From the NCBI GenBank assembly GCA_963770565.1, contig CAVYQE010000011.1, positions 388,072 to 452,071 on the forward strand: a DNA stretch of 64,000 nt, read 5' to 3'. Below are positions 1 to 64,000 of the stretch, piece after piece. A program made the position numbers and the translations under genes. The notes beneath the pieces are model-generated. The model was given only the letters and a program-made list of their open reading frames with translations, had not been told where the DNA came from and ran no database searches. The stretch is from an uncultured Actinomycetota bacterium (GTDB lineage: Bacteria > Actinomycetota > Actinomycetes > JAFAQI01). Position 1 is the stretch's first letter, and every line of letters starts with the position of its first letter.

Positions 1-650
1 TGATCGTGCCGATCGGTGCCTGGGTGCTGGAGCAGGCGTGCGCCCAGCTCGCCCGCTGGCAACGGACCCCGATCACGATGTCGCTGTCGGTCAATCTCTC
101 CGTGCGCCAGATGAACGCGCCCGATGTGGTGGCACTGGTGCGGGACGCATTGATCCGTACCGGCGCCCGCCCGGAGCGGCTCTGCCTCGAGCTCACCGAG
201 AGCGTCGTGATGAGCGATGTCGAATCCGCCCGCTGGACGCTGGAGGAGCTCAAGGCGCTCGGGGTCACCTTGTCGATCGACGACTTCGGCACCGGTTACT
301 CGGCGCTGAGCTACCTCAAGCGCTTCCCGGTCGATGCCGTGAAGGTCGACCGATCCTTCGTCGGCGGCCTCGGCACCGACCCGCACGACTCGGCATTGGT
401 GGCCGCGATCATTGCGATGGCCGCCGCCCTCGACCTCGAGGTCACTGCGGAAGGGGTGGAGACACCGAGCCAGCTGGCGGACCTGGTCCGGCTCGGGTGC
501 GGACGGGCTCAGGGCTTCTACCTGGCCTCGCCGATGCCGGCCGAGGAGATGACCGAGCTGGTCGGCGAGCCGCACCGGTGGGCGTTCGACTTCCACGCGG
601 ACGCCACCCCGAAGAGCAATGTCACATTGCCCTGGGAAATTCGGGGGTGA
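1..650 (+). CDS. EAL-domain protein (c-di-GMP phosphodiesterase family), 5' end outside window
   Basis: ORF 6..650 translation has EAL-domain hallmarks (ELTES, DDFGTGYS, KVDRSFV); the frame is open to position 1. Confidence 0.7.
   Translation, partial: IVPIGAWVLEQACAQLARWQRTPITMSLSVNLSVRQMNAPDVVALVRDALIRTGARPERLCLELTESVVMSDVESARWTLEELKALGVTLSIDDFGTGYSALSYLKRFPVDAVKVDRSFVGGLGTDPHDSALVAAIIAMAAALDLEVTAEGVETPSQLADLVRLGCGRAQGFYLASPMPAEEMTELVGEPHRWAFDFHADATPKSNVTLPWEIRG
616..630. promoter_or_regulatory. 15-bp palindrome GCAATGTCACATTGC (P1), inside the 3' end of the EAL gene
   Basis: Perfect dyad apart from the centre base; a reverse-complement twin (P2) lies 61 bp downstream; a third TGTCACA core sits at 652-658. 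Confidence 0.4.
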
Positions 651-676
651 TGTCACAGGGCCCCGACAAAGTCGGG

Positions 677-691
677 GCAATGTGACATTGC
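677..691. promoter_or_regulatory. 15-bp palindrome GCAATGTGACATTGC (P2), twin of P1
   Basis: Exact reverse complement of P1; preceded by hairpin CCCCGAC-AAA-GTCGGGG (661-677). Confidence 0.4.
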
Positions 692-731
692 TTGGCGCGG
701 CCGGTACGGCGCTCACCCGCACGGGTCAGGA

Positions 732-757
732 AACTGTACCGTCCGGACGGTACAGTT
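732..757. promoter_or_regulatory. 26-bp perfect palindrome AACTGTACCGTCCGGACGGTACAGTT; putative TetR autoregulatory operator
   Basis: Perfect inverted repeat ending 5 nt before the tetR ATG (763); contains TACAGT at -12..-7, compatible with a leaderless transcript. Confidence 0.5.
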
Positions 758-762
758 GACGG

Positions 763-1311
763 ATGGCCAGCGCGACCCGGGACCGAATTCTCGATGCCTC
801 GGAGAGCATCGTGATCAGTTCCGGCGTCTCCCGGCTCACCCTCGAAGCCGCGGCTGCGGAGGCCGGGTTGAGCAAGGGCGGGGTGCTGTATCACTTCCGC
901 ACTCGCGACGCGCTGGTGTCGGCCATGGTCGAACGCTTGGTGGCCGGGTTCGATGCCGACCTTGCCGACGAGAGCGCGCGCGACGACGGCGGGGACGCCG
1001 GTCGCTACGTCCGGGCATATGTCCGGGCCACGGTTCGGCCGGCGCAGACCGCCGAGGCCATCCGGCGTGAGCGGGCGGGCGCGGCGATCCTTGCGGCGAT
1101 GGCCTGTGAGCCGGAGTTGCTCGAGCCGCTGCGCCGTTCATTCGACCGGTGGCAGGCCCGGCTCGTTGCCGACGGCGTCGACCCGGTCCGGGCCACCGTC
1201 GCGCGACTGGTCGTCGACGGGATCTGGATGGCCGAGCTGTTCGGCTTCTCGCCCCTGGAGGAGCCACTGCGCAGCCGGGTGGCCGCCTTCGTCGAGGACC
1301 TGAGTCGATGA
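763..1311 (+). CDS. TetR family transcriptional regulator
   Basis: N-terminal HTH signature RILDASESIVISSGVSRLTLEAAAAEAGLSKGGVLYHF; stop overlaps the next start (ATGA). Confidence 0.85.
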   Translation: MASATRDRILDASESIVISSGVSRLTLEAAAAEAGLSKGGVLYHFRTRDALVSAMVERLVAGFDADLADESARDDGGDAGRYVRAYVRATVRPAQTAEAIRRERAGAAILAAMACEPELLEPLRRSFDRWQARLVADGVDPVRATVARLVVDGIWMAELFGFSPLEEPLRSRVAAFVEDLSR

Positions 1312-2489
1312 CCCGCTCCACTCGGCACTTCCTCTTCGTGCTCACCGGCACCGCATTCATCGAATGGCTCGGGGCGAGCGCGATCCTTCCGCTGCTTCCG
1401 GCCTACCTCCGTCACCACGGGACGTCGACCGGCACGGTCGGCCTGGTGATGTCGGCGTACTTCGTGGCCGGGCTGATCGTGCAGTACCCACTCGGTCATC
1501 TCGGCGATCGGATCGGGCAGCGCCCGGTCCTGATCGGCGGGCTGTTGAGCTACGCCGTCGGCAGCCTCGGCTTCCTGCTGCATCCGGGCGCCGCCGGCTA
1601 CATCGCGCTGCGCGGGGCCCAAGGCGCCGGTGCCGGCGCGGTTCAGGTCGCGTCGTTCGCGATGGTCGGTGCCGTTGTTGCGTCGGACCGGCGGGGGCGG
1701 GCTTTCTCGTGGTTGTTCGCAGGGCAGCTCGGCGGGATGGCGATCGGGCCATTGGCGGGCAGCTTCGCCGGCATCTCCGGAATGCCGATCCTCTTCGTCG
1801 CCACGGCGATCACGTCGACGGTTGCCAGCGTGTGGGCGCTCAGCAGCCTTCCTCGAGTCGGCGGTGCGACCGATGCCGCGCCGTCCCGGCTGGTGGTCAA
1901 CCGGCTGCTGCTCGGCGTGGTCGTGACTGGTGTCGTCGGCGGGCTGATCACCGGGGTCTACGAGACGTGCTGGACCCTGTTGCTCGACCTGCGCGGCGCG
2001 CACGCCTGGCAGGTCGGCCTGTCCTGGACGCTGTTCGCAGCGCCGTTCGCCGCGTTCTCGCCGCTGGCCGGCCGGATGGCCGATCGGTTCAACCGGGTGA
2101 CCCTCACGATCGCCGCGCTCACGTCCTCGGTGTTCTTCGCGGCCCTGTATCCGTTCCTGCACTGGCTGCCGTTGCTGATCGGCCTCGGATCGGTCGAGTC
2201 GATCGGGGTCGCGGTCGCGTACCCGGCCGCACAGTCGCTGCTCGCGCAAAGTGTTCCGGCGTCGGCCTTGGGCCGCGCTCAAGGGCTGTCGAACGGCACG
2301 CAGACCGCGGCGATGGCGGTGTCAGCCGCCGCGAGTGGGGCGTTGTTCGGCATCGCCCCGTGGGTGCCCTTCGTCGGTGCGGCCGCGTGCGCCGCGGTCC
2401 TGATCGGGTTGCTCCCGTGGATCTGGCGATTCGGGGCGGACCAGCCGAGCCCGGCGCCGCACGACCGGCCGATGAGTCTGATTGTCTGA
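1308..2489 (+). CDS. MFS transporter, probably the TetR-regulated efflux pump
   Basis: Internal ATG at 1308 (MTRSTRHFLFVLTG...) overlaps the tetR stop; about 12 hydrophobic segments; the upstream part of ORF 1149..2489 overlaps tetR in another frame. Confidence 0.8.
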   Translation: MTRSTRHFLFVLTGTAFIEWLGASAILPLLPAYLRHHGTSTGTVGLVMSAYFVAGLIVQYPLGHLGDRIGQRPVLIGGLLSYAVGSLGFLLHPGAAGYIALRGAQGAGAGAVQVASFAMVGAVVASDRRGRAFSWLFAGQLGGMAIGPLAGSFAGISGMPILFVATAITSTVASVWALSSLPRVGGATDAAPSRLVVNRLLLGVVVTGVVGGLITGVYETCWTLLLDLRGAHAWQVGLSWTLFAAPFAAFSPLAGRMADRFNRVTLTIAALTSSVFFAALYPFLHWLPLLIGLGSVESIGVAVAYPAAQSLLAQSVPASALGRAQGLSNGTQTAAMAVSAAASGALFGIAPWVPFVGAAACAAVLIGLLPWIWRFGADQPSPAPHDRPMSLIV

Positions 2490-2574
2490 TTGCAGATTTG
2501 TGCTACGGTCCGCGCTCGTGATCGAGCCGGCCGCTCTCTGCGGCGCGGCCGCTGAGCAGGAAGGCGTCTGAGCC

Positions 2575-3948
2575 ATGGCTGTACCACCGCCCTCGTCCGG
2601 CATCGATGCCGGCCGGGTGGAGGAACTGCTCGGTCGCGAGCGCGAGCGCTTCATCGCGACCCATCCGCGCTCGATCGACTACCGGCAGCAGGCAGAGCGC
2701 TCGCTGCTTTACGGCGTACCGATGAATTGGATGACCCGCTGGTCGAGCCCCAGCCCGATCGTCGTCGCGGGTGCACACGGGGCCGAGCTCGAGGACATCG
2801 ACGGCAACACCTATGTCGACCTGTGCCTGGGCGACACCGGCGCGATGGCTGGTCATGGCCCGAAGCCGGTCGTCGATGCACTCACGGCCCAGATGAGCCG
2901 CGGCGCCACATTCATGCTGCCGACCGAGGACGCGATCTGGGTCGGCGACGAGATGAGCCGTCGGTTCGGTCTGCCGTACTGGCAGTTCTGCCTGACTGCA
3001 TCCGATGCGAACCGGTTCGTCCTCCGGCTGACCCGTCAGATCACCGGCCGGTCGATCATCGTCGTGCACAACTGGTGCTACCACGGCTCGGTCGACGAGA
3101 CGCTGGCGTCGCTGTCGGACACCGGTACCGTCGTGCCGCGCGAGGGCAGCGTCGGGCCGTCCCTCGATGTCACAAAGTCGACCCGGGTGGTCGAGATCAA
3201 CGATCTGGCCGGCCTGGAGAAGGCCCTGGCCGACGAAGCGGTCGCGTGCGTGCTGGTCGAGCCGGCGCTGACCAACATCGGCATCGTGTTGCCCGATCCC
3301 GATTACCACCGCGAGCTGCGCCGAATCACCCTCGAGACCGGCACCTTGCTCGTCATCGACGAGACCCACACGATCTGCGCCGGCCCCGGCGGCTACACCG
3401 CGCGTGAAGGGCTCGAGCCGGACTTCCTGACGATCGGCAAGACGATCGGCGGCGGGGTGCCGGTCGCGGCGTACGGCATGAGTGAAGGCGTGGCCGCGTC
3501 GATCGTCGAGCGGACGTTCTGGCAGGAAGCCGACGTCGGCGGCATCGGCGGAACGCTCGCGGGCAACGCGCTGTCGCTCGCGGCCGCTCGCGCGACGCTG
3601 TCCGACGTCCTGACCGCCGCCGCGTTCGAGCAGATGGAGTCACTCGCGATCCGGCTCTGCGACGGGATCGACTCGGTGATCACGGCCAACCGCGCGCCAT
3701 GGCACGTGACCCGGCTCGGCTGCCGGGCGGAGTACCTGTTCAGCCCGGCGATGCCGCGAAACGGCGCCGAGGCCGCCGCTGCCGGCGACGCCGACCTCGA
3801 CGGTCTGATCCACCTCGCGATGCTCAACCGGGGGGTCGTGCTCACGCCGTTCCACAACATGGCGCTGATGTCGCCGGCGACGACGGCGGCCCAGATCGAT
3901 GCGCATACCTCGGCGTTCGAGGAGATCGTCGCCGACCTGCTGGCCTGA
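2575..3948 (+). CDS. class-III (omega) aminotransferase, glutamate-1-semialdehyde aminomutase-like subgroup
   Basis: PLP fold-type I class III motifs (GNTYVDLCLGDTGAMAGHG; LVIDETHT; GKTIGGG). Confidence 0.8.
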   Translation: MAVPPPSSGIDAGRVEELLGRERERFIATHPRSIDYRQQAERSLLYGVPMNWMTRWSSPSPIVVAGAHGAELEDIDGNTYVDLCLGDTGAMAGHGPKPVVDALTAQMSRGATFMLPTEDAIWVGDEMSRRFGLPYWQFCLTASDANRFVLRLTRQITGRSIIVVHNWCYHGSVDETLASLSDTGTVVPREGSVGPSLDVTKSTRVVEINDLAGLEKALADEAVACVLVEPALTNIGIVLPDPDYHRELRRITLETGTLLVIDETHTICAGPGGYTAREGLEPDFLTIGKTIGGGVPVAAYGMSEGVAASIVERTFWQEADVGGIGGTLAGNALSLAAARATLSDVLTAAAFEQMESLAIRLCDGIDSVITANRAPWHVTRLGCRAEYLFSPAMPRNGAEAAAAGDADLDGLIHLAMLNRGVVLTPFHNMALMSPATTAAQIDAHTSAFEEIVADLLA

Positions 3949-3951
3949 CTC

Positions 3952-3975
3952 CGGCCGGGGCCGCGCCGACCCCGG
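3952..3975 (+). terminator. GC hairpin CCGGGG-N-CCCCGG after the aminotransferase stop
   Basis: Inverted repeat immediately 3' of the stop at 3948; no U-tract. Confidence 0.3.
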
Positions 3976-4006
3976 CGGGAGTCGTTGACAACCTCAACGC
4001 AGGTTG

Positions 4007-4035
4007 TTGACAATCCTTCCAGACGACAATACCTT
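4007..4035 (+). promoter_or_regulatory. promoter-like TTGACA-N17-TACCTT ahead of the enolase operon, with GTTGACAA direct repeats at 3984-3991 and 4005-4013
   Basis: Consensus -35 hexamer with 17-nt spacer to a TANNNT -10; second GTTGACAA copy and CAACCT..AGGTTG dyad just upstream; strong SD GAGGAGG at 4071-4077 before GTG 4082. Confidence 0.35.
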
Positions 4036-4081
4036 GGCCGATCGGGAGCCTCGTTGACGAGGACCGACGCGAGGAGGCTGG

Positions 4082-5380
4082 GTGCCGCACGCCGGCGAAC
4101 GGGAGATTCGGGCGGTTCACGCCCGAGAGGTGCTTGACTGCCGTGGTTTGCCCACGGTGCAGGTCGATGTCGTGCTCGGGGACGGGTCGCTCGGCCGCGC
4201 CGACGTACCGTCGGGCCGATCGACCGGGGCCTACGAGGCCCGCGAGCTGCGGGACGGCGGCTCGCGCTATGGCGGGTACGGCGTCCGCCAGGCGGTCGCC
4301 AACGTCGTCGACGTGCTCGGGCCGGGGGTGCTCGGCTGGCCGGCGGATGCCCAGCGCGCTCTCGACGGTCGCCTGATCGAGCTGGACGGCACACCGGACA
4401 AGTCGGCGCTGGGCGCCAACGCGCTGCTCGGGGTCTCACTGGCCGCGGCCCGCGCCGCGGCGACATCGGCCGGGCTGCCGCTGTATCGCTACCTGTCCTC
4501 CGACGGTCACCTGCTCCCGGTGCCGTTGGTGAACCTGATCAATGGCGGACGGCACGCGGCCGGACAGCTGCAGTTCCAGGAATTCATCGTCATCCCGACC
4601 GGCGCTCCGACGTTCAGTCAAGCGCTGGCCGAGAGTTCCGAGGTCAACCTTGCCCTCGGCGAGGTGCTCGAAGCGAAGTACGGCCGCAGTGCGCTCGCTC
4701 TCGGCGACGAAGGTGGTTACGTGCCGCCGGTGTCGGACCCGCGCGAGGCCCTCGAGTTGCTGCACGTCGGTGTCGAGAAGGCCGGCTACACCGGCCGGTT
4801 CCAGTACGGGCTCGATTGTGCGGCGACGCATTTCTACGACGACGAGGACGGCACCTACCGGTTGGCCGGCACGCCGATGTCGGCCGAGGAGCTGCTCGGG
4901 CTCTACCTCGAGCTGATCCGCGACTTCGGGATCACCACGATCGAGGATCCGTTCGCCGAGGACGACTTCACCAGCTTTGCCGCGTTGACCAAGGAGTCGG
5001 GCATCCAGATCGTCGGCGACGACCTGTTCGTCACCAACACCGCGCGACTGCTTCGCGGGATCGAGGTCGGTGCCGCGAACGCGTTGCTGTGGAAGGTCAA
5101 CCAGATCGGCACGTTGTCCGAAGCACTCGACGCCGCCGCGGTGGCGACCAGTCATGGGTACGGCGTTTGCGTCTCGGAGCGGTCCGGAGAGACCGAGGAC
5201 CCGATCATCGCCGACCTGGTGGTCGCCCTCAACGCCGGCCAGATCAAGACCGGCGCACCGGTGCGTGGCGAACGGACGTCGAAATACAACCGGTTGCTGC
5301 AGATCGAAGAAGAGCTCGGTACGGCCGCGCGCTACCCGGGCGCCCAGTTCCCCGCGATCAGCGTGAGCCGCGGCTCGTGA
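4082..5380 (+). CDS. eno: enolase (phosphopyruvate hydratase) paralog
   Basis: Enolase signatures AREVLDCRGLPTVQVD, SGRSTGAYEARELRDG, SERSGETED, KVNQIGTLSE; GTG start after SD. Confidence 0.9.
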   Translation: MPHAGEREIRAVHAREVLDCRGLPTVQVDVVLGDGSLGRADVPSGRSTGAYEARELRDGGSRYGGYGVRQAVANVVDVLGPGVLGWPADAQRALDGRLIELDGTPDKSALGANALLGVSLAAARAAATSAGLPLYRYLSSDGHLLPVPLVNLINGGRHAAGQLQFQEFIVIPTGAPTFSQALAESSEVNLALGEVLEAKYGRSALALGDEGGYVPPVSDPREALELLHVGVEKAGYTGRFQYGLDCAATHFYDDEDGTYRLAGTPMSAEELLGLYLELIRDFGITTIEDPFAEDDFTSFAALTKESGIQIVGDDLFVTNTARLLRGIEVGAANALLWKVNQIGTLSEALDAAAVATSHGYGVCVSERSGETEDPIIADLVVALNAGQIKTGAPVRGERTSKYNRLLQIEEELGTAARYPGAQFPAISVSRGS

Positions 5381-6843
5381 CGATCGAGGCCGCCAAGGCC
5401 GATGCGATCGCAGGCGTGGCTGAGCGGGCGGCCGATCTCGCGCCGATCGCGAACGCCGATCGCCTGCTCGACCACGGCTCCGCGGAGCTGCGGCGGGTCG
5501 CCCTCGACGTGGTCGCGGCCGGGCTGCGGGCGGCCGACCCCGGGGCCGCGGTCGACCGCACGGTCGAGGTCGACGGGAGCCTGCTGCGGGTAGCGGGCCG
5601 GACCTTCGACCTCGATGCCGCGGGCTCGATCGTCGTACTCGGTGCGGGCAAGGCGAGCCTGCCGATCGCGGCGGCGTTGGAAGCAAAGCTCGGCGACCGG
5701 ATCAGCCGCGGACTGGTCGTGCGGCGGGCGGGCGCCCCCGGCACGCTGGAACGCATCGAGGTGATTGACGCCGATCACCCGGTTCCCAGCGAGGCGAGCG
5801 TGGTTGCCGGCCGGCGGCTGGTCGAGATGGCGGCGACCTGTGCGCCCGGCGATCTGCTGATCACCGCGTTCACCGGTGGCTCCTCCGCGCTGGCGTGCCT
5901 GCCGCCGGACGGCGTCTCGTTCGAGGCTAAGCAGGCACTGCACTCGTTGCTGCTCGACTGCGGCGCGTCGATTGCCGAGATCAACGCGGTCCGCAAGCAC
6001 GTCTCGGCGCTCAAAGGCGGCCGGCTGGCGATGGTGGCTCGCGGTGCCAGCATCATCAACCTCACACTGTCTGACGTGGTGGGCGATGCGGTCGATCTCT
6101 TGTGCGACGTCGTGGTGCAGGACAGCACCGATCCGGCCGACGCCATCGCCGTGCTCAACCGCTACGGGCTGTGGGACTCCGTCGACCCGCAGATCCGGCA
6201 CCACCTCACGAGTGACGCGGCAGCCTCGCCCTCGCTGGCGGATCGCGACATCACGACGTGCGTGCTGGTCACCGGATCGACGGTCGTCGAACGGATGGCG
6301 GACCGGGTGCGGGCGATCGGCCGGACCCCGGTGGTGCTCGGGTCGGCGCTGGCCGGCGACGCGGTCTGCCTCGGCGGGTTGCTCGGGGCCCTCGCCTGTG
6401 AGTCGTCGACCCTCGGCCGCCCGTTCCCGCCGGGCTCGGTGCTTGTCGCGGCCGGTGGTGAGGCCACCGTCTCGATCCACCGCGGGGCGGGTGTCGCGGT
6501 CGGACGCGGTGGCCCGAACCAGGAGGAGGCGATTGCCTTCGCCAAGGCGATCGGCGGCGGCCATGTGCAGGCATCCGGGGTGTTCGTCGACAGCGACGGG
6601 TCCGACGGCGGCACGGATGCGGCCGGCGGCTGTGTCGACGGCGGCACCGTGAGCCGGGCGGCAGAGCTCGGCGTGGATCTTGACTCCGGGATCGCGGCCC
6701 ACGACTCATCGGCGCTGCTTCAGCAGCTCGGCGACCTGGTGGTGACCGGACCGACCGGCACGAACATCTCCGACCTGTTGGCGATCGCGATCGACGGAGT
6801 CGTCGAGCCGGTGCCCGGCGACTCCGGGGCGGGCCCGGCATGA
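5377..6843 (+). CDS. glycerate 2-kinase (MOFRL/DUF4147 family)
   Basis: GTG 5377 overlaps the enolase stop (GTGA); translation matches glycerate kinase/hydroxypyruvate reductase-like MOFRL proteins; the ORF-track 5' extension 4816-5376 is out-of-frame overlap with eno. Confidence 0.75.
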   Translation: MTIEAAKADAIAGVAERAADLAPIANADRLLDHGSAELRRVALDVVAAGLRAADPGAAVDRTVEVDGSLLRVAGRTFDLDAAGSIVVLGAGKASLPIAAALEAKLGDRISRGLVVRRAGAPGTLERIEVIDADHPVPSEASVVAGRRLVEMAATCAPGDLLITAFTGGSSALACLPPDGVSFEAKQALHSLLLDCGASIAEINAVRKHVSALKGGRLAMVARGASIINLTLSDVVGDAVDLLCDVVVQDSTDPADAIAVLNRYGLWDSVDPQIRHHLTSDAAASPSLADRDITTCVLVTGSTVVERMADRVRAIGRTPVVLGSALAGDAVCLGGLLGALACESSTLGRPFPPGSVLVAAGGEATVSIHRGAGVAVGRGGPNQEEAIAFAKAIGGGHVQASGVFVDSDGSDGGTDAAGGCVDGGTVSRAAELGVDLDSGIAAHDSSALLQQLGDLVVTGPTGTNISDLLAIAIDGVVEPVPGDSGAGPA

Positions 6844-8459
6844 CCCGGCACGACGTCGTCATCGTCGGCGGCGGCCACAACGGTCTGGTCGCGGCGTTCT
6901 ACCTGGCTCGGGCCGGCTTGAAGCCGCTGGTGCTGGAGCGCCGGCCGTTCGTCGGGGGCGCCTGCGTGACCGAGGAGTTCGCGCCCGGGTACCGCGCGTC
7001 GACCGGCGCCTATGTTCTCGCGATGCTGAGGCCGGCGATCTGGCGCGACCTCGAGCTCGACCGGCGCGGGATCGTGGTCAGCCCGGCCGGCCCGTCGCTC
7101 AACCTGCTGCCGGACGGTACGTCGCTCCTGCTCGGCGATGATCCGAACGAGGCGATGGACGCGGTCCGGCACCACTCGGCGCGGGACGCGGTTGCGCTCG
7201 GCCGATTCGAGACCGAGCTCGGCCAGCTCGCCCAGGTGTTGTTGCCGACGATCGACATGGCCGCGCCGGATCCGTCGATGCACCATCTGCGCGACTGGCT
7301 GACCGCAGGCCAGATCGCGCGGACCGGGCTGAAGCAGCGCAAGCAGATCGCCGGCACCCTGCGGTTGCTGGTGGCGTCGGCCGGCGACTACCTCGCGGAG
7401 CGGTTCGAGAGCGAAATCGTGAAGGTCGCACTTGGTTGGCACGCGATCAACGACAGCCTGGTGGGGCCCTCGAGCCCGGGCACCGGCTACGTGCTCTTGC
7501 ACGACCACGCATCCGGCGACCCGGACGGCGGGATCCGGCAGTGGGGCTTCGTCAACGGCGGCATGGGCCGGGTGACCGCGGTGATGGCCGAGGCCGCGAT
7601 CGAGGCAGGTGCCACGATCCGCACCGACGCGGAGGTGGCGTCGATCCGCGTCGGCGGCGATCGCGCCACCGGCGTCGTGCTCGTGGGCGGTGAGGAGATC
7701 GACTGCGACCTGGTGCTGTCGAACGCCGACCCGAAGCGCACCTTCCTCTCGCTGTGCGAGAAGGTCGCCCTGCCTGACGACTTCGTCGCGTCGATGCAGA
7801 CGTTTCGCTGCGAAGGCACCAGCATCAAGATCAACCTCGGCCTCGCGGAGCTGCCGCGGGTGCGCGACGACCGGTCGGGCGATGCGCAGGACTATCACCG
7901 CGGAATTCTCGAGATCGGCCCGCCGCTCGGTGACCTCGACGTCCAGCAGGCGCACGCCCGCCGCGGTACTCCAGGGACCGGCACCCACATCGAGGTCTGT
8001 TTCCCCACCGTCCACGACCCCTCGCTCGCGCCCGAGGGCCGCCACATCGCGACCATCGACGTCAACTCGCAGCCCTACACGCTGGCCGAAGGCGGATGGG
8101 ACGACATCAAGGAGCAGGTTGCGGACCGGGTGATCGGCGAGTTGGGTGAGCTGATGCCCAACCTGCCCGGCGCGGTGGTCGCCCGCCAGGTGCTCAGCCC
8201 GCTCGACCTCGAGCGGGTGCTCGGGATGACCGGTGGGCACGCCCTGCACGGCGACATGACCCTGGACCAGCTGTTCATCTTCCGCCCGACGCTGCATTAC
8301 TCCGACTACCGCACTCCGGTCGAAGGCTTGTATCTGTGCGGCGCAGGAACTCATCCCGGTGGTGGTGTGACCGGCGCCAACGGGCGCAACTGCGCGGCCG
8401 CAGTGATCTCCGATCGACGCCGGGGTCGGCGCCGGTGGTCCGGCCGGTCGGCATCATGA
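6840..8459 (+). CDS. FAD/NAD(P)-dependent oxidoreductase, phytoene-desaturase/amine-oxidase-like (COG1233)
   Basis: N-terminal dinucleotide fold VVIVGGGHNGLVAAFYLARAG; ATGA overlap with the preceding stop. Confidence 0.75.
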   Translation: MTRHDVVIVGGGHNGLVAAFYLARAGLKPLVLERRPFVGGACVTEEFAPGYRASTGAYVLAMLRPAIWRDLELDRRGIVVSPAGPSLNLLPDGTSLLLGDDPNEAMDAVRHHSARDAVALGRFETELGQLAQVLLPTIDMAAPDPSMHHLRDWLTAGQIARTGLKQRKQIAGTLRLLVASAGDYLAERFESEIVKVALGWHAINDSLVGPSSPGTGYVLLHDHASGDPDGGIRQWGFVNGGMGRVTAVMAEAAIEAGATIRTDAEVASIRVGGDRATGVVLVGGEEIDCDLVLSNADPKRTFLSLCEKVALPDDFVASMQTFRCEGTSIKINLGLAELPRVRDDRSGDAQDYHRGILEIGPPLGDLDVQQAHARRGTPGTGTHIEVCFPTVHDPSLAPEGRHIATIDVNSQPYTLAEGGWDDIKEQVADRVIGELGELMPNLPGAVVARQVLSPLDLERVLGMTGGHALHGDMTLDQLFIFRPTLHYSDYRTPVEGLYLCGAGTHPGGGVTGANGRNCAAAVISDRRRGRRRWSGRSAS

Positions 8460-9841
8460 CGGCCGGGGGCTTCGATGGCCGACCGGTGCCCGATCTCGTG
8501 ACGGCATTGCCCGGCCCGAAGAGCCAGGCGATCCGGGCGCGTGAGCGCGCCGTGCTCTATCGCGGCACCGGTGAGCATCTCGCGCCGGTCGTCATGGCCC
8601 GCAAGTCCGGCTACGTGATCGAGGACGTCGACGGCAACCTGTTGCTCGACATGGCGAGTGCCTCGGCGTCAGTGCCGCTTGGCGCGTCCCCGCCGCGGAT
8701 GGTCGAGGCCGCGTCGGCGGCACTCGCGCGGTTCGGCAACGAAGACACCCATGCGTTCACCAGCGAGTACGTCGCGCCGCTCGCCGAGCGCCTGATCGAG
8801 TTGTCTCCGCCGCGCTGCACCCGGGTCGACATCGCGTTGAACGGCACGGAGGCGATCGAGATCGCGGTGCGGCTGATGCGCCGTGCGACCGGCCGGCCGA
8901 TCATCATCGGCTTCCTCGGTGGCTATCACGGCGAGTCCTCGACGACCGCGTCGCTCGGTGCCGAGGCCGCGGAGATCAGCCGTGGGGTCCGGGGTCTCGT
9001 ACCCGGCTTCGTGCATGTCCCGTATCCCAACCCGTATCGCAACCCCTTCGGCGCACCGCGGCCGGGCGGCTGCGGTGACGCGACCATCGACTATCTGCGC
9101 GACTTTCTGCTGTTCCACGCCATCGACCCGGCCGACGTCGCGGGCGTCATCATCGAGCCGGTGCTCGGATCGGGCGGGGTCGTGGTGCCGCCTCCGACGT
9201 TCTTCCCGGCGTTGGCGCAGTTGTGCGACGAGCACGAATGGCTGCTGTGCGCCGACGAGGTCAAGAGCGGCTGCGGGCGCACCGGCACCTTCCTCGCGGT
9301 CGAGCGGCTCGGAGCCGACCCGGACCTGATCTGCCTCGGCAAGGGCCTGGGTGGGGGAGTCATGCCGATCGGCGCGGTGCTCGGCTCCGAGCGCGTGCTC
9401 GGCGAGTTCGACGACGTCTCGACCGGGAGCACGTGGGCCTGGCTGCCGGCCAGCTGCGCGGTCGCACTGGTGATGCTCGAGGAGATCACCAATCCCGGTG
9501 TGCTCGAGCACGTCAGGGCGATCGAGGCCAGGTCGCAAGAGGTCTTCGGCCGGTTGCTCGACCGGTTCGACGCAGTCGGCGACGTACGGTCCGTCGGAGC
9601 ACTGACCGCGGTGGAGTTCGTCACGGATCGGGACAGCAAGCAGCGCGACACACAGCTTCAGGATCGAGTCGCGCAGGAGATGTTCAACCGCGGCCTGGTC
9701 GCGGACTCGAGCACGACGTCGCTGAACATCCAACCGTCGTTGATCACACCGCTGGAGGTGATCGACCAGGCGGCGGACATCGTCGCTGACTCGATCCGAG
9801 CGGCGATGGCCCAACCGAGATCCGGGGATGCCGAGCGCTAG
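8456..9841 (+). CDS. class-III aminotransferase (paralog of 19464..20891)
   Basis: ATG 8456 overlaps upstream stop; motifs IIEPVLGSGGVVVPP, DEVKSGCGRTG, LGKGLGGG. Confidence 0.85.
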   Translation: MTAGGFDGRPVPDLVTALPGPKSQAIRARERAVLYRGTGEHLAPVVMARKSGYVIEDVDGNLLLDMASASASVPLGASPPRMVEAASAALARFGNEDTHAFTSEYVAPLAERLIELSPPRCTRVDIALNGTEAIEIAVRLMRRATGRPIIIGFLGGYHGESSTTASLGAEAAEISRGVRGLVPGFVHVPYPNPYRNPFGAPRPGGCGDATIDYLRDFLLFHAIDPADVAGVIIEPVLGSGGVVVPPPTFFPALAQLCDEHEWLLCADEVKSGCGRTGTFLAVERLGADPDLICLGKGLGGGVMPIGAVLGSERVLGEFDDVSTGSTWAWLPASCAVALVMLEEITNPGVLEHVRAIEARSQEVFGRLLDRFDAVGDVRSVGALTAVEFVTDRDSKQRDTQLQDRVAQEMFNRGLVADSSTTSLNIQPSLITPLEVIDQAADIVADSIRAAMAQPRSGDAER

Positions 9842-9856
9842 GAAGGGAGTCGGCCC

Positions 9857-10822
9857 ATGAACTGGACCGAGTACCTCGTCAAACGGGTGGCGTTCACCAT
9901 CGTGACGATCTTCGTCGCGATCTCGTTGAACTTCCTGCTGTTCCGCGTGCTGCCAGGCACTGCGGTCACCAACCTGGCCCGCATCCCCAACGCCTCGCTC
10001 GCACTCAAGCGGCACCTGCGCGCCGAGTTCGGCCTGAACCTCTCACTGCGCGCGCAGTACTGGGACTACCTCAAGCAGCTCGCGCACGGCAACCTCGGCG
10101 TTTCGTTCGCCAACCAGCAGCCGGTCTCGACGAACCTGAAGAACGCGCTCTACAACACGCTCCCGGTGGTCACGATCGCGACCGTGCTTTCACTGATCGT
10201 GGGCATCGGCACCGGCGTGCTCTCCGCGTGGCGGCGCGGTTCGTTGACCGACCAAATCAGCACCAACACTGCGATCGTGCTCTATGCCTTGCCGACCCAG
10301 TGGATCGCCCTCGTGCTGCTGATCGCCTTCTCGAAGTACCTCCCGACCGCCGGCACGTCCAACCCGTTCGCGGTCGTGTCGCCGCCGTTCTGGCAACACC
10401 TCGATGACGTGCTTGCGCACATGATCCTTCCGGCCATCACGCTGGTCCTCACCCTGTACGGCGGCAATACGCTCATCGTCCGGTCGGCCTTGCTCGAGAC
10501 GCTCGGCGAGGACTACATGCTGACGGCGCGGGCGAAGGGAATCGGGCGCGGCCGAATGATGTGGTCACACGCCCTGCGTAACGCGATGTTGCCGATCACC
10601 ACGCTGGTCACGCTGTCGCTGGGCTCGATCGTCGCCGGCGCGATCCTGATGGAAGTGGTGTTCTCCTGGCCGGGGATCGGCTCCGCGCTCTACCAGGCCG
10701 TTCAGCAACGGGACTACCCGATGCTGCAGGGCGGCTTCCTGATCTTCACGGTCTCGGTGGTGCTGTTCAACCTCATCGCCGATCTTCTGTACTTCCGGCT
10801 CGACCCGAGGATCTCGCAGTGA
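9857..10822 (+). CDS. ABC transporter permease, DppB/OppB family
   Basis: Six hydrophobic segments; typical peptide/opine permease N-terminus. Confidence 0.85.
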   Translation: MNWTEYLVKRVAFTIVTIFVAISLNFLLFRVLPGTAVTNLARIPNASLALKRHLRAEFGLNLSLRAQYWDYLKQLAHGNLGVSFANQQPVSTNLKNALYNTLPVVTIATVLSLIVGIGTGVLSAWRRGSLTDQISTNTAIVLYALPTQWIALVLLIAFSKYLPTAGTSNPFAVVSPPFWQHLDDVLAHMILPAITLVLTLYGGNTLIVRSALLETLGEDYMLTARAKGIGRGRMMWSHALRNAMLPITTLVTLSLGSIVAGAILMEVVFSWPGIGSALYQAVQQRDYPMLQGGFLIFTVSVVLFNLIADLLYFRLDPRISQ

Positions 10823-11781
10823 CGAGCGTCGCGGTTGCCCCCACTCCGGTGGTGCCGCCCCGCCAGTCGAGCCTGCGGCGCGGTTGGCACAGCTTCGTGT
10901 CCCTTCTGCGGCAGCGGCCATCGGCGGCGGTCGGCCTGGGAATCCTGCTGTTCTTCGTGATCATCGCGCTGATCGCACCGTGGATCGCGCCGCACTCGAC
11001 CCAGGCCGCTAGCGGCCCGGTGTACGCCGGCCCATCAGCCCATCACTGGTTCGGCACCGACGACGGCGGCGTCGACGTACTGAGCCTGGTGCTCGTCGGC
11101 GGGCGGGTCTCGCTCGTCGTCGGCGCGGCTGCCACCGGTGTCGCGATGGGTGTCGGCGGGCTGATTGGGATCCTGTCCGGCTACTTCGGTGGCTGGATCG
11201 ACATGTTGCTGATGCGGATCACGGACTACTTCCTCGTCGTACCCGACTTGGTCCTGATGATCGTGGTCGCGACTTTGTGGGGTCCGAGCCTGTCGCACGT
11301 GATCCTGGTGATCGGCCTGCTGCTGTGGACTTCGACCGCCCGCATCGTGCGCGCGGAGGTGAAGAGCGTGCGGGAGCGGGTGTACGTGCGCCGGGCGCGC
11401 ACGATGGGTGCGGGACACCTGACCACCGTCTTCCGGCACGTGCTGCCGCAGATCGCGCCGTTGCTCATCGCGAATACGGTGCTCAGTGTCGCGATCGCGA
11501 TCTTCGACGAGACCTCGCTGGACTTCCTTGGCCTCGGCGACCCCAACGGCACGAGCTGGGGCATCATCCTCGAGCACGCGAACGACCGGACCGCGGTGAG
11601 CTACGGAGCCTGGTGGACGGTCGTCCCGCCGGGCGTGTGCATCGCCGCGGTCATTGTCGGTTGCTACCTGCTCGGCCAGGCCCTCGAGGATGCCCTGAAC
11701 CCGAGGTTGCGGATCTCGCACTTCGCGTTTCGCAGCTGGCGGTTGCGACCACTCGTCGGGCGCGGGAAGGACGCGCTATGA
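10819..11781 (+). CDS. ABC transporter permease, DppC/OppC family
   Basis: ATGA overlap with previous gene; permease topology. Confidence 0.85.
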   Translation: MTSVAVAPTPVVPPRQSSLRRGWHSFVSLLRQRPSAAVGLGILLFFVIIALIAPWIAPHSTQAASGPVYAGPSAHHWFGTDDGGVDVLSLVLVGGRVSLVVGAAATGVAMGVGGLIGILSGYFGGWIDMLLMRITDYFLVVPDLVLMIVVATLWGPSLSHVILVIGLLLWTSTARIVRAEVKSVRERVYVRRARTMGAGHLTTVFRHVLPQIAPLLIANTVLSVAIAIFDETSLDFLGLGDPNGTSWGIILEHANDRTAVSYGAWWTVVPPGVCIAAVIVGCYLLGQALEDALNPRLRISHFAFRSWRLRPLVGRGKDAL

Positions 11782-13817
11782 GCCTGCTCGAGGTGGATGG
11801 GCTGGAGGTCTTCTTCGACCTTCCGGACGGCGAGCTGCACGCGGTGCAGGGCGTCGATCTTCGTCTGGATGCCGGCGAGCGGCTGGCGATCGTGGGGGAG
11901 TCCGGATCCGGCAAGACGACCACCGTGCTCGCACTGATGGGACTGCTCCCGCCGACCGCATCGATCTGTGGCACGGTTCGGCTGAACGGTCGCGACCTGC
12001 TCTCCGGTGGAGAGCGCGGCACCGACGACTGGCGCTGGCGTGACATCGCGACCGTCTTCCAGGGCGCGATGAACGCGCTCAACCCGGTGCGCAGTGTCGG
12101 CTGGCAGATCACCGAGCCGATGCGGGTGCACGACACCGCGACCGGCACCGCGGCCCGGGACCGAACCCGCGAGCTGTTGTCCCTGGTCGGCCTGCCACCC
12201 GCGATCGAGCAGGCATTCCCGCACCAGCTCTCGGGCGGGATGCGGCAGCGGGCCGCGATCGCGATGGCGCTCGCCTGCGAGCCGAAGGTGCTGCTCGCCG
12301 ACGAGCCGACGACGGCACTCGACGTCGTGGTTCAAGCCGGCATCCTCGATCTGCTGGGGCGGCTCAGTGAGGAGCTCGACCTCGCCCTCGTGTTGGTTAC
12401 GCACGACCTCGCGGCCGCGGCGGCTACCTGCGGTCGACTGGCGGTCATGTACGCCGGCCGGCTGGTCGAGTCCGGGCCGGTCAGCTCGATCGCCGGTGCG
12501 CCGGAGCACCCGTACACCCGCCAGCTGTTCGCTGCGATCCCAGACCTCTTCGACCGCCACTCGGTCCACGCGATTCCCGGTGCTCCGCCCCGGCTCGACC
12601 AGCTGATCGAAGGATGTGCGTTCGCGCCTCGGTGCGACGTACGGATCGAGCGCTGCAGTCACGAGCTGCCGCCGCTGGTCCAGATCGGCGAGAGCTGGCA
12701 GGCCGCATGCTTGCTGTCCCGACCCGGTGCGGGTGGTGGTCCGGCCGCCCCGGTTGCGTCGGCGGCGCCCGCCGACGCCCCGCTCGAACGAGCGGATGGA
12801 GTGCTGCAGACGGACGATGTCGCGTTGGCCCTGGACGAGGTCTTCGTCACCTTCCCGCGCCGCCGTCGGATGGTCGACCTGGTCCGCGGCCGCCCGCGCG
12901 CGATCGTGCGAGCGGTCGACGGGTTGTCACTGTCGATCGAGCCGGGGGAGATGGTTGCTCTCGTCGGCGAGTCGGGGTCGGGCAAGACCTCGACCGCGCA
13001 CGCCATCGTCGGCAATGTGTCGACGAGCGGTGGGCACGTAGTGGTATCCGGCGTCGACCTCGGGACCATGGACCGCAAGGCCCGGCGCCGGTTGCGCCAG
13101 CACGTCCAGCTCGTCTACCAGGATCCGTACGAGTCGCTCGACCCGCGGATGCGGGTGCGGTCGATCCTGGATGAGCCGTTGCGGGTTAACCACATCGGAC
13201 GCAACCGCAAGGAGCGGCAGCGGCTCGCTGCCGAGGCGTTGACCCAGGTCGGTATGGATCCGCCGGAGCTCTTTCTCGACCGCTTCCCGCACGAGCTGTC
13301 CGGGGGTCAGCGGCAACGGGTGGCGATCGCAGCCGCGCTCGTGATGAACCCGACCATCCTGGTCGCCGACGAGCCGGTCTCGATGCTCGACGTGTCGGTC
13401 CGGGCCGAGGTGCTGGAGGTGCTCGACGCACTGCGCCGGACGAAGTCGGTCGCGATCATCATGATCACCCACGACCTGTCCACCGCGGCGCACTACGCCG
13501 ACCGGATCGCGGTGATGTATCTCGGCCGGATTGTCGAGCAGGGTCCGGCCACCCAGGTGGTCGCCGCTCCCGGCCATCCTTACACCCGCGCCCTGGTGGC
13601 TGCGGTGCCGGTCGCTCACACGCAGCGGCGACCGACGAGCGTGCTGACGGGCGAGATTCCGGACGCGGCCGCGATCCCCGCCGGCTGCCGTTTCGAGCCG
13701 CGGTGCCCGATCGCCGTGCCTGAGTGCCGCGAGATCGACCCCGCGTTCGTGCTGGTCGGCGCTGCGCACACCGCGGCGTGTATCCGGGCCGAGATCGCGG
13801 CGGGAGTGAGCTCATGA
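11778..13817 (+). CDS. fused double ABC ATPase (DppD-DppF type)
   Basis: Two Walker A sites (GESGSGKT twice), two LSGGQ/LSGGMRQR signatures; ATG 11778 overlaps permease stop; ORF-track start 11277 is a spurious extension. Confidence 0.85.
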   Translation: MSLLEVDGLEVFFDLPDGELHAVQGVDLRLDAGERLAIVGESGSGKTTTVLALMGLLPPTASICGTVRLNGRDLLSGGERGTDDWRWRDIATVFQGAMNALNPVRSVGWQITEPMRVHDTATGTAARDRTRELLSLVGLPPAIEQAFPHQLSGGMRQRAAIAMALACEPKVLLADEPTTALDVVVQAGILDLLGRLSEELDLALVLVTHDLAAAAATCGRLAVMYAGRLVESGPVSSIAGAPEHPYTRQLFAAIPDLFDRHSVHAIPGAPPRLDQLIEGCAFAPRCDVRIERCSHELPPLVQIGESWQAACLLSRPGAGGGPAAPVASAAPADAPLERADGVLQTDDVALALDEVFVTFPRRRRMVDLVRGRPRAIVRAVDGLSLSIEPGEMVALVGESGSGKTSTAHAIVGNVSTSGGHVVVSGVDLGTMDRKARRRLRQHVQLVYQDPYESLDPRMRVRSILDEPLRVNHIGRNRKERQRLAAEALTQVGMDPPELFLDRFPHELSGGQRQRVAIAAALVMNPTILVADEPVSMLDVSVRAEVLEVLDALRRTKSVAIIMITHDLSTAAHYADRIAVMYLGRIVEQGPATQVVAAPGHPYTRALVAAVPVAHTQRRPTSVLTGEIPDAAAIPAGCRFEPRCPIAVPECREIDPAFVLVGAAHTAACIRAEIAAGVSS

Positions 13818-15490
13818 GAGCGCGCCGGCTGGTGATGGCGACGATGCTGGCCGCGGTCGTGCTCACCGGCTGCGATCGCAGCTTCCCGCTGAACGATCCC
13901 GGCGTACCGGGGCCGGGTGGCTTCCTGCGGATCGGCACGATCTCGATCATCAACACGATGAACCCGTGGATCACCGACGACCAGCTCGCGCTGAGCACGC
14001 AGAGCGACATCTATCCGCGGATCCTCCAGTACAACCTCAAGACGCTGGACTTCGAGCCTGACTTCGCGTTGAAGTGGGTGCTGTCGAACCACGGTCGCAC
14101 CTGGACCTTCACCACGCGGGCCGGCGCGGAGTGGTCGGACGGTCAACCGCTGACCGCGCAGGACGTCGCCTGGACGATCGCCACGATGGTCCGGCTGCAC
14201 AAGGGGCCGGCCGCGCTGTGGGCGAGTGCGGTGGCGGGCGTGGTCAGCGCGACCGCACCGAACCCGACAACGGTCGTCGTGACCTACCGCAAGCCAGAAG
14301 GCGATGCGCTGTCGAACCTCGAGCAGATCCCGGTGCTGCCGGAGCACGTGTGGGCGAAGTACGCCGCGGGCAATGGCAAGGCACTTCGCAGCCAGCCGAA
14401 CACACCGTCCGCCGGTCATCCGGTCGTGTCGGGCGGACCGTTCATGTTCGTCAAGTACACCTACAACGAGGCGATCGTCTTCGCCCGCAACCCGCACTAC
14501 TACGGCCCGCCCGCGCACATCGCGGGCTTCGGCGTCGAGCTGTTCTCCAACGACGACGCACTGGTCGCTGCCATGCGGGCCGGCGAGGTCGATGCGGCGA
14601 CTGGTGACCCCAACCTGCCGCCGACCGACGTACGCCCGCTGAAGTCAGGCGGGTTCAAGATCCTGGCCGAGCCGGCGGTTGCCTACAACGACCTCATCAT
14701 CAACACCAACCCGAAGAAGGTCGCTCATCGCGAGCTGCTGAACCCCAATGTCCGCAAGGCTTTTGAGTACGCGATCGACCGCAACACGATTGATCGAGTG
14801 GCCTTCCTCGGCTACGCCCAGCCGGCCCAGTCGATCGTGCCGCCGGCGACGGGCAAGTGGTACGACCCGGCGGTCAAGCCGCTCCCGTACGACTTGTCCA
14901 AGGCCAACGCGCTGCTCGACGCGGCCGGCTACAAGCGGGGACCGGGCGGGATCCGGATCGCCGACGGTCATCAGATGTCTTACACCGTCTACGTCTCGAC
15001 CGACAACGGCGGCGAAGGTGTGCGCAGCGGCGAGATCATGACTACCGACTTCCGCAAGATCGGCGTCAAGCTCACGTTCCGGCTCACCGACGACGACGCG
15101 CTCAACTCGGATATCTTCGCCGACCACTATCGGAAGTACGACATGGCGATGTGGGGCTGGGACACGTTCATCGACCCGACGTACATCCTCAACGTGCTGA
15201 CTTGCTCGCAGTGGTACGACAACAGCGACTCGGGCTACTGCAATCCGACGTACGACAAGCTCTACAAGGAGCAAGGGGCGACGACGAACGTCGTCAAGCG
15301 GCGCCAGCTGGTCTATCGCATGCAGGAGATCCTTGCGAACGCGCGGCCCTACATCATCCTGCAGGACTTGGATGTGCTGGAGGCCTGGAATCCGCGCTGG
15401 ACCGACATCGTCGAGTCACCGGATGGATGGTTCAACCAGTTCTCCTCCGACGGCCAGACCTCGATCCGCCTGGCGCCCGGCGCGGGCTGA
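13814..15490 (+). CDS. ABC substrate-binding lipoprotein, family 5 (DppA/OppA-like)
   Basis: ATG 13814 overlaps ATPase stop; lipoprotein signal MRARRLVMATMLAAVVLTGC; SBP-5 fold. Confidence 0.85.
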   Translation: MRARRLVMATMLAAVVLTGCDRSFPLNDPGVPGPGGFLRIGTISIINTMNPWITDDQLALSTQSDIYPRILQYNLKTLDFEPDFALKWVLSNHGRTWTFTTRAGAEWSDGQPLTAQDVAWTIATMVRLHKGPAALWASAVAGVVSATAPNPTTVVVTYRKPEGDALSNLEQIPVLPEHVWAKYAAGNGKALRSQPNTPSAGHPVVSGGPFMFVKYTYNEAIVFARNPHYYGPPAHIAGFGVELFSNDDALVAAMRAGEVDAATGDPNLPPTDVRPLKSGGFKILAEPAVAYNDLIINTNPKKVAHRELLNPNVRKAFEYAIDRNTIDRVAFLGYAQPAQSIVPPATGKWYDPAVKPLPYDLSKANALLDAAGYKRGPGGIRIADGHQMSYTVYVSTDNGGEGVRSGEIMTTDFRKIGVKLTFRLTDDDALNSDIFADHYRKYDMAMWGWDTFIDPTYILNVLTCSQWYDNSDSGYCNPTYDKLYKEQGATTNVVKRRQLVYRMQEILANARPYIILQDLDVLEAWNPRWTDIVESPDGWFNQFSSDGQTSIRLAPGAG

Positions 15491-15503
15491 GCCGGCCGCA
15501 AAC

Positions 15504-16784
15504 TCAGGACGAGTTGACCATGCCTCGGCCCAGCCAGTCGTTGCGATCACGAACGCCGGGGAGCGCGAAGAAGTAGCCGCCGCCGACCGGGCTGACGTAG
15601 TCGACCATCGGCTCGCCGACCAGGCGGGCCTGGACGGCTTCGAACTGCCGCTTGATGTCTTGCTGAAAGCAGTTGAAGACCAGGCCCAGGTCGAGGTTGC
15701 CGTTGAGGTCGACGCCCCGGTCGTAGTTGTAGCCACGGCGGTAGATCCGGCTCGGCTCGGTGCGGTTGGTGCGCGGGTTGGCCAGTCGGATGTGCGCGTC
15801 GAGCGGAATCACCTTGCCGAGTGGATCGGCGTGGTAGTCGGGGAGGTCGGCTTCGGTGACACCGTCGAGCGGCGCGCCGGTGTCGCGGAACCGGCCGATC
15901 ATCGTCTGCTGCTCGTGCAGTGAGACCCGGTCCCAGAACTCGATGAACATCTTGATGATCCGGCAGACGTGGTAGCTGCCACCGATCGCCCAGGTCGGCT
16001 CGCCGTGACCTTTCTCGACCCAGAGCAGCTGTCTGGAGACGGCCGGTCGATCGATCTCGGGGTTGGCGATGCCGTCTTTGAAACCGAGGTGGTTGCGCGG
16101 TACGCCGGACGGTCGCGACGGCGAGATGAAGCCGTCGATCCGCCAGCGAATCGCCATCCCGCCGCGGGTGTGCTTGGCCAGATCGCGCAGCGCGTGGATC
16201 GCCGTATCGGCGCTGCCCGCGCAGATCTGCGCGATTAGGTCGCCGCCGGTCTGGGCCGGGTCGAGGTTGTCGTTGGGGAACGAGCGCATCGGGGTGAGAT
16301 GGCGCGGTTTCGCCCCGGCCAGGCCGTAGCGGTGGTCGAACAGGGTCGACCCGACCCCGACCGTCATCGTGAGGCCGTCGGCCGGTACGTCGGGTCCGAG
16401 CGTGCCGCTGTCGGCAGGTGGCGCGCCGACTCCGAGGTTGCGCGGCGTGCCGCCGGCGGTGAGGAAGCGGGCCCGGTGGGTGATCGTGTGGAACAGCTCG
16501 ACGAGCTCGTTGCGATGCTCGGCCGTCACGTCGAACGCGGCGAAGCAGGCGGCCGGTGGCGGCGGAGTGCTGATGCCCGCTTGGTGGGCGCCGTGGAACG
16601 GCACCGGCGGCAGGTGCGCGGCCGGATCGCGAATGGTCGGAACCTCAGGTGGTTCGTCAGCCTCGCCGGGGCGCGGATGCGCTCGCGTCGCGGCCTCGGC
16701 CGGCGTGAGTCCCGCCCCCGCGAGCGCCGCACCGGCCGCCACGATCCCGGAGCGCCCGAGGAACTGCCGGCGGTCGATGGTCAT
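15504..16784 (-). CDS. efeB: Tat-secreted Dyp-type peroxidase / deferrochelatase EfeB
   Basis: Twin-arginine signal MTIDRRQFLGRSGIVAAGAALAGA; Dyp peroxidase family sequence. Confidence 0.85.
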   Translation of the reverse strand: MTIDRRQFLGRSGIVAAGAALAGAGLTPAEAATRAHPRPGEADEPPEVPTIRDPAAHLPPVPFHGAHQAGISTPPPPAACFAAFDVTAEHRNELVELFHTITHRARFLTAGGTPRNLGVGAPPADSGTLGPDVPADGLTMTVGVGSTLFDHRYGLAGAKPRHLTPMRSFPNDNLDPAQTGGDLIAQICAGSADTAIHALRDLAKHTRGGMAIRWRIDGFISPSRPSGVPRNHLGFKDGIANPEIDRPAVSRQLLWVEKGHGEPTWAIGGSYHVCRIIKMFIEFWDRVSLHEQQTMIGRFRDTGAPLDGVTEADLPDYHADPLGKVIPLDAHIRLANPRTNRTEPSRIYRRGYNYDRGVDLNGNLDLGLVFNCFQQDIKRQFEAVQARLVGEPMVDYVSPVGGGYFFALPGVRDRNDWLGRGMVNSS

Positions 16785-18001
16785 GACTTTCCGATCGTCA
16801 GCAGGTCGGGCACCGGCGCCAGGATGTTCAGGACGCGGCCGACGGCCGAGTCGACCGCGTCACGACTGCGCCGGGGCAGGTCGGCGACCGCGACCCACGC
16901 GCCGCTCTTCGCTCGGGTCGCGTTCACCGCTGCGGCCAGCCTGGTCAGCGCCTTGCGAGCGTGCGAGACGAGGTGTGACGAGCGCGGCCTGATCAGTTGG
17001 GCCAGCAGGCCCAGCAGCTCGCGGGTGCCCGCAACGTCAGCCCGCACTGACGCCAGGCTGGTGCCGCTGCCGTAGTCGTCCTGCCCGGTGAGGGAGTCGC
17101 GCAGCGCGTCCTCGAGGATCTCGTGGCAACGCAGTGGCAGGCCGCTGACACCTGCGGTGGTCAGCGGGAGCCACTGCGAGATCGGCGGCGTCGTCAGCCG
17201 CGACACGGCGCGGGCGAGAGCTTTGGCATCCGTAGTTGCGGCAGCGATGTCCGCGCGGGTCCACAGGTCGTACTCGACTTTGTGGAAGCCGGTGAACCTC
17301 GGGCTCGACGTGCCGCCGACCAGCCCGGCAGTCGTGCCGTCGATGGTGCGGCCCAGGGTGCCGAATGCGCTGTAGGCACCGTCGTCCTGACCGATCCGAA
17401 GCCAGGTCAGGTGCGCGGTGAGCGATGCCGTCTTCGCGTCGGCGACGTCGTCGCCGGCCAGGTCGGTCTCGAGCGCGTTCGTTTGGCTGGTGAGCAGGGC
17501 GAACTCGTGGCCGACGTAGGCCCGGTAGGACCTCATCGCGGGTGTCAGTTCGCCCCGGGTCACCGGTACGACCGGTGGCCCCGGTCCCCCGTGGTTCGGG
17601 TCGACCGGCACGGTCTGGACGTCGGACACTCGTGACGGCCGGCCGGTCAGGTCGCAGCCCCAGACGTATCGCCGGCCCCGGGCGAGGGTGACCACGAGCT
17701 CGCGCACCGAGTGCGGCTTGAGGTGTTTGACGGTCGCGACGATCGCGTTCGACCGGGGATGGAACAGGTAGATCGTGGCCGAGTACGCCGACCGGTTGGT
17801 GATCGCGAAGTGCGCGCGGCCGGGGTTGGGGGCATACCACCTCGGCGCGCAGGTCGTGGTGGTCACGTAGATCCGCTGGCCGCGAAGGTGGCCGCCGACC
17901 TGACCGGAGGCGGCAGCACCGCCCGCCGCCGGAAGTGACCCGTACGTCAGTGTGGTGGTGGCGATCGTCGCCACCACCACACTGCTCGTTCGATACCGCA
18001 C
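16781..18001 (-). CDS. efeO: iron-uptake component EfeO (cupredoxin + M75 imelysin-like domain)
   Basis: Signal peptide; HxxE motif (HEILEDALRD); overlaps the efeB start by 4 nt. Confidence 0.75.
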   Translation of the reverse strand: MRYRTSSVVVATIATTTLTYGSLPAAGGAAASGQVGGHLRGQRIYVTTTTCAPRWYAPNPGRAHFAITNRSAYSATIYLFHPRSNAIVATVKHLKPHSVRELVVTLARGRRYVWGCDLTGRPSRVSDVQTVPVDPNHGGPGPPVVPVTRGELTPAMRSYRAYVGHEFALLTSQTNALETDLAGDDVADAKTASLTAHLTWLRIGQDDGAYSAFGTLGRTIDGTTAGLVGGTSSPRFTGFHKVEYDLWTRADIAAATTDAKALARAVSRLTTPPISQWLPLTTAGVSGLPLRCHEILEDALRDSLTGQDDYGSGTSLASVRADVAGTRELLGLLAQLIRPRSSHLVSHARKALTRLAAAVNATRAKSGAWVAVADLPRRSRDAVDSAVGRVLNILAPVPDLLTIGKS

Positions 18002-18036
18002 AGTTGGTTACCTCGCGCGAGCCGTCGCTGACATGG

Positions 18037-19284
18037 CTAGCGGTTCGTATAGACATCCGATCCGAACGACACGACCTTCGGCTGCTGGGCATCGCCGAGG
18101 TGATGCAGCCCGAAGATGTCCTCGATGCTGCGCAGCAGCGAGAAGTGGTTGTAGGGGTTCGTGGTCGTCGTACCGGGCTTGACGAACTTCGACAGCACGA
18201 TCGCGCCCACCCGGCCACCGCCCGGGCCGTAGAGTCCCGGCTCGTTCATGTTCGGGTGCGACGGGGCGGAGTAGCCAGTGCTGACGCGTTCGCCGCAGCA
18301 GGCGCCGGCGTCTTCGTCGGACCCCGACTCGTCGAAGTTGATCACGATCATGCCGTTCGCCTTGTAGGCCGGCGAGTTCGTGATGATCGGGATCCACTTC
18401 TTCAGGAACTCGTTGACGCGGATCAGTCCGCCCTTGCGGCCGTCCTGGCACTTCGGGGTGTCATGGCCGTCGGCGCAGGTGTTGGGCGTGATGAACGAGT
18501 AGTTCGGGGTCGTCGAGATCTTCTTCAGGTCCTTCTGCAGTGGCTTGAGGGTCAACACGTGCGAGTCGCAATAGGCCTGGTTGTCGATGATCGACTTGAA
18601 GTAGACGAACGGGTCGTGTCGGGTCGCGTAGCTGTCGGTCTTCGGCCCCGTCGAGTCGGTCAGGTCCTCGGCGCCGAGCGCCGGGTGGCCACACGCCGGG
18701 CCGTTGGCGGTCTCGACGGTCTTGTCGCGGTGCGGAAGGTTGCCCATGTCCTGCTCGTAGGCCCGCCAGGTGAGGCCCTTGGCGGTGAGCTGGTTGGCAA
18801 GCGTCTTGACGTACTTCGGGTAGACGCAGCCCTCGCCGGAGAGCTGGTGGTACTTCGTCCACTTGTCGAAGTTCTCGCCGCCGAACTGGATGAACGGCTC
18901 GTACAGACCGCAGTCCTGGCCGAGCTCGTAGTTGGTGTTCTGTCCTGAGATCATCGCGGTGTAGTTGTCGAGGCTGTCGTGCCCGATCCCGTAGTACTGC
19001 GTGAGCAGGGCGCCCTTGGCCGGCAACGTCTTGGCGAGGTACGGCGCCTGCTTTTCGCCGGGCTTTCCGAAGCTGTATCCGAAGGATTCATTTTCCAGCG
19101 TGATGATCCACACGTGCTTGATGCCCGGCGGCGTGGAGGCCTTGGCCGGGTGCGCGGCTGCCGCCGGGTGGGCGGCGCCGCGGGTGTGTGCAATGGCCGC
19201 GGGAACGGCGACGACCAGGCCGACAACCAGCGCGAAGGCAGCGACCGCCGTGGTCGCGAGACGGTGGGTCTTGAGGGTCTTCGG
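18037..19284 (-). CDS. secreted phosphoesterase family protein (AcpA / non-haemolytic phospholipase C family)
   Basis: GTG start after SD GAGGAG; signal peptide; motif ITLENESFGYSFG. Confidence 0.65.
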   Translation of the reverse strand, partial: PKTLKTHRLATTAVAAFALVVGLVVAVPAAIAHTRGAAHPAAAAHPAKASTPPGIKHVWIITLENESFGYSFGKPGEKQAPYLAKTLPAKGALLTQYYGIGHDSLDNYTAMISGQNTNYELGQDCGLYEPFIQFGGENFDKWTKYHQLSGEGCVYPKYVKTLANQLTAKGLTWRAYEQDMGNLPHRDKTVETANGPACGHPALGAEDLTDSTGPKTDSYATRHDPFVYFKSIIDNQAYCDSHVLTLKPLQKDLKKISTTPNYSFITPNTCADGHDTPKCQDGRKGGLIRVNEFLKKWIPIITNSPAYKANGMIVINFDESGSDEDAGACCGERVSTGYSAPSHPNMNEPGLYGPGGGRVGAIVLSKFVKPGTTTTNPYNHFSLLRSIEDIFGLHHLGDAQQPKVVSFGSDVYTNR

Positions 19285-19463
19285 CACGGTGTGCTCCTCT
19301 GTTTGGTGGGTCGCTAGGCGCCACTCGAGCGGCAAAGTAGCAGATTGCCTACAACAAGACAAGCCGATAATCTGATTGCCGTCAGCATAGTTCGGGGCGA
19401 GCTCCGGCTGAGGGATGCCCGGATCGACGCCGCGCTGGATGCATTCGCGAAGTTGGAGGTCGG

Positions 19464-20891
19464 GTGACCGAGATCGACGCGACTCCGTCGTGGCCGAGCG
19501 TTCACACCGAGCTGCCCGGCCCGCGCAGCCGCGCGTTCTTCGAGCGGCTCGACTCGCGGGTGATCGCGGGGATGACCGACCACGACGAGGTTCCCTTCGC
19601 CGAGGCCCGCAAGGTCGGCTCGCTCATCGAGGATCTCGACGGCAACGTCTTCGCCGACCTGGTGTCGGCGTGGGGCGCGGCGCCGTTCGGGGGCTCACCC
19701 GCTGATGTCTTCGAGGCAGTAACGACCGCGCAACGGCGCTATGGGATGGAGATCACCAACTACATCCCGAACGAGCCCGCTCTCGCCCTCGCTGAGCGGC
19801 TGCTCGACGTTGCCCCGCCGGGCATCACCCGGGTCGCGAGTGCCCTGAGCGGCACGCTCGCCGTCGAGGCCGGCGTGAAGCTGGCCCGCGAGTCGACCGG
19901 CCGGCCGATCATCCTGACCTTCCACGGTCAGTACCACGGCGAGGCGACCTACCTCACCGCGAGCGCGTCGAGCGACCTGTCCGAGGTGGCGAGCTCTAGT
20001 GCGGCGTATGTCGGCGGGCTGGTGTTCGCGCCGTACCCGAACTCGTTCCGGGCGCCGTTCCACCGCGGTCCCGGACCGTACGACGACCTGATGTATCTCG
20101 ACTACATCGAGGACTGGCTACTGGTACATCAGGTCGAGCCGGAGCAGATCGCCGGCGTGCTGATCGAGCCGGTGCTCGGCGAGGGCGGCATCCTGGTGCC
20201 ATCGGAGGCCTTCTGGGCGCGACTGACCGCGATGTGCCGGCGCTGGGGCTGGAAGCTGATCCTCGACGAGGTGCAGACCGGCATGGGTCGCTGCGGCACG
20301 ATCTTCGCCTGCGAGCGATGGAATCTCGAGCCCGACATCGTCTTGCTGGGCAAGGGGATCACCGCGGGCGGCCAGCCGATCGCGGCGGTGCTCGGCACCG
20401 AAGCAGTGATGGCTGACTCCGACGTGCACGGAGCCGGAACCTTCGCCTGGACGCCGGCTGCGTGCGCGGGTGCGGTGGCCGGCATCGATCGGCTGCTCAA
20501 CAGCGACGTCCTGGCCAATGTCGCGACCATCGAGGCGATCGCGCACGCCGAGCTCGATCCGCTGATCGAGGAGATCGAGCAGGTCGGTGACGTGCGCGCG
20601 GCCGGCGCGCTGATCGGCGTGGAGTTCGTCACCGATCGCGAGACGATCACGCCCGCGCCGGCCTTCCACCGGTCCGTGCACCAGGCCGCGATGGCCCGCG
20701 GCGTACTCGGCATCACCCAGTGGGGGAAGTGGGTCTACCGGCTGCAGCCGGCGCTGACGACGGCGCCGGAGCTGTTCGAGTGGTCGTGCCGGGCGATCGC
20801 GGACGCGATCCGCGAAGTCGCCGCAGACCCGCCGGAGGAGCCGGCCAGTCTGCTCGACCGCGGCAGCCCGGGCGGCACCCGCCGCCGCTAG
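19464..20891 (+). CDS. class-III aminotransferase (paralog of 8456..9841)
   Basis: GTG after SD GGAGG; motifs LIEPVLGEGGILVPS, DEVQTGMGRCG, LGKGITAGG; co-linear similarity to the 8456 gene along its length. Confidence 0.85.
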   Translation: MTEIDATPSWPSVHTELPGPRSRAFFERLDSRVIAGMTDHDEVPFAEARKVGSLIEDLDGNVFADLVSAWGAAPFGGSPADVFEAVTTAQRRYGMEITNYIPNEPALALAERLLDVAPPGITRVASALSGTLAVEAGVKLARESTGRPIILTFHGQYHGEATYLTASASSDLSEVASSSAAYVGGLVFAPYPNSFRAPFHRGPGPYDDLMYLDYIEDWLLVHQVEPEQIAGVLIEPVLGEGGILVPSEAFWARLTAMCRRWGWKLILDEVQTGMGRCGTIFACERWNLEPDIVLLGKGITAGGQPIAAVLGTEAVMADSDVHGAGTFAWTPAACAGAVAGIDRLLNSDVLANVATIEAIAHAELDPLIEEIEQVGDVRAAGALIGVEFVTDRETITPAPAFHRSVHQAAMARGVLGITQWGKWVYRLQPALTTAPELFEWSCRAIADAIREVAADPPEEPASLLDRGSPGGTRRR

Positions 20892-20892
20892 T

Positions 20893-21050
20893 GTCCTGCG
20901 TCAGAAGTTGCCTGCCACCACTTGTGGCGCCCGACCGCCGCCTCGCGGCGTTGTCGTCGTCGGCGGTAGCTCCACTACCGCGCTCCTCCTTCGCCTTGCG
21001 AGTCCGGCGCCCGGATCACCACAACTGGCGGCGAACTTCTGACGCAGGAC
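20893..21050. repeat. 158-bp intergenic element bounded by perfect 17-bp inverted repeats (GTCCTGCGTCAGAAGTT ... AACTTCTGACGCAGGAC)
   Basis: Left arm 20893-20909, right arm 21034-21050; fills exactly the gap between two convergent stop codons. Confidence 0.4.
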
Positions 21051-21051
21051 G

Positions 21052-21558
21052 CTAACGGACCGCGGAGCGGGTCAGCCGGCGCCGCCGGCGCACGGTGTGG
21101 ACGACGAGCAGTCCGGCCAACAGAACTCCGGTGATGGCATGCCAGCGGATCGTGGTCGGGTGCCCGATGACCCAGTCCCAGATCCCGGACGCCAGCATCG
21201 CGGCGGTTAGCGATGCGAGGCCCAGGTCGGCGAGGGCCATCCGGCCCGAGCGGGTCCGCATGCTGCGCACCCGGACCAGCCTGGCGGCCAGGTTGGCAGT
21301 CGTCTGGCGCCGCTGAACGATATGGACGACGACGAGACCGACGAAGATCAGTCCGAGGCCGATGTGGATCGCCAGTACCGGCTCGAGCACGAGTGACACG
21401 AGCGCGGTCGCGATCAGCGCGAGGTGGACGCAGGTTCGCAAGACTGTCTGCCGGTCCCGCGCGGCCAACCGGGTACCACTCACCGGCACAGCGTGTCCCG
21501 GCCGCTCGCGCGCCGCATCAGGGGAGTCCCCGATCCGCACCCTGACCCGTTTCAGCAC
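21052..21558 (-). CDS. hypothetical membrane protein
   Basis: About four hydrophobic helices; start uncertain. Confidence 0.4.
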   Translation of the reverse strand: MLKRVRVRIGDSPDAARERPGHAVPVSGTRLAARDRQTVLRTCVHLALIATALVSLVLEPVLAIHIGLGLIFVGLVVVHIVQRRQTTANLAARLVRVRSMRTRSGRMALADLGLASLTAAMLASGIWDWVIGHPTTIRWHAITGVLLAGLLVVHTVRRRRRLTRSAVR

Positions 21559-21644
21559 ACGACGCCCCTGCGCCGGCGACGCAACTGGCGCGGGTCGGCC
21601 GAAACGGCGCGAACCAACGACAGTTGTGTGCTGAAACGGGGGAG

Positions 21645-22958
21645 CTAGGCGCCCGCGGTCAGGAGCGCGAGGTGGTCGGCGAACGCCGGGTAGCTGGTCG
21701 CGACCGCGTCGAACCCGTCGATCCGCGACTCGCCGTGCGCCGCGGTCGCCGCGACAGCAGCCGCCATCGCGATCCGGTGATCGCCGTGGCTGTCGACCCG
21801 CGCCGGCTGCAGCCCGTGACTGCCGGTGATGTCGAGACCGTCGGGGTGCTCGGTGACGCTGACGCCGAAACCGGTCAGCATCGCCGCGATGGTCGCGACC
21901 CGGTCGGACTCCTTGACCCGCAGCTCGGCGGCGCCGCGGATCCGGGTGACGCCGGCTGCCAGGGCGGCCGCGATCGCGAGCGCGGGGATCTCGTCGACGA
22001 GGCCCGGCACTTCTTCCGGCGTGATGTCGGTGGCACGCAGGTCAGTGCCGCGAACCCCTACGGCGAACGCACCGCGCGCCTCGCTCGTGACGCTGATCTC
22101 GGCGCCCATCCGGCGCAGGACGTCGAGGAAACCGTCGCGAGCCGGTCCGAGATAGAGGTTGGTGATCGTCACGTCGCTGCCCGGCATGGCCGCGGCGCCG
22201 GCGATCCAGAACGCCGCCTGAGACGGGTCGCCTGGCACCGATTCGTCGAGCGGCTTCAGGGTCGACCGACGTACCGAGGTTGTCGTGCCTTCCACGGTGA
22301 GATCGGCGCCACGCGCGAGCAGCATCTCTTCGGTATGCCGCCGGCTGACCGCCGGTTCGCGGACCACGGTGGTGCCGTCCGCGGCCAGCCCGGCGAGCAG
22401 GATCGCCGACTTCACCTGCGCCGACGCGACCGGCGTGGAGTAGTCGATGCCGTGCAGACCGCCGCCAGTGATGACGAGGGGTGCGAACGACCCACCGGAC
22501 GGACCGCCGATCTCCGCGCCCATCAGCCGCAGCGGGATGGCGATCCGATCCATCGGACGGCTTCGGATCGACGCGTCTCCGTCCAGTTCGGTGCGGAACG
22601 CCAAGCCGGCGGCGACGCCGGCCAGCAGCCGGATCCCGGTCCCGGAGTTGCCGACGTCGATCACCTGGTCCGCCGGTCGCAGCCGGCCACCGGTGATGCG
22701 TACGCCGTCATCCGCCCGCGCCACGTCGGCGCCCAGCGCGACGACGGCGGCGAGCGTGTGGCCGACATCCGCGCCGTCGGAGAGCCCGTGCACGCTGCTC
22801 GTGCCGTCCGCCAACGCCGACAGCAAGATCGCCCGATGCGAGATCGACTTGTCGCCGGGGACCTCGAGCCGGCCGGTCAATCGGGTGGGACCGGTCACCG
22901 ACAGCGACCGCGCGATGTCGTCCGTCATGGCTGTGTCGAGGGCGGCCGATCGCGCCAC
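21645..22958 (-). CDS. aroA: 3-phosphoshikimate 1-carboxyvinyltransferase (EPSP synthase)
   Basis: Motifs LPGDKSISHRAILLSALA and the rest of the EPSP synthase fold. Confidence 0.9.
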   Translation of the reverse strand: MARSAALDTAMTDDIARSLSVTGPTRLTGRLEVPGDKSISHRAILLSALADGTSSVHGLSDGADVGHTLAAVVALGADVARADDGVRITGGRLRPADQVIDVGNSGTGIRLLAGVAAGLAFRTELDGDASIRSRPMDRIAIPLRLMGAEIGGPSGGSFAPLVITGGGLHGIDYSTPVASAQVKSAILLAGLAADGTTVVREPAVSRRHTEEMLLARGADLTVEGTTTSVRRSTLKPLDESVPGDPSQAAFWIAGAAAMPGSDVTITNLYLGPARDGFLDVLRRMGAEISVTSEARGAFAVGVRGTDLRATDITPEEVPGLVDEIPALAIAAALAAGVTRIRGAAELRVKESDRVATIAAMLTGFGVSVTEHPDGLDITGSHGLQPARVDSHGDHRIAMAAAVAATAAHGESRIDGFDAVATSYPAFADHLALLTAGA

Positions 22959-23048
22959 TCCGCCGCTACCATAGTTGTTGCATTGTAAGCAATTTGGCCA
23001 TGGCTCGGCCGGGGGCGTCGGCGCGGGGTGGTCGAGAAGGGATCCGCG

Positions 23049-23753
23049 GTGACTGCTCCGTCCTCCGGTGGGTCTGGGTCGCTCGAACCGCTCCAGCTGC
23101 AGAGCACGCCGGCCCTGATCGCGGACCGGCTCCGCGCGGAGATCCTCGAGGGTGCCTTTCCCGCCGATTCGCAGCTGTCAGAGATGGAGCTGGCCCGCCA
23201 GCTGCGGGTCAGTCGTGGCCCGATTCGCGAGGCGATGCAGCGACTGATCCAGGAAGGCCTGCTTCGGGCCGAACGTAACCGGGGGGTCTTCGTGGTCGAG
23301 CTCGACCACGACGATGCCCGTGACGTTTACCTCGCCCGCGGCGCGGTCGAGCGCACCGCGGCAGCGATCGTGACGCAGCAAGCCTCAGCGGAGGCGCTCG
23401 CGTCGCTTCAGCAGGTGGTCGACCGGCTCACCGCGTCGCTGGACGGGGACTGGGCGGACGTCATCACCGAGGACCTCGCGTTTCACCAGACCCTGGTCGA
23501 GGCGGCTGGCAGCCTCCGGCTGTCCCGGATGTTCCGCACCCTGCTTGCCGAGACCCGGCTGTGCCTGATCCGGCTCGAGCCGTTCTACGACGGCCGGTCC
23601 GATGTCGTGGCGGAGCACCAGGACATCCTCGACGCGATTCGCTCCGGTGACCTGGCCACTGTCGACCGCCTGATCAGCCTGCACATGGACTCTTCCGCGG
23701 CGCGTTTGTCGGTGCCGAAGACCGGAAGTGCGGGCGACGCACCCGCGGACTGA
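23049..23753 (+). CDS. GntR family transcriptional regulator (FadR/FCD subfamily)
   Basis: wHTH ELARQLRVSRGPIREAMQRL plus C-terminal FCD domain; GTG 23049 has SD GAGAAGGGA (alternative GTG 23028). Confidence 0.8.
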   Translation: MTAPSSGGSGSLEPLQLQSTPALIADRLRAEILEGAFPADSQLSEMELARQLRVSRGPIREAMQRLIQEGLLRAERNRGVFVVELDHDDARDVYLARGAVERTAAAIVTQQASAEALASLQQVVDRLTASLDGDWADVITEDLAFHQTLVEAAGSLRLSRMFRTLLAETRLCLIRLEPFYDGRSDVVAEHQDILDAIRSGDLATVDRLISLHMDSSAARLSVPKTGSAGDAPAD

Positions 23754-23801
23754 CCGCGGCCTACTCCGCCGGCCGAACTGGTCGGCGGGAGACTGGCCGG
23801 C

Positions 23802-24737
23802 ATGAGGGTGTTCGTGGCCGGCGCAACCGGGGTGCTGGGAGCGCGGGTGCTGCCGCTGCTCGTGCAGGCCGGGCACGAGGTCACCGGGATCAGTCGTACG
23901 CCGGCTAAGGCGGACCTGGTGCGGGCGGCCGGCGCGACGCCGGTAACGCTCGACCTGTTCGACCCGGAGGAGCTCGCCGGGGCAGTCGCCGGGCACGACG
24001 CGGTCATCAACATCGCGACCCACATCCCTGACTTGTCGAAGGCGATGCGAGCGAGCGCCTGGGCCGAGGACTACCGGATCCGCACCGAAGGCGCGCACAA
24101 CCTGGTCCAGGCCGCGCTGGCAGGCGGCGCCAGTCGCTATCTCCAGGAGTCGGTGGCCTTCTTCTACGCCGATGCCGGCAGCGAGTGGGTCGACGAGGAC
24201 TCGCCGGTCGACCTGCCGACGTACGCACAGGCGAGCCGGGCCGCCGAAGCCGAGGCGCAGCGGTTCACCGAGGCCGGTGGAGTCGGCGTGGTGTTGCGGT
24301 TCGGGCTGTTCTACGGCGCCGGTTCGTCGCACACCGGGAGCCAGCTCGCCATGGCCAGGCGCGGCCTCTCGCCCTTTCTCGGCGGACCGGACGGCTACCA
24401 GACCCTGCTCCACCTCGATGACGCCGCCACTGCGGTGATCGCGGCCCTACGCGTGCCGAGTGGGGTCTACAACGTGACCGAGGACGACCCGGCGACCCGC
24501 CGTGATCTTGCGCACGCGCTCGGCGCCGCGCTGAACCGTCGGCCCGGTCGAAGCCTGCGCGGGGCGCTGCGGCTCGGCGGCGCCCGGGCGGCGTACCTCG
24601 GCCGCTCGTTGCGAGTCAGCAACCGGCGGTTCCGGACCGCGAGCGGCTGGTCCCCCGCGTACCCGACTCCGGCGCTCGGTTGGGCCCAAGTGGTCGAGGC
24701 TCAGGCGGCACTGGGTGGCGGCAACCGTCCGGAGTAG
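23802..24737 (+). CDS. NAD(P)-binding epimerase/dehydratase-type SDR
   Basis: Rossmann motif VFVAGATGVLGARV. Confidence 0.75.
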   Translation: MRVFVAGATGVLGARVLPLLVQAGHEVTGISRTPAKADLVRAAGATPVTLDLFDPEELAGAVAGHDAVINIATHIPDLSKAMRASAWAEDYRIRTEGAHNLVQAALAGGASRYLQESVAFFYADAGSEWVDEDSPVDLPTYAQASRAAEAEAQRFTEAGGVGVVLRFGLFYGAGSSHTGSQLAMARRGLSPFLGGPDGYQTLLHLDDAATAVIAALRVPSGVYNVTEDDPATRRDLAHALGAALNRRPGRSLRGALRLGGARAAYLGRSLRVSNRRFRTASGWSPAYPTPALGWAQVVEAQAALGGGNRPE

Positions 24738-24771
24738 CCAGTCGACGGTGTCTGGGGCCGACACTGTGAGG

Positions 24772-25998
24772 ATGAAGCGCTGGCGCTCCGGTGCCGCTGT
24801 GGCGGTCGTTGTGGTGGCCGGGCTCGGTGCGGGGTGGTCGGGCGCCGGGTCGGTCGCGGCGCTGGGATCGGCGCCCGCTCATCGGTCCCGACCGATCGCC
24901 GTCACGGCCTCCGGCTCGGGTCATCAGGCCCTCCCGCTGCACGTCTCGGGCAATCGGATCGTCAACTCGAACGGCAAGGCGGTCCAGCTGCACGGCTTCA
25001 ACAACTCCGGCGCGGAGTACGCGTGCATCGAGGGCTGGGGGATGTTCGACGTCGACACCGCGACCAACACCTCGGTCCCGGTGTCACATGTCGTGGCGAT
25101 GGCGAAGTGGACCGGCGCGAACGCGGTGCGGGTCTCGCTGAACGAGCAGTGTTGGCTCGGGCTGGCCGGGGTCAAGCCGCAGTACGCCGGCGCCCACTAC
25201 GCGCATGCGATCGAGGGGTACGTCCGGGAGCTCAACGCGCACGGCTTCGCCGTGATCCTCGACCTGCACAACAGCGCACCGGGCAACGAAACCTCGCTGA
25301 ACCAGGAGGAGATGCCGGACGCGCACAGCATCGCCTTCTGGAAGCAGGTCGCGAAGGCGTTCAAGGGGAACCGGTCGGTGCTGTTCGACCTCTTCAACGA
25401 ACCGTGGCCGGACGAACAGTCGCTCTCGACCGCGGCCTGGCTGTGCTGGCGGGACGGCGGCTGCCGGCAGACGTCCCAGAACGGCGGCGCGACCTACACC
25501 GCGGTCGGGATGAACCAGCTGATCCACGCCGTGCGGTCGGTCGGCGCACGCAACATCGTGCTGGTCGGCGGTCTGAACTTCGCCTCATCGCTCGACAACT
25601 GGTTGCGCTACAAGCCGACCGATCCCGACCACGAGCTCGCGGCGTCCATCCACATCTACTCGTGGGGTGGCTGCATCACGTCGTCCTGTTACAACGGCGT
25701 ACCGGCCAGGGTGGCTGGCAAGGTGCCGCTGGTGATCGGTGAGTTCGGCGCGGACCTCACCGCCGGGTACGCGACGATCGCCGCGAGCTGTCCGCCGAAA
25801 TACGACGGCACGACCGGTTTCGACCAGACCTTGCTGACCTGGGCGAACGCCCACCACGTCAGCTGGCTGGCCTGGACCTGGAACCCGTGGGGCGACTGCC
25901 TTTCCCTCGTGCAGGATTTCGCCGGAACGCCGACCAGCCCCTATGGCATCCGGATCCGGAAGGACCTTCGCGCGGCGAGGCAGTCGCAGCGAGCGTGA
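24772..25998 (+). CDS. secreted glycoside hydrolase family 5 (endoglucanase/cellulase-like)
   Basis: Signal peptide MKRWRSGAAVAVVVVAGLGAG; GH5 motifs LFDLFNEP and IGEFG. Confidence 0.8.
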   Translation: MKRWRSGAAVAVVVVAGLGAGWSGAGSVAALGSAPAHRSRPIAVTASGSGHQALPLHVSGNRIVNSNGKAVQLHGFNNSGAEYACIEGWGMFDVDTATNTSVPVSHVVAMAKWTGANAVRVSLNEQCWLGLAGVKPQYAGAHYAHAIEGYVRELNAHGFAVILDLHNSAPGNETSLNQEEMPDAHSIAFWKQVAKAFKGNRSVLFDLFNEPWPDEQSLSTAAWLCWRDGGCRQTSQNGGATYTAVGMNQLIHAVRSVGARNIVLVGGLNFASSLDNWLRYKPTDPDHELAASIHIYSWGGCITSSCYNGVPARVAGKVPLVIGEFGADLTAGYATIAASCPPKYDGTTGFDQTLLTWANAHHVSWLAWTWNPWGDCLSLVQDFAGTPTSPYGIRIRKDLRAARQSQRA

Positions 25999-26035
25999 GA
26001 CCATCGATGCTGTGGCGATTACGGCGACCAGCATC

Positions 26036-26713
26036 GTGCGTGGCCGGGAGGCGCAGCCGGACGCCTACACCGCGCCCGGCCTGACGCTGCGCGGAGCGGC
26101 CACCATCTTCGCCGGCACGTTCAGCGCCCGCCTGCTGGTCCCGGTCGTGCTCGCCACCGCGGTGCTGCGGGTCAGCCTCGGTGGCTGGCGCTGGTGGGAC
26201 CTCGGCATCGCGGCGATCATCCTCGGCGCGCAGCCGTTCACCGAGTGGATCATCCACGTGACCGTGCTGCACCTGAAGCCCCGCACCGTCGGCCGCGTCA
26301 CGATCGATCCACTCAGCTCGCGCCGGCATCGCCAGCATCACGCCGACCCGAAGATCCTCGGGCTGGTTCTCGTTCCGCGGCCGATCATGGTCGTCACCTG
26401 CCTGACCAACGTGGCTGTCTTCTGGCTGATCACGCCGACCTGGCGGCTGGCGCTGAGCGGGATGGTGACGGCGTACGCGATGTATCTCACCTACGAGTGG
26501 GTGCACTTCCTGATCCACTCGAGCTATCGGCCGAAGCACTGGTACTACCGCTACATCTACCGGGCCCACCGGCTGCACCACTACCGCAATGAGAACTACT
26601 GGTTCGGTGTCACGGTCCACGTCGCCGACCATGTGCTGCGCACCTTCCCCGGTAAGGACGACGTGCCGGTGTCCGCAACCGCGTTCACCCTCGGGGTCGA
26701 GCCGACCGGCTGA
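26036..26713 (+). CDS. fatty-acid hydroxylase / sterol desaturase superfamily membrane protein
   Basis: Histidine boxes HRQHHADP, HFLIHS, HRLHHYRNENYWFG; start uncertain (GTG 26036; ORF track starts at 25943, overlapping GH5). Confidence 0.6.
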   Translation: MRGREAQPDAYTAPGLTLRGAATIFAGTFSARLLVPVVLATAVLRVSLGGWRWWDLGIAAIILGAQPFTEWIIHVTVLHLKPRTVGRVTIDPLSSRRHRQHHADPKILGLVLVPRPIMVVTCLTNVAVFWLITPTWRLALSGMVTAYAMYLTYEWVHFLIHSSYRPKHWYYRYIYRAHRLHHYRNENYWFGVTVHVADHVLRTFPGKDDVPVSATAFTLGVEPTG

Positions 26714-26812
26714 CCAACACCCGACTCGGGCCGGGATCCTGGTTCACTCTCGCGCTACGTCCAGGGAGTCGTTATGCTCCCGCGGACGACACTGCCGGCA
26801 TTGGGGGAGGCC

Positions 26813-28294
26813 ATGCGCCGACCGAGACTCATTCGTCGCAGCCTTGCTTTGCTCGCGGTCACGACCGCGGCAGGAGCAGGCATCCAGCTGGCCGCCACGC
26901 CGCTGCTCGCACACCCCGCGGCGGCCGTGCATGTAGCGAAACCGGCGCATGCGACGCCCACGAAGTGGGTAGCCATCTCGTCGGGCAACGTGAAGACCAC
27001 CGGCAACCAGCCGTCGATTGCCCGGTTCGGCAAGAACTACGAGGTGGTGTGGACCTCCGGTACCGGGACCACCTGGGCACTCCATGGGCGGATCCTCGAC
27101 GCGGCCGGCAAGCCGCTCGGCTCGCAGCTGAACATCCTGCCGACGAACTGGACCGGTGTCGCGCTCGACCCGACGATCCTGTCTTACGGTGGCAAGCGCA
27201 CGATCGCGTTCGGCGGTGGCAAGACCGGCAAGTCCGGTGCGTACGACACGAACGCCGAGTACATGACCACCAGCTCGGACGGGAAGACCTGGTCGCTGTA
27301 CGCCGGCAGCCTCTCGGCGGACGACGGCGCAGCGAACGGCTCGACCGCCGTCATCGCGGACGGCACCAACCTCGTCGTCGGTCTGGCTCGCACCGACGCC
27401 GTCGCCTATCACATCGGCGCGCCGTCACCCGCGGACCCGCAGTCTGGACCCGACCCGTTGACCAGCGACACCGGCAACTTCTCCTACGACCCAGGTCTGG
27501 GCAAGGACGCCAAGACCGGTCAGGTGTGGGCGCTGTGGTACTCCAACAGCGGGATCAACGGCAAGGACGGCGTCAACGCCCAGGTGATCGCTCCCAGCCT
27601 GGGTGCCCGGGTCCACGCACCCGGTTCATCCGATCCCGTCAACAAGTCGGCCGGTGTCCAGCAGGATCTGCCCGCGGTGCAGCGGGTCGGCGGGGGCGTG
27701 TACACGGCCTACCGGGTGTCCAACACACTCTCTATCGACGTGTGGAAGGTCGGGTCGAGCAAGGTGCTGGCCACGATCCCGGACAAGCTGTGGGGGGTCT
27801 CCTACGTCACGATGGCCGCCGGGCCGGGCGGCCGCCTGTGGCTGTTCTGGACCGACCGCAACGGCTGGCGCGCGACCCGCAGCAACAAGGCGGGCACGAA
27901 GTTCGGGCCCGTCCTCGTCTCGAAGATTCCGGCCAGCTATTACGGCCACGCAGCGATCGCGGCGAACGGAGCGGCCGGCCCGCTGGAGGCGGTCGCGGTG
28001 ATCGCGAACGCCAAGAACGTGGACGAGGTCATTGCCCGCCAGTTCCTGCCGAAGCTCACTGCAACGGCGTCGCCGCACTCGCTCAAGCCTGGCAAGAAGT
28101 TCACCGTGAAGGTCACCGACGCCGGTGATGCGGTGAAGGGCGCGACGGTCCATTTCGACGGTGAGAAGAAGAAGACCTCGACGCACGGCACCGTGACGTT
28201 CACCGTGCCGAAGGGCGCCTCCAAGGGTTCGCTGAAGATCTCCGTCACCCTCGGTCACTACACCGGCACGACGACGTCGATCAAGGTCACCTGA
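26813..28294 (+). CDS. secreted protein with repeated W-containing strands (BNR/beta-propeller-like) and a C-terminal Ig-like domain
   Basis: ATG 26813 after SD GGGGGAGG; signal peptide; recurring VVWTSG / WALWYSN / LWLFWTD repeats. Confidence 0.6.
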   Translation: MRRPRLIRRSLALLAVTTAAGAGIQLAATPLLAHPAAAVHVAKPAHATPTKWVAISSGNVKTTGNQPSIARFGKNYEVVWTSGTGTTWALHGRILDAAGKPLGSQLNILPTNWTGVALDPTILSYGGKRTIAFGGGKTGKSGAYDTNAEYMTTSSDGKTWSLYAGSLSADDGAANGSTAVIADGTNLVVGLARTDAVAYHIGAPSPADPQSGPDPLTSDTGNFSYDPGLGKDAKTGQVWALWYSNSGINGKDGVNAQVIAPSLGARVHAPGSSDPVNKSAGVQQDLPAVQRVGGGVYTAYRVSNTLSIDVWKVGSSKVLATIPDKLWGVSYVTMAAGPGGRLWLFWTDRNGWRATRSNKAGTKFGPVLVSKIPASYYGHAAIAANGAAGPLEAVAVIANAKNVDEVIARQFLPKLTATASPHSLKPGKKFTVKVTDAGDAVKGATVHFDGEKKKTSTHGTVTFTVPKGASKGSLKISVTLGHYTGTTTSIKVT

Positions 28295-28371
28295 TCGGGG
28301 GGACCTCGTCACGGTGTGCTCGGCCTCCGGGTGGGTAGCGTCGAAGAGGGGAGAGAGACGAAGGAGCTGCC

Positions 28372-29415
28372 GTGAAGGCCTGCACGGTGAAGCCCGGCGA
28401 GATCTCGAGCGCACGCGTGGAGGAGATCGCCGCGCCGCCCGAGTCCGACGGGGAGGTCCTGGTCGAGGGGTTGTACGTCGGCATCTGCGGGACCGACGTG
28501 GAGATCTCGGTCGACGGGTACGGCGAGCCGCCGGCCGGTCATGAGCGCCTTGTCCTGTTCCACGAGTCGCTCGGCCGGGTGCTCGAAGCGCCCGCTGGAT
28601 CTGGGCTCGCGGCGGGTGACCTGGTCGCGGGCGTGGTCCGCCGGCCAGACCCCGTGCCGTGCGAGCCGTGCGGGCAGGACCAGTGGGACTTCTGCCGAAA
28701 CGGCCAGTTCACCGAGCGCGGCATCAAGGGCCACGACGGCTACGGCTCCCAGCAGTGGCGGGTGCCGGCGAAGTTCGCGGTCAAGCTCGACCCGTCGTTG
28801 GACCGGCTGGGTGTGCTGCTGGAGCCGACCTCGGTGGTGGCGAAGGCGTGGGACCAGGTCGACAAGATCTCCGCGCGTTCGGCCTGGAATCCGCAACGCG
28901 CGCTGGTCACCGGCGCGGGTCCGATCGGCCTGCTGGCCGCGCTGATCGGCCGCCAGCGCGGGCTCGACGTGACCGTCCTCGACCGGGTCACCGACGGTCC
29001 CAAGCCGGGGATGGTTCGCGACCTCGGGGCGACCTACGTCACCTCGGTCGACGACCTGGCCGCGCCGCCCGACATCATCATCGAGGCGACCGGGATCGGC
29101 CAGGTCGTGTTCGACGTGATCGGGCGGGCCGCGCCGGACGCCATCGTCTGCCTGACCGGGATCTCTTCGGGCACCCGCGAGGTCGGGATCGAGACCGACG
29201 CGGTCAACAAGTCGATGGTGCTGAGCAACGAGGTGGTCTTCGGGTCGGTCAACGCCGGACTGGCCAACTACGGCCAGGCCGCGGACGCCTTGCACAAGGC
29301 CGACAATGACTGGCTTGCTCAGCTGATCACCCGGACCGTACCGATGGGGGAGTGGCCGAAAGCACTCGAGCGGCAGCCCAACGACATCAAGGTGGTCGTC
29401 GACCTTCGGGCCTGA
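28372..29415 (+). CDS. zinc-dependent medium-chain dehydrogenase (glucose 1-dehydrogenase / threonine dehydrogenase-like)
   Basis: GTG after SD GAAGGAG; catalytic Zn motif GICGTDVE, Rossmann VTGAGPIGLLAALI. Confidence 0.75.
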   Translation: MKACTVKPGEISSARVEEIAAPPESDGEVLVEGLYVGICGTDVEISVDGYGEPPAGHERLVLFHESLGRVLEAPAGSGLAAGDLVAGVVRRPDPVPCEPCGQDQWDFCRNGQFTERGIKGHDGYGSQQWRVPAKFAVKLDPSLDRLGVLLEPTSVVAKAWDQVDKISARSAWNPQRALVTGAGPIGLLAALIGRQRGLDVTVLDRVTDGPKPGMVRDLGATYVTSVDDLAAPPDIIIEATGIGQVVFDVIGRAAPDAIVCLTGISSGTREVGIETDAVNKSMVLSNEVVFGSVNAGLANYGQAADALHKADNDWLAQLITRTVPMGEWPKALERQPNDIKVVVDLRA

Positions 29416-29442
29416 CGCACAGGTCACCTAGGCTCGAGCAAC

Positions 29443-30015
29443 GTGAGCCTCGACGTGCTCGACTGGCGGCGCCAGGTGGCCGGGCTCTACCGAGCGGTGC
29501 GCGACGAGCCCGATCCGCTGATCGCATACGCCGGTTGGTGCGCCGGCCGGCAGCGCCTGGTCAGCGAGCACCCGGCGTCACCGAATCGCGGCGCGATCGT
29601 GCGACACGCGCCGTACGACCCCACGCTGCGCTTCGACGTCCCCGTCGATCTCGGGGTCGAGCCGGCCAGGCTGGAGATCCCGACCGGCACCGACGGGATC
29701 GTGCCGTTCGAGCGGATCGGGCGGGTCGAGCTCGACGGCGTCGGCAGCCTCGACGTGTGGTGGCTCGACTCCTATGGCGGCGGGGTCTGGCTCCCCATCC
29801 GCGACCGCGCGCCGGACACCTACGGCGGCGGACGCTACGTCCTCGACACGGTCAAGGGCGCCGACCTCGGCGGCAACGCCGGCCGGTTGGTCGTCGACCT
29901 CAACTTCGCCTACAACCCGTCCTGCGCATACGACGAGCACTGGGCCTGCCCGCTCGCGCCGCCGGGCAACGTCGTCGATCGCGAGGTGGTCGCGGGCGAG
30001 CTCGTCCCGGCCTAG
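29443..30015 (+). CDS. DUF1684 family protein
   Basis: Conserved C-terminal NFAYNPSCAYDEHWACP motif. Confidence 0.6.
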   Translation: MSLDVLDWRRQVAGLYRAVRDEPDPLIAYAGWCAGRQRLVSEHPASPNRGAIVRHAPYDPTLRFDVPVDLGVEPARLEIPTGTDGIVPFERIGRVELDGVGSLDVWWLDSYGGGVWLPIRDRAPDTYGGGRYVLDTVKGADLGGNAGRLVVDLNFAYNPSCAYDEHWACPLAPPGNVVDREVVAGELVPA

Positions 30016-31262
30016 TGCGAGGGCTTGGAGTGCGAGGGACTCGCTGACGGCGACTTGCTGGGCTTGGACGTCGGTTTCGAGGACGGCGATGTCGTCGGGT
30101 GTGGCGACGGGCTGGCCGGCGGGCCCGGGGTGGCAACCGGGGGCGGAGTGGTAGCTGGACCGGCCACGTCGACCAGGGTGCCGTAGTCGATCAGCTTGAA
30201 GACCTGCGCGGCGGTCGAAATCGGCAGCTCGAGGCAACCGACCGATTGAGGGAAGCCGTACGACGCGCGTGGGAAGCCGTGTACCGCGGATCCACCGGAG
30301 AAGTAGTTGACCCACGGCACGCCCGGGTCCTTGTACTTGGTGCCGTCGGGGTTGGTGCCGGACATCGTGGTCGAGGTGAAGCGCTCGTACACCGGGTAGG
30401 TGCCGAGCGGAGTCGGTGCGGCCGCGACCCCACCGTTGACCGGGCTGGTGAGAACGGTCTTGCCGGCGACCCAGACCGTGAGCTGCTGCGGCAGGTAAAG
30501 ATTGGCCGAGACGAAGCTGTAGCGATCAGGGTCGTACGCCCGGGCCAGGTCGGCCTTGATCAGGGCGTGCCAGGTGTGCGGCCCGATCGTCCCGTCGAGC
30601 GGCAGGTTGGCCTGGTGCTGGAAGGCGATCACCGCGCCGCGCACCACGATGCCGTACTTCCCCGGCGACCAGCCCTGCTTGAGCGTGCTCGGGGTGTCCG
30701 GGTAGCGCCACGAAAACGAGCCGGCCGGTGGGGTGTAGACGTCGTCGGCTTCCTGCTCGGCGGTCGATGCGGCTGGTGCGGTCGTTGTCAACGGCAGGTA
30801 GCGCAGGTGGGCGAGGATCTGCTCGGCCCGCAGCAGCGAGCCGGTCGGGGTCGCCGGGGTCGCGATCGTCTTGACCGAGCCGCCCGGCTTCTTGGCGTAG
30901 GTGATGGTGACGTTGGTGTCGGGCGGGTAGGCACGGGTGGGGGTGAAGATCGCGGTCGAGCCCTGCCGGGCCCACTGCCCCGGTACGTAGGGCGACAGGG
31001 CCGGAAGCGGCGATTGCGGCGAAAGCACGCCGGCGAACTTGACCGTGATCTGGCCGGTCGCGGACAGCCGCCGATGCGGCTTGACCCACACGACGTCGAG
31101 TGGCTTGGTGTTGGCGGCGGCGCTCGACGACGGATCAGTCGAGCCGCTGTCGCCGTTGGAGCCGGAATGTCCGCCACATCCGGCAAGGGCGACGACGGCG
31201 ATCAGCGCCGCGGTGGCCGCCCAGGCCGACCTGCCGTGGCGCACGATGTGGTCTCCAGCCAT
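30012..31262 (-). CDS. L,D-transpeptidase lipoprotein (YkuD domain) with Pro/Ser/Thr-rich tail
   Basis: Lipobox LAGCGG; catalytic HGFPRASYGFPQSVGCLELP; C-terminal low-complexity PTTSPSSKPTSKPSKSPS. Confidence 0.8.
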   Translation of the reverse strand: MAGDHIVRHGRSAWAATAALIAVVALAGCGGHSGSNGDSGSTDPSSSAAANTKPLDVVWVKPHRRLSATGQITVKFAGVLSPQSPLPALSPYVPGQWARQGSTAIFTPTRAYPPDTNVTITYAKKPGGSVKTIATPATPTGSLLRAEQILAHLRYLPLTTTAPAASTAEQEADDVYTPPAGSFSWRYPDTPSTLKQGWSPGKYGIVVRGAVIAFQHQANLPLDGTIGPHTWHALIKADLARAYDPDRYSFVSANLYLPQQLTVWVAGKTVLTSPVNGGVAAAPTPLGTYPVYERFTSTTMSGTNPDGTKYKDPGVPWVNYFSGGSAVHGFPRASYGFPQSVGCLELPISTAAQVFKLIDYGTLVDVAGPATTPPPVATPGPPASPSPHPTTSPSSKPTSKPSKSPSASPSHSKPSH

Positions 31263-31424
31263 TCATCCCCCGCGAATTCACTCTATGTGAGCCTGCCCAC
31301 TTGTTCGGACGGCCAACACTCCTCGATGGTTCAGTCGTTATAGAGACGTTGCTTGGGTCGGTTTGGTTGACGCCCACCTGATATTCGCGGGCCGGTCGGG
31401 ATCGGTTGCGATAAGATCGAACTC

Positions 31425-31518
31425 GTGGGAACCACCATCTGCTTGCTCCTTCCCGGGCCGCGCTGACCACGCACGACGTCAGCGCGGCGGCCCTCCTTCG
31501 TCGAGGGCCTTTTCTCTG
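31425..31518 (+). promoter_or_regulatory. attenuator-like leuS leader: 13-codon ORF with Leu-Leu-Leu, then two mutually exclusive hairpins, the second followed by TTTTCTCT
   Basis: Mini-ORF GTG31425..TGA31466 (VGTTICLLLPGPR); hairpin A 31456-31494 and hairpin B GGCCCTC-N7-GAGGGCC 31490-31510 share bases 31490-31494; U-rich tract 31511-31518. Confidence 0.35.
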
Positions 31519-31575
31519 CCTAGGTGTCGTCTGGCACCGTGTTCCATCCGAGCACCGGCTTGAGAGCGAGAGACT

Positions 31576-34059
<2,484 letters not shown>

Positions 34060-34153
34060 CGGTCTGGATCCACCGGATCTGCTTCGTGCGCTGGTGTCCA
34101 CAGGCGGGGCGGGCTTGCCCGGATCGGCCGGTCACCTTCCTAGCGTCACGAGC

Positions 34154-35050
34154 ATGGTGCGCCCTGGCCGTTCGACCGAGCTCGACGAGTCGGCATCGGC
34201 GTCGGCGCGCGAGCGGCTGTCCGCGCTCGGGTTGCGGTCACCGCTTGGGGGATGGGTGCCGGAGCCGCCCCAGGCCGACCCGCCGGTCATCGTGGCCGAC
34301 GGTGGACCCACACCTGCAGGAAGCGGGCCGGTCGGAGCGCGACCTGCCCTGCCTCGAGCATCGACACCCGAGATCGGCGAACTGATCCGCGGCTGGGCGC
34401 TGGACCGGTCGCCGCCGTGGCTGCACGGCGTGATCGAACGGCTAGGGCTGCGTGCGGTCTTGGTCGGAGTCATGGTCGCGGTGGCCTGCGTGATTGCCGG
34501 TGTGATGGTGGTCCAGCAGCGATCGCCGGGCACCTACCCAGCGTCCGCCCCGTTGCCGGACGCCGGCGCTTCGGCTCCGAGCTTCGATAGCTCACCGGCG
34601 CCGGTGACCGGCGGCGACGCGACCTCGATCGTCGTCGACGTTGGCGGCCGGGTGCGCAAGCCCGGCCTCGTCACCCTGCCGGCCGGCGCGCGGGTCGCCG
34701 ACGCGATCGCAGCTGCGGGCGGGCCGCTGCACCACCGGGAGATCGCCACGCTTGACCTTGCCGCGCGAGTCAGTGACGGGCAGCTGCTGCTGATCGGTGT
34801 GAAGGCGGCCCCGCCCGGCGGGTCGGACGCGGGCGGTGACGCTTCCGGCACATCGCCGGCGCCGGTCGGGCTGAACTCGGCCACGATGGAGGAGCTCGAG
34901 ACGCTGCCCGGCGTAGGTCCGGTGACCGCGCAGAAGATCATCGACTGGCGCACCGCCCACAACGGGTTTACGAGCGTGATCCAGCTCCAGCAAGTGTCGG
35001 GGATCGGCCCGGCCCGCTACGCCGAGCTCGCCCCACTTGTCACCCCGTGA
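34154..35050 (+). CDS. comEA: competence protein ComEA (SLBB + tandem helix-hairpin-helix)
   Basis: C-terminal NSATMEELETLPGVGPVTAQKIIDWR...QVSGIGPARYAEL HhH motifs; start 34154 (or 34094). Confidence 0.8.
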   Translation: MVRPGRSTELDESASASARERLSALGLRSPLGGWVPEPPQADPPVIVADGGPTPAGSGPVGARPALPRASTPEIGELIRGWALDRSPPWLHGVIERLGLRAVLVGVMVAVACVIAGVMVVQQRSPGTYPASAPLPDAGASAPSFDSSPAPVTGGDATSIVVDVGGRVRKPGLVTLPAGARVADAIAAAGGPLHHREIATLDLAARVSDGQLLLIGVKAAPPGGSDAGGDASGTSPAPVGLNSATMEELETLPGVGPVTAQKIIDWRTAHNGFTSVIQLQQVSGIGPARYAELAPLVTP

Positions 35051-35078
35051 CCGGTCGGCCGACCCGCCGGAGTGCGTT

Positions 35079-35139
35079 GTTGATCATGGCGAAACGCGCG
35101 ATTTTTCTCACGGAAACGGCTCGCTTCGCCATGATCAAC
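35079..35139. repeat. 61-bp palindromic element, copy 1 (arms GTTGATCATGGCGAA / TTCGCCATGATCAAC, 31-nt loop) embedding mini-ORF 35086..35220 (MAKRAIFLTETARFAMINCG..., 44 aa)
   Basis: Perfect 15-bp inverted arms; identical arms and identical loop length recur at 50768-50828; GGAG 13 nt upstream of the ATG. Confidence 0.5.
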
Positions 35140-35262
35140 TGTGGTTGCCCGACTCACCGTGCGGGCCTGCTGCTCGGTCCACAGGTCCGAGGCGGGGCCG
35201 GTTCGTCCACCGCGTCTTGAGATCCGCGGCGTCGGGCGCGACCGACTCTTAGCGTCGCGGGC

Positions 35263-36771
35263 ATGGGGGACAACAGCCGCGAGGCGGCGCTGAGCGACCG
35301 CCGGCTCGTCGCGGTCGCGATCGGGGTCTGGGCGTCGACGGCCGGGTGCACGTTGCTCGCCGCTCGGACCTCTTTCGCGCTTGCCGGCCTGGGGTCGGTG
35401 GTGGCGCTGCTGGCCCGCCCGCGGAGCACCGGCTCGGCGGTGGTGATCGCCGCGGTGGCCCTCGGGGTGGTGCTGGGCTCAGTGGTGGCCGCCTGGCACG
35501 TGCGCGCGCTGCACGGCGGTGTCGTGCCGAAGCTCGCCGCGCGACATAGCGAGGCCGACCTCGTGGTCCGGCTGGTGCGCGATCCGGTCGCCGTCGTGTC
35601 CAGCGCGGGCGGCGGGCTGACCCTCACCGACGCGACCGTCACCTCGGTGCTCACCACCGGCTGGCGGCAGGCCGACTCGCCGATCCTGGTCCTGTCGTAC
35701 GGCCGAGGCTGGGTCGGGCTGCTGCCGGGGCAACGGGTGGAGGTCTCGGGCCGGCTTGCACCCCCGCGCCGCGGAGATGACGTCGCCGCGGTCCTCGATG
35801 CGCGCGGCCCACCGTCCCTGATCGGCCGGCCACCGTGGTGGCAGCGGCTGGCCGGTCGAGCGAGGGCCGCGCTTCGAGCTGCCTGCCAGGGTCTGCCGGG
35901 GGATGTGCGCGGCCTGCTGCCCGGTCTCGTCGACGGTGACGTGTCTGCCGTGCCTGCCTCGGTGCAAGCAGATATGCGGCTCACCGGCCTCACGCACTTG
36001 GAGGCGGTCTCGGGGGAGAACGTGAGCGTCGTCCTGGCGGTCACGGTCGCCCTTGCCCAACTGCTCGGGTTGCGCCGGCGCTGGCGAATCGGGGTGGCGG
36101 CGATGGCGCTCCTCGGCTTCGTCGTGCTGGCTCGGCCGTCTCCGAGCGTGCTGCGCGCGGCGGTCATGGGTGGCATCGTGCTTGCCGGCCTCGCGCTTGG
36201 CCGCCGGGTCAGGCCACTTCGGGCGCTCGCGCTTGCCGTCACGTTGCTGCTCGGCTTGAACCCGTTCCTCGGCCGGTCGGTCGGGTTCGTGCTTTCGGTG
36301 TGTGCAACGGGCGCTCTGGTGACGGTCGCGCCGATCTGGACGGAGCGGCTGGCTCGGCACTTGCCCCGGCCGGTTGCGGTCGCGATCGCGGTGCCGGCGG
36401 CGGCACAGGTCGCCTGTACGCCGGTGCTCGTGCTGGCGTTCGGCATGCTCACGCCGTATGCGATCCCGGCCAACTTGCTGGCGGCACCGGCGGTCGCACC
36501 GGCCACCGTGCTCGGGGTCCTGTGCGCGGCGTTCGCCACGGTCTGCCGGCCACTCGCGGCACCGATCGCGTGGCTGGCCGCCATACCGACCGAGGCGATT
36601 GCCGTTGTTGCGCGAGGTCTGGCCGGTCTGCCCGGCGCGGGACTGAGGTGCCCGGGCGGCCCGGCCGCAGCTGTGCTCGCAACGGTGGCCGTCGGGGTCG
36701 TCCTCGGGGTTCGCCGGCGCCGGGCGATCGAGTCCGGCCGGCGTGACATCCTTGGCGGATGGCCGCCCTGA
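35263..36771 (+). CDS. comEC: ComEC/Rec2 competence channel protein, short form without C-terminal metallo-beta-lactamase domain
   Basis: Polytopic membrane protein with DUF4131/competence-domain signatures; ends where holA begins. Confidence 0.8.
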   Translation: MGDNSREAALSDRRLVAVAIGVWASTAGCTLLAARTSFALAGLGSVVALLARPRSTGSAVVIAAVALGVVLGSVVAAWHVRALHGGVVPKLAARHSEADLVVRLVRDPVAVVSSAGGGLTLTDATVTSVLTTGWRQADSPILVLSYGRGWVGLLPGQRVEVSGRLAPPRRGDDVAAVLDARGPPSLIGRPPWWQRLAGRARAALRAACQGLPGDVRGLLPGLVDGDVSAVPASVQADMRLTGLTHLEAVSGENVSVVLAVTVALAQLLGLRRRWRIGVAAMALLGFVVLARPSPSVLRAAVMGGIVLAGLALGRRVRPLRALALAVTLLLGLNPFLGRSVGFVLSVCATGALVTVAPIWTERLARHLPRPVAVAIAVPAAAQVACTPVLVLAFGMLTPYAIPANLLAAPAVAPATVLGVLCAAFATVCRPLAAPIAWLAAIPTEAIAVVARGLAGLPGAGLRCPGGPAAAVLATVAVGVVLGVRRRRAIESGRRDILGGWPP

Positions 36772-37721
36772 CCGTCGTCGTCGGCGATGAGGACCTGCTG
36801 GTCGCCCGGGCGGTGAGCCGCACGATTGCGGCCGCAGCTGCGGCGTCCGCCGATGCTGAGGCCGTCCCTACCGTCACCCTCGATGCCGCCCAGGTGTCGG
36901 TGGACGCACTCGCCGAGGCGCTGGCCCCGTCGTTGTTCGCCGAGGACCGGTCGATCGTCGTCCGCAACCTTCAGGATGCCGACAAGGATCTGGTGGCCGC
37001 TCTCGTCGGCTTCGCCGAAGCGCCCGAGCCGGGGGTCACGATCGTCGCCGTGCACGCCGGCGGCGCGAAGGGCAAAGCGGCGCTGGAGGCGATTCGGGAA
37101 GGCGCCGCCGAGGTGGTTACGGTCGCCCCGATCAAGACGCTGCGGGACCGTGAGCAGTTCGCGGTCGACGAGGTGAGGGCCGCCGGTGGGAGCCTCGATC
37201 GCGATGCGGCGGCTGAGCTGGTCGGCGCGATCGGCACCGACCTGCGCGAGATCGCGACCGCGTCCGCCCAGCTGGTCGCGGACGTCGGCGGCCAGATCAC
37301 CACCGCCGATGTCGCGACGTACTACCGCGGCCGCGCCGAGTCGACCGGGTTCGCGGTTGCCGATCGGGCGGTCGAAGGCGACCTCGCAGCCGCCCTCGAG
37401 ACGCTGCGCTGGGCGTTCGCGACCGGGCTCGACCCCATCTTGGTGAGCAGCTCGCTGGCGGCGAACCTGAGGTTGATCGCCCAGGTCGGCGCGGCCGGCC
37501 CCGGTTCGCCCGACGCGATCGCGGCGAAGCTGCGGATGCCGGCCTGGAAGGTGCGCCGGGCCCAGGGCTGGCTTCGCCACTGGCGACCCGAAGCGGTCGG
37601 TGAGGCGGTGTTGGCGGTCGCCGCCGCCGACGCGGATCTCAAAGGCGCCGCCGACGACGCGGCGTACGCCGTGGAGCGCGCTGTGCTCAAGGTCGCCGCT
37701 GCCGCCAGTCCGGGCGGCTAG
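36759..37721 (+). CDS. holA: DNA polymerase III delta subunit
   Basis: Conserved comEA-comEC-holA synteny; delta-subunit N-terminal fold sequence. Confidence 0.85.
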   Translation: MAALTVVVGDEDLLVARAVSRTIAAAAAASADAEAVPTVTLDAAQVSVDALAEALAPSLFAEDRSIVVRNLQDADKDLVAALVGFAEAPEPGVTIVAVHAGGAKGKAALEAIREGAAEVVTVAPIKTLRDREQFAVDEVRAAGGSLDRDAAAELVGAIGTDLREIATASAQLVADVGGQITTADVATYYRGRAESTGFAVADRAVEGDLAAALETLRWAFATGLDPILVSSSLAANLRLIAQVGAAGPGSPDAIAAKLRMPAWKVRRAQGWLRHWRPEAVGEAVLAVAAADADLKGAADDAAYAVERAVLKVAAAASPGG

Positions 37722-37759
37722 CTCCACGCGACGCGCGCCGGCCCGCACCACCCGCAGTC

Positions 37760-37775
37760 ATACCCCGATGGGTAT
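37760..37775. promoter_or_regulatory. CsoR-type operator ATACCC-CGAT-GGGTAT upstream of the CsoR/CstR-family gene
   Basis: 16-bp dyad 34 bp upstream of ATG 37809; same half-sites as the 18-bp palindrome at 38521. Confidence 0.45.
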
Positions 37776-37808
37776 CCTCGGTTGAGCGGCAACCCAAGGA
37801 GGAGTGCG

Positions 37809-38075
37809 ATGGTCCGGCTTTCGGCCGAGGAGATGGCGCCGGTGATCAACCGGTTGCGTCGGGCGCAGGGTCAGATCGGGGGCGTGGTCCGGATGCTGGA
37901 GGAAGGTCGCGACTGTGAGGACGTTGTCACCCAGCTTGCCGCGGTGAGCCGGGCCCTCGACAAGGCCGGGTTCACCATCGTTGCCTCTGGCCTCAAGCAA
38001 TGCCTCGGCGAGCCAGAGGGCGCGCAGGCGCTCGACACCAAGAAGATGGAGAAGCTCTTCCTGTCGCTCGCCTAG
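37809..38075 (+). CDS. CsoR/RcnR-family metal/persulfide-sensing repressor; two Cys and no His at the CsoR His position (CstR-like)
   Basis: ATG after SD AGGAGGAG; DUF156 fold; Cys in RDCED and KQCL; residue at Cys-4 is Gly, not His. Confidence 0.8.
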   Translation: MVRLSAEEMAPVINRLRRAQGQIGGVVRMLEEGRDCEDVVTQLAAVSRALDKAGFTIVASGLKQCLGEPEGAQALDTKKMEKLFLSLA

Positions 38076-38083
38076 GGCCGAGG

Positions 38084-38509
38084 TTATGAAGCCCGGGCCG
38101 TCGCTATCGCCGGCTCGACCAGATCGATCGACACCTCCGGCGTGCTCATCAGGGTGTTGTGGACGGTGCAGTGGGAGGCCACCGCAAGCAGTGCGTCGCG
38201 ACGCGCCTCGGGAACACCCTCGGGCAGCGTGATGGCGAGGGTGATCCGCTCGACCCTGGCCGGACGGGCGCCCATCGCGAAGTCGGCGGATACGGTCAGC
38301 CCGTGTGACGGCAGCGAGTGCCGCACGAGATAGCGGTGCGCATAGAACGCGACGCAGCTGGCGAGGCTCGCGACGAACAACTCGGTCGGTGTCGGAGCGG
38401 TGTCGTCGCCGCCGTCCGCAGTTGGTTGGTCGACCGTCACGACGTGGTCGCGGACGGCGATAGCGAACTGGTCGCCGTCGCGGTGGGTGACCGTCAGAGT
38501 GCTCATCAT
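38084..38509 (-). CDS. OsmC/Ohr family peroxiredoxin-like protein
   Basis: OsmC fold with paired Cys (LASCVAF ... VASHCTV). Confidence 0.8.
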   Translation of the reverse strand: MMSTLTVTHRDGDQFAIAVRDHVVTVDQPTADGGDDTAPTPTELFVASLASCVAFYAHRYLVRHSLPSHGLTVSADFAMGARPARVERITLAITLPEGVPEARRDALLAVASHCTVHNTLMSTPEVSIDLVEPAIATARAS

Positions 38510-38520
38510 GACTCCTACTC

Positions 38521-38538
38521 TATACCCCTAGGGGTATA
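38521..38538. promoter_or_regulatory. perfect 18-bp palindrome TATACCCCTAGGGGTATA (CsoR-family operator type) 12 bp upstream of the osmC-like start
   Basis: Perfect dyad overlapping the RBS region of the OsmC gene; matches the GC-rich core flanked by ATA/TAT typical of CsoR operators. Confidence 0.5.
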
Positions 38539-38602
38539 TGCAGCACGCATACGCTTGACTTTCTGCTCCCGACGCCCGTCCGCTCGCCACCGGACCGTCT
38601 GC

Positions 38603-39139
38603 TCAGATGAAGAGCAGTTGCGCGCCGGCGGTCTTCTCGATGAAGTCGGAGGCGCTGATGATTCCTTCGACGTCGTCCCGTAGGTCGGCGTCGGTGAGCT
38701 TCATCATGTCGGCCGACATCCGGCAGGCCCAGAGGTGTCCGCCGGAGGCGACGATCTGGTCAAGGAAGTCGGGGACCTCGGGAACGCCGAGGTCGGCGAT
38801 CTGCTTCTTGAGCATGTGGGTCGCCATCCCGGTCATTCCCGGCAGCGGGGCGAGCGCCTGAGGCAGTCTCACGTCGCCGATCGGCAGATGCATCGCAGCA
38901 TTCCCCGCCGGGCTGAACGCCAGGTCGTGCATCCGCGACTTGACGATCATGTCGAAGCCCCAGAACGTGAAGAACATGTCGGTGTGAACGCCTTCCCCGA
39001 GCGCGGCGTTGGCGAGGATCAAACCCGGGTAGGCCATGTCCAGGTTTCCCTTCGAGCAGATGATTGCCAGCTTGCGATCGGTCTCGACGTCGTCGTCGAA
39101 CGACGGGACGATCCTGGGTGTCGCTTCCGTGGTGGTCAT
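38603..39139 (-). CDS. DsrE/DsrF-like sulfur-relay family protein
   Basis: ATG 39139 with SD GGAG, 11 nt after tusE-like stop; DsrE-fold sequence with conserved Cys (HLWACRMS). Confidence 0.75.
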   Translation of the reverse strand: MTTTEATPRIVPSFDDDVETDRKLAIICSKGNLDMAYPGLILANAALGEGVHTDMFFTFWGFDMIVKSRMHDLAFSPAGNAAMHLPIGDVRLPQALAPLPGMTGMATHMLKKQIADLGVPEVPDFLDQIVASGGHLWACRMSADMMKLTDADLRDDVEGIISASDFIEKTAGAQLLFI

Positions 39140-39150
39140 GGCAACTCCGT

Positions 39151-39465
39151 TCACACGCAGCCGTGTGGCTTGGGTAGGCCGGCGATGTAGGCCATCTTCT
39201 TGCCGGGCTTCTTCGGGAACAGCGCGAACAATTCTTTGACCGGCACTCCGCCGACCACCTGGACCCGGCGGGTAGTGGCCGTCTCACCCTGGGCCTTGTA
39301 GTCCTCGCGGAGGAACCTGATGACGTTCAGGTGGGCGTCGGTCAGATCGATCCCAATCTGGTCGGCGAGCACCTTGGCGAGGTCCTCGTCCCACTCGTCG
39401 TACTCGGTCAGGAAGCCCTCGTCGTCGACGTGGATCTGATGGCCGTTCAGTTCGGTGATGGGCAT
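39151..39465 (-). CDS. TusE/DsrC-family sulfur carrier protein
   Basis: C-terminal signature GLPKPHGCV (penultimate Cys). Confidence 0.7.
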   Translation of the reverse strand: MPITELNGHQIHVDDEGFLTEYDEWDEDLAKVLADQIGIDLTDAHLNVIRFLREDYKAQGETATTRRVQVVGGVPVKELFALFPKKPGKKMAYIAGLPKPHGCV

Positions 39466-39490
39466 GACTCCTCCGGTGGTGGTCGTCGGC

Positions 39491-40726
39491 TCAGTTCTCG
39501 GGGCGTTTGCCGGCCATCGACATCAGTGCCGGGATCGGTAGCGGGCGGCCTGGAAGCAACAGGTTCCAGTAGGCCCAACGGAATCCCAACTTTCCCCAGT
39601 GGTTGAGGTGGCTCTCCTCGAGAAGGCTGAACGGGCCGATCAACGGCACCGGATACTTGCCCGGGAGCGGCTCCGTCTCGTAGTTGAAGTCGATCAACAA
39701 ACCCTTGCCGTTGCCGGTTTCCACGAAGCAGTTCGCGTGGCCGTCGAACAAGTGAGTCATCGGCCGGTCGTTGATGTAGTCGACGAAGTTGTCGGTGAAC
39801 AGCTCGATCGAGAAGTGGGCGACCGATCCGGCCTTCGATACCGGGATGTTGTTCGCATCACCGAGCGCGAAGATGTTCGGGTACGCCTTCGACAGCAAGG
39901 TGTGCCGGTCGACCGGGACGTAGTTGAGCTCGTTGCCGAGCCCGGAGCGGGCGATGTAGTCCGCGCCCATGTTCAGCGGCACGGTCACGAGCAGGTCGAA
40001 CGGAATCTCCCGCTCGTCCATCGACACCAGCATCGGTGGGTCGGCGTCGATCCGGTCGACGACGTAGTCGGTCTCGAGCGCGATCTTGCGCTCGGCGAGC
40101 AAGCCGCTGAGATGGCGGGCGGCAACCGGCTTCGTGAAGGCCGCGTCAAGCGGTGTGACGTAGGTGATCTCGACCCGATCCCGGATTCCGCGTTCGGCGA
40201 AGAAGGCGTCAGCGAGAAAGGCAAACTCAAGGGGCGCGACCGGGCACTTGATCGGCATCTCGACGATCTGTACGACGAGGCGGCCACCATCCCATCCGGC
40301 CAGCTTCTCGCGCAGGGCGGTTGCACCGTCCAGGGTGTAGAAGTCGAAGATGCTTCGCCGCCACCCTGGACCGAGCATCCCCGGAGTCTGGTCCGGGCGG
40401 GTCGCCGTACCGGTTGCGATGACGAGGTAGTCGTAGCCGAGCTCCCGACCGTCATCAAGCGTGACCACGTTCTGGTCGGGTTCGACCCGTTCGATCTCCC
40501 CACGGACGAGCTCGACGCCGTCGGAAAGGTAGTGATGGCGGGGCCGGATGAGATCGACTGGCTCGCACTGGCCGAACGGGAGCAGCAGCAGTCCGGGTTG
40601 GTAGACGTGCTTATCGTCCTGGTCGACAACGGTGATCCGCCACTGAGACGGCTCGAGTCGCGGCCGGAGCTTGTTGGCCGCCATCGTGCCCGCGGTGCCT
40701 GCTCCCAAGATCACCAGATTCCGCAT
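39491..40726 (-). CDS. sqr: sulfide:quinone oxidoreductase (type II NADH-dehydrogenase-like flavoprotein)
   Basis: FAD fold VILGAGTAGTMAA; SQR-family sequence; ATG 40726 with GAGG SD; a CACCC-CA-GGGTG dyad at 40742-40753 overlaps the upstream GTG. Confidence 0.8.
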   Translation of the reverse strand: MRNLVILGAGTAGTMAANKLRPRLEPSQWRITVVDQDDKHVYQPGLLLLPFGQCEPVDLIRPRHHYLSDGVELVRGEIERVEPDQNVVTLDDGRELGYDYLVIATGTATRPDQTPGMLGPGWRRSIFDFYTLDGATALREKLAGWDGGRLVVQIVEMPIKCPVAPLEFAFLADAFFAERGIRDRVEITYVTPLDAAFTKPVAARHLSGLLAERKIALETDYVVDRIDADPPMLVSMDEREIPFDLLVTVPLNMGADYIARSGLGNELNYVPVDRHTLLSKAYPNIFALGDANNIPVSKAGSVAHFSIELFTDNFVDYINDRPMTHLFDGHANCFVETGNGKGLLIDFNYETEPLPGKYPVPLIGPFSLLEESHLNHWGKLGFRWAYWNLLLPGRPLPIPALMSMAGKRPEN

Positions 40727-40872
40727 GGTGCGCCTCGCTTCCACCCCAGGGTGATGCGGGTGCGGGCGTACCGGGTAGGGCCCAAGGGCCTCAGTCGTTC
40801 GGCTCTTGGTCCCCTCTTGCGGGGCTCACCGCGTCAGCGCCCGGCGGAGACGCTCTTCAAGCCGCCAACGGC

Positions 40873-40891
40873 GGCGCCGCTCAGCTCAAGG
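40873..40891 (-). terminator. hairpin GCCGCAGCT-C-AGCTGCGGC downstream of rpsT
   Basis: Perfect 9-bp stem 26 nt beyond the rpsT stop on the minus strand. Confidence 0.3.
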
Positions 40892-40916
40892 CCGCAGCTC
40901 AGCTGCGGCGAAGGGA

Positions 40917-41177
40917 TTAGAGCGAGTTGGCGCGGTTCGCCATGGCCGACTTGCGGTTGGCCGCCTGGTTCGAGTGGATGACACCCTTGCTGGCTGCCTT
41001 GTCGAGCAGCTTCGAGGCGTCGCGCATCGCGGCACCTGCGGTGTCGGAGTCACCCGCGTCGGCGGCCTCGCGGAACCGGCGTACCGCGGTCTTGAGCTCG
41101 GACTTCACACCCTTGTTGCGCAGGCGGCGGCCTTCGTTCTGCCGGTTGCGCTTGATCTGGGACTTGATGTTGGCCAC
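40917..41177 (-). CDS. rpsT: 30S ribosomal protein S20
   Basis: GTG start giving [14 protein letters not shown]...; 86 aa; ORF-track N-terminal extension rejected. Confidence 0.9.
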
Positions 41178-41290
41178 GCGGAAACTACCTCGATCGTCGG
41201 GTGTGGAGATGCGACCTGAGAGGTTACCAGCCGGCCCGCTCTCGGCGCGAACCTCAACGGGGCGAGCGTGCCGAGCCGGCGGTCGGATTC

Positions 41291-43147
41291 GTGACACCAT
41301 GGAATGTGCCCACCGATTCGGACCCCTCGACGTCAGGGCGCACCGATCCCGGTCGGATCCGCAACTTCTGCATCATCGCCCACATCGATCATGGCAAGTC
41401 GACGCTGGCCGACCGGATGCTCGAGGTCACCGGGGTCGTCGAGCTGCGGAACATGCGGGCGCAGTACCTCGACAAGATGGACATCGAGCGTGAGCGCGGC
41501 ATCACGATCAAGGCGCAGAACGTCCGGCTGCCGTGGGTGGTCGACGGCGTCGACTACGTCCTGGACCTGATCGACACCCCGGGGCACGTCGACTTCTCCT
41601 ACGAGGTCAGTCGCAGCCTGGCCGCCTGCGAAGGCGCGATCCTGCTGGTTGACGCCGCCCAGGGGATCGAGGCGCAGACCCTGGCCAATCTCTATCTCGC
41701 GATCGACAACGACCTCACGATCATCCCGGTGCTCAACAAGATCGACCTGCCGGCCGCCCAGCCGGACAAGTACGCCGAGGAGATCGCGCGGATCATCGGC
41801 TGCCGGCCCGACGAGGTGCTGCGGGTCAGCGCCAAGACCGGCGAAGGTGTCCGCGAGCTGCTCGACCACGTGGTGCGGGTGGTGCCCGCACCGGTCGGCG
41901 ACCCCGATGCGCCGCCGCGGGCGCTGATCTTCGACTCGGTGTACGACGTCTACCGAGGCGTCATCACCTACGTCCGGGTGTTCGACGGCCGGCTCACGAC
42001 GCACGACCGCTGTCTGATGATGTCGACCGGCGCGGCGCACGAGACGCTGGAGGTCGGCGTTGCCGCACCGGACCCGACCCCGACCACGAGCCTCGGTGTC
42101 GGCGAGGTCGGCTACGTGATCCCGGGCGTGAAGAACGTCCGGCAGGCCCGGGTCGGCGACACCATCACGAGCGCCAACCGGCCCGCTGCTCAGTCCCTCG
42201 GTGGCTATCGCCATCCGAAGCCGATGGTCTATTCGGGGCTGTATCCGATCGACGGCAGCGACTATCCGCTGCTGCGCGACGCCCTCGACAAGCTGCAGCT
42301 CAACGACGCCTCGCTCCTCTATGAGCCGGAGACCTCGACCGCGCTCGGCTTCGGCTTTCGCTGCGGTTTCCTCGGCCTGCTGCACCTGGAGATCGTCCGT
42401 GAGCGGCTCGAGCGCGAGTTCGACCTGGCGCTGATCTCGACCGCGCCGAACGTGGTCTACCGGGTCGAGCTCGAGACCGGTGGCGAGGTGATCGTCACCA
42501 ACCCGGCCGACTGGCCGACCGGCAAGATCGGCGAGGTCTACGAGCCGGTGGTCGACGCGATGCTGTTGCTTCCCAACGACTACGTCGGCGCGGTGATGGA
42601 CCTCTGCCAGACCCGTCGCGGTGCGTTGAAGGGGATGGAATACCTCTCTGAGGACCGGGTCGAGCTGAAGTACGCCTTGCCGCTCGCCGAGATCATCTTC
42701 GACTTCTTCGATCAGCTGAAGTCGCGTACCCGCGGCTACGCGAGCCTCGACTACGAGCCGGCCGGCGAGCAGGAGGCCGACCTGGTGAAGGTCGACATCC
42801 TCCTGCAGGGTGAGCCGGTCGACGCCTTCAGCGCGATCGTGCACAAGGACAAGGCGTATGCGTACGGCACCTTGATGGTCTCGAAGCTGCGCCAGCTGAT
42901 CCCGCGGCAGCAGTTCGAGGTGCCGATCCAGGCGGCGATCGGCACCCGGGTGATCGCGCGGGAGAACATCCGCGCGATGCGGAAGGACGTGCTCGCGAAG
43001 TGTTACGGCGGTGACATCACCCGCAAGCGCAAGCTGCTCGAGAAGCAGAAGGAAGGCAAGCGACGGATGAAGATGGTCGGCCGCGTCGAGGTACCGCAAG
43101 AGGCGTTCATCGCCGCGCTGTCGACGAACGAGCCGGCAAAATCCTGA
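41291..43147 (+). CDS. lepA: elongation factor 4 (LepA)
   Basis: G-domain [17 protein letters not shown] and LepA C-terminal domain; start GTG 41291 approximate. Confidence 0.9.
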
Positions 43148-43172
43148 TTGCGGCCAACCCTAAAGTGGGGTT

Positions 43173-44411
43173 GTGCCCGTTTCGAGCCTGCTTCCGGCCC
43201 GAGGCGCGCCAAGAGTCCTTGCCGTCGCGAGCCTGGTCAACACCCTCGGCAACGGGCTGTTCTATACGGTCTCGGCACTCTTCCTGACCCGTTCGGTCGG
43301 GCTCTCGGTTCGGCAGGTCGGGGTGGGACTGACCATTGCGGGTGGCGTTGCGCTGTTCGCGAACGTGCCGGCCGGTCGGATCGCCGAGATCGCCGGGCCG
43401 CGCGAGGTCCTCGTTATCACCTTTGTGCTCGCAGCCGGCTTCATGGCCGCGTATGCCTTCGTCCACTCGTTCTGGGTGTTCGTCGTGATCGCCTGCGGTG
43501 AGCTCGCCGCGACGAACGCCGGAAACGCCGTACGCAACGGCTTGATCGCGACCGCGGTCGCGGGTGAGGACCGGGTTCGCACCCGCGCTTATCTGCGGTC
43601 GGTGACCAACCTCGGGATCGGGGTCGGCTCGGCCCTGGCCGGGATCGCGCTGCACGTCGACACCCGAACCGCCTATGTGACGCTGATCGTCGCGGACGCC
43701 GCGACCTTCGCGCTCACCGCGCTGTTGGTCACTCGCCTGCCCCATGTCGCGCCGCTGCCACGCGACCTCGGTGACGGCCCGCGCCTGGTCGCGATCCGCG
43801 ACCGCCCCTACGTGTCGCTCGTCGCGATGAACTCGCTGCTCAACATCCACAACGGCCTGCTCGAGGTCGCGGTCCCGCTCTGGGTGGTGCGGCACACGTC
43901 CGCACCACGGTCGATCGTCGCCGCGATCTTTATCGTCAACACCGGGATCTGCGTGCTCTTTCAGATCCGCGCGAGCCGTGGCGTCGACGACATCCCGTCC
44001 TCGGCACGGGCCCTGCGCCGGTGCGGCGTACTCCTGTTTGCCGCGTGCGCCATCTATGGGCTCTCGGGCGGCCGCTCGCGGGATGTCGCCATCGTTCTGC
44101 TGCTGGTCGCCGAGCTGGTGCACGTGACGGGCGAGCTGTTCCAGGCCGCCGGGTCCTGGGGATACGCCTACGGCCTTGCCCCTGACCACTTGCAAGGTCA
44201 GTACCAGGGGCTGTTCAGCATGAGCTATGGCGTGTCCAACATGCTGGCGCCGGTCATCGTGACCACGGTGGTCGTCGGTGGTGGCCTCGGTGGTTGGCTG
44301 TTGATCGGCACGATGTTCCTCGTGGTCGGGGTTGCGATGGGCCCGGTCGGGCGGTGGGCGGCAGCGAACCGTCCGGAACTTGCCGCACCCGTGCAAGGCT
44401 TGCCGGCATGA
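43173..44411 (+). CDS. MFS transporter
   Basis: 12-TM profile. Confidence 0.75.
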   Translation: MPVSSLLPARGAPRVLAVASLVNTLGNGLFYTVSALFLTRSVGLSVRQVGVGLTIAGGVALFANVPAGRIAEIAGPREVLVITFVLAAGFMAAYAFVHSFWVFVVIACGELAATNAGNAVRNGLIATAVAGEDRVRTRAYLRSVTNLGIGVGSALAGIALHVDTRTAYVTLIVADAATFALTALLVTRLPHVAPLPRDLGDGPRLVAIRDRPYVSLVAMNSLLNIHNGLLEVAVPLWVVRHTSAPRSIVAAIFIVNTGICVLFQIRASRGVDDIPSSARALRRCGVLLFAACAIYGLSGGRSRDVAIVLLLVAELVHVTGELFQAAGSWGYAYGLAPDHLQGQYQGLFSMSYGVSNMLAPVIVTTVVVGGGLGGWLLIGTMFLVVGVAMGPVGRWAAANRPELAAPVQGLPA

Positions 44412-44983
44412 AGCTGTTGCTGATCGGCCCGCCCGGCTCCGGCAAGGGCACTCAGGGGCAGCTGCTCGCCGACCGGTTCCACCTGGCGCACATCGCGGCC
44501 GGTGACCTGCTGCGCGCCGAGGTCGAGGCCGGTACGCCGCTCGGCAAGCAGGCCGCCGACTATCTCGATCGCGGCGAGCTGGTGCCCGACGAGCTGGTGA
44601 TCGACCTCCTGATGCCGGTGATCGTGGCCTCGCTCGAGGGCAACGGGTACGTCCTCGACGGGTTCCCGCGCTCGGTCGGCCAGGCGCTCGTCGCGCGCCG
44701 GATGGCCGAGGAGGTGGGTGCGACGCCGGACGCGGTGATCTATCTCGACTCCTCGCGCGACGTACTGGTCGAGCGGATCCTGGCCCGGGCCGAGATCGAG
44801 GGCCGCAGCGATGACACCGCCGAGGTCGTCCATAACCGGCTCGAGGTCTTCGACGAGGCGACCAGCCCGCTGATCGACTACTACCGGAGCCGCGGTCTGC
44901 TTCACGTGGTGAACGGCGACCTGAGCGAGGCCGAGGTCACCGCAGAGATCCTGGCCGCGATCGGGTACCTCGCCTCGGAATGA
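44408..44983 (+). CDS. adk: adenylate kinase, short type without LID insertion
   Basis: P-loop LLIGPPGSGKGTQ; NMP-binding GDLLRAEV; ATGA overlap with the MFS gene. Confidence 0.75.
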   Translation: MKLLLIGPPGSGKGTQGQLLADRFHLAHIAAGDLLRAEVEAGTPLGKQAADYLDRGELVPDELVIDLLMPVIVASLEGNGYVLDGFPRSVGQALVARRMAEEVGATPDAVIYLDSSRDVLVERILARAEIEGRSDDTAEVVHNRLEVFDEATSPLIDYYRSRGLLHVVNGDLSEAEVTAEILAAIGYLASE

Positions 44984-44996
44984 CGGGCTCGGCCTG

Positions 44997-46217
44997 ATGC
45001 CCTCGACCCTGCCGGACGGTGATCCGGCGCCCGTCGACGGCGCGCTGCCACCCGAGGCTTTGACCGGTCTGGGCGCGCGGCCGTTCGGCGTCTACGTCCA
45101 CGTTCCGTACTGCGCAACCCGGTGCGGCTACTGCGATTTCAACACATATACGGCGATCGAGCTCGGTGGCGGCGCCTCCCAAGCGTCGTACGCCGGCACC
45201 GCGGCCGGGGAGATCGAGTTCGCCCGTCGGGTGCTGGGCGAGGCCACGGTCGAGGTGTCAACGGTCTTCTTCGGCGGCGGCACACCGACCCTGCTGCCGG
45301 CGGCCGACCTGGTCGGCCTGCTCGGGCGGATCGACCAGCGGTTCGGCCTGGTCGCCGATGCCGAGGTGACCACCGAGGCCAACCCGGAGTCGGTGACCCC
45401 GGCCTCGCTCGAGGCGCTGCGGGAGGGCGGGTTCACCCGGATCAGCTTCGGGATGCAGTCGGTCGTGCCGCACGTCCTTGCCACCCTTGACCGCCAGCAC
45501 ACGCCGGGACGCGCAGCGGCTGCCGTCCGCGAAGCGCGCGCGGCTGGCTTCGAGCACGTCAGCGTCGATCTCATCTACGGAACGCCGGGGGAGTCCGACG
45601 ACGACTGGCGGGCCTCGCTCGCCGCCGCGACCGAACTCGACGTGGACCACGTGTCGGCGTACTCGCTCATCGTCGAGCCGGGTACCAGGCTCGCGGCCAG
45701 GATCGCCCGCGGCGAGCTGCCGATGACCGACGACGACGTCCTTGCCGACCGCTACGAGCTGGCCGACGACGCGCTGAGCGCGGCCGGTCTGCACTGGTAC
45801 GAGGTCTCGAACTGGACCCGCGGCGCGGGGAGCCAGGCCCGGCACAACCTGCTCTATTGGACCGGCGGCGACTGGTGGGGGGTCGGGCCGGGTGCCCACA
45901 GCCACGTCGGCGGGGTGCGGTGGTGGAACGTCAAGCACCCGCGCGACTACGACGCCCGGCTGGCCGCCGGTGCGTCGCCGGCCGCGGCCCGGGAAACGCT
46001 CACTGCCGACCAGCGCGAGGTCGAGGAGGTCATGCTCCGGCTCCGGCTGCGGACCGGCCTGTCGCTGCGCGACCTCAGCGAGCGGGCCGGCGAAGCAGCC
46101 GCGGTGGCGCGCGGCGACGGCCTGCTCGACCCCGCGGCGTACGACGAGGGCCGGGCGGTGCTGAGCGAGCGCGGGCGGCTACTGGCCGACGCGGTCGTGC
46201 GCGATCTGGTCGGATGA
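44997..46217 (+). CDS. hemW: radical-SAM haem chaperone HemW (HemN-like)
   Basis: CxxxCxxC motif YCATRCGYC in a HemN-like radical-SAM fold. Confidence 0.85.
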   Translation: MPSTLPDGDPAPVDGALPPEALTGLGARPFGVYVHVPYCATRCGYCDFNTYTAIELGGGASQASYAGTAAGEIEFARRVLGEATVEVSTVFFGGGTPTLLPAADLVGLLGRIDQRFGLVADAEVTTEANPESVTPASLEALREGGFTRISFGMQSVVPHVLATLDRQHTPGRAAAAVREARAAGFEHVSVDLIYGTPGESDDDWRASLAAATELDVDHVSAYSLIVEPGTRLAARIARGELPMTDDDVLADRYELADDALSAAGLHWYEVSNWTRGAGSQARHNLLYWTGGDWWGVGPGAHSHVGGVRWWNVKHPRDYDARLAAGASPAAARETLTADQREVEEVMLRLRLRTGLSLRDLSERAGEAAAVARGDGLLDPAAYDEGRAVLSERGRLLADAVVRDLVG

Positions 46218-46249
46218 TGTTTGTCCACAGGTCACCCAACCCAGACATA

Positions 46250-46357
46250 ATGGACATCGAGGCGGGGCACGCTGATGTCATGGCCGATCTCTTCGCGATC
46301 GTCGGACTCATCACCGTGAGCCTGCTCGGCGTCGCCCGGTGGTGGGAAGAGCACTAA
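46250..46357 (+). CDS. possible 35-aa hydrophobic micro-protein (MDIEAGHADVMADLFAIVGLITVSLLGVARWWEEH)
   Basis: Single TM helix; no clear SD; sits between hemW and the ECF sigma gene. Confidence 0.2.
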   Translation: MDIEAGHADVMADLFAIVGLITVSLLGVARWWEEH

Positions 46358-46381
46358 CGTCCCGCTAGCGTCACGGTCGAT

Positions 46382-46407
46382 GCAACGTTCGGCCCCCCTG
46401 CAGCGTT
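46382..46407 (+). promoter_or_regulatory. ECF-type promoter-like GCAAC-N17-CGTT upstream of the sigma gene
   Basis: Resembles GGAAC-N16-17-CGTT autoregulated ECF promoters; 33 nt before GTG 46441, which has a GGAGG SD. Confidence 0.3.
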
Positions 46408-46440
46408 GTTGAGGGTGGGTCGGCGAGCATCGGAGGCACC

Positions 46441-46944
46441 GTGGACGACGCGTCCTTCCAGGAGTACGTCGCCAGCCGTGGCCAGGCCCTGGCCCGGATG
46501 GCGTACCTGCTGTCCGGCAGTCACGCCGACGCCGACGACCTCGTCCAGGCGGCGCTCGCGAAGGCCTACGCCCGCTGGTCGCACATCTCGACGCTGGATT
46601 CGCCGGACGCCTACGTCCGGCGAATCCTCGCCAACCAGCACGTCTCGTGGTGGCGCTCGCGCCGGCGCGAGCGCCTGACCGACCAGACCCCCGAGGTCGC
46701 GGTCGGCGACGCCACTGCCAACCGGGCCGACGCCGACCTGGTGCGGGCCGGGGTCCGCGCCTTGCCGCCGCGGCAACGCGCGGCGATCGTCTTCCGCTAC
46801 TTCGAGGATCTCGACGACGCCGCGATCGCCGACGCGCTCGGCTGCTCGGTCGGCACTGTCCGCAGCCAGATCTCGCGCGCGCTCGCGACGCTTCGCAGTC
46901 AATGCGAGCTGGTTGACCTACTCACCTCCGGAGGCCCTTCATGA
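46441..46944 (+). CDS. ECF-subfamily RNA polymerase sigma-70 factor
   Basis: Region 2 DLVQAALAKAYARW and region 4 HTH IADALGCSVGTVRSQISRA. Confidence 0.85.
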   Translation: MDDASFQEYVASRGQALARMAYLLSGSHADADDLVQAALAKAYARWSHISTLDSPDAYVRRILANQHVSWWRSRRRERLTDQTPEVAVGDATANRADADLVRAGVRALPPRQRAAIVFRYFEDLDDAAIADALGCSVGTVRSQISRALATLRSQCELVDLLTSGGPS

Positions 46945-47708
46945 CCGATCTCGACGAGCTGATCCGTGAGGTCCTGACCACCGACGCCCAGACGCAACTC
47001 CAACCGGATGGGCTGACCGAGCGGAGCATGCAGCTCGGGCGACGGCTTCGTCAGCGCCGCCGGTTCGCCTTCGCCTCGGCCGCCCTCGGGTCGGTGGCCG
47101 TCCTCGTGGCCGGTTCGCTCGCGATCTCCGATGCGGTCACCCGCAGTTCGAACCAGGTCGTCGCGCCGGCCGGGCAACTCGGCCATCGCGACCTTCATCC
47201 GGTCGGGCCGTGGCGGTCGTGGCCGCGGGACCGTGCGTACGGAACCAAGCTTTCGGAGCAGTCATTGACCGACGTGCCGGCATCACAGCTGCTCGCCGGC
47301 GGAACGATGACGGACGGGATCCAGTTCAAGATCTACGCCACTGATCAGAACGCGATGCCGGTCTCCGACATCTTCGGCTTCAGCGACCAGCCGATCTTCG
47401 GCGACAACCCCGGCGAGGGCAGCCCACAGTACCGCCCGGACGCGCCGTACTTTGCGATCGAGGCGATGACCGCGACCACCTGGGACCACGGCAACGAGGA
47501 CCAGGGCACCGGCCAATGGCTGATCGTCGCCGCTCAGCCGGGCACCACCTCGGCGTCGTACTCCGCAGACGGCACCACCTGGCAACCGATGCTGCTGCAG
47601 AACGGGATCGCCGTCCTCCAGCTCCCCGCCATCGCACCGCGGGGCGCCCAGCTCGAGCTCAGCGATGCTCAGGGTCCGTACGTCGACGGGCCGCTCGCCA
47701 TCCTCTGA
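46941..47708 (+). CDS. putative anti-sigma factor, single-pass membrane protein
   Basis: Start overlaps the sigma stop (ATGA); one TM helix then an extracytoplasmic domain. Confidence 0.5.
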   Translation: MTDLDELIREVLTTDAQTQLQPDGLTERSMQLGRRLRQRRRFAFASAALGSVAVLVAGSLAISDAVTRSSNQVVAPAGQLGHRDLHPVGPWRSWPRDRAYGTKLSEQSLTDVPASQLLAGGTMTDGIQFKIYATDQNAMPVSDIFGFSDQPIFGDNPGEGSPQYRPDAPYFAIEAMTATTWDHGNEDQGTGQWLIVAAQPGTTSASYSADGTTWQPMLLQNGIAVLQLPAIAPRGAQLELSDAQGPYVDGPLAIL

Positions 47709-47712
47709 CCCC

Positions 47713-47803
47713 CAGCCCCACGCATGGCCCATGCGTGGGGCTATCGCCCCACCAATGGGCCATCGGTGTGCCTATGGCCCCACCAATGGGCCATGCGTGT
47801 GGG
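47713..47803. repeat. three tandem ~30-bp units: CCCCACGCATGG-C-CCATGCGTGGGG (perfect hairpin), then two copies of CCCCACCAATGGGCCAT(C/G)(G/C)GTGTG
   Basis: Unit 1 is a 25-bp palindrome right after the stop at 47708; units 2 and 3 share its sequence. Confidence 0.45.
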
Positions 47804-47806
47804 TGT

Positions 47807-48469
47807 CATGATGCGGTGGTGGTCGACACTGCCGAGATCGACGAGGTCGTCGAGGGCGCTCGCGGCGGCCACGCGCGGTTGATCGAGACGATTGCCTTGC
47901 TGACCGACGCGCAGGCTCGCAGCCCGTCGTTGTTGCCCGGCTGGACGGTCGGTCACGTGCTCACCCACATCGCCCGCAACGGCGACTCGCACGTCCGGAT
48001 GATGCGCGCAGCAATGGCCGGCGAGGCGGTCACGCAGTACGCCGGCGGGCACGACGAGCGGGTCGCCAACATCGAGGCCGGCGCCGCGCGCCCGGCCGCG
48101 GAGCTGATCGCCGATGTCGCCTCGAGCTCGGCCGCGGTGGATGCCGCCTGGGCCGACATGACCCCGCACGCCTGGGCCGGGCACGGGCTCAACGCGGCCG
48201 GCGAGATCTGGCCTTGTGCCGCGATGCCGCTACACCGCTGGCGCGAGGTCGAGCTCCACCATGTCGACCTCGGCCTCGGTTACGTCCCCGCCGACTGGCC
48301 GGATCCGTACGTCGACCGGGAGCTCGCGATCAGCGTGCGGCTCATGCCCGAGCGGCTCGATCCGGCCGACCAGCGCCAGGTCCTGGCCTGGCTCGTCGGG
48401 CGGTCCGGCGAGCTGGGCGACGTGACGCTGGCGCCCTGGCAGAACCGTCCGGACCACTACCTGCGCTGA
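47807..48469 (+). CDS. DinB/YfiT-like mycothiol-dependent maleylpyruvate isomerase N-terminal-domain family protein
   Basis: Motif GWTVGHVLTHIARNGDSHVRMM; start ambiguous (GTG 47807 or ATG 47777 inside the repeats). Confidence 0.65.
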   Translation, partial: HDAVVVDTAEIDEVVEGARGGHARLIETIALLTDAQARSPSLLPGWTVGHVLTHIARNGDSHVRMMRAAMAGEAVTQYAGGHDERVANIEAGAARPAAELIADVASSSAAVDAAWADMTPHAWAGHGLNAAGEIWPCAAMPLHRWREVELHHVDLGLGYVPADWPDPYVDRELAISVRLMPERLDPADQRQVLAWLVGRSGELGDVTLAPWQNRPDHYLR

Positions 48470-48512
48470 GGGGGTGTCGACGCCGCAACGGCAGTCGTAC
48501 CGCGCCGTACAC

Positions 48513-48539
48513 TTGGCACTCAGGACAACTGAGTGCCAG
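48513..48539. promoter_or_regulatory. CIRCE operator TTGGCACTC-N9-GAGTGCCAG
   Basis: Matches HrcA CIRCE consensus TTAGCACTC-N9-GAGTGCTAA at 14 of 18 positions; 33 bp upstream of hrcA. Confidence 0.7.
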
Positions 48540-48571
48540 ACCGGCGCCAGGACCACTCGAGGAGGGTCGCG

Positions 48572-49597
48572 ATGCTCGACGACCGCAAGCTCGAGGTGCT
48601 GCGCGCCATCGTCGAGGACTACGTCTCGACCAACGAGCCGGTCGGGTCGAAGGTGCTGGTCGAACGGCACCACCTCGGCGTCTCGCCGGCGACGATCCGC
48701 AACGACATGGGCGCCCTCGAGGACGACGGCTACATCACCCAGCCACACACGAGCGCGGGGCGGGTGCCGACCGACAAGGGCTACCGGCTGTTCGTCGACA
48801 AGCTCTCGACCGTCAAGCCGCTGACGCCGCCCGAGCGCCGGGCGATCGAGGAGTTCTTGCGCGGCGCGGTCGACCTCGAGGACGTCGTCAACCGCAGCGT
48901 CCGGCTGCTGGCGCAGCTGACCCGTCAGGTCGCGGTCGTGCAATACCCGTCGCTGTCGCGGTCGTCGGTCCGCCACCTGGAGATCGTCCGGCTGTCCGAG
49001 ACCCGGCTGATGATCGTGCTGATCACCGACACCGGGCGGGTCGAGCAACGCGTGGTCGAGCTCCCCAACCCGCTGTCCGAGGACGAGGTCGGCGACCTGC
49101 GCACCGCCTTCAACTCACGGATGGCCGGGCGGCCGCTCATCGACGCGGCCGGCCTGCTCACCGATCTGCCCGAGACCGTTCCGGCGCCCGCGCGCCCGAC
49201 CGTGGTCGCGGTGCTCTCGACCGTCCTCGAGACGCTGGTGGAGCGGGTCGACGAGCGGGTGGTGCTGGCCGGCACGGCCAACCTCGCGCGCGGCGGCGCC
49301 CTCGACTTCCCCGGCACGATCCGGCCGGTACTGGAAGCGCTCGAAGAGCACGTCGTCCTGCTCCGGCTGCTCGGCGAGGCCCGCGATCCGCAGACCGTGC
49401 ACGTCAGCATCGGCGGCGAGAACACCCACGAGGGCCTGCAGACGGCGTCGGTGGTGACCACCGGCTACGGCGCCGACGGTTCGGTGTCGCTCGCCTCGCT
49501 CGGTGTGGTCGGACCGACCCGGATGGACTACCCCGGCACGATGGGGGCGGTGCGCGCAGTCGCGAGGTACGTCGGCCAGATCCTCGCCGAGTCCTGA
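48572..49597 (+). CDS. hrcA: heat-inducible transcription repressor HrcA
   Basis: N-terminal [29 protein letters not shown]. Confidence 0.9.
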
Positions 49598-49606
49598 GGC
49601 CGGGCC

Positions 49607-50755
<1,149 letters not shown>

Positions 50756-50767
50756 CCGGATGCGGGA

Positions 50768-50828
50768 GTTGATCATGGCGAAGCGCGTCAAGATCGGCAC
50801 GATCTTCGCGCATTTCGCCATGATCAAC
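50768..50828. repeat. 61-bp palindromic element, copy 2 (same 15-bp arms, 31-nt loop with nested AAGATCG/CGATCTT dyad) embedding mini-ORF 50775..50834 (MAKRVKIGTIFAHFAMINS)
   Basis: GGGAG SD 6 nt before the ATG; mini-ORF stop TGA overlaps rsmE GTG (GTGA). Confidence 0.5.
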
Positions 50829-50830
50829 TC

Positions 50831-51553
50831 GTGACGGCTCCGCTGTTCTTTGCCGAGGTCGGCTCGGCCGGTTCCGGTTCTGAGCTCGTGGTCGGCGGCG
50901 ACGAGGGGCGGCACGCGGCCGATGTCCGGCGGCTTCGAGTCGGTGAACTCATCGATCTGACCGACGGCGCCGGCACCCTGCTGCACGCGGTGGTCGCCGA
51001 GGTACGGCGCGGTGAGCTGACCGTGACGGTGCGGGAGCGCGTGCAGGTCCCGCCGCAGACGCCTCGTCTCACCGTTGCCCAAGCGCTGGCACGAGGCGGA
51101 CGGGACGAGCAGGCGGTCGAGACGATGACCGAGATCGGTGTCGACCACGTCGTCGGCTGGGAGGCGCACCGCGGGGTGGCTCGCTGGACCGACCGCAGCG
51201 CGGCCAAGTGGACCGCGACCGCCCGGGCCGCGGCGAAGCAGTCGCGGCGCGCATGGTGCCCGCAGATCAGTGGCCCGGCCACGACCGCCGAGGTCGCCGA
51301 TCTGTGTCGCCGGGCCGACCTCGCCGTGATCCTGCACGAGGGCGCGACCCGGCCGATCGGCTCGCTGGCATACGGAGCTGTTGCTGACATCGTCGTCGTA
51401 GTCGGTCCGGAGGGCGGGATCGACGACGGCGAGTTGGCCGGGCTGGAAGCCGCCGGCGGTCAGGTCGTCCGGCTGGGCCCGACCGTGCTGCGCAGCTCGA
51501 CCGCGGGGGCGGCCGCGCTGGCCGTGATCTGCGCCGCTACCCGCTGGGCATGA
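50831..51553 (+). CDS. rsmE: 16S rRNA (uracil1498-N3)-methyltransferase RsmE
   Basis: N-terminal PLFFAEV; conserved hrcA-dnaJ-rsmE synteny. Confidence 0.85.
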   Translation: MTAPLFFAEVGSAGSGSELVVGGDEGRHAADVRRLRVGELIDLTDGAGTLLHAVVAEVRRGELTVTVRERVQVPPQTPRLTVAQALARGGRDEQAVETMTEIGVDHVVGWEAHRGVARWTDRSAAKWTATARAAAKQSRRAWCPQISGPATTAEVADLCRRADLAVILHEGATRPIGSLAYGAVADIVVVVGPEGGIDDGELAGLEAAGGQVVRLGPTVLRSSTAGAAALAVICAATRWA

Positions 51554-51570
51554 GTCGTTAGGCTCGCAGG

Positions 51571-51921
51571 GTGGCCGATTCCGACTGCGTGTTCTGCAAG
51601 ATCGCCGCGGGGGAGATTCCCGCCGAGATCGTCGCCGAGTCCGACGCCGCGGTCGCCTTTCGCGACCTCTCGCCGGAGGCGCCGATTCATGTGCTGGTGA
51701 TCCCGCGCGACCACTACGCCAATATCGCCGAGGTGGCCGCCGCCGACGACGCGGTGGTCGCCGCCATGGTGCGCCTCGCCGCGGAGGTGGCCGAGATCGA
51801 CGGCATCGCCGAGACCGGCTACCGGCTGGTGGCCAACACGAACGCCGACGCGCATCAGACCGTCTTCCACGCCCACCTTCACCTGCTCGGCGGTCGGCGA
51901 ATGGGCTGGCCGCCGGGCTAG
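51571..51921 (+). CDS. HIT-family protein (histidine triad hydrolase)
   Basis: CVFCKI N-terminus and HxHxHxx motif HAHLHLLGG. Confidence 0.8.
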   Translation: MADSDCVFCKIAAGEIPAEIVAESDAAVAFRDLSPEAPIHVLVIPRDHYANIAEVAAADDAVVAAMVRLAAEVAEIDGIAETGYRLVANTNADAHQTVFHAHLHLLGGRRMGWPPG

Positions 51922-52137
51922 TGCCCCATCAACCAACGCCTGGCCTGTTGCGCGACGCCCAGGCGGCGACCGGCGGCGTTCTCGTCGGCCCCGATGGCGC
52001 TGCCATCGCGACCTCCTCGGCCTTGCCGCTCATCCACCTGGCCGCCGCTCACGACGGCCAACGTTGGTCGATGGGGCACAGCGCCCGGGATAATCCGGGC
52101 GTAGGGCACCCGCCGGGCATTAGCATCGGATGTGACC

Positions 52138-53172
52138 ATGGCAGAGCGGGCAGGGACGACGTCGACGCTGATTGTCGTGCCCGGCGCGCAGAGCATGGTG
52201 GCGTTGCTCGGCTCGAGCGACGAGTTGCTGCGGTTGATCGAGCGGTCGTTCTCCTGCGACATTCACGTTCGCGGCAACGAGATCACGCTGTCCGGCGACC
52301 CGATCGAGGTCGCGGTGGCCGCCCGCCTGTTCGCCGAACTGATGACCTTGCTGGAGCGCGGCGAGGTGCTGACGCCCGACGCGGTCCTGCGCTCGATCAC
52401 GATGTTGCGGGAGCAGACCGACGAGCGCCCGGCCGACGTACTCAGCCTCAACATCATCTCCAGTCGGGGCCGCACGATCCGGCCGAAGACGTTGAACCAG
52501 AAGCGGTACGTCGACGCGATCGACGACCACACGATCGTCTTCGGGATCGGGCCGGCCGGCACCGGCAAGACCTACCTCGCGATGGCCAAGGCGGTGCAGG
52601 CGCTGCAGTCGAAGGCGGTCAACCGGATCATCCTGACCCGGCCGGCGGTCGAGGCCGGCGAGCGGCTGGGCTTCCTGCCCGGGACGCTCAACGAGAAGAT
52701 CGACCCCTACCTTCGCCCGTTGTACGACGCGCTTCACGACATGATCGACCCGGACTCGATTCCGCGGCTGATGGCGTCGGGCGTGATCGAGGTGGCACCG
52801 CTTGCCTACATGCGCGGCCGCACCCTCAACGACTCGTTCATCGTGCTCGACGAGGCGCAGAACACCAGTGCCGAGCAGATGAAGATGTTCCTGACCCGGC
52901 TCGGCTTCGGCGCCAAGATGGTCGTCACCGGCGACGTCACGCAGATCGACCTCCCAGCCGGCACCCGCAGCGGGTTGCAGATCGTCCAGGAGATCCTCGA
53001 CGGCATCGAGGACGTGTCGTTCTGCCGACTGACCTCGCGCGACGTCGTCCGGCACCGGCTGGTGAGTGACATCGTCGATGCGTATGCGCGATTCGACGCG
53101 CAGTCGGCCGCATCGTCTGCACCGCCGCGCGGCCAGCAGGGACCGCGGCGCCAGTCGCGGTCCGGCCGCTGA
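52138..53172 (+). CDS. phoH: PhoH-like ATPase
   Basis: Walker [12 protein letters not shown] and PhoH C-terminal fold. Confidence 0.85.
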
Positions 53173-53221
53173 CCGGCGCCGGTGGCGCAGCGACCGGTGG
53201 TCATCCGATGAACGGTGAGCC

Positions 53222-53689
53222 GTGAGTATCGAGGTTGCCAACGAGTCCGGGGCCGAGGTCGACGAGCGCCGGCTGGAGCGGCTCGCCCGCTTCGTGCTCG
53301 ACGAGTTCGGCGTCGATCCGCTGGTCGAGCTGTCGATCCGGTTGGTGGACGTCGAGGCGATGACCGCGTTGCACGTGCACTTCATGGACGAGCCGGGACC
53401 GACCGACGTACTCGCCTTCCCGATGGACGAGCTGCACGACCACCGTGACGACGTCGACAGCCCGGACGCGCCGCCCACATTGCTCGGCGACGTGGTGCTG
53501 TGCCCGCCGGTCGCTGCAGAGCAGGCGCGGGCGGCCGGCCACCCGACCGAGGCCGAGCTCGACCTGCTCTGCGCCCATGGCATCTTGCATCTGCTCGGTT
53601 ATGACCACGCCGATCCGGATCAGGAGAAGGAGATGTTCGGTCAGCAGACCCGGTTGTTGACCGGCTGGTCCGTGGTGCGTCAACTGTGA
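53222..53689 (+). CDS. ybeY: rRNA maturation endoribonuclease YbeY
   Basis: Metal-binding HGILHLLGYDH. Confidence 0.9.
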   Translation: MSIEVANESGAEVDERRLERLARFVLDEFGVDPLVELSIRLVDVEAMTALHVHFMDEPGPTDVLAFPMDELHDHRDDVDSPDAPPTLLGDVVLCPPVAAEQARAAGHPTEAELDLLCAHGILHLLGYDHADPDQEKEMFGQQTRLLTGWSVVRQL

Positions 53690-54972
53690 CCGCGGCCGAC
53701 GTCTGGGCGCTGATCCTGGCCGGCGCACTGGTTGCGGCGGCGGCGTTGTTCGGCGCGAGCGAAGCCGCTCTTGCCCACGTGTCGAGGTTGCGGGTCGAAG
53801 ACCTGGTGCGTGACCGCCGGCGCGGGTCGGCACTGCTGTCGAAGGTCGTTGCGGACGCGGCCCAACCGCTGAACGTGCTGCTCCTCGTGCGCACGGTGGC
53901 GGAGATGGTGGCGACCACGTTGGTGGCCGTGGTCTGTGACCGGCAGCTCCCGGCGGCCTGGGAGGCGGTGCTGATCGCCGGTGTCGGCATGGCGCTGGTG
54001 CACTACGTCGTCGTGGGTGTCGGTGCGCGCAGCATCGGGCGACAGCACGCCAGCCGGGTCGGCCTGTGGTCGGCCGGCATCGTGCTGTGGCTCACTCGGG
54101 CGCTCGGCCCGCTTCCGAAGGTCCTGATCGGGGTTGGCAGCGCGCTGATCCCGGGTCACGTCGCGCGCGACGCCGGGTTCACCTCGGAGGCCGAGCTGCG
54201 CGATCTCGTCGACCTGGCCGAGGAGCGGCAGGTGATCGAGAGCGGCGAGCGCGAGATGATCCACTCCGTCTTCGAGCTGGGCGAGACGATCGCGCGCGAA
54301 GTGATGGTGCCGCGCACCGACATGGTCTGGATCGAGCAGGGAAAGTCGGTGCGGCAGGCGTTCTCGCTCGCCCTGCGCAGCGGCTTCTCCCGGATCCCGG
54401 TGGTCGGCGTCAACGAGGACGACGTCGTCGGCGTTGCCTACCTCAAGGACCTCGCCCGCACGGCGTACGACGGCGACGGGCAGAGCAGTGAGCGGATCAC
54501 CGAGGTCATGCGGCCGGCGTACTTCATCCCCGACTCCAAGCCGGTCGACGAGCTGCTGCGCGAGATGCAGGCCAAGCAGGTGCACTTCGCGATCGTGATC
54601 GACGAGTACGGCGGCACCGCCGGCCTGGTCACGATCGAGGACATCCTCGAGGAGATCGTCGGCGAGATCGCCGACGAGTACGACCGCGAGGCGCCCCGGG
54701 TCGAGCGGCTCGACGACGGCCGGGTGCGGGTCAACGTGCGGCTGCCGATCGACGACCTCGAGGAGATGTTCGATGTCAGTTTCGATCTGGAGGACGTCGA
54801 CACCGTCGGCGGGTTGCTCGCCGCAGAGCTCGGCCGGGTGCCGATTCCGGGCGCGAGCGTGACGGCGCAGGGCCTGACCTTCTTCGCCGAGGGCGCCAAG
54901 GGCCGGCGCCGGCAGATCGGCACGGTGCTGATCACCCGCGAAGCCGCCACCGACGGGTCAGCCGCCGGCTAG
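53686..54972 (+). CDS. haemolysin-family membrane protein with DUF21, two CBS and a CorC/HlyC transporter-associated domain
   Basis: GTGA overlap with ybeY; 4 TM + CBS pair + CorC_HlyC region. Confidence 0.85.
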   Translation: MTAADVWALILAGALVAAAALFGASEAALAHVSRLRVEDLVRDRRRGSALLSKVVADAAQPLNVLLLVRTVAEMVATTLVAVVCDRQLPAAWEAVLIAGVGMALVHYVVVGVGARSIGRQHASRVGLWSAGIVLWLTRALGPLPKVLIGVGSALIPGHVARDAGFTSEAELRDLVDLAEERQVIESGEREMIHSVFELGETIAREVMVPRTDMVWIEQGKSVRQAFSLALRSGFSRIPVVGVNEDDVVGVAYLKDLARTAYDGDGQSSERITEVMRPAYFIPDSKPVDELLREMQAKQVHFAIVIDEYGGTAGLVTIEDILEEIVGEIADEYDREAPRVERLDDGRVRVNVRLPIDDLEEMFDVSFDLEDVDTVGGLLAAELGRVPIPGASVTAQGLTFFAEGAKGRRRQIGTVLITREAATDGSAAG

Positions 54973-55056
54973 GTCGACGATCCTGGCGCCGCGCAGCCGA
55001 GCATGGATTGTCAGACACGACCTAGACCAGGCCGGCGTGGGTGCGATGCTGCCCGG

Positions 55057-55785
55057 ATGGATCCTGGCGGCGTGCCGGCGGTGGCGCCCGGGTTGGACGG
55101 CCGGGTGCTGTTCGACCAGCGGTGGACCGATCTCGCCTTTCTGCACTGGCCGGTGGATCCGGACCTGGTCGCCCGGTTCCTCCCGGTCGGGGTGGAGCCC
55201 GACGTCATCGACGGGGTCACCTACGTCGGGCTGATCCCGTTCCACATGCGCGCGGCCGGCGCGGGCCGCGGTCATCCTGCGCCGTACCTTGGGGACTTCC
55301 TCGAGACCAACGTCCGGCTCTACAGCGTCGATGCAGCGGGCCGGCACGGGGTGGTGTTCCGCAGCCTCGAAGCCAGCCGGCTCGTCACCGTCCTGGCGGC
55401 GAGGTGGGGGTATCGGCTGCCGTACGTGTGGTCGCGGATGCGGGTGGAGCGCGACGGCGACACCTGGGTCTGGTCGAGCCGGCGCCGATGGCCGGATCGC
55501 GGGCTGCAGACCCGGCTCGCGGTCCGGGTCGGCGCACCGCTCGATGACCCGACGCCGCTCGACATCTGGCTGACGGCCCGGTGGGGCCTGCACCACCGGG
55601 CCGCCGGGCGCACGATCTGGACCCCGAACGAGCACATCCCCTGGCCGTTATGTACGGCGGAAGTGCTCGAGGTCTCCGACGAGCTGGTGGCGGCGGCGGG
55701 GATCGACGTCGACGGCGCGCCACCGGTCCCGACCCGGTTCAGCACGGGTGTCCGGACCGTCTTCGGCTGGCCGAGACCGATCTGA
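55057..55785 (+). CDS. DUF2071 (YqjF-like) family protein
   Basis: Motifs LAFLHWPVDPDLV, GVTYVGLIPFHM; start 55057 or 55003. Confidence 0.6.
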   Translation: MDPGGVPAVAPGLDGRVLFDQRWTDLAFLHWPVDPDLVARFLPVGVEPDVIDGVTYVGLIPFHMRAAGAGRGHPAPYLGDFLETNVRLYSVDAAGRHGVVFRSLEASRLVTVLAARWGYRLPYVWSRMRVERDGDTWVWSSRRRWPDRGLQTRLAVRVGAPLDDPTPLDIWLTARWGLHHRAAGRTIWTPNEHIPWPLCTAEVLEVSDELVAAAGIDVDGAPPVPTRFSTGVRTVFGWPRPI

Positions 55786-55836
55786 GCCCGGCCCGCCTTC
55801 GCCGGCGGCGGCTCGGTTGTCCGTAACCTGGGATCC

Positions 55837-56130
55837 GTGGATCCCGAGGACGACAAGCTGGTGACGCTGGCGCGCTCGGCCAGGGCCCGTGCCGGTGGCG
55901 GCGAGGGCGCGGCCGTCCGCGACGAGATCGGCCGGACGTACGTCGCCGCGACGGTGACGCTCCCCGCGTTGTCGTTGACGGCGTTGCAGGCCGCGGTCGC
56001 GTCCGCGGCATCCAGCGGCGCGACCGCGCTGGAGGCCGCGGTGGTTGTGACAACCCAAGCGGAGGCCGAGGTCGACCGGGCGGTGCTCGCCGGCCTCGGC
56101 GAGCCGGTCGTACACGTGGTGGCGCCGTGA
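55837..56130 (+). CDS. degenerate cytidine-deaminase-like protein (zinc-ligand/catalytic residues replaced)
   Basis: Aligns to the CDA N-terminal half (GAAVRDEIGRTYVAATV vs GAAL..DG.vY.G.N) but the C-A-E motif position reads SLTALQ. Confidence 0.45.
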   Translation: MDPEDDKLVTLARSARARAGGGEGAAVRDEIGRTYVAATVTLPALSLTALQAAVASAASSGATALEAAVVVTTQAEAEVDRAVLAGLGEPVVHVVAP

Positions 56131-56639
56131 CCAGGCTGCGGCGGGTCGAAGCCGCGGACATCGAGATCCTCGAGGCGCAGTACGCGTCGCCTGACGTCGC
56201 GGGCGGGCAGTCCTGGTTCGGCTTCGCCGACGCGGGCCGGGTCCGCCGGCGGGTCGAGGCCGGCGAGACCCTTCAACCCGAGCGCGGGATGCTCGCCGTG
56301 GTCGACGACGACGACCTCGTCGTCGGCGAGCTGACCTGGCTCAGGGTCTTCAACGGGCCGCCGCCGAACGGCGACTGCTGGAACATGGGGATCTGGATCG
56401 CTCCGGAGCATCGCGGCAAGGGGTACGGCACCGCCGCGCAGCGCCTCGGTGCGGACTATCTGTTCGAGCACACGATGTGCGAGCGGGTCGAGGCGTCGAC
56501 CGAGTCCGGCAACATTGCCGAGCAACGCGCCTTGGAGCGCGCCGGTTTCACCCGCGAGGGCGTGCTTCGCCGGGCCTGCTTCCGCGGCGGCGAGTGGCGC
56601 GACATGATCATGTTCAGCAAGCTGCGCGGCGAGAAGTGA
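56127..56639 (+). CDS. GNAT family N-acetyltransferase
   Basis: Acetyl-CoA motif HRGKGYGTAA. Confidence 0.75.
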   Translation: MTRLRRVEAADIEILEAQYASPDVAGGQSWFGFADAGRVRRRVEAGETLQPERGMLAVVDDDDLVVGELTWLRVFNGPPPNGDCWNMGIWIAPEHRGKGYGTAAQRLGADYLFEHTMCERVEASTESGNIAEQRALERAGFTREGVLRRACFRGGEWRDMIMFSKLRGEK

Positions 56640-57529
56640 GTTTTCGCTCCGGATTCGCCTGCTTGCTCGGCCGGCCCAACACCGGCAAGTCGACGCTGAC
56701 GAACGCCTTGGTCGGCACGAAGGTCGCGATCATGAGCGACCGCCCGCAGACCACGCGGCACGCCATCCGTGGCGTGGTCCACCGTCCGGACGCGCAACTC
56801 GTCCTGGTCGACACACCCGGCTTCCATCGGCCCCGGACCCTGCTCGGTCAGCGCTTGAACGACCTCGTGCTCACCACTTTGGGTGAGGTCGACGTCGTCG
56901 TCTTCTGCATCCCGGCGAACGAGAAGGTCGGCCCCGGCGACCGCTTCATCGCGCAGCAGATCTCCCGGGTGGCCGAGCGGACACCGGTCATCGCCGTAGT
57001 GACCAAGACCGACTTGGTCGGGCGCGACGTGGTGGGTGCGCGGCTGCTCGAGGTGGCCGAGCTCGGCGAGTGGGCTGAGGTGGTGCCGGTCAGCGCGGTG
57101 GACGGCTTCCAGGTCGACCTCTTGACGGATCTGTTGCTGGCCCGGCTGCCCGAAGGTCCGCCGCTGTATCCCGAGGGCGACCTCACCGACTCGCCCGAGC
57201 AACAGGTGGTCGCCGAGCTGATCCGGGAGGCAGCGCTCGCCGGCGTACGGGACGAGTTGCCGCACTCGATCGCGGTCGTCGTCGAGGAGATGCGGCCGCA
57301 CGCCACCCGGGACGACGTACTCGAGATCGACGCGGTCATGTACGTCGAAAGGGACAGCCAGAAGGGGATCGTGATCGGCGTAGGAGGCCAGCGGCTGCGC
57401 GAGGTCGGCACGAAGGCGCGCGCGCAGATCGAGGCACTGCTCGCCACCAGGGTCTATCTCGACCTGCAGGTCAAGGTCGCGAAGGACTGGCAGCGCGACC
57501 CGAAACAGCTGCGAAAGCTCGGCTTCTAG
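56636..57529 (+). CDS. era: GTPase Era
   Basis: GTGA overlap; G1 GRPNTGKST, G3 DTPG, G4 TKTD, C-terminal KH domain. Confidence 0.9.
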   Translation: MSFRSGFACLLGRPNTGKSTLTNALVGTKVAIMSDRPQTTRHAIRGVVHRPDAQLVLVDTPGFHRPRTLLGQRLNDLVLTTLGEVDVVVFCIPANEKVGPGDRFIAQQISRVAERTPVIAVVTKTDLVGRDVVGARLLEVAELGEWAEVVPVSAVDGFQVDLLTDLLLARLPEGPPLYPEGDLTDSPEQQVVAELIREAALAGVRDELPHSIAVVVEEMRPHATRDDVLEIDAVMYVERDSQKGIVIGVGGQRLREVGTKARAQIEALLATRVYLDLQVKVAKDWQRDPKQLRKLGF

Positions 57530-57533
57530 CGCC

Positions 57534-60044
57534 TCAGTGACGCACGATCAGGGCGTCGAGGTCGATTGTCGTCCTGGTCGACGCGGGGTCCTTGTGACCG
57601 GTGTAACGGAAGGCGAACGTCCGAGGCCGGTCCTTGGTCGCGGCGGTGCCGAAGAAAGCGATCCGGCGATGACCGGCGTGCGCGGAGTACAGATCGTAGG
57701 TGCCGAGCGCCGCGCCGGCATGGTCGATGGTCAGCTCGCCGTAGGCCGGTCCGGTGCGGACCTCGAGCACGTAGCGACGACCGGTTTCGGTGATGGTCGC
57801 GAACGACCCGCGGTCGTCGGTGGTGACGATCGAGCCCGCGTAGTCGTGCGGCCCGCTGACCCGGGTCCAGCTGCCATGGAAAGTGAACGCGCGATCGTCG
57901 TGCGGCACGACCAGGACCTTGGTGAACACCGGCGAGGCCTGCCCGGCGAGATCGCGCTCCGTCACCGAAAGCCGGTAGCTGCCACCGGGTCGGGTCACCA
58001 ATCGATGTGATCCGATCGACGCTGCGGATCGAGCCCGGTAGACCACTGCATTGTCGCTCTCGCGAGTGACCGTCACGGTCGCGCCTACCGCGGCAAGCTG
58101 CCCCTTCGACGCTGGCGCGGGCCCCCAGCTCACGACGGCCGCGGTCGGCCGGGTCGGGCTGTGCGGACTCGACAGCCGGATCGTCCCGGCGGCGTCCTGC
58201 GGTTGCGGCGCGAAGATGAACGGTGCGATCCGCGGCCACAGCGGCGCGCCGAGACCGGTGAGCGTGTCGTACCCGGGTTGCGCCGTGACCGGCAGCTCGG
58301 CGGCCTTGCCCCTGGCCGCGCGCCGATCGACGTCCGCCTGGCTGCCATTGACCCCGACGGTGACGTCCCGGAACGCGCCGTTGTGCACGGCGTACGCCGA
58401 GTAGAGCGCGTCGTGGATGTCGCCGACGCCGGCGGTCGCGCCGTGCGCGCCGAGCAGGTCGGCGAACAGCGCCGCCGCCTCCGGGGAGGACAGGCTGGTC
58501 CCGCCGATCGCGAAGGTCTTCGGGCGACATGTGGGTGCGTGGTGCGGCGCGCAGGACTTCACGTCCGACGGGTCCGAGGTGAGCACGCCGAGGCCGGTCG
58601 CCGGATCGCCGTCGTCGGCGATGTCCGGCACCAGCCGATTCGGCTGTGCGCCGAACCGGCCCTTCTTGCCCGTTGTGGTGGTGAAGCGGTGATCGCCGAG
58701 GGCGGCTGCCTGATATGACGGCATCCCGAACACTGCCGACTCGCCGCCGCCGGAACCGCCGGTGTCCTTCGGTTTGGTTCCCTGGCAGGTCTCGGGCGAG
58801 GTGCACCGCCAAGTCTTGTCGACCCAGTTCGTGCCAGTGTTCGGCGCCCGCGGACCGACCGGCCGAAGCCGGGTGCCGCCGACTCCGACCACCTCGGGCG
58901 AGGACGCCGGGTAGTCGACCGCGATCTTGGTGGACGCCGGGAGGTCGCCGCAGTCGTAGACGCCGCTGTCACCCGAGGCAGCGAAGACCGTGACGCCCGC
59001 GGCGGTGAGCGACTTCAGCACGTTCTCGACCGCCGTGATCGTCTCGCCGTCGAAGGCGAAATCGAACTCGTCCTCGCAGGATCCCCACGAGGTCGACAGC
59101 GCAACGATCTTCTGGTCGCCACCGCCAACTGCGTCGGGACCTTGGGTGACGTCGGAGACCACCTGGCCGATGTCCTCGGCGTACCCCGCGGCACTGTTGT
59201 TGGGATTGAAGTACGCCCGCTGGTCGGCGCTCGGATCGGTCGTGAGGATGGTCTCCTGGTCGAGATCGACCTCTTCGTCGGCACTGTGCTCGCCCCGGCT
59301 CGCGATCGGCACCTTGTTGCCGGGCTCGCCGACCGGGATCTGGACGTACTGGCCGCTCGCGACCGGATCAGTCTTCAGGTGGATCGAGGCGGCGTAGTCG
59401 GCGAGGTCCTGTGGATTCCAGCCGGCGAACTGCAAGGTGGCGATCGTGAGTGGCCCGTTGACGTCGCGGCCGGTGGCCGGCGACACGTGCGGTGCGGTGT
59501 AGGCGTTTCGGAAGTCGGTCCCGGTGCGGCAGCCCAGCCGGCAGCTGTCCAGCGGGGTGAACAGCGCAGGTCCGGCAGTGGGAAGCACGGCCGCGGCCAG
59601 CCCGGCAAGGGGCGCCGGCACGCGAGGGAAGACCGCAGTCGCGTTCCCGGTCGCTGGTCGGGTGGGCGTGCCGAAGATCGACTCGGCGGTGGCGACCGGA
59701 GCCGTCGCGGTGATCGTCCACGCGGTCTCACTCGTGACCGTGAAGCCGTCCGCGTGCAGCTGGTCGACCACCTGCCGGTGCGTCCCGACCGACGGCAGGA
59801 GCGGCGCCAGGTCGGCCACCCGCAGCGCGTGGTCGAGTCCTTGTGCGGACGCCAGCCGATCGAGGCCGGGCTGGTCCGGTGCCTTGAGCAGGATCGTCAC
59901 CGACGTGGTGGTCGTCGCGGCATCGGCAAGGGTGGCGGAAGTCGGGCCTGCCGTCAGCGCCACCATGGTGAAGCCGGCCGCCAGGACGCGGACGATTCGG
60001 GCCAGGCGGAGCATCGGGTCTGGATGTCGACGGGCCACTGGCAT
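57534..60044 (-). CDS. secreted S53 (sedolisin/kumamolisin-type) serine peptidase with pro-domain and extra C-terminal domain
   Basis: Signal peptide; subtilisin-like Ser motif [24 protein letters not shown]; the ORF-track 5' extension beyond 60044 is antisense to recO. Confidence 0.75.
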
Positions 60045-60109
60045 TGGATTCACGCTACCCGTCGGCTGCGTCGGAGCTTCCAAGTCGGAGTCGGGGGAGA
60101 GAATGGGCG

Positions 60110-60842
60110 GATGCCGCTCTACCGCGACGAAGCCGTCGTGCTTCGCACCCAGAAGCTGGGTGAGGCGGATCGGATCGTGACCCTGCTGACCCGCCAACAC
60201 GGCCGGGTGCGGGCGGTGGCCAAGGGAGTGCGGCGTACCGGGTCGCGGTTCGGCGCGCGGGTCGAGCCGTTCTCCCACGTCGACCTTCAGCTCTACGAGG
60301 GCCGCTCGCTCGACACCGTGACCCAGGCCGAAACCCTCGAGCCGTACGGCGAGCGGATCGCCGCCGACTACGGCCGCTACACCGCCGGCACCGCGGTGCT
60401 CGAGACCGCCGAGCGGCTCAGTGCGGAGGAGCGCGAGCCGTCGCTTCGGCTCTACCTGCTGGTGGTCGGGGCGTTGCGGGCGCTCGCCGAGTCGCAACAT
60501 TCGCCGACCCTGGTGCTCGACGCCTTCATCCTGCGGGCGATGGCGATCGCCGGCTACGAGCCGGTGCTCGATGCCTGCGCGGTGTGCGGCGAGCCGGGCT
60601 TGCACCGCTACTTCGCGTCCGCGCTGGGTGGTCTGGTCTGCCCCGACCATCGCCCGCCGGGCGCCGCGAACGTCGCGCCGGCGTCCCTCGAGCTGATGGT
60701 GGCGCTGCTCAACGGCGACTGGGCGGTTGCCGACGCGGCCACCGACCGAGCCCAGCGCGAGACCAGCGGGCTGGTCGCGGCCTACCTGCAGTGGCACCTC
60801 GAGCGCGGGTTGCGCTCGCTGCGTCTCGTCGAGCGCCCATGA
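60110..60842 (+). CDS. recO: DNA repair protein RecO
   Basis: N-terminal [42 protein letters not shown]; Zn-finger CAVCG...CPDH. Confidence 0.9.
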
Positions 60843-61642
60843 GGTCTCGGGGCGCGGAGTCGGGTCGAGCCACGCCCGTGCGGCCGCCGACCCCGCACGC
60901 GTCGGGAGCACGCCCGCCCGACGTCCCGCCCGATCTGGTGCCCCGACATGTCGCGATCGTGATGGACGGCAACGGGCGGTGGGCCAAGCAGCGCGGCTTG
61001 CCCCGGACGGTCGGCCATGAGCAGGGCGAGAGCTCGCTGTTCGACGTCGTGGAGGGCGCCATCGAGATCGGCGTGAAGTGGTTGTCGGCGTACGCGTTCT
61101 CGACCGAGAACTGGAAGCGGTCGCCCGACGAGGTGCGGTTCCTGATGGGGTTCAACCGCGATGTGATCCGGCGCCGGCGCGACGAGATGCACGCGATGGG
61201 CGTCCGGGTGCGGTGGGCCGGGCGCCGGCCGCGGCTATGGCGCTCGGTGATCCGGGAGCTCGAGATCGCCGAGGAGATGACCCGCCACAACCGGGTGCTG
61301 ACCCTCACGATGTGCGTCAACTACGGCGGCCGCGCCGAGATCGCGGATGCCGCCGCGGCGTTGGCGCGCGATGTCGCCGCCGGGCGGCTCGACCCGGACA
61401 AGGTCACCGACCGGGTGTTCGCGCACTATCTCGACGAGCCGGAGATGCCGGACGTCGACTTGTTCGTGCGCTCGTCGGGCGAGCAGCGGACGTCCAACTT
61501 CCTGCTCTGGCAGTCCGCCTACGCCGAAATGGTCTTCCAGGACACCCTCTGGCCGGACTACGACCGGCTGACGCTGTGGTCGGCGATCGAGGAGTACGCC
61601 CGCCGGGACCGTCGCTACGGTGGTGCGCAGGAGGATCTGTGA
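60839..61642 (+). CDS. uppS: isoprenyl transferase (undecaprenyl/decaprenyl diphosphate synthase family)
   Basis: ATGA overlap with recO; motifs [13 protein letters not shown] and FSTENWKR. Confidence 0.9.
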
Positions 61643-62007
61643 GGCTGCACCACGTCAACATCGTCGTACGACCCGGCGAGACCGATCGGCTGCTCGACTT
61701 CTATACCGAGGTGCTCGGGCTGGCGCAGGTCGAGAAACCGAGCGAGGGTACGACGCCCGGCGGCGCCTGGTTCGACATCGACGAGGCCCACCAATTGCAC
61801 ATCTCCGAGCGGGTCGATGCGGTCATGCACGACGACATGCACTTCGGTCTGGTCGTCGACGACTTCGACGCTGTGCTGGCCCGGATTGCGGCCGCGGGTG
61901 CGCCATGGCGCCCGCAGGCGGATCTGTTCGGCGGGCGGCGCGGATCGACCCGCGATCCGCTCGGCAACCGGATCGAGCTGCTCGAGCCGGTCGGCCAACT
62001 CGGGTAG
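61639..62007 (+). CDS. VOC/glyoxalase family protein
   Basis: GTGA overlap with uppS; HHVNIVV ... E...H metal-binding pattern. Confidence 0.75.
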
Positions 62008-62017
62008 GCCGCCCGCG

Positions 62018-62248
62018 CTAGCCGCCGAACCGCGCGGCTGCGACGACGGCGATCAAGACGATCACTGCGAGCCTCAGCACCCGGTCGCCGGTCCGCAGCA
62101 CCGGCCAGGTCACCGTGGCGAGTCCGATCAGGACGAGGTCGGTTGCGGTCAGCAGTGCGCCGCTGAGGACGCCGTGGGTGAACAGGCCGGAGACGAAGAG
62201 TGCGCCCACACCGAGCGCGCCCAGCAGCAAGACCAACCGGCGAGGCAT
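62018..62248 (-). CDS. small two-TM membrane protein (76 aa)
   Basis: ATG 62248 with SD GAGGA 8 nt upstream; two hydrophobic helices. Confidence 0.35.
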   Translation of the reverse strand: MPRRLVLLLGALGVGALFVSGLFTHGVLSGALLTATDLVLIGLATVTWPVLRTGDRVLRLAVIVLIAVVAAARFGG

Positions 62249-62267
62249 AGGTGACATCCTCACAGGC

Positions 62268-62549
62268 GTGCTCGTCGTCGCGCGGCTGCGCCCACCCGAA
62301 GACCTCGCGTCGTTCCGCGCCGGCGTCCATGCCGCGCTGGATGCGCTCTCGGCGCGACCCGGCCACGTGCAGAGCCGGCTCGCCCAGGCGCTCGAGGACC
62401 CGGCGGTTTGGGTGCTCGTCAGCGAGTGGCTCGACGTCGGGTCGTACCGCCGAGCGTTGTCGTCGTACGACGTGCGGATGGCCAGCGCGGCTCTGATGGG
62501 TGCGGTCATTGACGAGCCGACCGCGTTCGAGGTCGTCGACCAGACCTAG
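62268..62549 (+). CDS. ABM (antibiotic-biosynthesis monooxygenase/Dabb) domain protein
   Basis: 93-aa frame [10 protein letters not shown]...[18 protein letters not shown]; GTG start, weak SD. Confidence 0.45.
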
Positions 62550-62625
62550 GGCGGCGGGTCGCCTGTGCGGATCGCGGCTAGGCTTGCGTCTTCCCGCCGA
62601 CCGCCAGCCGGATGGAGCCCGCCGA

Positions 62626-64000
62626 ATGGCCAGCAACGCGCCCGCACGAGACGCCTCCCGGATCGAGGAGCTCGTCAGCCTCTGCAAGCGCCGGGGGATC
62701 GTCTTCCCCTCTTCCGAGATCTACGGCGGAAGCCGCTCGGCCTGGGACTACGGCCCGCTCGGCGTCGAGCTCAAGGAGAACATCCGCAAACAGTGGTGGC
62801 GGGCGATGGTCCAGACCCGCGACGACGTGGTCGGGCTCGACTCGGCGGTGATCCTCGCCCCTGAGGTGTGGAAGGCGTCTGGTCACCTCGACGCGTTCGT
62901 CGACCCGCTGGTCGAGTGCCAGTCGTGTCACAAGCGCTTCCGAGAGGACCATCTGCGCGAGGAGTTCGCCGAGCGGAAGAAGATCGCCGACCCCGACAGC
63001 ATCGCGATGTCGACCGTCGTCTGCCCGCACTGCGGCACCCGTGGCGCGTGGACCGAGCCGCGGACCTTCAACGGGCTGATGACGACCTATCTCGGCGCGA
63101 CCGAGGACGAAGGGTCTCTGCACTACCTCCGCCCGGAGACCGCGCAGGGCATCTTCATCAACTTCCTCAACGTGATGACTGCTTCCCGGCGGCGGCCGCC
63201 GTTCGGCATCGCTCAGGTCGGCAAGTCGTTCCGCAACGAGATCACCCCCGGCAACTTCATCTTCCGCACTCGCGAGTTCGAGCAGATGGAGATGGAGTTC
63301 TTCGTCGTACCGGGCACTGACGAGGAGTGGCACGAGACCTGGATCGAGAACCGCTGGAACTGGTACGTCGACCTCGGGTTGGCCGAGGACGACCTCCGCC
63401 GCTTCGAGCACCCGAAGGAGAAGCTGTCGCACTACTCGAAGCGGACCGTCGACATCGAGTACCGGTTCCGCTTCGGCGGCTCGGAGTGGGGCGAGCTCGA
63501 GGGGATCGCAAACCGGACCGACTTCGACCTGAAGACGCACGCCGAGCACTCCGGGGCGGACCTGACGTACTTCGACCAGGACAAGAGCGAGCGGTGGACG
63601 CCGTACGTCATCGAGCCGGCCGCCGGGCTGACCCGCTGCGTCCTGGCCTTCCTGCTCGGCGCGCTCTCGACCGACGAGGCGCCGAACGCGAAGGGCGTGC
63701 TGGAGAAGCGGACCGTGATGCGCCTCGACCCGCGGCTGGCGCCGGTGAAGGTCGCGGTGCTCCCGCTGTCGCGCAACGCCGAGCTGTCGCCGAAGGCCAA
63801 GGCGCTCGCCGAGCAGCTTCGGCAGCGGTGGAACGTGGAGTTCGATGATGCCGGTGCGATCGGCCGCCGCTACCGCCGGCAGGACGAGATCGGTACGCCG
63901 TTCTGCATCACGATCGACTTCGAGACCCTCGACGACGACGCGGCGACCATCCGCTCGCGCGACACGATGAAGCAGGAGCGGATCCCCCTCGGAGGCGTCG
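62626..64000 (+). CDS. glyQS: glycine--tRNA ligase (dimeric GlyQS type), 3' end beyond window; absent from ORF track because no stop codon falls in the window
   Basis: Own translation from ATG 62626 gives [58 protein letters not shown]...; open frame to 64000. Confidence 0.9.

Follow-up and report, generated by a model that had tools for sequence, protein, structure and literature searches.

Background

Routes that pass through glycerate 2-kinase normally hand 2-phosphoglycerate (2-PG) to the housekeeping enolase, and those that lead from serine to glycerate rely on a serine aminotransferase of class V together with an NAD(P)H-dependent hydroxypyruvate reductase. In the lower branch of the non-phosphorylative Entner-Doudoroff pathway of Thermoproteus tenax, an enolase acts after a MOFRL kinase, and 2-PG joins the common lower glycolytic shunt via enolase and pyruvate kinase (PMC2063504). 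The serine cycle of methylotrophs, which are listed in Table 3 of the same paper, and serine degradation in Thermotoga run in the order aminotransferase, glycerate-level intermediate, MOFRL kinase and enolase. The characterised MOFRL kinases all form 2-PG (PMC2063504).

The island described here, found in a 64-kb stretch of DNA analysed as a whole (the window), likewise joins a MOFRL kinase to an enolase. As in the Entner-Doudoroff branch, both enzymes have archaeal proteins as best structural matches (Methanocaldococcus jannaschii enolase and Pyrococcus horikoshii PH0495), and an aldolase and an aldehyde dehydrogenase stand upstream in a variant locus. Unlike that branch, the island has a dedicated, GntR-linked enolase paralog with glutamate in place of a histidine, and it is fed by a predicted amine importer and transaminases with no sugar-acid pathway. 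The order of steps is that of the serine routes, but with class-III aminotransferases and, for the redox step, a CrtI-like flavoprotein.

Polyamine or omega-amine uptake and catabolism and the PhnR/PhnSTUV system for 2-aminoethylphosphonate resemble the island in its commonest form, where PotA/B/C/D-like genes stand with class-III aminotransferases, an Amino_oxidase-matching flavoenzyme and a PhnR-like GntR regulator. These systems differ in that scores against their specific models all lie below cutoff and that the window importer is of the Dpp type, and we know of no polyamine or phosphonate pathway that ends in glycerate kinase and enolase. Opp/Dpp/Nik importers share with the window two permeases, ATPase domains of the DppD/F type that carry oligo_HPY tails, and a lipoprotein of the SBP_bac_5 family; in contrast to them, the window ATPases are fused, and the solute-binding protein (SBP) and permeases reach no specific equivalog cutoff.

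Two cultured organisms, Mycolicibacterium tusciae and Nocardioides bigeumensis, carry related loci in which a Pot-type importer and cupin_3 accompany flavoenzyme homologs (62-64% identity). The GntR of the island recurs in M. tusciae (54% identity), and N. bigeumensis has homologs of aminotransferases ATb (74%) and ATc (81%) and of M20 (53%). Both loci differ from the island in an APH-aminotransferase fusion and in an ILVD/EDD dihydroxy-acid dehydratase, which occupies the place of the kinase and enolase; neither an enolase nor a kinase was found within 10 kb on each side. The dehydratase may open another outlet for a 2,3-dihydroxy acid. No literature describing this cluster of enolase, kinase and aminotransferase genes was found.

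Results and discussion

A translationally coupled operon within a conserved island

Profile searches bore out the gene positions and domain assignments originally given for 4082-15490, where eight genes form a single densely packed unit downstream of a conserved promoter box (Table 1). The six predicted 4-nt stop/start overlaps are present, the first joining the GTG start of the kinase to the enolase stop codon (5377-5380), although the one at 10819-10822 reads GTGA and not ATGA as had been claimed. The junction between ATb and the DppB-type permease has no overlap; it is a 15-nt gap with the ribosome-binding site GGAAGGGAG. Stop/start overlaps are commonplace in high-GC operons, and orthologous loci repeat those of the window; the component beyond chance is the gene content kept across genomes.

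Table 1 Features of the island and their positions in the window
Feature	Position	Strand	Evidence
Aminotransferase ATa, class III, glutamate-1-semialdehyde-aminomutase/beta-transaminase-like	2575..3948	+	PF00202 124.9 bits
GC-rich hairpin directly 3' of ATa stop codon	3946..3984	+	MFE -31 kcal/mol
Promoter/operator box GTTGTTGACAATCC	4003..4035	+	unchanged in 8 orthologous loci
Enolase paralog, SERSGETED clade	4082..5380	+	TIGR01060 501 bits
Class-II (MOFRL) glycerate 2-kinase homolog	5377..6843	+	DUF4147 + MOFRL
FAD oxidoreductase, CrtI/CrtO/amine-oxidase superfamily	6840..8459	+	Amino_oxidase 64 bits
Aminotransferase ATb, class III, GABA/ornithine-transaminase-like	8456..9841	+	PF00202 267.7 bits
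ABC permease, DppB/OppB type	9857..10822	+	BPD_transp_1 148.2 bits
ABC permease, DppC/OppC type	10819..11781	+	BPD_transp_1 92.3 bits + OppC_N
Fused DppD-DppF double ATPase	11778..13817	+	2 ABC_tran + 2 oligo_HPY
Family-5 solute-binding lipoprotein (SBP)	13814..15490	+	SBP_bac_5 235.4 bits
Phosphoesterase-family protein, PF04185	18037..19362	-	PF04185 96 bits
Aminotransferase ATc, class III	19464..20891	+	PF00202 262 bits
GntR/FCD regulator	23028..23753	+	75-80% identity to enolase-adjacent GntR in two loci (L008, L012)

The limits first drawn for the unit were too narrow, as GntR, ATc and probably the phosphoesterase lie at 18-24 kb, with the GntR gene displaced to some 7.5 kb beyond the SBP gene. 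ATc shares 74% identity with the aminotransferase encoded after the flavoenzyme in another locus (L019) and likely belongs to the same pathway as the operon. ATa is a separate transcription unit yet a syntenic member of the island. The hairpin predicted between ATa and the operon is present (z = -2.44; 5 of 200 shuffles fold equally well) and has no T-run. A consensus terminator scan found nothing, and the hairpin is possibly a terminator or an RNA end that lacks a T-run.

Co-occurrence was counted in 53 species-level genomes with enough flank around the enolase paralog, using a GC3-suffix gene caller that reproduced the expected genes. The kinase adjoins the paralog in 49/53 loci (92%), as does a GntR of the window's cluster (49/53, 92%); the flavoenzyme lies beside it in 48/53 (91%) and a class-III aminotransferase in 94%, with ATa-type genes in 31 loci, ATb-type in 32 and ATc-type in 19. 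Enolase, MOFRL kinase, flavoenzyme and class-III aminotransferase occur together in 44 of the 53 genomes, which disposes of the suggestion that homologs might never co-occur. Gene content and order, coupling, the conserved promoter and cross-genome conservation were all observed directly, and the proposal that these genes form one conserved unit is upheld. The carriers number dozens and are mostly uncultured soil Actinomycetota and Thermoleophilia; no cultured carrier was found among the best 80 loci or among the names of cluster members.

The trio of enolase, kinase and GntR has other partners too: in three loci (L011, L013, L015) two FGGY kinases, a DeoC/LacD aldolase, an aldehyde dehydrogenase and a permease, and in a further one (L005) a 2-hydroxyacid dehydrogenase. 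Both settings are plausibly routes that end in glycerate. Because the trio is reused with at least two feeder modules, it appears to be a portable cassette from glycerate through 2-PG to PEP.

Aminotransferases, flavoenzyme and the proposed route

All three aminotransferases exceed the PF00202 cutoff (30.5) over their full length, and none reaches a substrate-specific equivalog cutoff (GabT, ArgD, PbfA, HemL etc.). ATa falls within the subfamily model NF005453 ('transaminase', 644.8 bits against a cutoff of 425); its best PDB match is 5ykr (456.5 bits), and the beta-transaminases 2yku and 4ao9 score lower. For ATb, best matched in the PDB by 7vno (246.9 bits), all of the best NCBIfam models remain below cutoff: PRK05769 (351/552 bits), GabT (239/507) and PbfA (243/525). 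The flavoenzyme carries a GxGxxG...E motif at its N-terminus and passes only the broad Pfam models Amino_oxidase, DAO and NAD_binding_8; its scores for CrtO (247.9 vs 1000 bits) and crtI_fam (TIGR02734; 125.5 vs 238.1 bits) are below cutoff.

On balance, we lean towards a catabolic island under GntR control that would take up a small amino compound and pass its carbon via glycerate and 2-PG to PEP. Every chemical step of this route, and the identity of the amine, is something that we infer. The compound would be taken up by the lipoprotein SBP and the Dpp-type ABC importer (a PotABCD-like importer in most relatives), and ATa, ATb and probably ATc would strip off its amino group or groups. Oxidation or reduction by the CrtI-like flavoenzyme would then yield D-glycerate or a direct precursor (glyceraldehyde, tartronate semialdehyde or hydroxypyruvate). 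Phosphorylation by the MOFRL kinase would give 2-PG, from which the operon's own enolase would form PEP.

The window genes include no obvious reductase or aldehyde dehydrogenase to turn the transaminase product into glycerate, and an unusual job would thus fall to the flavoenzyme. An NAD(P)H-dependent hydroxypyruvate reductase was absent from the window and from four of the five Pfam-scanned loci, the exception being L005. Isoserine and similar named substrates are guesses. Ectoine, a polyamine, 5-aminolevulinate, an Amadori compound or opine, glyphosate/AMPA and ethanolamine were each considered as the specific substrate and set aside, as none accounted for the full gene set. Relatives carry accessory genes for a Kbl-like acyltransferase, an SDR, an M20 deacylase, a DMFA-like amidase, cupin_3 and PhoX/PhoA, which a simple C3 route leaves unexplained.

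Regulator, promoter box and phosphatases

The GntR/FCD protein is the predicted regulator of the island. The TTGACA-N17-TACCTT promoter that had been predicted upstream of the enolase operon is present, with the -35 element at 4007-4012 and the -10 element at 4030-4035. It lies in a box of the form G(G/A)TTGTTGACA(A/T)TCC that is unchanged in 8 orthologous loci, where column identity in the flanks averages 57%, and the -10 element retains the form TAnnnT across 8 orthologous loci. The conserved box has a single exact match in the 64-kb window, and the conserved 14-mer does not recur upstream of ATc or of the GntR gene. GntR may bind the conserved box. The direct repeat GTTGACAA of the original prediction does exist, at 3984 and 4006, although 9-mer matches in the window are not above chance, with 12 found against 6.95 expected; the 9-mer GTTGACAAC does not exceed chance in the window either and was rejected as a repeated operator.

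The best NCBIfam match of the GntR protein is the phosphonate-associated PhnR model phnR_burk (139.9 bits), one of several observations suggesting that the island could serve phosphorus scavenging from amino-alcohol phosphates or aminophosphonates (phospholipid head groups, 2-aminoethylphosphonate-like compounds). Secreted phosphatases would release the amine, which would then be imported and catabolised, a scheme that departs from the favoured one in substrate and trigger only. PhoX or PhoA phosphatases are found in 26/53 islands, sometimes in line with the operon. The PF04185 phosphoesterase of the window is possibly an accessory island member, and in L014 a homolog (68% identity) immediately precedes the enolase. 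Pot-type parts match PhnS2 and PhnT2, and one island (L016) encodes an APH-aminotransferase fusion, the kinase/phospho-lyase architecture for amino alcohols. However, the PhnR, PhnS2 and PhnT2 scores are all below cutoff (271.5 bits for phnR_burk), no C-P-cleaving enzyme (PhnX, PhnA, PhnZ or C-P lyase) was seen, and half of the islands lack a phosphatase. We consider phosphorus scavenging unlikely, though the best placed of the alternatives.

Glycerate 2-kinase and enolase paralog

The kinase has the expected architecture, with DUF4147 at 218.9 bits (cutoff 23) and MOFRL at 86.9 bits (cutoff 28.3), and aligns over its full length to PH0495 (252.7 bits) and to the Thermotoga maritima glycerate kinase 2b8n (185.3 bits). 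It does not reach the NCBIfam glycerate 2-kinase equivalogs (177.9 vs 550 and 123 vs 670 bits), both of which are archaeal lineage-specific models. Because the characterised members form 2-PG and an enolase gene is adjacent, the kinase would be expected to make 2-PG from D-glycerate with ATP. The original kinase-to-enolase logic, from glycerate through 2-PG to PEP, agrees with the literature (PMC2063504) and with the recurrence of the enolase and kinase beside an aldolase/aldehyde-dehydrogenase module.

The window enolase scores well above the TIGR01060 equivalog cutoff of 300 bits, has both termini (Enolase_N 164.9 bits, Enolase_C 350.8 bits) and has no exact-sequence match in the database. 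It had been described as carrying all catalytic signatures. This holds for the metal ligands (Asp246, Glu290, Asp317 and Ser42, E. coli numbering throughout), the Lys342 base and the Glu209 acid, and Glu168, Gln167, His159, Arg371, Ser372 and Lys393 are likewise retained, phosphate and carboxylate binders included. It does not hold for the histidine of the SHRSGETED motif, which is replaced by glutamate (SERSGETED) in 198/198 members of the clade, the only exception among canonical metal, catalytic and binding residues that are otherwise identical in 197-198/198 members. The clade-fixed changes are His370->Glu, Glu251->His, Ala41->Arg and His191->Leu; His370 corresponds to His373 of yeast enolase.

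The glutamate together with the three other fixed changes suggests that the substrate may differ from 2-PG. At the same position, all 120/120 canonical Solirubrobacteraceae-type enolases have histidine. Among 75 motif-bearing enolases, a subset of 150 family representatives, 18 have Ala, Val, Gly, Ile or Glu there, and given this variability the change need not alter specificity. The window enolase is a predicted 2-PG dehydratase. Streptomyces SCO7638 appears in papers only as a second glycolytic enolase and could not be assigned to the SERSGETED clade.

The fixed changes also bear on whether the natural substrate of kinase and variant enolase might be some other 2-hydroxy acid, one that loses a different group from C3, and not glycerate and 2-PG. 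A 3-substituted 2-hydroxypropanoate would be phosphorylated at C2 and the C3 group then eliminated to give PEP, as in 3-sulfolactate to 2-phospho-3-sulfolactate to PEP and sulfite, or isoserine to 3-amino-2-phosphopropanoate to PEP and ammonium. His370->Glu neighbours the phosphate-binding Arg371 and Ser372, Ala41->Arg neighbours the Mg-binding Ser42, and Glu251->His lies five residues past the Mg ligand Asp246. The sugar-type variant adds a DeoC/LacD-family aldolase and an aldehyde dehydrogenase, the pair that makes sulfolactate in sulfo-glycolysis. Such chemistry is nonetheless quite improbable: no gene for sulfite or sulfonate was noticed in these loci, amino groups are evidently removed by the transaminases, the histidine position varies in other family representatives and all residues known for enolase chemistry are retained. 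If true, it would amount to a hitherto undescribed pairing of kinase and lyase, a new desulfonation or deamination of C3 acids in which the phosphate bond is conserved.

That the enolase is instead the organism's sole housekeeping enolase, placed by chance beside a transporter operon, would fit its score above the equivalog cutoff and a 64-kb window with no additional enolase gene. This is very unlikely, as the clade adjoins the kinase and GntR in 49/53 loci each and has fixed non-canonical residues, and the window enolase matches that of M. jannaschii (480 bits, its best PDB match) better than that of Mycobacterium tuberculosis (436 bits). Furthermore, MAGs of the Solirubrobacteraceae, a family of the order Solirubrobacterales to which most carriers of the paralog belong, have a separate canonical enolase, alone in its locus and with His and Ala in 120/120 sequences; its representative (P0151) and the window enolase share 53% identity. 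A paralog and a canonical enolase were not found on one contig when paralog loci were compared with canonical enolase matches. The window enolase is likely a second copy in its genome.

Importer

The importer belongs to the Dpp/Opp/Nik class by its two permeases, its family-5 SBP and the DppD/F domains and oligo_HPY stretches of its ATPase. The fused ATPase exceeds the cutoff of NF008453 (520.6 vs 408 bits), and the SBP has a signal peptide with the lipobox LTGC and reaches no ligand-specific equivalog (DppA, OppA, NikA, CntA). A PotABCD-like importer is found in 85% of the 53 islands and a Dpp-like one in only 8%, which makes the peptide or opine-like substrate first proposed unlikely. The best PDB and NCBIfam matches of the SBP are nickel-binding proteins (8efz, 124.9 bits, which gives no ligand clue; nikA, 148.7 bits) and would fit a nickel or metallophore importer (Nik/Cnt-like) with metabolic genes as unrelated neighbours. 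This is the least credible reading: the scores are far under cutoff (393 for nikA), the transporter genes are translationally coupled to enzyme genes, and the Pot-type importers of most islands stand at the same position.

Conclusions

In at least 49 species-level genomes, a distinct enolase subfamily is tied to a glycerate 2-kinase and a GntR regulator, and the fixed Glu-for-His replacement poses a simple question on enolase specificity. The island would represent a widespread, uncharacterised amine catabolism of soil bacteria. Knowing which substrate it serves would account for a trait common among abundant soil bacteria, and would give a function to many 'phytoene-desaturase-like' flavoenzymes and PRK07046-type transaminases.

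Gene set and coupling of the operon

Genes in the window (G+C content of approximately 70%) were identified by a GC3-based gene call combined with profile searches. The six four-nucleotide stop/start overlaps of the original prediction were all present in the sequence, except that the overlap at 10819 is GTGA and not ATGA. ATb and the first permease gene are separated by 15 nt that contain a ribosome-binding site. CrtO and CrtI models covered the full length of the FAD oxidoreductase (hereafter the flavoenzyme) in profile searches, with scores below their cutoffs. The transcription unit ends at 15490, because the EfeB- and EfeO-like genes downstream lie on the minus strand. 3' of ATa, where a hairpin had been proposed, the sequence can form one that is rich in GC (-31 kcal/mol, z = -2.4). 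Directly upstream of ATa lies a coupled pair encoding a TetR-family regulator and an MFS efflux transporter, which is unrelated to the island.

The predicted promoter, TTGACA-N17-TACCTT, is present and lies inside the box G(G/A)TTGTTGACA(A/T)TCC. Eight orthologous loci share this enolase promoter box (the GGTTGTTGACAATCC box) without change in flanks that are otherwise no more than 57% identical per column, and the form TAnnnT of the -10 element is kept across orthologous loci. As sequence evidence, this phylogenetic footprint outweighs the consensus match alone. The 9-mer GTTGACAAC, a repeat near the promoter, showed no enrichment in the window.

Features of the island and its surroundings in the window
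Feature	Position	Strand	Remarks
EAL-domain protein (cyclic-di-GMP phosphodiesterase), C-terminal part	3-650		cut by window start
TetR-family regulator, MFS efflux transporter	763-2489
ATa, class-III aminotransferase	2575-3948	+	NF005453, 644.8 bits (cutoff 425)
Promoter, TTGACA	4007-4012
Promoter, TACCTT	4030-4035
Enolase	4082-5380	+	TIGR01060, 501 bits (cutoff 300)
Glycerate 2-kinase homolog, DUF4147+MOFRL	5377-6843	+
FAD oxidoreductase	6840-8459	+	Amino_oxidase, 64 bits
ATb, class-III aminotransferase	8456-9841	+
Dpp/Opp-type permeases	9857-10822, 10819-11781	+
Fused double ATPase	11778-13817	+
Family-5 solute-binding protein	13814-15490	+	lipoprotein signal LTGC
Dyp-type peroxidase (EfeB-like), imelysin (EfeO-like)	15504-17977	-	iron-uptake pair
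Phosphoesterase	18037-19362
ATc, class-III aminotransferase	19464-20891
EPSP synthase	21645-23177	-	PEP-using enzyme
AT-rich inverted repeat TTGCATTGTAAGCAA	22975-23000
GntR regulator	23028-23753
leuS, ComEC-like competence protein, LepA, HrcA, CorC/CNNM-type transporter, class-II tRNA synthetase	31576-64000
Subtilase-like protein, 1087 aa	57534-60797	-

Conservation and extent of the island

The enolase has relatives of 59-97% identity. A scan of one genome per species detected 331, and the best 80 loci were analysed by gene calling, protein clustering and naming of the clusters by profile search. All of these best 80 of 331 loci were from MAGs, chiefly of Solirubrobacterales and other Actinomycetota, the closest enolase among them being that of a Frankiaceae MAG (97%). 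Assemblies carrying the island include GCA_049841015.1 (Nocardioides sp. 5N334), CAWGJS01 and JASGIK01. Neighbours were counted in the 53 loci whose flanks extended 8 kb or more on each side. The enolase was accompanied by at least one class-III aminotransferase in 94% of these loci, by the MOFRL kinase and by one particular GntR/FCD regulator in 92% each, by the flavoenzyme in 91%, and by a PotABCD-like importer in 85% or a Dpp-like importer in 8%. Enolase, kinase, flavoenzyme and aminotransferase occurred jointly in 83%, so the co-occurrence of homologs on which the original prediction depended is clearly seen. Accessory genes were frequent: 49% of the loci had a PhoX or PhoA phosphatase, 38% a Kbl-like acyltransferase, 36% an SDR and 30% cupin_3, and genes for an AsnC regulator, an M20 deacylase and a DMFA-like amidase were also common.

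The genes proposed for the unit 4082-15490 are as described, but the island reaches further, to the phosphoesterase, ATc and GntR genes downstream. The phosphoesterase has a 68%-identical homolog directly upstream of the enolase in locus L014, ATc shares 74% identity with the aminotransferase encoded after the flavoenzyme in L019, and GntR is 75-80% identical to the regulator directly preceding the operon in L008 and L012. The EfeB/EfeO-like pair separates these three genes from the solute-binding protein gene, and the island thus appears split, as if the pair had been inserted. The housekeeping genes at 31576-64000 place the island within the core chromosome.

The EPSP synthase gene is divergent from the island GntR gene, and this adjacency recurs in L002/L012 and near L019. 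Its longest ORF in the window (510 aa, first start GTG) exceeds the 441 aa called in L002. The inverted repeat just 5' of the GntR gene may serve as an autoregulatory operator; the GTTGTTG that precedes it is similar to the left half of the box at the enolase promoter.

A variant and probably accessory enolase

By bit score the window enolase was closer to that of M. jannaschii (480 bits) than to that of M. tuberculosis (436 bits), and the best solved relative of the kinase is also archaeal (PH0495). The enolase belongs to a clade with SERSGETED instead of SHRSGETED. For 198 members of the clade, an alignment was made with three canonical sequences, two of them taken from the comparison that gave these scores and the third, from E. 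coli, serving for numbering only. The claim that the enolase carries all catalytic signatures fails at His370, which is Glu in 198/198 members; it held for all metal ligands, for the Lys base and Glu acid, and for the residues binding phosphate and carboxylate, which the clade keeps. Further replacements were His191 to Leu (197/198), Glu251 to His (195/198) and Ala41, adjoining the Mg-binding Ser, to Arg (195/198).

The yeast equivalent of His370 is His373, an active-site hydrogen-bonding residue and neither the acid nor the base catalyst. In a survey of 150 enolase-family representatives clustered at 50% identity, 75 bore the motif, and in 18 of these the residue was Ala, Val, Gly, Ile or Glu; on such sequence grounds the change to Glu is therefore compatible with retained enolase activity. 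It could also mark an altered specificity. Two more distant enolase-like proteins (P0138 and P0140, approximately 50% identity) lack the canonical His (SERSGQTED, SVRSGETED) and have the acid motif GDEGG altered to GVEGG and GEDGG, which suggests that further uncharacterised enolase-like subfamilies exist.

Indirect evidence makes the window enolase a likely second copy, its clade always occurring in the company of the kinase and GntR. No other enolase was found in the rest of the 64-kb window. Solirubrobacteraceae, whose order Solirubrobacterales supplies most island carriers, have a separate canonical enolase that stands alone in its own locus. The window enolase shares 53% identity with the representative of this canonical type (P0151), and enolases of this type have the His and the Ala in 120/120 sequences.

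Modularity and sister clusters

Enolase, kinase and GntR form a modular trio. Loci L011, L013 and L015, whose enolases are 78-81% identical to that of the window, combine it with an aldehyde dehydrogenase, a DeoC/LacD aldolase, FGGY kinases and permeases; in these variant islands (about 12.7-21.3 kb, locus coordinates) the genes after the trio include those for an EamA transporter and a permease of the APC family. Both FGGY kinases are intact in L013, the locus that was read completely, and its aldolase ORF ends C-terminally in a DAO-type FAD domain (L013 20169-21269). In L005, the partner of the trio is a 2-hydroxyacid dehydrogenase. Either arrangement could plausibly supply glycerate.

Cultured Mycolicibacterium tusciae (KI912270.1) and Nocardioides bigeumensis encode flavoenzyme homologs (62-64% identity) alongside a Pot-type importer and cupin_3, with the same GntR (54% identity) in M. 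tusciae and also ATb, ATc and M20 in N. bigeumensis. The places of the kinase, enolase and ATa are taken in both organisms by an APH-aminotransferase fusion and an ILVD/EDD dihydroxy-acid dehydratase. By inference, the dehydratase would give a 2,3-dihydroxy acid, glycerate for instance, a different exit route.

Proposed function

All characterised MOFRL kinases form 2-phosphoglycerate (PMC2063504), and the adjoining enolase is therefore the logical next step. Taken with the modular trio and the sister clusters, this favours, somewhat above even chances, a catabolic island for a small amine that would be imported, its carbon passing to glycerate and then to PEP via a private kinase-enolase funnel. 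It is improbable that the substrates of the two enzymes derive instead from another 2-hydroxy acid with a substituent at C3. The original observation was thus confirmed, and its interpretation supported only in part. A peptide-like substrate, one of those it envisaged, is disfavoured because the importer switches between Pot-type and Dpp-type across islands, which argues for a small amine, either cationic or zwitterionic. Several features, none decisive, hint at amino alcohols, hydroxy-amino acids or head-group-like phospho-amines: ATa belongs to an aminomutase/beta-transaminase-like subgroup, GntR most resembles the phosphonate-associated PhnR (below the profile cutoff), phosphatases frequently lie adjacent, and one island has an APH-aminotransferase fusion. 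No C-P-cleaving enzyme was seen in the island loci.

A literature search found no paper describing the enolase-kinase-aminotransferase cluster. The glycerate-2-kinase catabolic route is known; what would be new is its combination with a dedicated non-canonical enolase and an uncharacterised amine-processing front end, and the sister cluster in cultured M. tusciae and N. bigeumensis offers an experimentally tractable entry to the amine pathway.

Follow-up and report, generated by a model that had tools for sequence, protein, structure and literature searches.

What does the short DNA segment upstream of leuS do in this uncultured actinobacterium and, if it controls leuS by attenuation, how could it do so with two hairpins that stand side by side? 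In the window (the whole 64,000 nt stretch of DNA that was analysed) leuS occupies 31579..34059 on the plus strand and encodes a leucine--tRNA ligase, as judged from a match of 932 bits to TIGR00396 leuS_bact (cut-off 548) and from alignment of its N terminus to relatives; an alternative in-frame start lies at GTG 31576. The upstream gene, encoding a lipoprotein-type L,D-transpeptidase (YkuD), is on the minus strand (30012-31262) and diverges from the leader region, which spans 31407-31517.

Layout and folding of the leuS leader

An extended -10-like box, TGCGATAAGAT (TGCGA-TAAGAT), opens the leader on the plus strand at 31407..31417, with its hexamer at 31412-31417; it is recognized by sequence and conservation, and lies 7 nt before the GTG of a leuL-like leader ORF. 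This ORF of 13 codons, VGTTICLLLPGPR followed by a stop, runs on the plus strand from GTG 31425 to TGA 31464-31466 (GTG GGA ACC ACC ATC TGC TTG CTC CTT CCC GGG CCG CGC TGA), and orthologous short ORFs are present in relatives. Its Leu codons, TTG CTC CTT (31443..31451), are all minor codons, and the last of them, CTT, begins 8 nt before hairpin A. Hairpin A (31457..31488) is formed by an 11 bp stem of GCCGCGCTGAC (31457-31467) and GTCAGCGCGGC (31478-31488) around a 10 nt loop, and is supported by the minimum free energy (MFE) structure, the RNAalifold consensus and covariation. The stop codon of the ORF lies within its 5' arm and, like the ORF itself and its three Leu codons, is exactly where the initial annotation had placed it.

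The core of hairpin A ends at 31488 and hairpin B begins at 31489, leaving a linker of 0 nt between them. Hairpin B (31489..31509) is an intrinsic-terminator stem of GGCCCTC (31489-31495) and GAGGGCC (31503-31509) with a 7 nt loop, identified by a terminator scan, folding and covariation. It is followed by a short interrupted U-tract, TTTTCTCT (31510..31517), seen in the sequence and in the terminator scan and matched by T-rich tracts after B in relatives. From the end of the U-tract to the leuS ATG at 31579 we measure 61 nt, in keeping with the roughly 60 nt first estimated, and the leader ORF's stop codon is 113 nt from the leuS start, a distance that reaches ~310 nt in relatives. The U-tract is short, with four U residues and then CUCU, and the reservation originally entered about its shortness stands. 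Both of the hairpins proposed at that stage are real, but they had been placed one base too high: GGGCC starts at 31455, the extended 3' arm of A ends at 31493, and B spans 31489-31509. Hairpin B was also considered as a terminator of the upstream gene and this was ruled out, since that gene is on the minus strand and the hairpins lie in a divergent intergenic region.

There is no Shine-Dalgarno (SD) sequence before the leader GTG, and the initial annotation had listed this as a second weakness. However, every leader compared (57/57; see below) has a TAnnnT box 6-7 nt ahead of its start codon, usually inside a TGCGnTAnnnT block that is kept both in the alignment used for modelling (A1) and between the window and its closest metagenomic match. 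The block resembles the extended -10 consensus of corynebacterial sigma-A promoters. Its conserved position implies that the leader ORF is leaderless, with a transcription start site predicted at or beside 31425; a leaderless transcript would explain the missing SD, which is then no objection. Measured from this predicted start, the leader is only ~93 nt long to its terminator and U-tract.

A 181 nt region folds better than all 200 of its dinucleotide shuffles (z = -2.75), and the terminator scan reports two terminator-like sites, B among them, against 0.4 expected from shuffles. The two hairpins had been thought to be unable to form together, yet A, with all 11 bp, and B are both present, side by side, in the MFE and centroid structures of the window, and likewise in the consensus. 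Partition functions were calculated for RNA with no ribosome, for a ribosome whose A site holds either the first or the last Leu codon, and for a ribosome at the stop codon; under these masks the probability of the B stem is 0.95-1.00 in the window, and among the 57 leaders it exceeds 0.85 in nearly all and is about 1 in most. When transcripts were ended before the 3' arm of B with a ribosome at the last Leu codon, the 5' arm of B was unpaired in the MFE structure in 53 of the 57 leaders, the window included. Energy differences give A a stability of ~-22 kcal/mol in the window and B one of ~-13 to -14 kcal/mol. The only structure of A that overlaps B is an alternative register in which GGGCC (31455-31459) pairs with GGCCC (31489-31493) across a 3 nt bulge; it is energetically inferior, and its 5 nt overlap is not conserved across the family. 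Neither the ribosome-masked partition functions nor the truncated transcripts of the 57 leaders disclose an antiterminator sharing nucleotides with B, and mutual exclusion of A and B is supported neither by folding nor by conservation.

Other pairings were considered by inspection. One between the Leu-codon region (CUCCUU) and the 3' arm of B was rejected, as it has the wrong regulatory logic and is far weaker than B itself, and no conserved complementarity was seen between the 3' arm of A and the sequence past the U-tract, or between CUCCUU and the SD region of leuS.

Conservation of the leader among actinobacteria

A genome scan with the LeuS N terminus yielded 80 actinobacterial loci, the best being from Mycobacteriales and Frankiaceae metagenome-assembled genomes (MAGs) with 90% and 87% identity. 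Simple parsing finds the leader architecture in 56 of these, giving 57 leaders with the window. Its order is constant: a TAnnnT box, 6-7 nt, an ATG or GTG start, an ORF mostly of 8-13 codons containing LL or LLL, a hairpin with the base GCCGC...GCGGC, 0-3 nt, a second stem GCCCCTC...GAGGGGC, and a T-run.

To extend the survey we used a covariance model, R1, built on alignment A1 of 23 diverse members with the window in the seed. R1 has a single match in the 64 kb window, of which it is a seed member (31407-31520, 69.6 bits, E ~1e-13), and in the relatives it finds one match per locus, on the leuS strand and just 5' of leuS, in 66/80 loci; these come from Mycobacteriales and Frankiaceae MAGs, Propionibacteriales, Micrococcaceae and Actinomadura. 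The 44 non-seed loci score 23.8-86.7 bits, Actinomadura being among them with 55-63 bits. A search of the window with Rfam gave no family at E = 1 in 31150-31700 beyond chance matches of 12-16 bits, and nothing at gathering thresholds in the whole 64 kb.

The RNAalifold consensus holds A and B together. In an alignment of 67 sequences 95.2% of the cells pair and 9/14 pairs are changed on both sides; these values are reached in 0/500 shuffles, and partners slid by 1-3 columns pair at 42-53%. Hairpin A has changes on both sides in 7/9 modelled pairs, with 94% of cells paired, and hairpin B in two pairs, with 97% of cells paired. The GC-rich stem followed by a T-run is conserved in relatives, while the interior of hairpin A is hypervariable in both sequence and length (20-58 nt).

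The sequence between the box and the hairpins is conserved selectively. Runs of LL or LLL are kept in the leader ORFs of most related loci and the remaining residues vary. The Leu run ends with CTT in 54/57 leaders, and this codon accounts for 84/150 (56%) of the codons in the leader Leu runs; within leuS itself its share of the Leu codons is 3.3% across the same loci and 0/71 in the window. Counted from the first base of the last Leu codon, the first pair of A comes 8 nt later in 51/57 leaders. Hairpins A and B follow each other with a linker of 0 nt in 11 leaders, and are separated by 1 nt in 33, by 2 nt in 12 and by 3 nt in one. The stop codon, by comparison, is free to move from -2 to +25 relative to the start of A: short ORFs (MRAILLLS-stop, M..LLT-stop) end 2 nt before A, and long ones 7-25 nt inside it.

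Two further roles for the coding sequence were examined and rejected. The C-terminal 'Pro-Arg-stop' might have been an arrest peptide, but members with short ORFs carry the same CCGCG untranslated after the stop, and in Actinomadura the changes to CCA CGT are compensated in the 3' arm of hairpin A; 'PR' is therefore a by-product of the stem of A, whose 5' arm has CCG CGC in frame. A -1 frameshift at the Leu codons, considered because of the 5 nt spacer to the hairpin, was excluded, there being no conserved slippery heptamer.

Metagenomic sequences add further members. Scanning with the leader motif CTYCTTCCNGGNCCGCGCTGA gave 109 stretches, which reduced to 87 unique ones with enough flank and 50 with a -10 box and ORF, and a LeuS N terminus lies downstream in 49 of these 50 leader-like matches. 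The closest of them, L116, has 93% LeuS N-terminal identity to the window and the mini-ORF VSATRCLLLPGPR followed by a stop; what the two have kept in common is only the promoter box, the Leu codons, both hairpins and the U-tract, whereas the N-terminal part of the mini-ORF differs, and so does the spacer to leuS. The initial annotation had looked to an alignment of leuS leaders for covariation and conserved Leu codons, and both are found, the ORF with its Leu codons, the two hairpins and their spacing being kept in 66/80 loci and 49/50 metagenomic matches.

The element is nonetheless dispensable, since it is absent altogether from the closest relative in the genome scan (L001; 90% LeuS identity). 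In this locus and in another that lacks it (L011) the TAnnnT-N6-GTG arrangement sits directly on leuS, which suggests that leuS is normally expressed from this same promoter by way of the leader.

Probable attenuation and its alternatives

We consider it likely that leuS is controlled by transcription attenuation in which a translating ribosome senses leucine, and that the leader is a homologue of leuL2 in Streptomyces. The features that argue for this are the conserved -10 box, the rare last Leu codon, the spacing from the Leu codons to A, the short linker between A and B, and the covariation of the hairpins. The initial annotation had called the layout the classic ribosome-stalling design; that description holds for the leader ORF, hairpin A, the terminator and their spacing, all of which are conserved, but not for the overlapping antiterminator, which is missing. 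Judged as a classical attenuator, the leader has an ORF with cognate codons and an intrinsic terminator, and lacks an antiterminator that excludes the terminator.

In the mechanism that we propose, transcription would begin ~7 nt past the TGCGATAAGAT box, giving an RNA that starts with the GTG of the 13-codon leaderless ORF, and the three minor Leu codons of this ORF, UUG CUC CUU, would act as the sensor. With charged tRNA-Leu plentiful the ribosome would proceed to the UGA in the 5' arm of A and melt that hairpin, whereupon terminator B and its U-tract would halt RNA polymerase 61 nt before leuS. With charged tRNA-Leu scarce the ribosome would wait at the Leu codons and A would stay intact, leading to less termination at B and transcription of leuS; this direction of regulation is the one that we infer. 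Structural work has established that the mRNA entrance and helicase site of the ribosome lie about +12 from the P-site codon, which is roughly where hairpin A would begin with CUU in the A site. By geometry alone, a ribosome with CUU in its A site would leave A intact and, the stop codon being at or inside A, a terminating one would melt it; under the ribosome masks A is opened step by step once the ribosome advances, and fully when it reaches the stop codon. Hairpin A would then be the ribosome-sensed helix, the counterpart of segment 2:3 of the trp attenuator, with no competition for nucleotides shared with the terminator.

The mechanism of antitermination is uncertain in its details. Our best guess at how an intact A counteracts B, and a tentative one, is that it does so sterically and not by competing with B for base pairs. 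Hairpin A abuts B with a linker of 0-3 nt, and together with the stalled ribosome it might prevent the base of B, which would need to sit ~9 nt from the RNA 3' end, from seating in the RNA exit channel; run-through by the ribosome would turn A into a single-stranded spacer and so allow termination. If this is so, an untranslated leader should give read-through, and a spacer placed between A and B should abolish antitermination. Competition by way of the GGGCC/GGCCC register shift may make a small, marginal contribution in the window, and A may also be a pause hairpin that synchronizes the ribosome with RNA polymerase, for which start site and U-tract are only ~93 nt apart. We know of no attenuator in which a steric mechanism of this kind has been demonstrated. 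That the leuS leaders form a distinct class of attenuators, non-canonical in dispensing with base-pair competition and in using A to block closure of the terminator, is a more doubtful proposition; if true, the default state of the untranslated leader would be read-through, the opposite of classical superattenuation.

Conventional base-pair competition has to be weighed against this. The extended form of A (31455-31459 paired with 31489-31493) would be the antiterminator and, on stalling, would sequester 5/7 nt of the 5' arm of B; the complementary triple GGGCC / GGCCC / GGGCC that this calls for is present in the window and in several close relatives (L116, L104, L117 and L164), analogous GGCC triples have been noted in actinobacterial trp attenuators, and antiterminator hairpins have been annotated for Streptomyces leuS (Seliverstov et al., PMC1262725). 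We nevertheless regard it as unlikely. The MFE, centroid and ensemble all keep the 11 bp A beside B, the B stem retains its probability under every ribosome mask and its 5' arm is free before the 3' arm exists, and a ribosome stalled at the second or third Leu codon would cover 31455-31459 in any case. Most members moreover lack the overlap, there being no G-run before A in the Arthrobacter and Propionibacteriales types, whereas the adjacency of A and B is strictly kept. Control of leuS by a T-box or another known riboswitch is effectively refuted: T-boxes do control leuS in Firmicutes and ileS in Actinobacteria (PMC1262725), but the fold that the initial annotation had named as the one to exclude was looked for and not found, no T-box matching even at E <= 10 in 31150-31700 or at gathering thresholds in the whole window, and a leader of ~93 nt is too short for one and has a hypervariable interior in hairpin A.

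The remaining alternatives do without regulated termination. The leader might be a constitutive small ORF or small RNA unit, or a decoy, with leuS expressed from its own promoter past 31517 and the Leu codons having no part in sensing. B always folds, as such a unit would have it, attenuator-derived RNAs can act in trans in other bacteria, as reported for rnTrpL, and the gap of 130-250 nt between terminator and leuS in Arthrobacter-type loci has room for another promoter. This is very unlikely given the strict linkage to leuS across orders, the lack of conservation of the peptide except at its Leu codons, and the rare-codon bias and fixed spacing from Leu codons to hairpin that are hallmarks of sensing; a scan for the sigma-70 consensus, moreover, finds no promoter-like site in the 61 nt between U-tract and leuS in the window, and the promoter arrangement directly on leuS in the two loci without the element also speaks against it. 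Highly improbable, too, is control at the level of translation or polarity, in which stalling on the upstream ORF (uORF) would alter leuS translation or mRNA stability and B would be merely structural. Actinobacterial U-tracts are weak here, and in mycobacteria leaderless short ORFs with codon runs are reported to attenuate downstream genes (bioRxiv 10.1101/834739); yet the distance from stop codon to leuS ranges from 113 to ~310 nt over intervening sequence that is not conserved, making coupling or unmasking of the ribosome-binding site unlikely, the GC-rich stem and T-run are conserved, and in Streptomyces lividans the hairpin and U stretch were judged by the authors to promote Rho-independent termination (PMC8079986).

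Relation to known regulatory systems

If the leader is the leucine-sensing attenuator that we favour, it does not stand alone. The initial annotation had regarded attenuation as not a described mechanism for actinobacterial leuS, but classical attenuators were predicted before leuS in Streptomyces coelicolor and Streptomyces avermitilis, with a parallel drawn to gamma-proteobacterial pheST (Seliverstov et al., 2005; PMC1262725), and RNA-seq in S. lividans revealed leuL2, MRAVRLLLSEPR followed by a stop, a leaderless ORF upstream of leuS with a hairpin and U stretch after it (Droste et al., 2021; PMC8079986). Full-text literature searches found no other papers on a leuS leader peptide. The element in the window is one more case of an already described leuS attenuator class. 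The Streptomyces leader is, in turn, probably part of a wider actinobacterial family that includes Micrococcaceae, Propionibacteriales, Frankiaceae- and Mycobacteriales-type members and Actinomadura and is matched by no Rfam model; this breadth and the lack of an overlapping antiterminator appear to be undocumented in the literature searched. With an ORF that is consistently leaderless, as predicted, the family would be a natural and clean example of how leaderless translation is coupled to the control of transcription, and the rigid geometry of ribosome, hairpin and terminator, with no overlapping antiterminator, poses a mechanistic question that can be tested. The element should also be useful for annotating leuS regulation in actinobacterial genomes, and could affect responses to LeuRS-targeting antibiotics.

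Like the window, the enterobacterial attenuators (trp, leu, pheST) have a short ORF in which several cognate codons stand in a row, and in the window these are rare codons, as they are in the Escherichia coli leu leader; in both, an intrinsic terminator precedes the structural gene and the logic is one in which ribosome position decides the fate of a hairpin, pheST being the precedent for an attenuated aminoacyl-tRNA synthetase gene (PMC1262725). The window differs from them in having no 1:2 protector hairpin, in a candidate antiterminator, A, that abuts the terminator instead of overlapping it, in an ORF that is predicted to be leaderless and not SD-led, and in a much tighter spacing of 8 nt from Leu codons to hairpin. 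The Firmicutes leuS T-box follows the same logic, low charged tRNA-Leu giving more LeuRS by controlled read-through of a leader terminator, but there uncharged tRNA binds an RNA of 200-300 nt directly, whereas the sensor proposed for the window is the translating ribosome. Mycobacterial polycysteine uORFs (bioRxiv 10.1101/834739) are likewise leaderless short ORFs of Actinobacteria with a run of a single codon type upstream of controlled genes; they differ in sensing cysteine and in being reported there without a canonical terminator, while the window has a conserved terminator and U-tract.

The closest counterpart is Streptomyces leuL2. The link is drawn from the published peptide layout and from the Actinomadura intermediates (M.ARLLL.RPR-stop), which are matched by R1, and not from nucleotide alignment. 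The window belongs to an uncultured Mycobacteriales- or Frankiaceae-like lineage and differs from leuL2 in its GTG start and in having TTG as the first Leu codon; its terminator stem is GGCCCTC where the family usually has GCCCCTC. In both, the regulated gene is leuS, and the leader is an ORF of 12-13 codons with the layout LLL-x-x-PR-stop (MRAVRLLLSEPR there and VGTTICLLLPGPR here) that has a leaderless start, mapped in S. lividans and predicted in the window, and is followed by a hairpin and then a U stretch.

Loci lacking the leader

The leader and its terminator are entirely absent from two of the actinobacterial leuS loci found in the genome scan, L001 (1370-1510), which is the closest relative (LeuS identity 90%), and L011 (1470-1510). 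At both, a -10-like box lies 6 nt upstream of the in-frame leuS GTG, as TAGGAT-cgtgcg-GTG in L001 and TAGAAT-cgccgg-GTG in L011. This placement of the box directly before the start codon suggests that the leuS mRNAs of these two loci are leaderless, and that the attenuator cassette has been gained or lost in evolution between the promoter and the gene.

Variation of the mini-ORF

Where the leader is present, its mini-ORF varies in several respects. The stop codon is lost from its usual position in L019 (1267-1320), L015 (813-857) and L058 (1322-1375), such that the mini-ORF extends 10-25 nt into hairpin A, with peptides in this group such as MRAILLLSQPPGIRNNG* and VQHQLLLGWPRRRS*. The spacing of the Leu codons to the hairpin is nonetheless unaltered in all three, which shows that the constrained feature is not the position of the stop. 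In L047, L057 and L075 the Leu runs are interrupted (LQL, LVL). The two Glutamicibacter loci, L026 (1337-1433) and L034 (1254-1351), are degenerate members with weak scores against the covariance model of the leader (24-28 bits); their mini-ORFs, MNSQHNLA* in L034, carry only one Leu codon ahead of both hairpins, and this is CTA, which is very rare.

Sequences 3' of the terminator hairpin

Conservation 3' of the terminator stem exceeds that of a plain T-run, both in the window (31510-31525, TTTTCTCTGCC) and at homologous positions in L002-L080, which read TTTT(T)CATGTCC, TTTTGTGTGTCCGG or TTTTGCATGTC; CATG or GTG also recurs within the loop of hairpin B. The conserved sequence could provide a termination or pause context, or pair with the loop. 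In Arthrobacter-type loci (Micrococcaceae) an additional 130-250 nt separate the terminator from leuS, as in L036 (1356-1500) and L042 (1263-1500), with partly conserved hairpin-forming segments (CCGGG...CCCGG; GGCCGTTATGGCAGCAC...GCCGTAAC), and this spacer may constitute a second regulatory layer or a promoter.

Surroundings of leuS in the window

Directly 3' of leuS is a gene for a comEA-like helix-hairpin-helix protein (34094-35050, +), followed on the opposite strand by an 865-aa ORF (35154-37751, -) that has no Pfam or NCBIfam match. The divergent neighbour (30012-31262, -) encodes a lipoprotein that has an N-terminal LAGC lipobox and two domains, one for peptidoglycan binding and one of the YkuD L,D-transpeptidase type; the protein has no NCBIfam match. 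Within the divergent intergenic region, a block at 31328-31372 (GGTTCAgTCGTTATaGAGACGTTGC ... TTTGGTTGACG) is shared with the metagenomic relative L116, the flanks having diverged. The block is located too far upstream to serve as the -35 element of the leader promoter. It may be a promoter or operator from which the divergent L,D-transpeptidase gene is controlled, or a site for a regulator.
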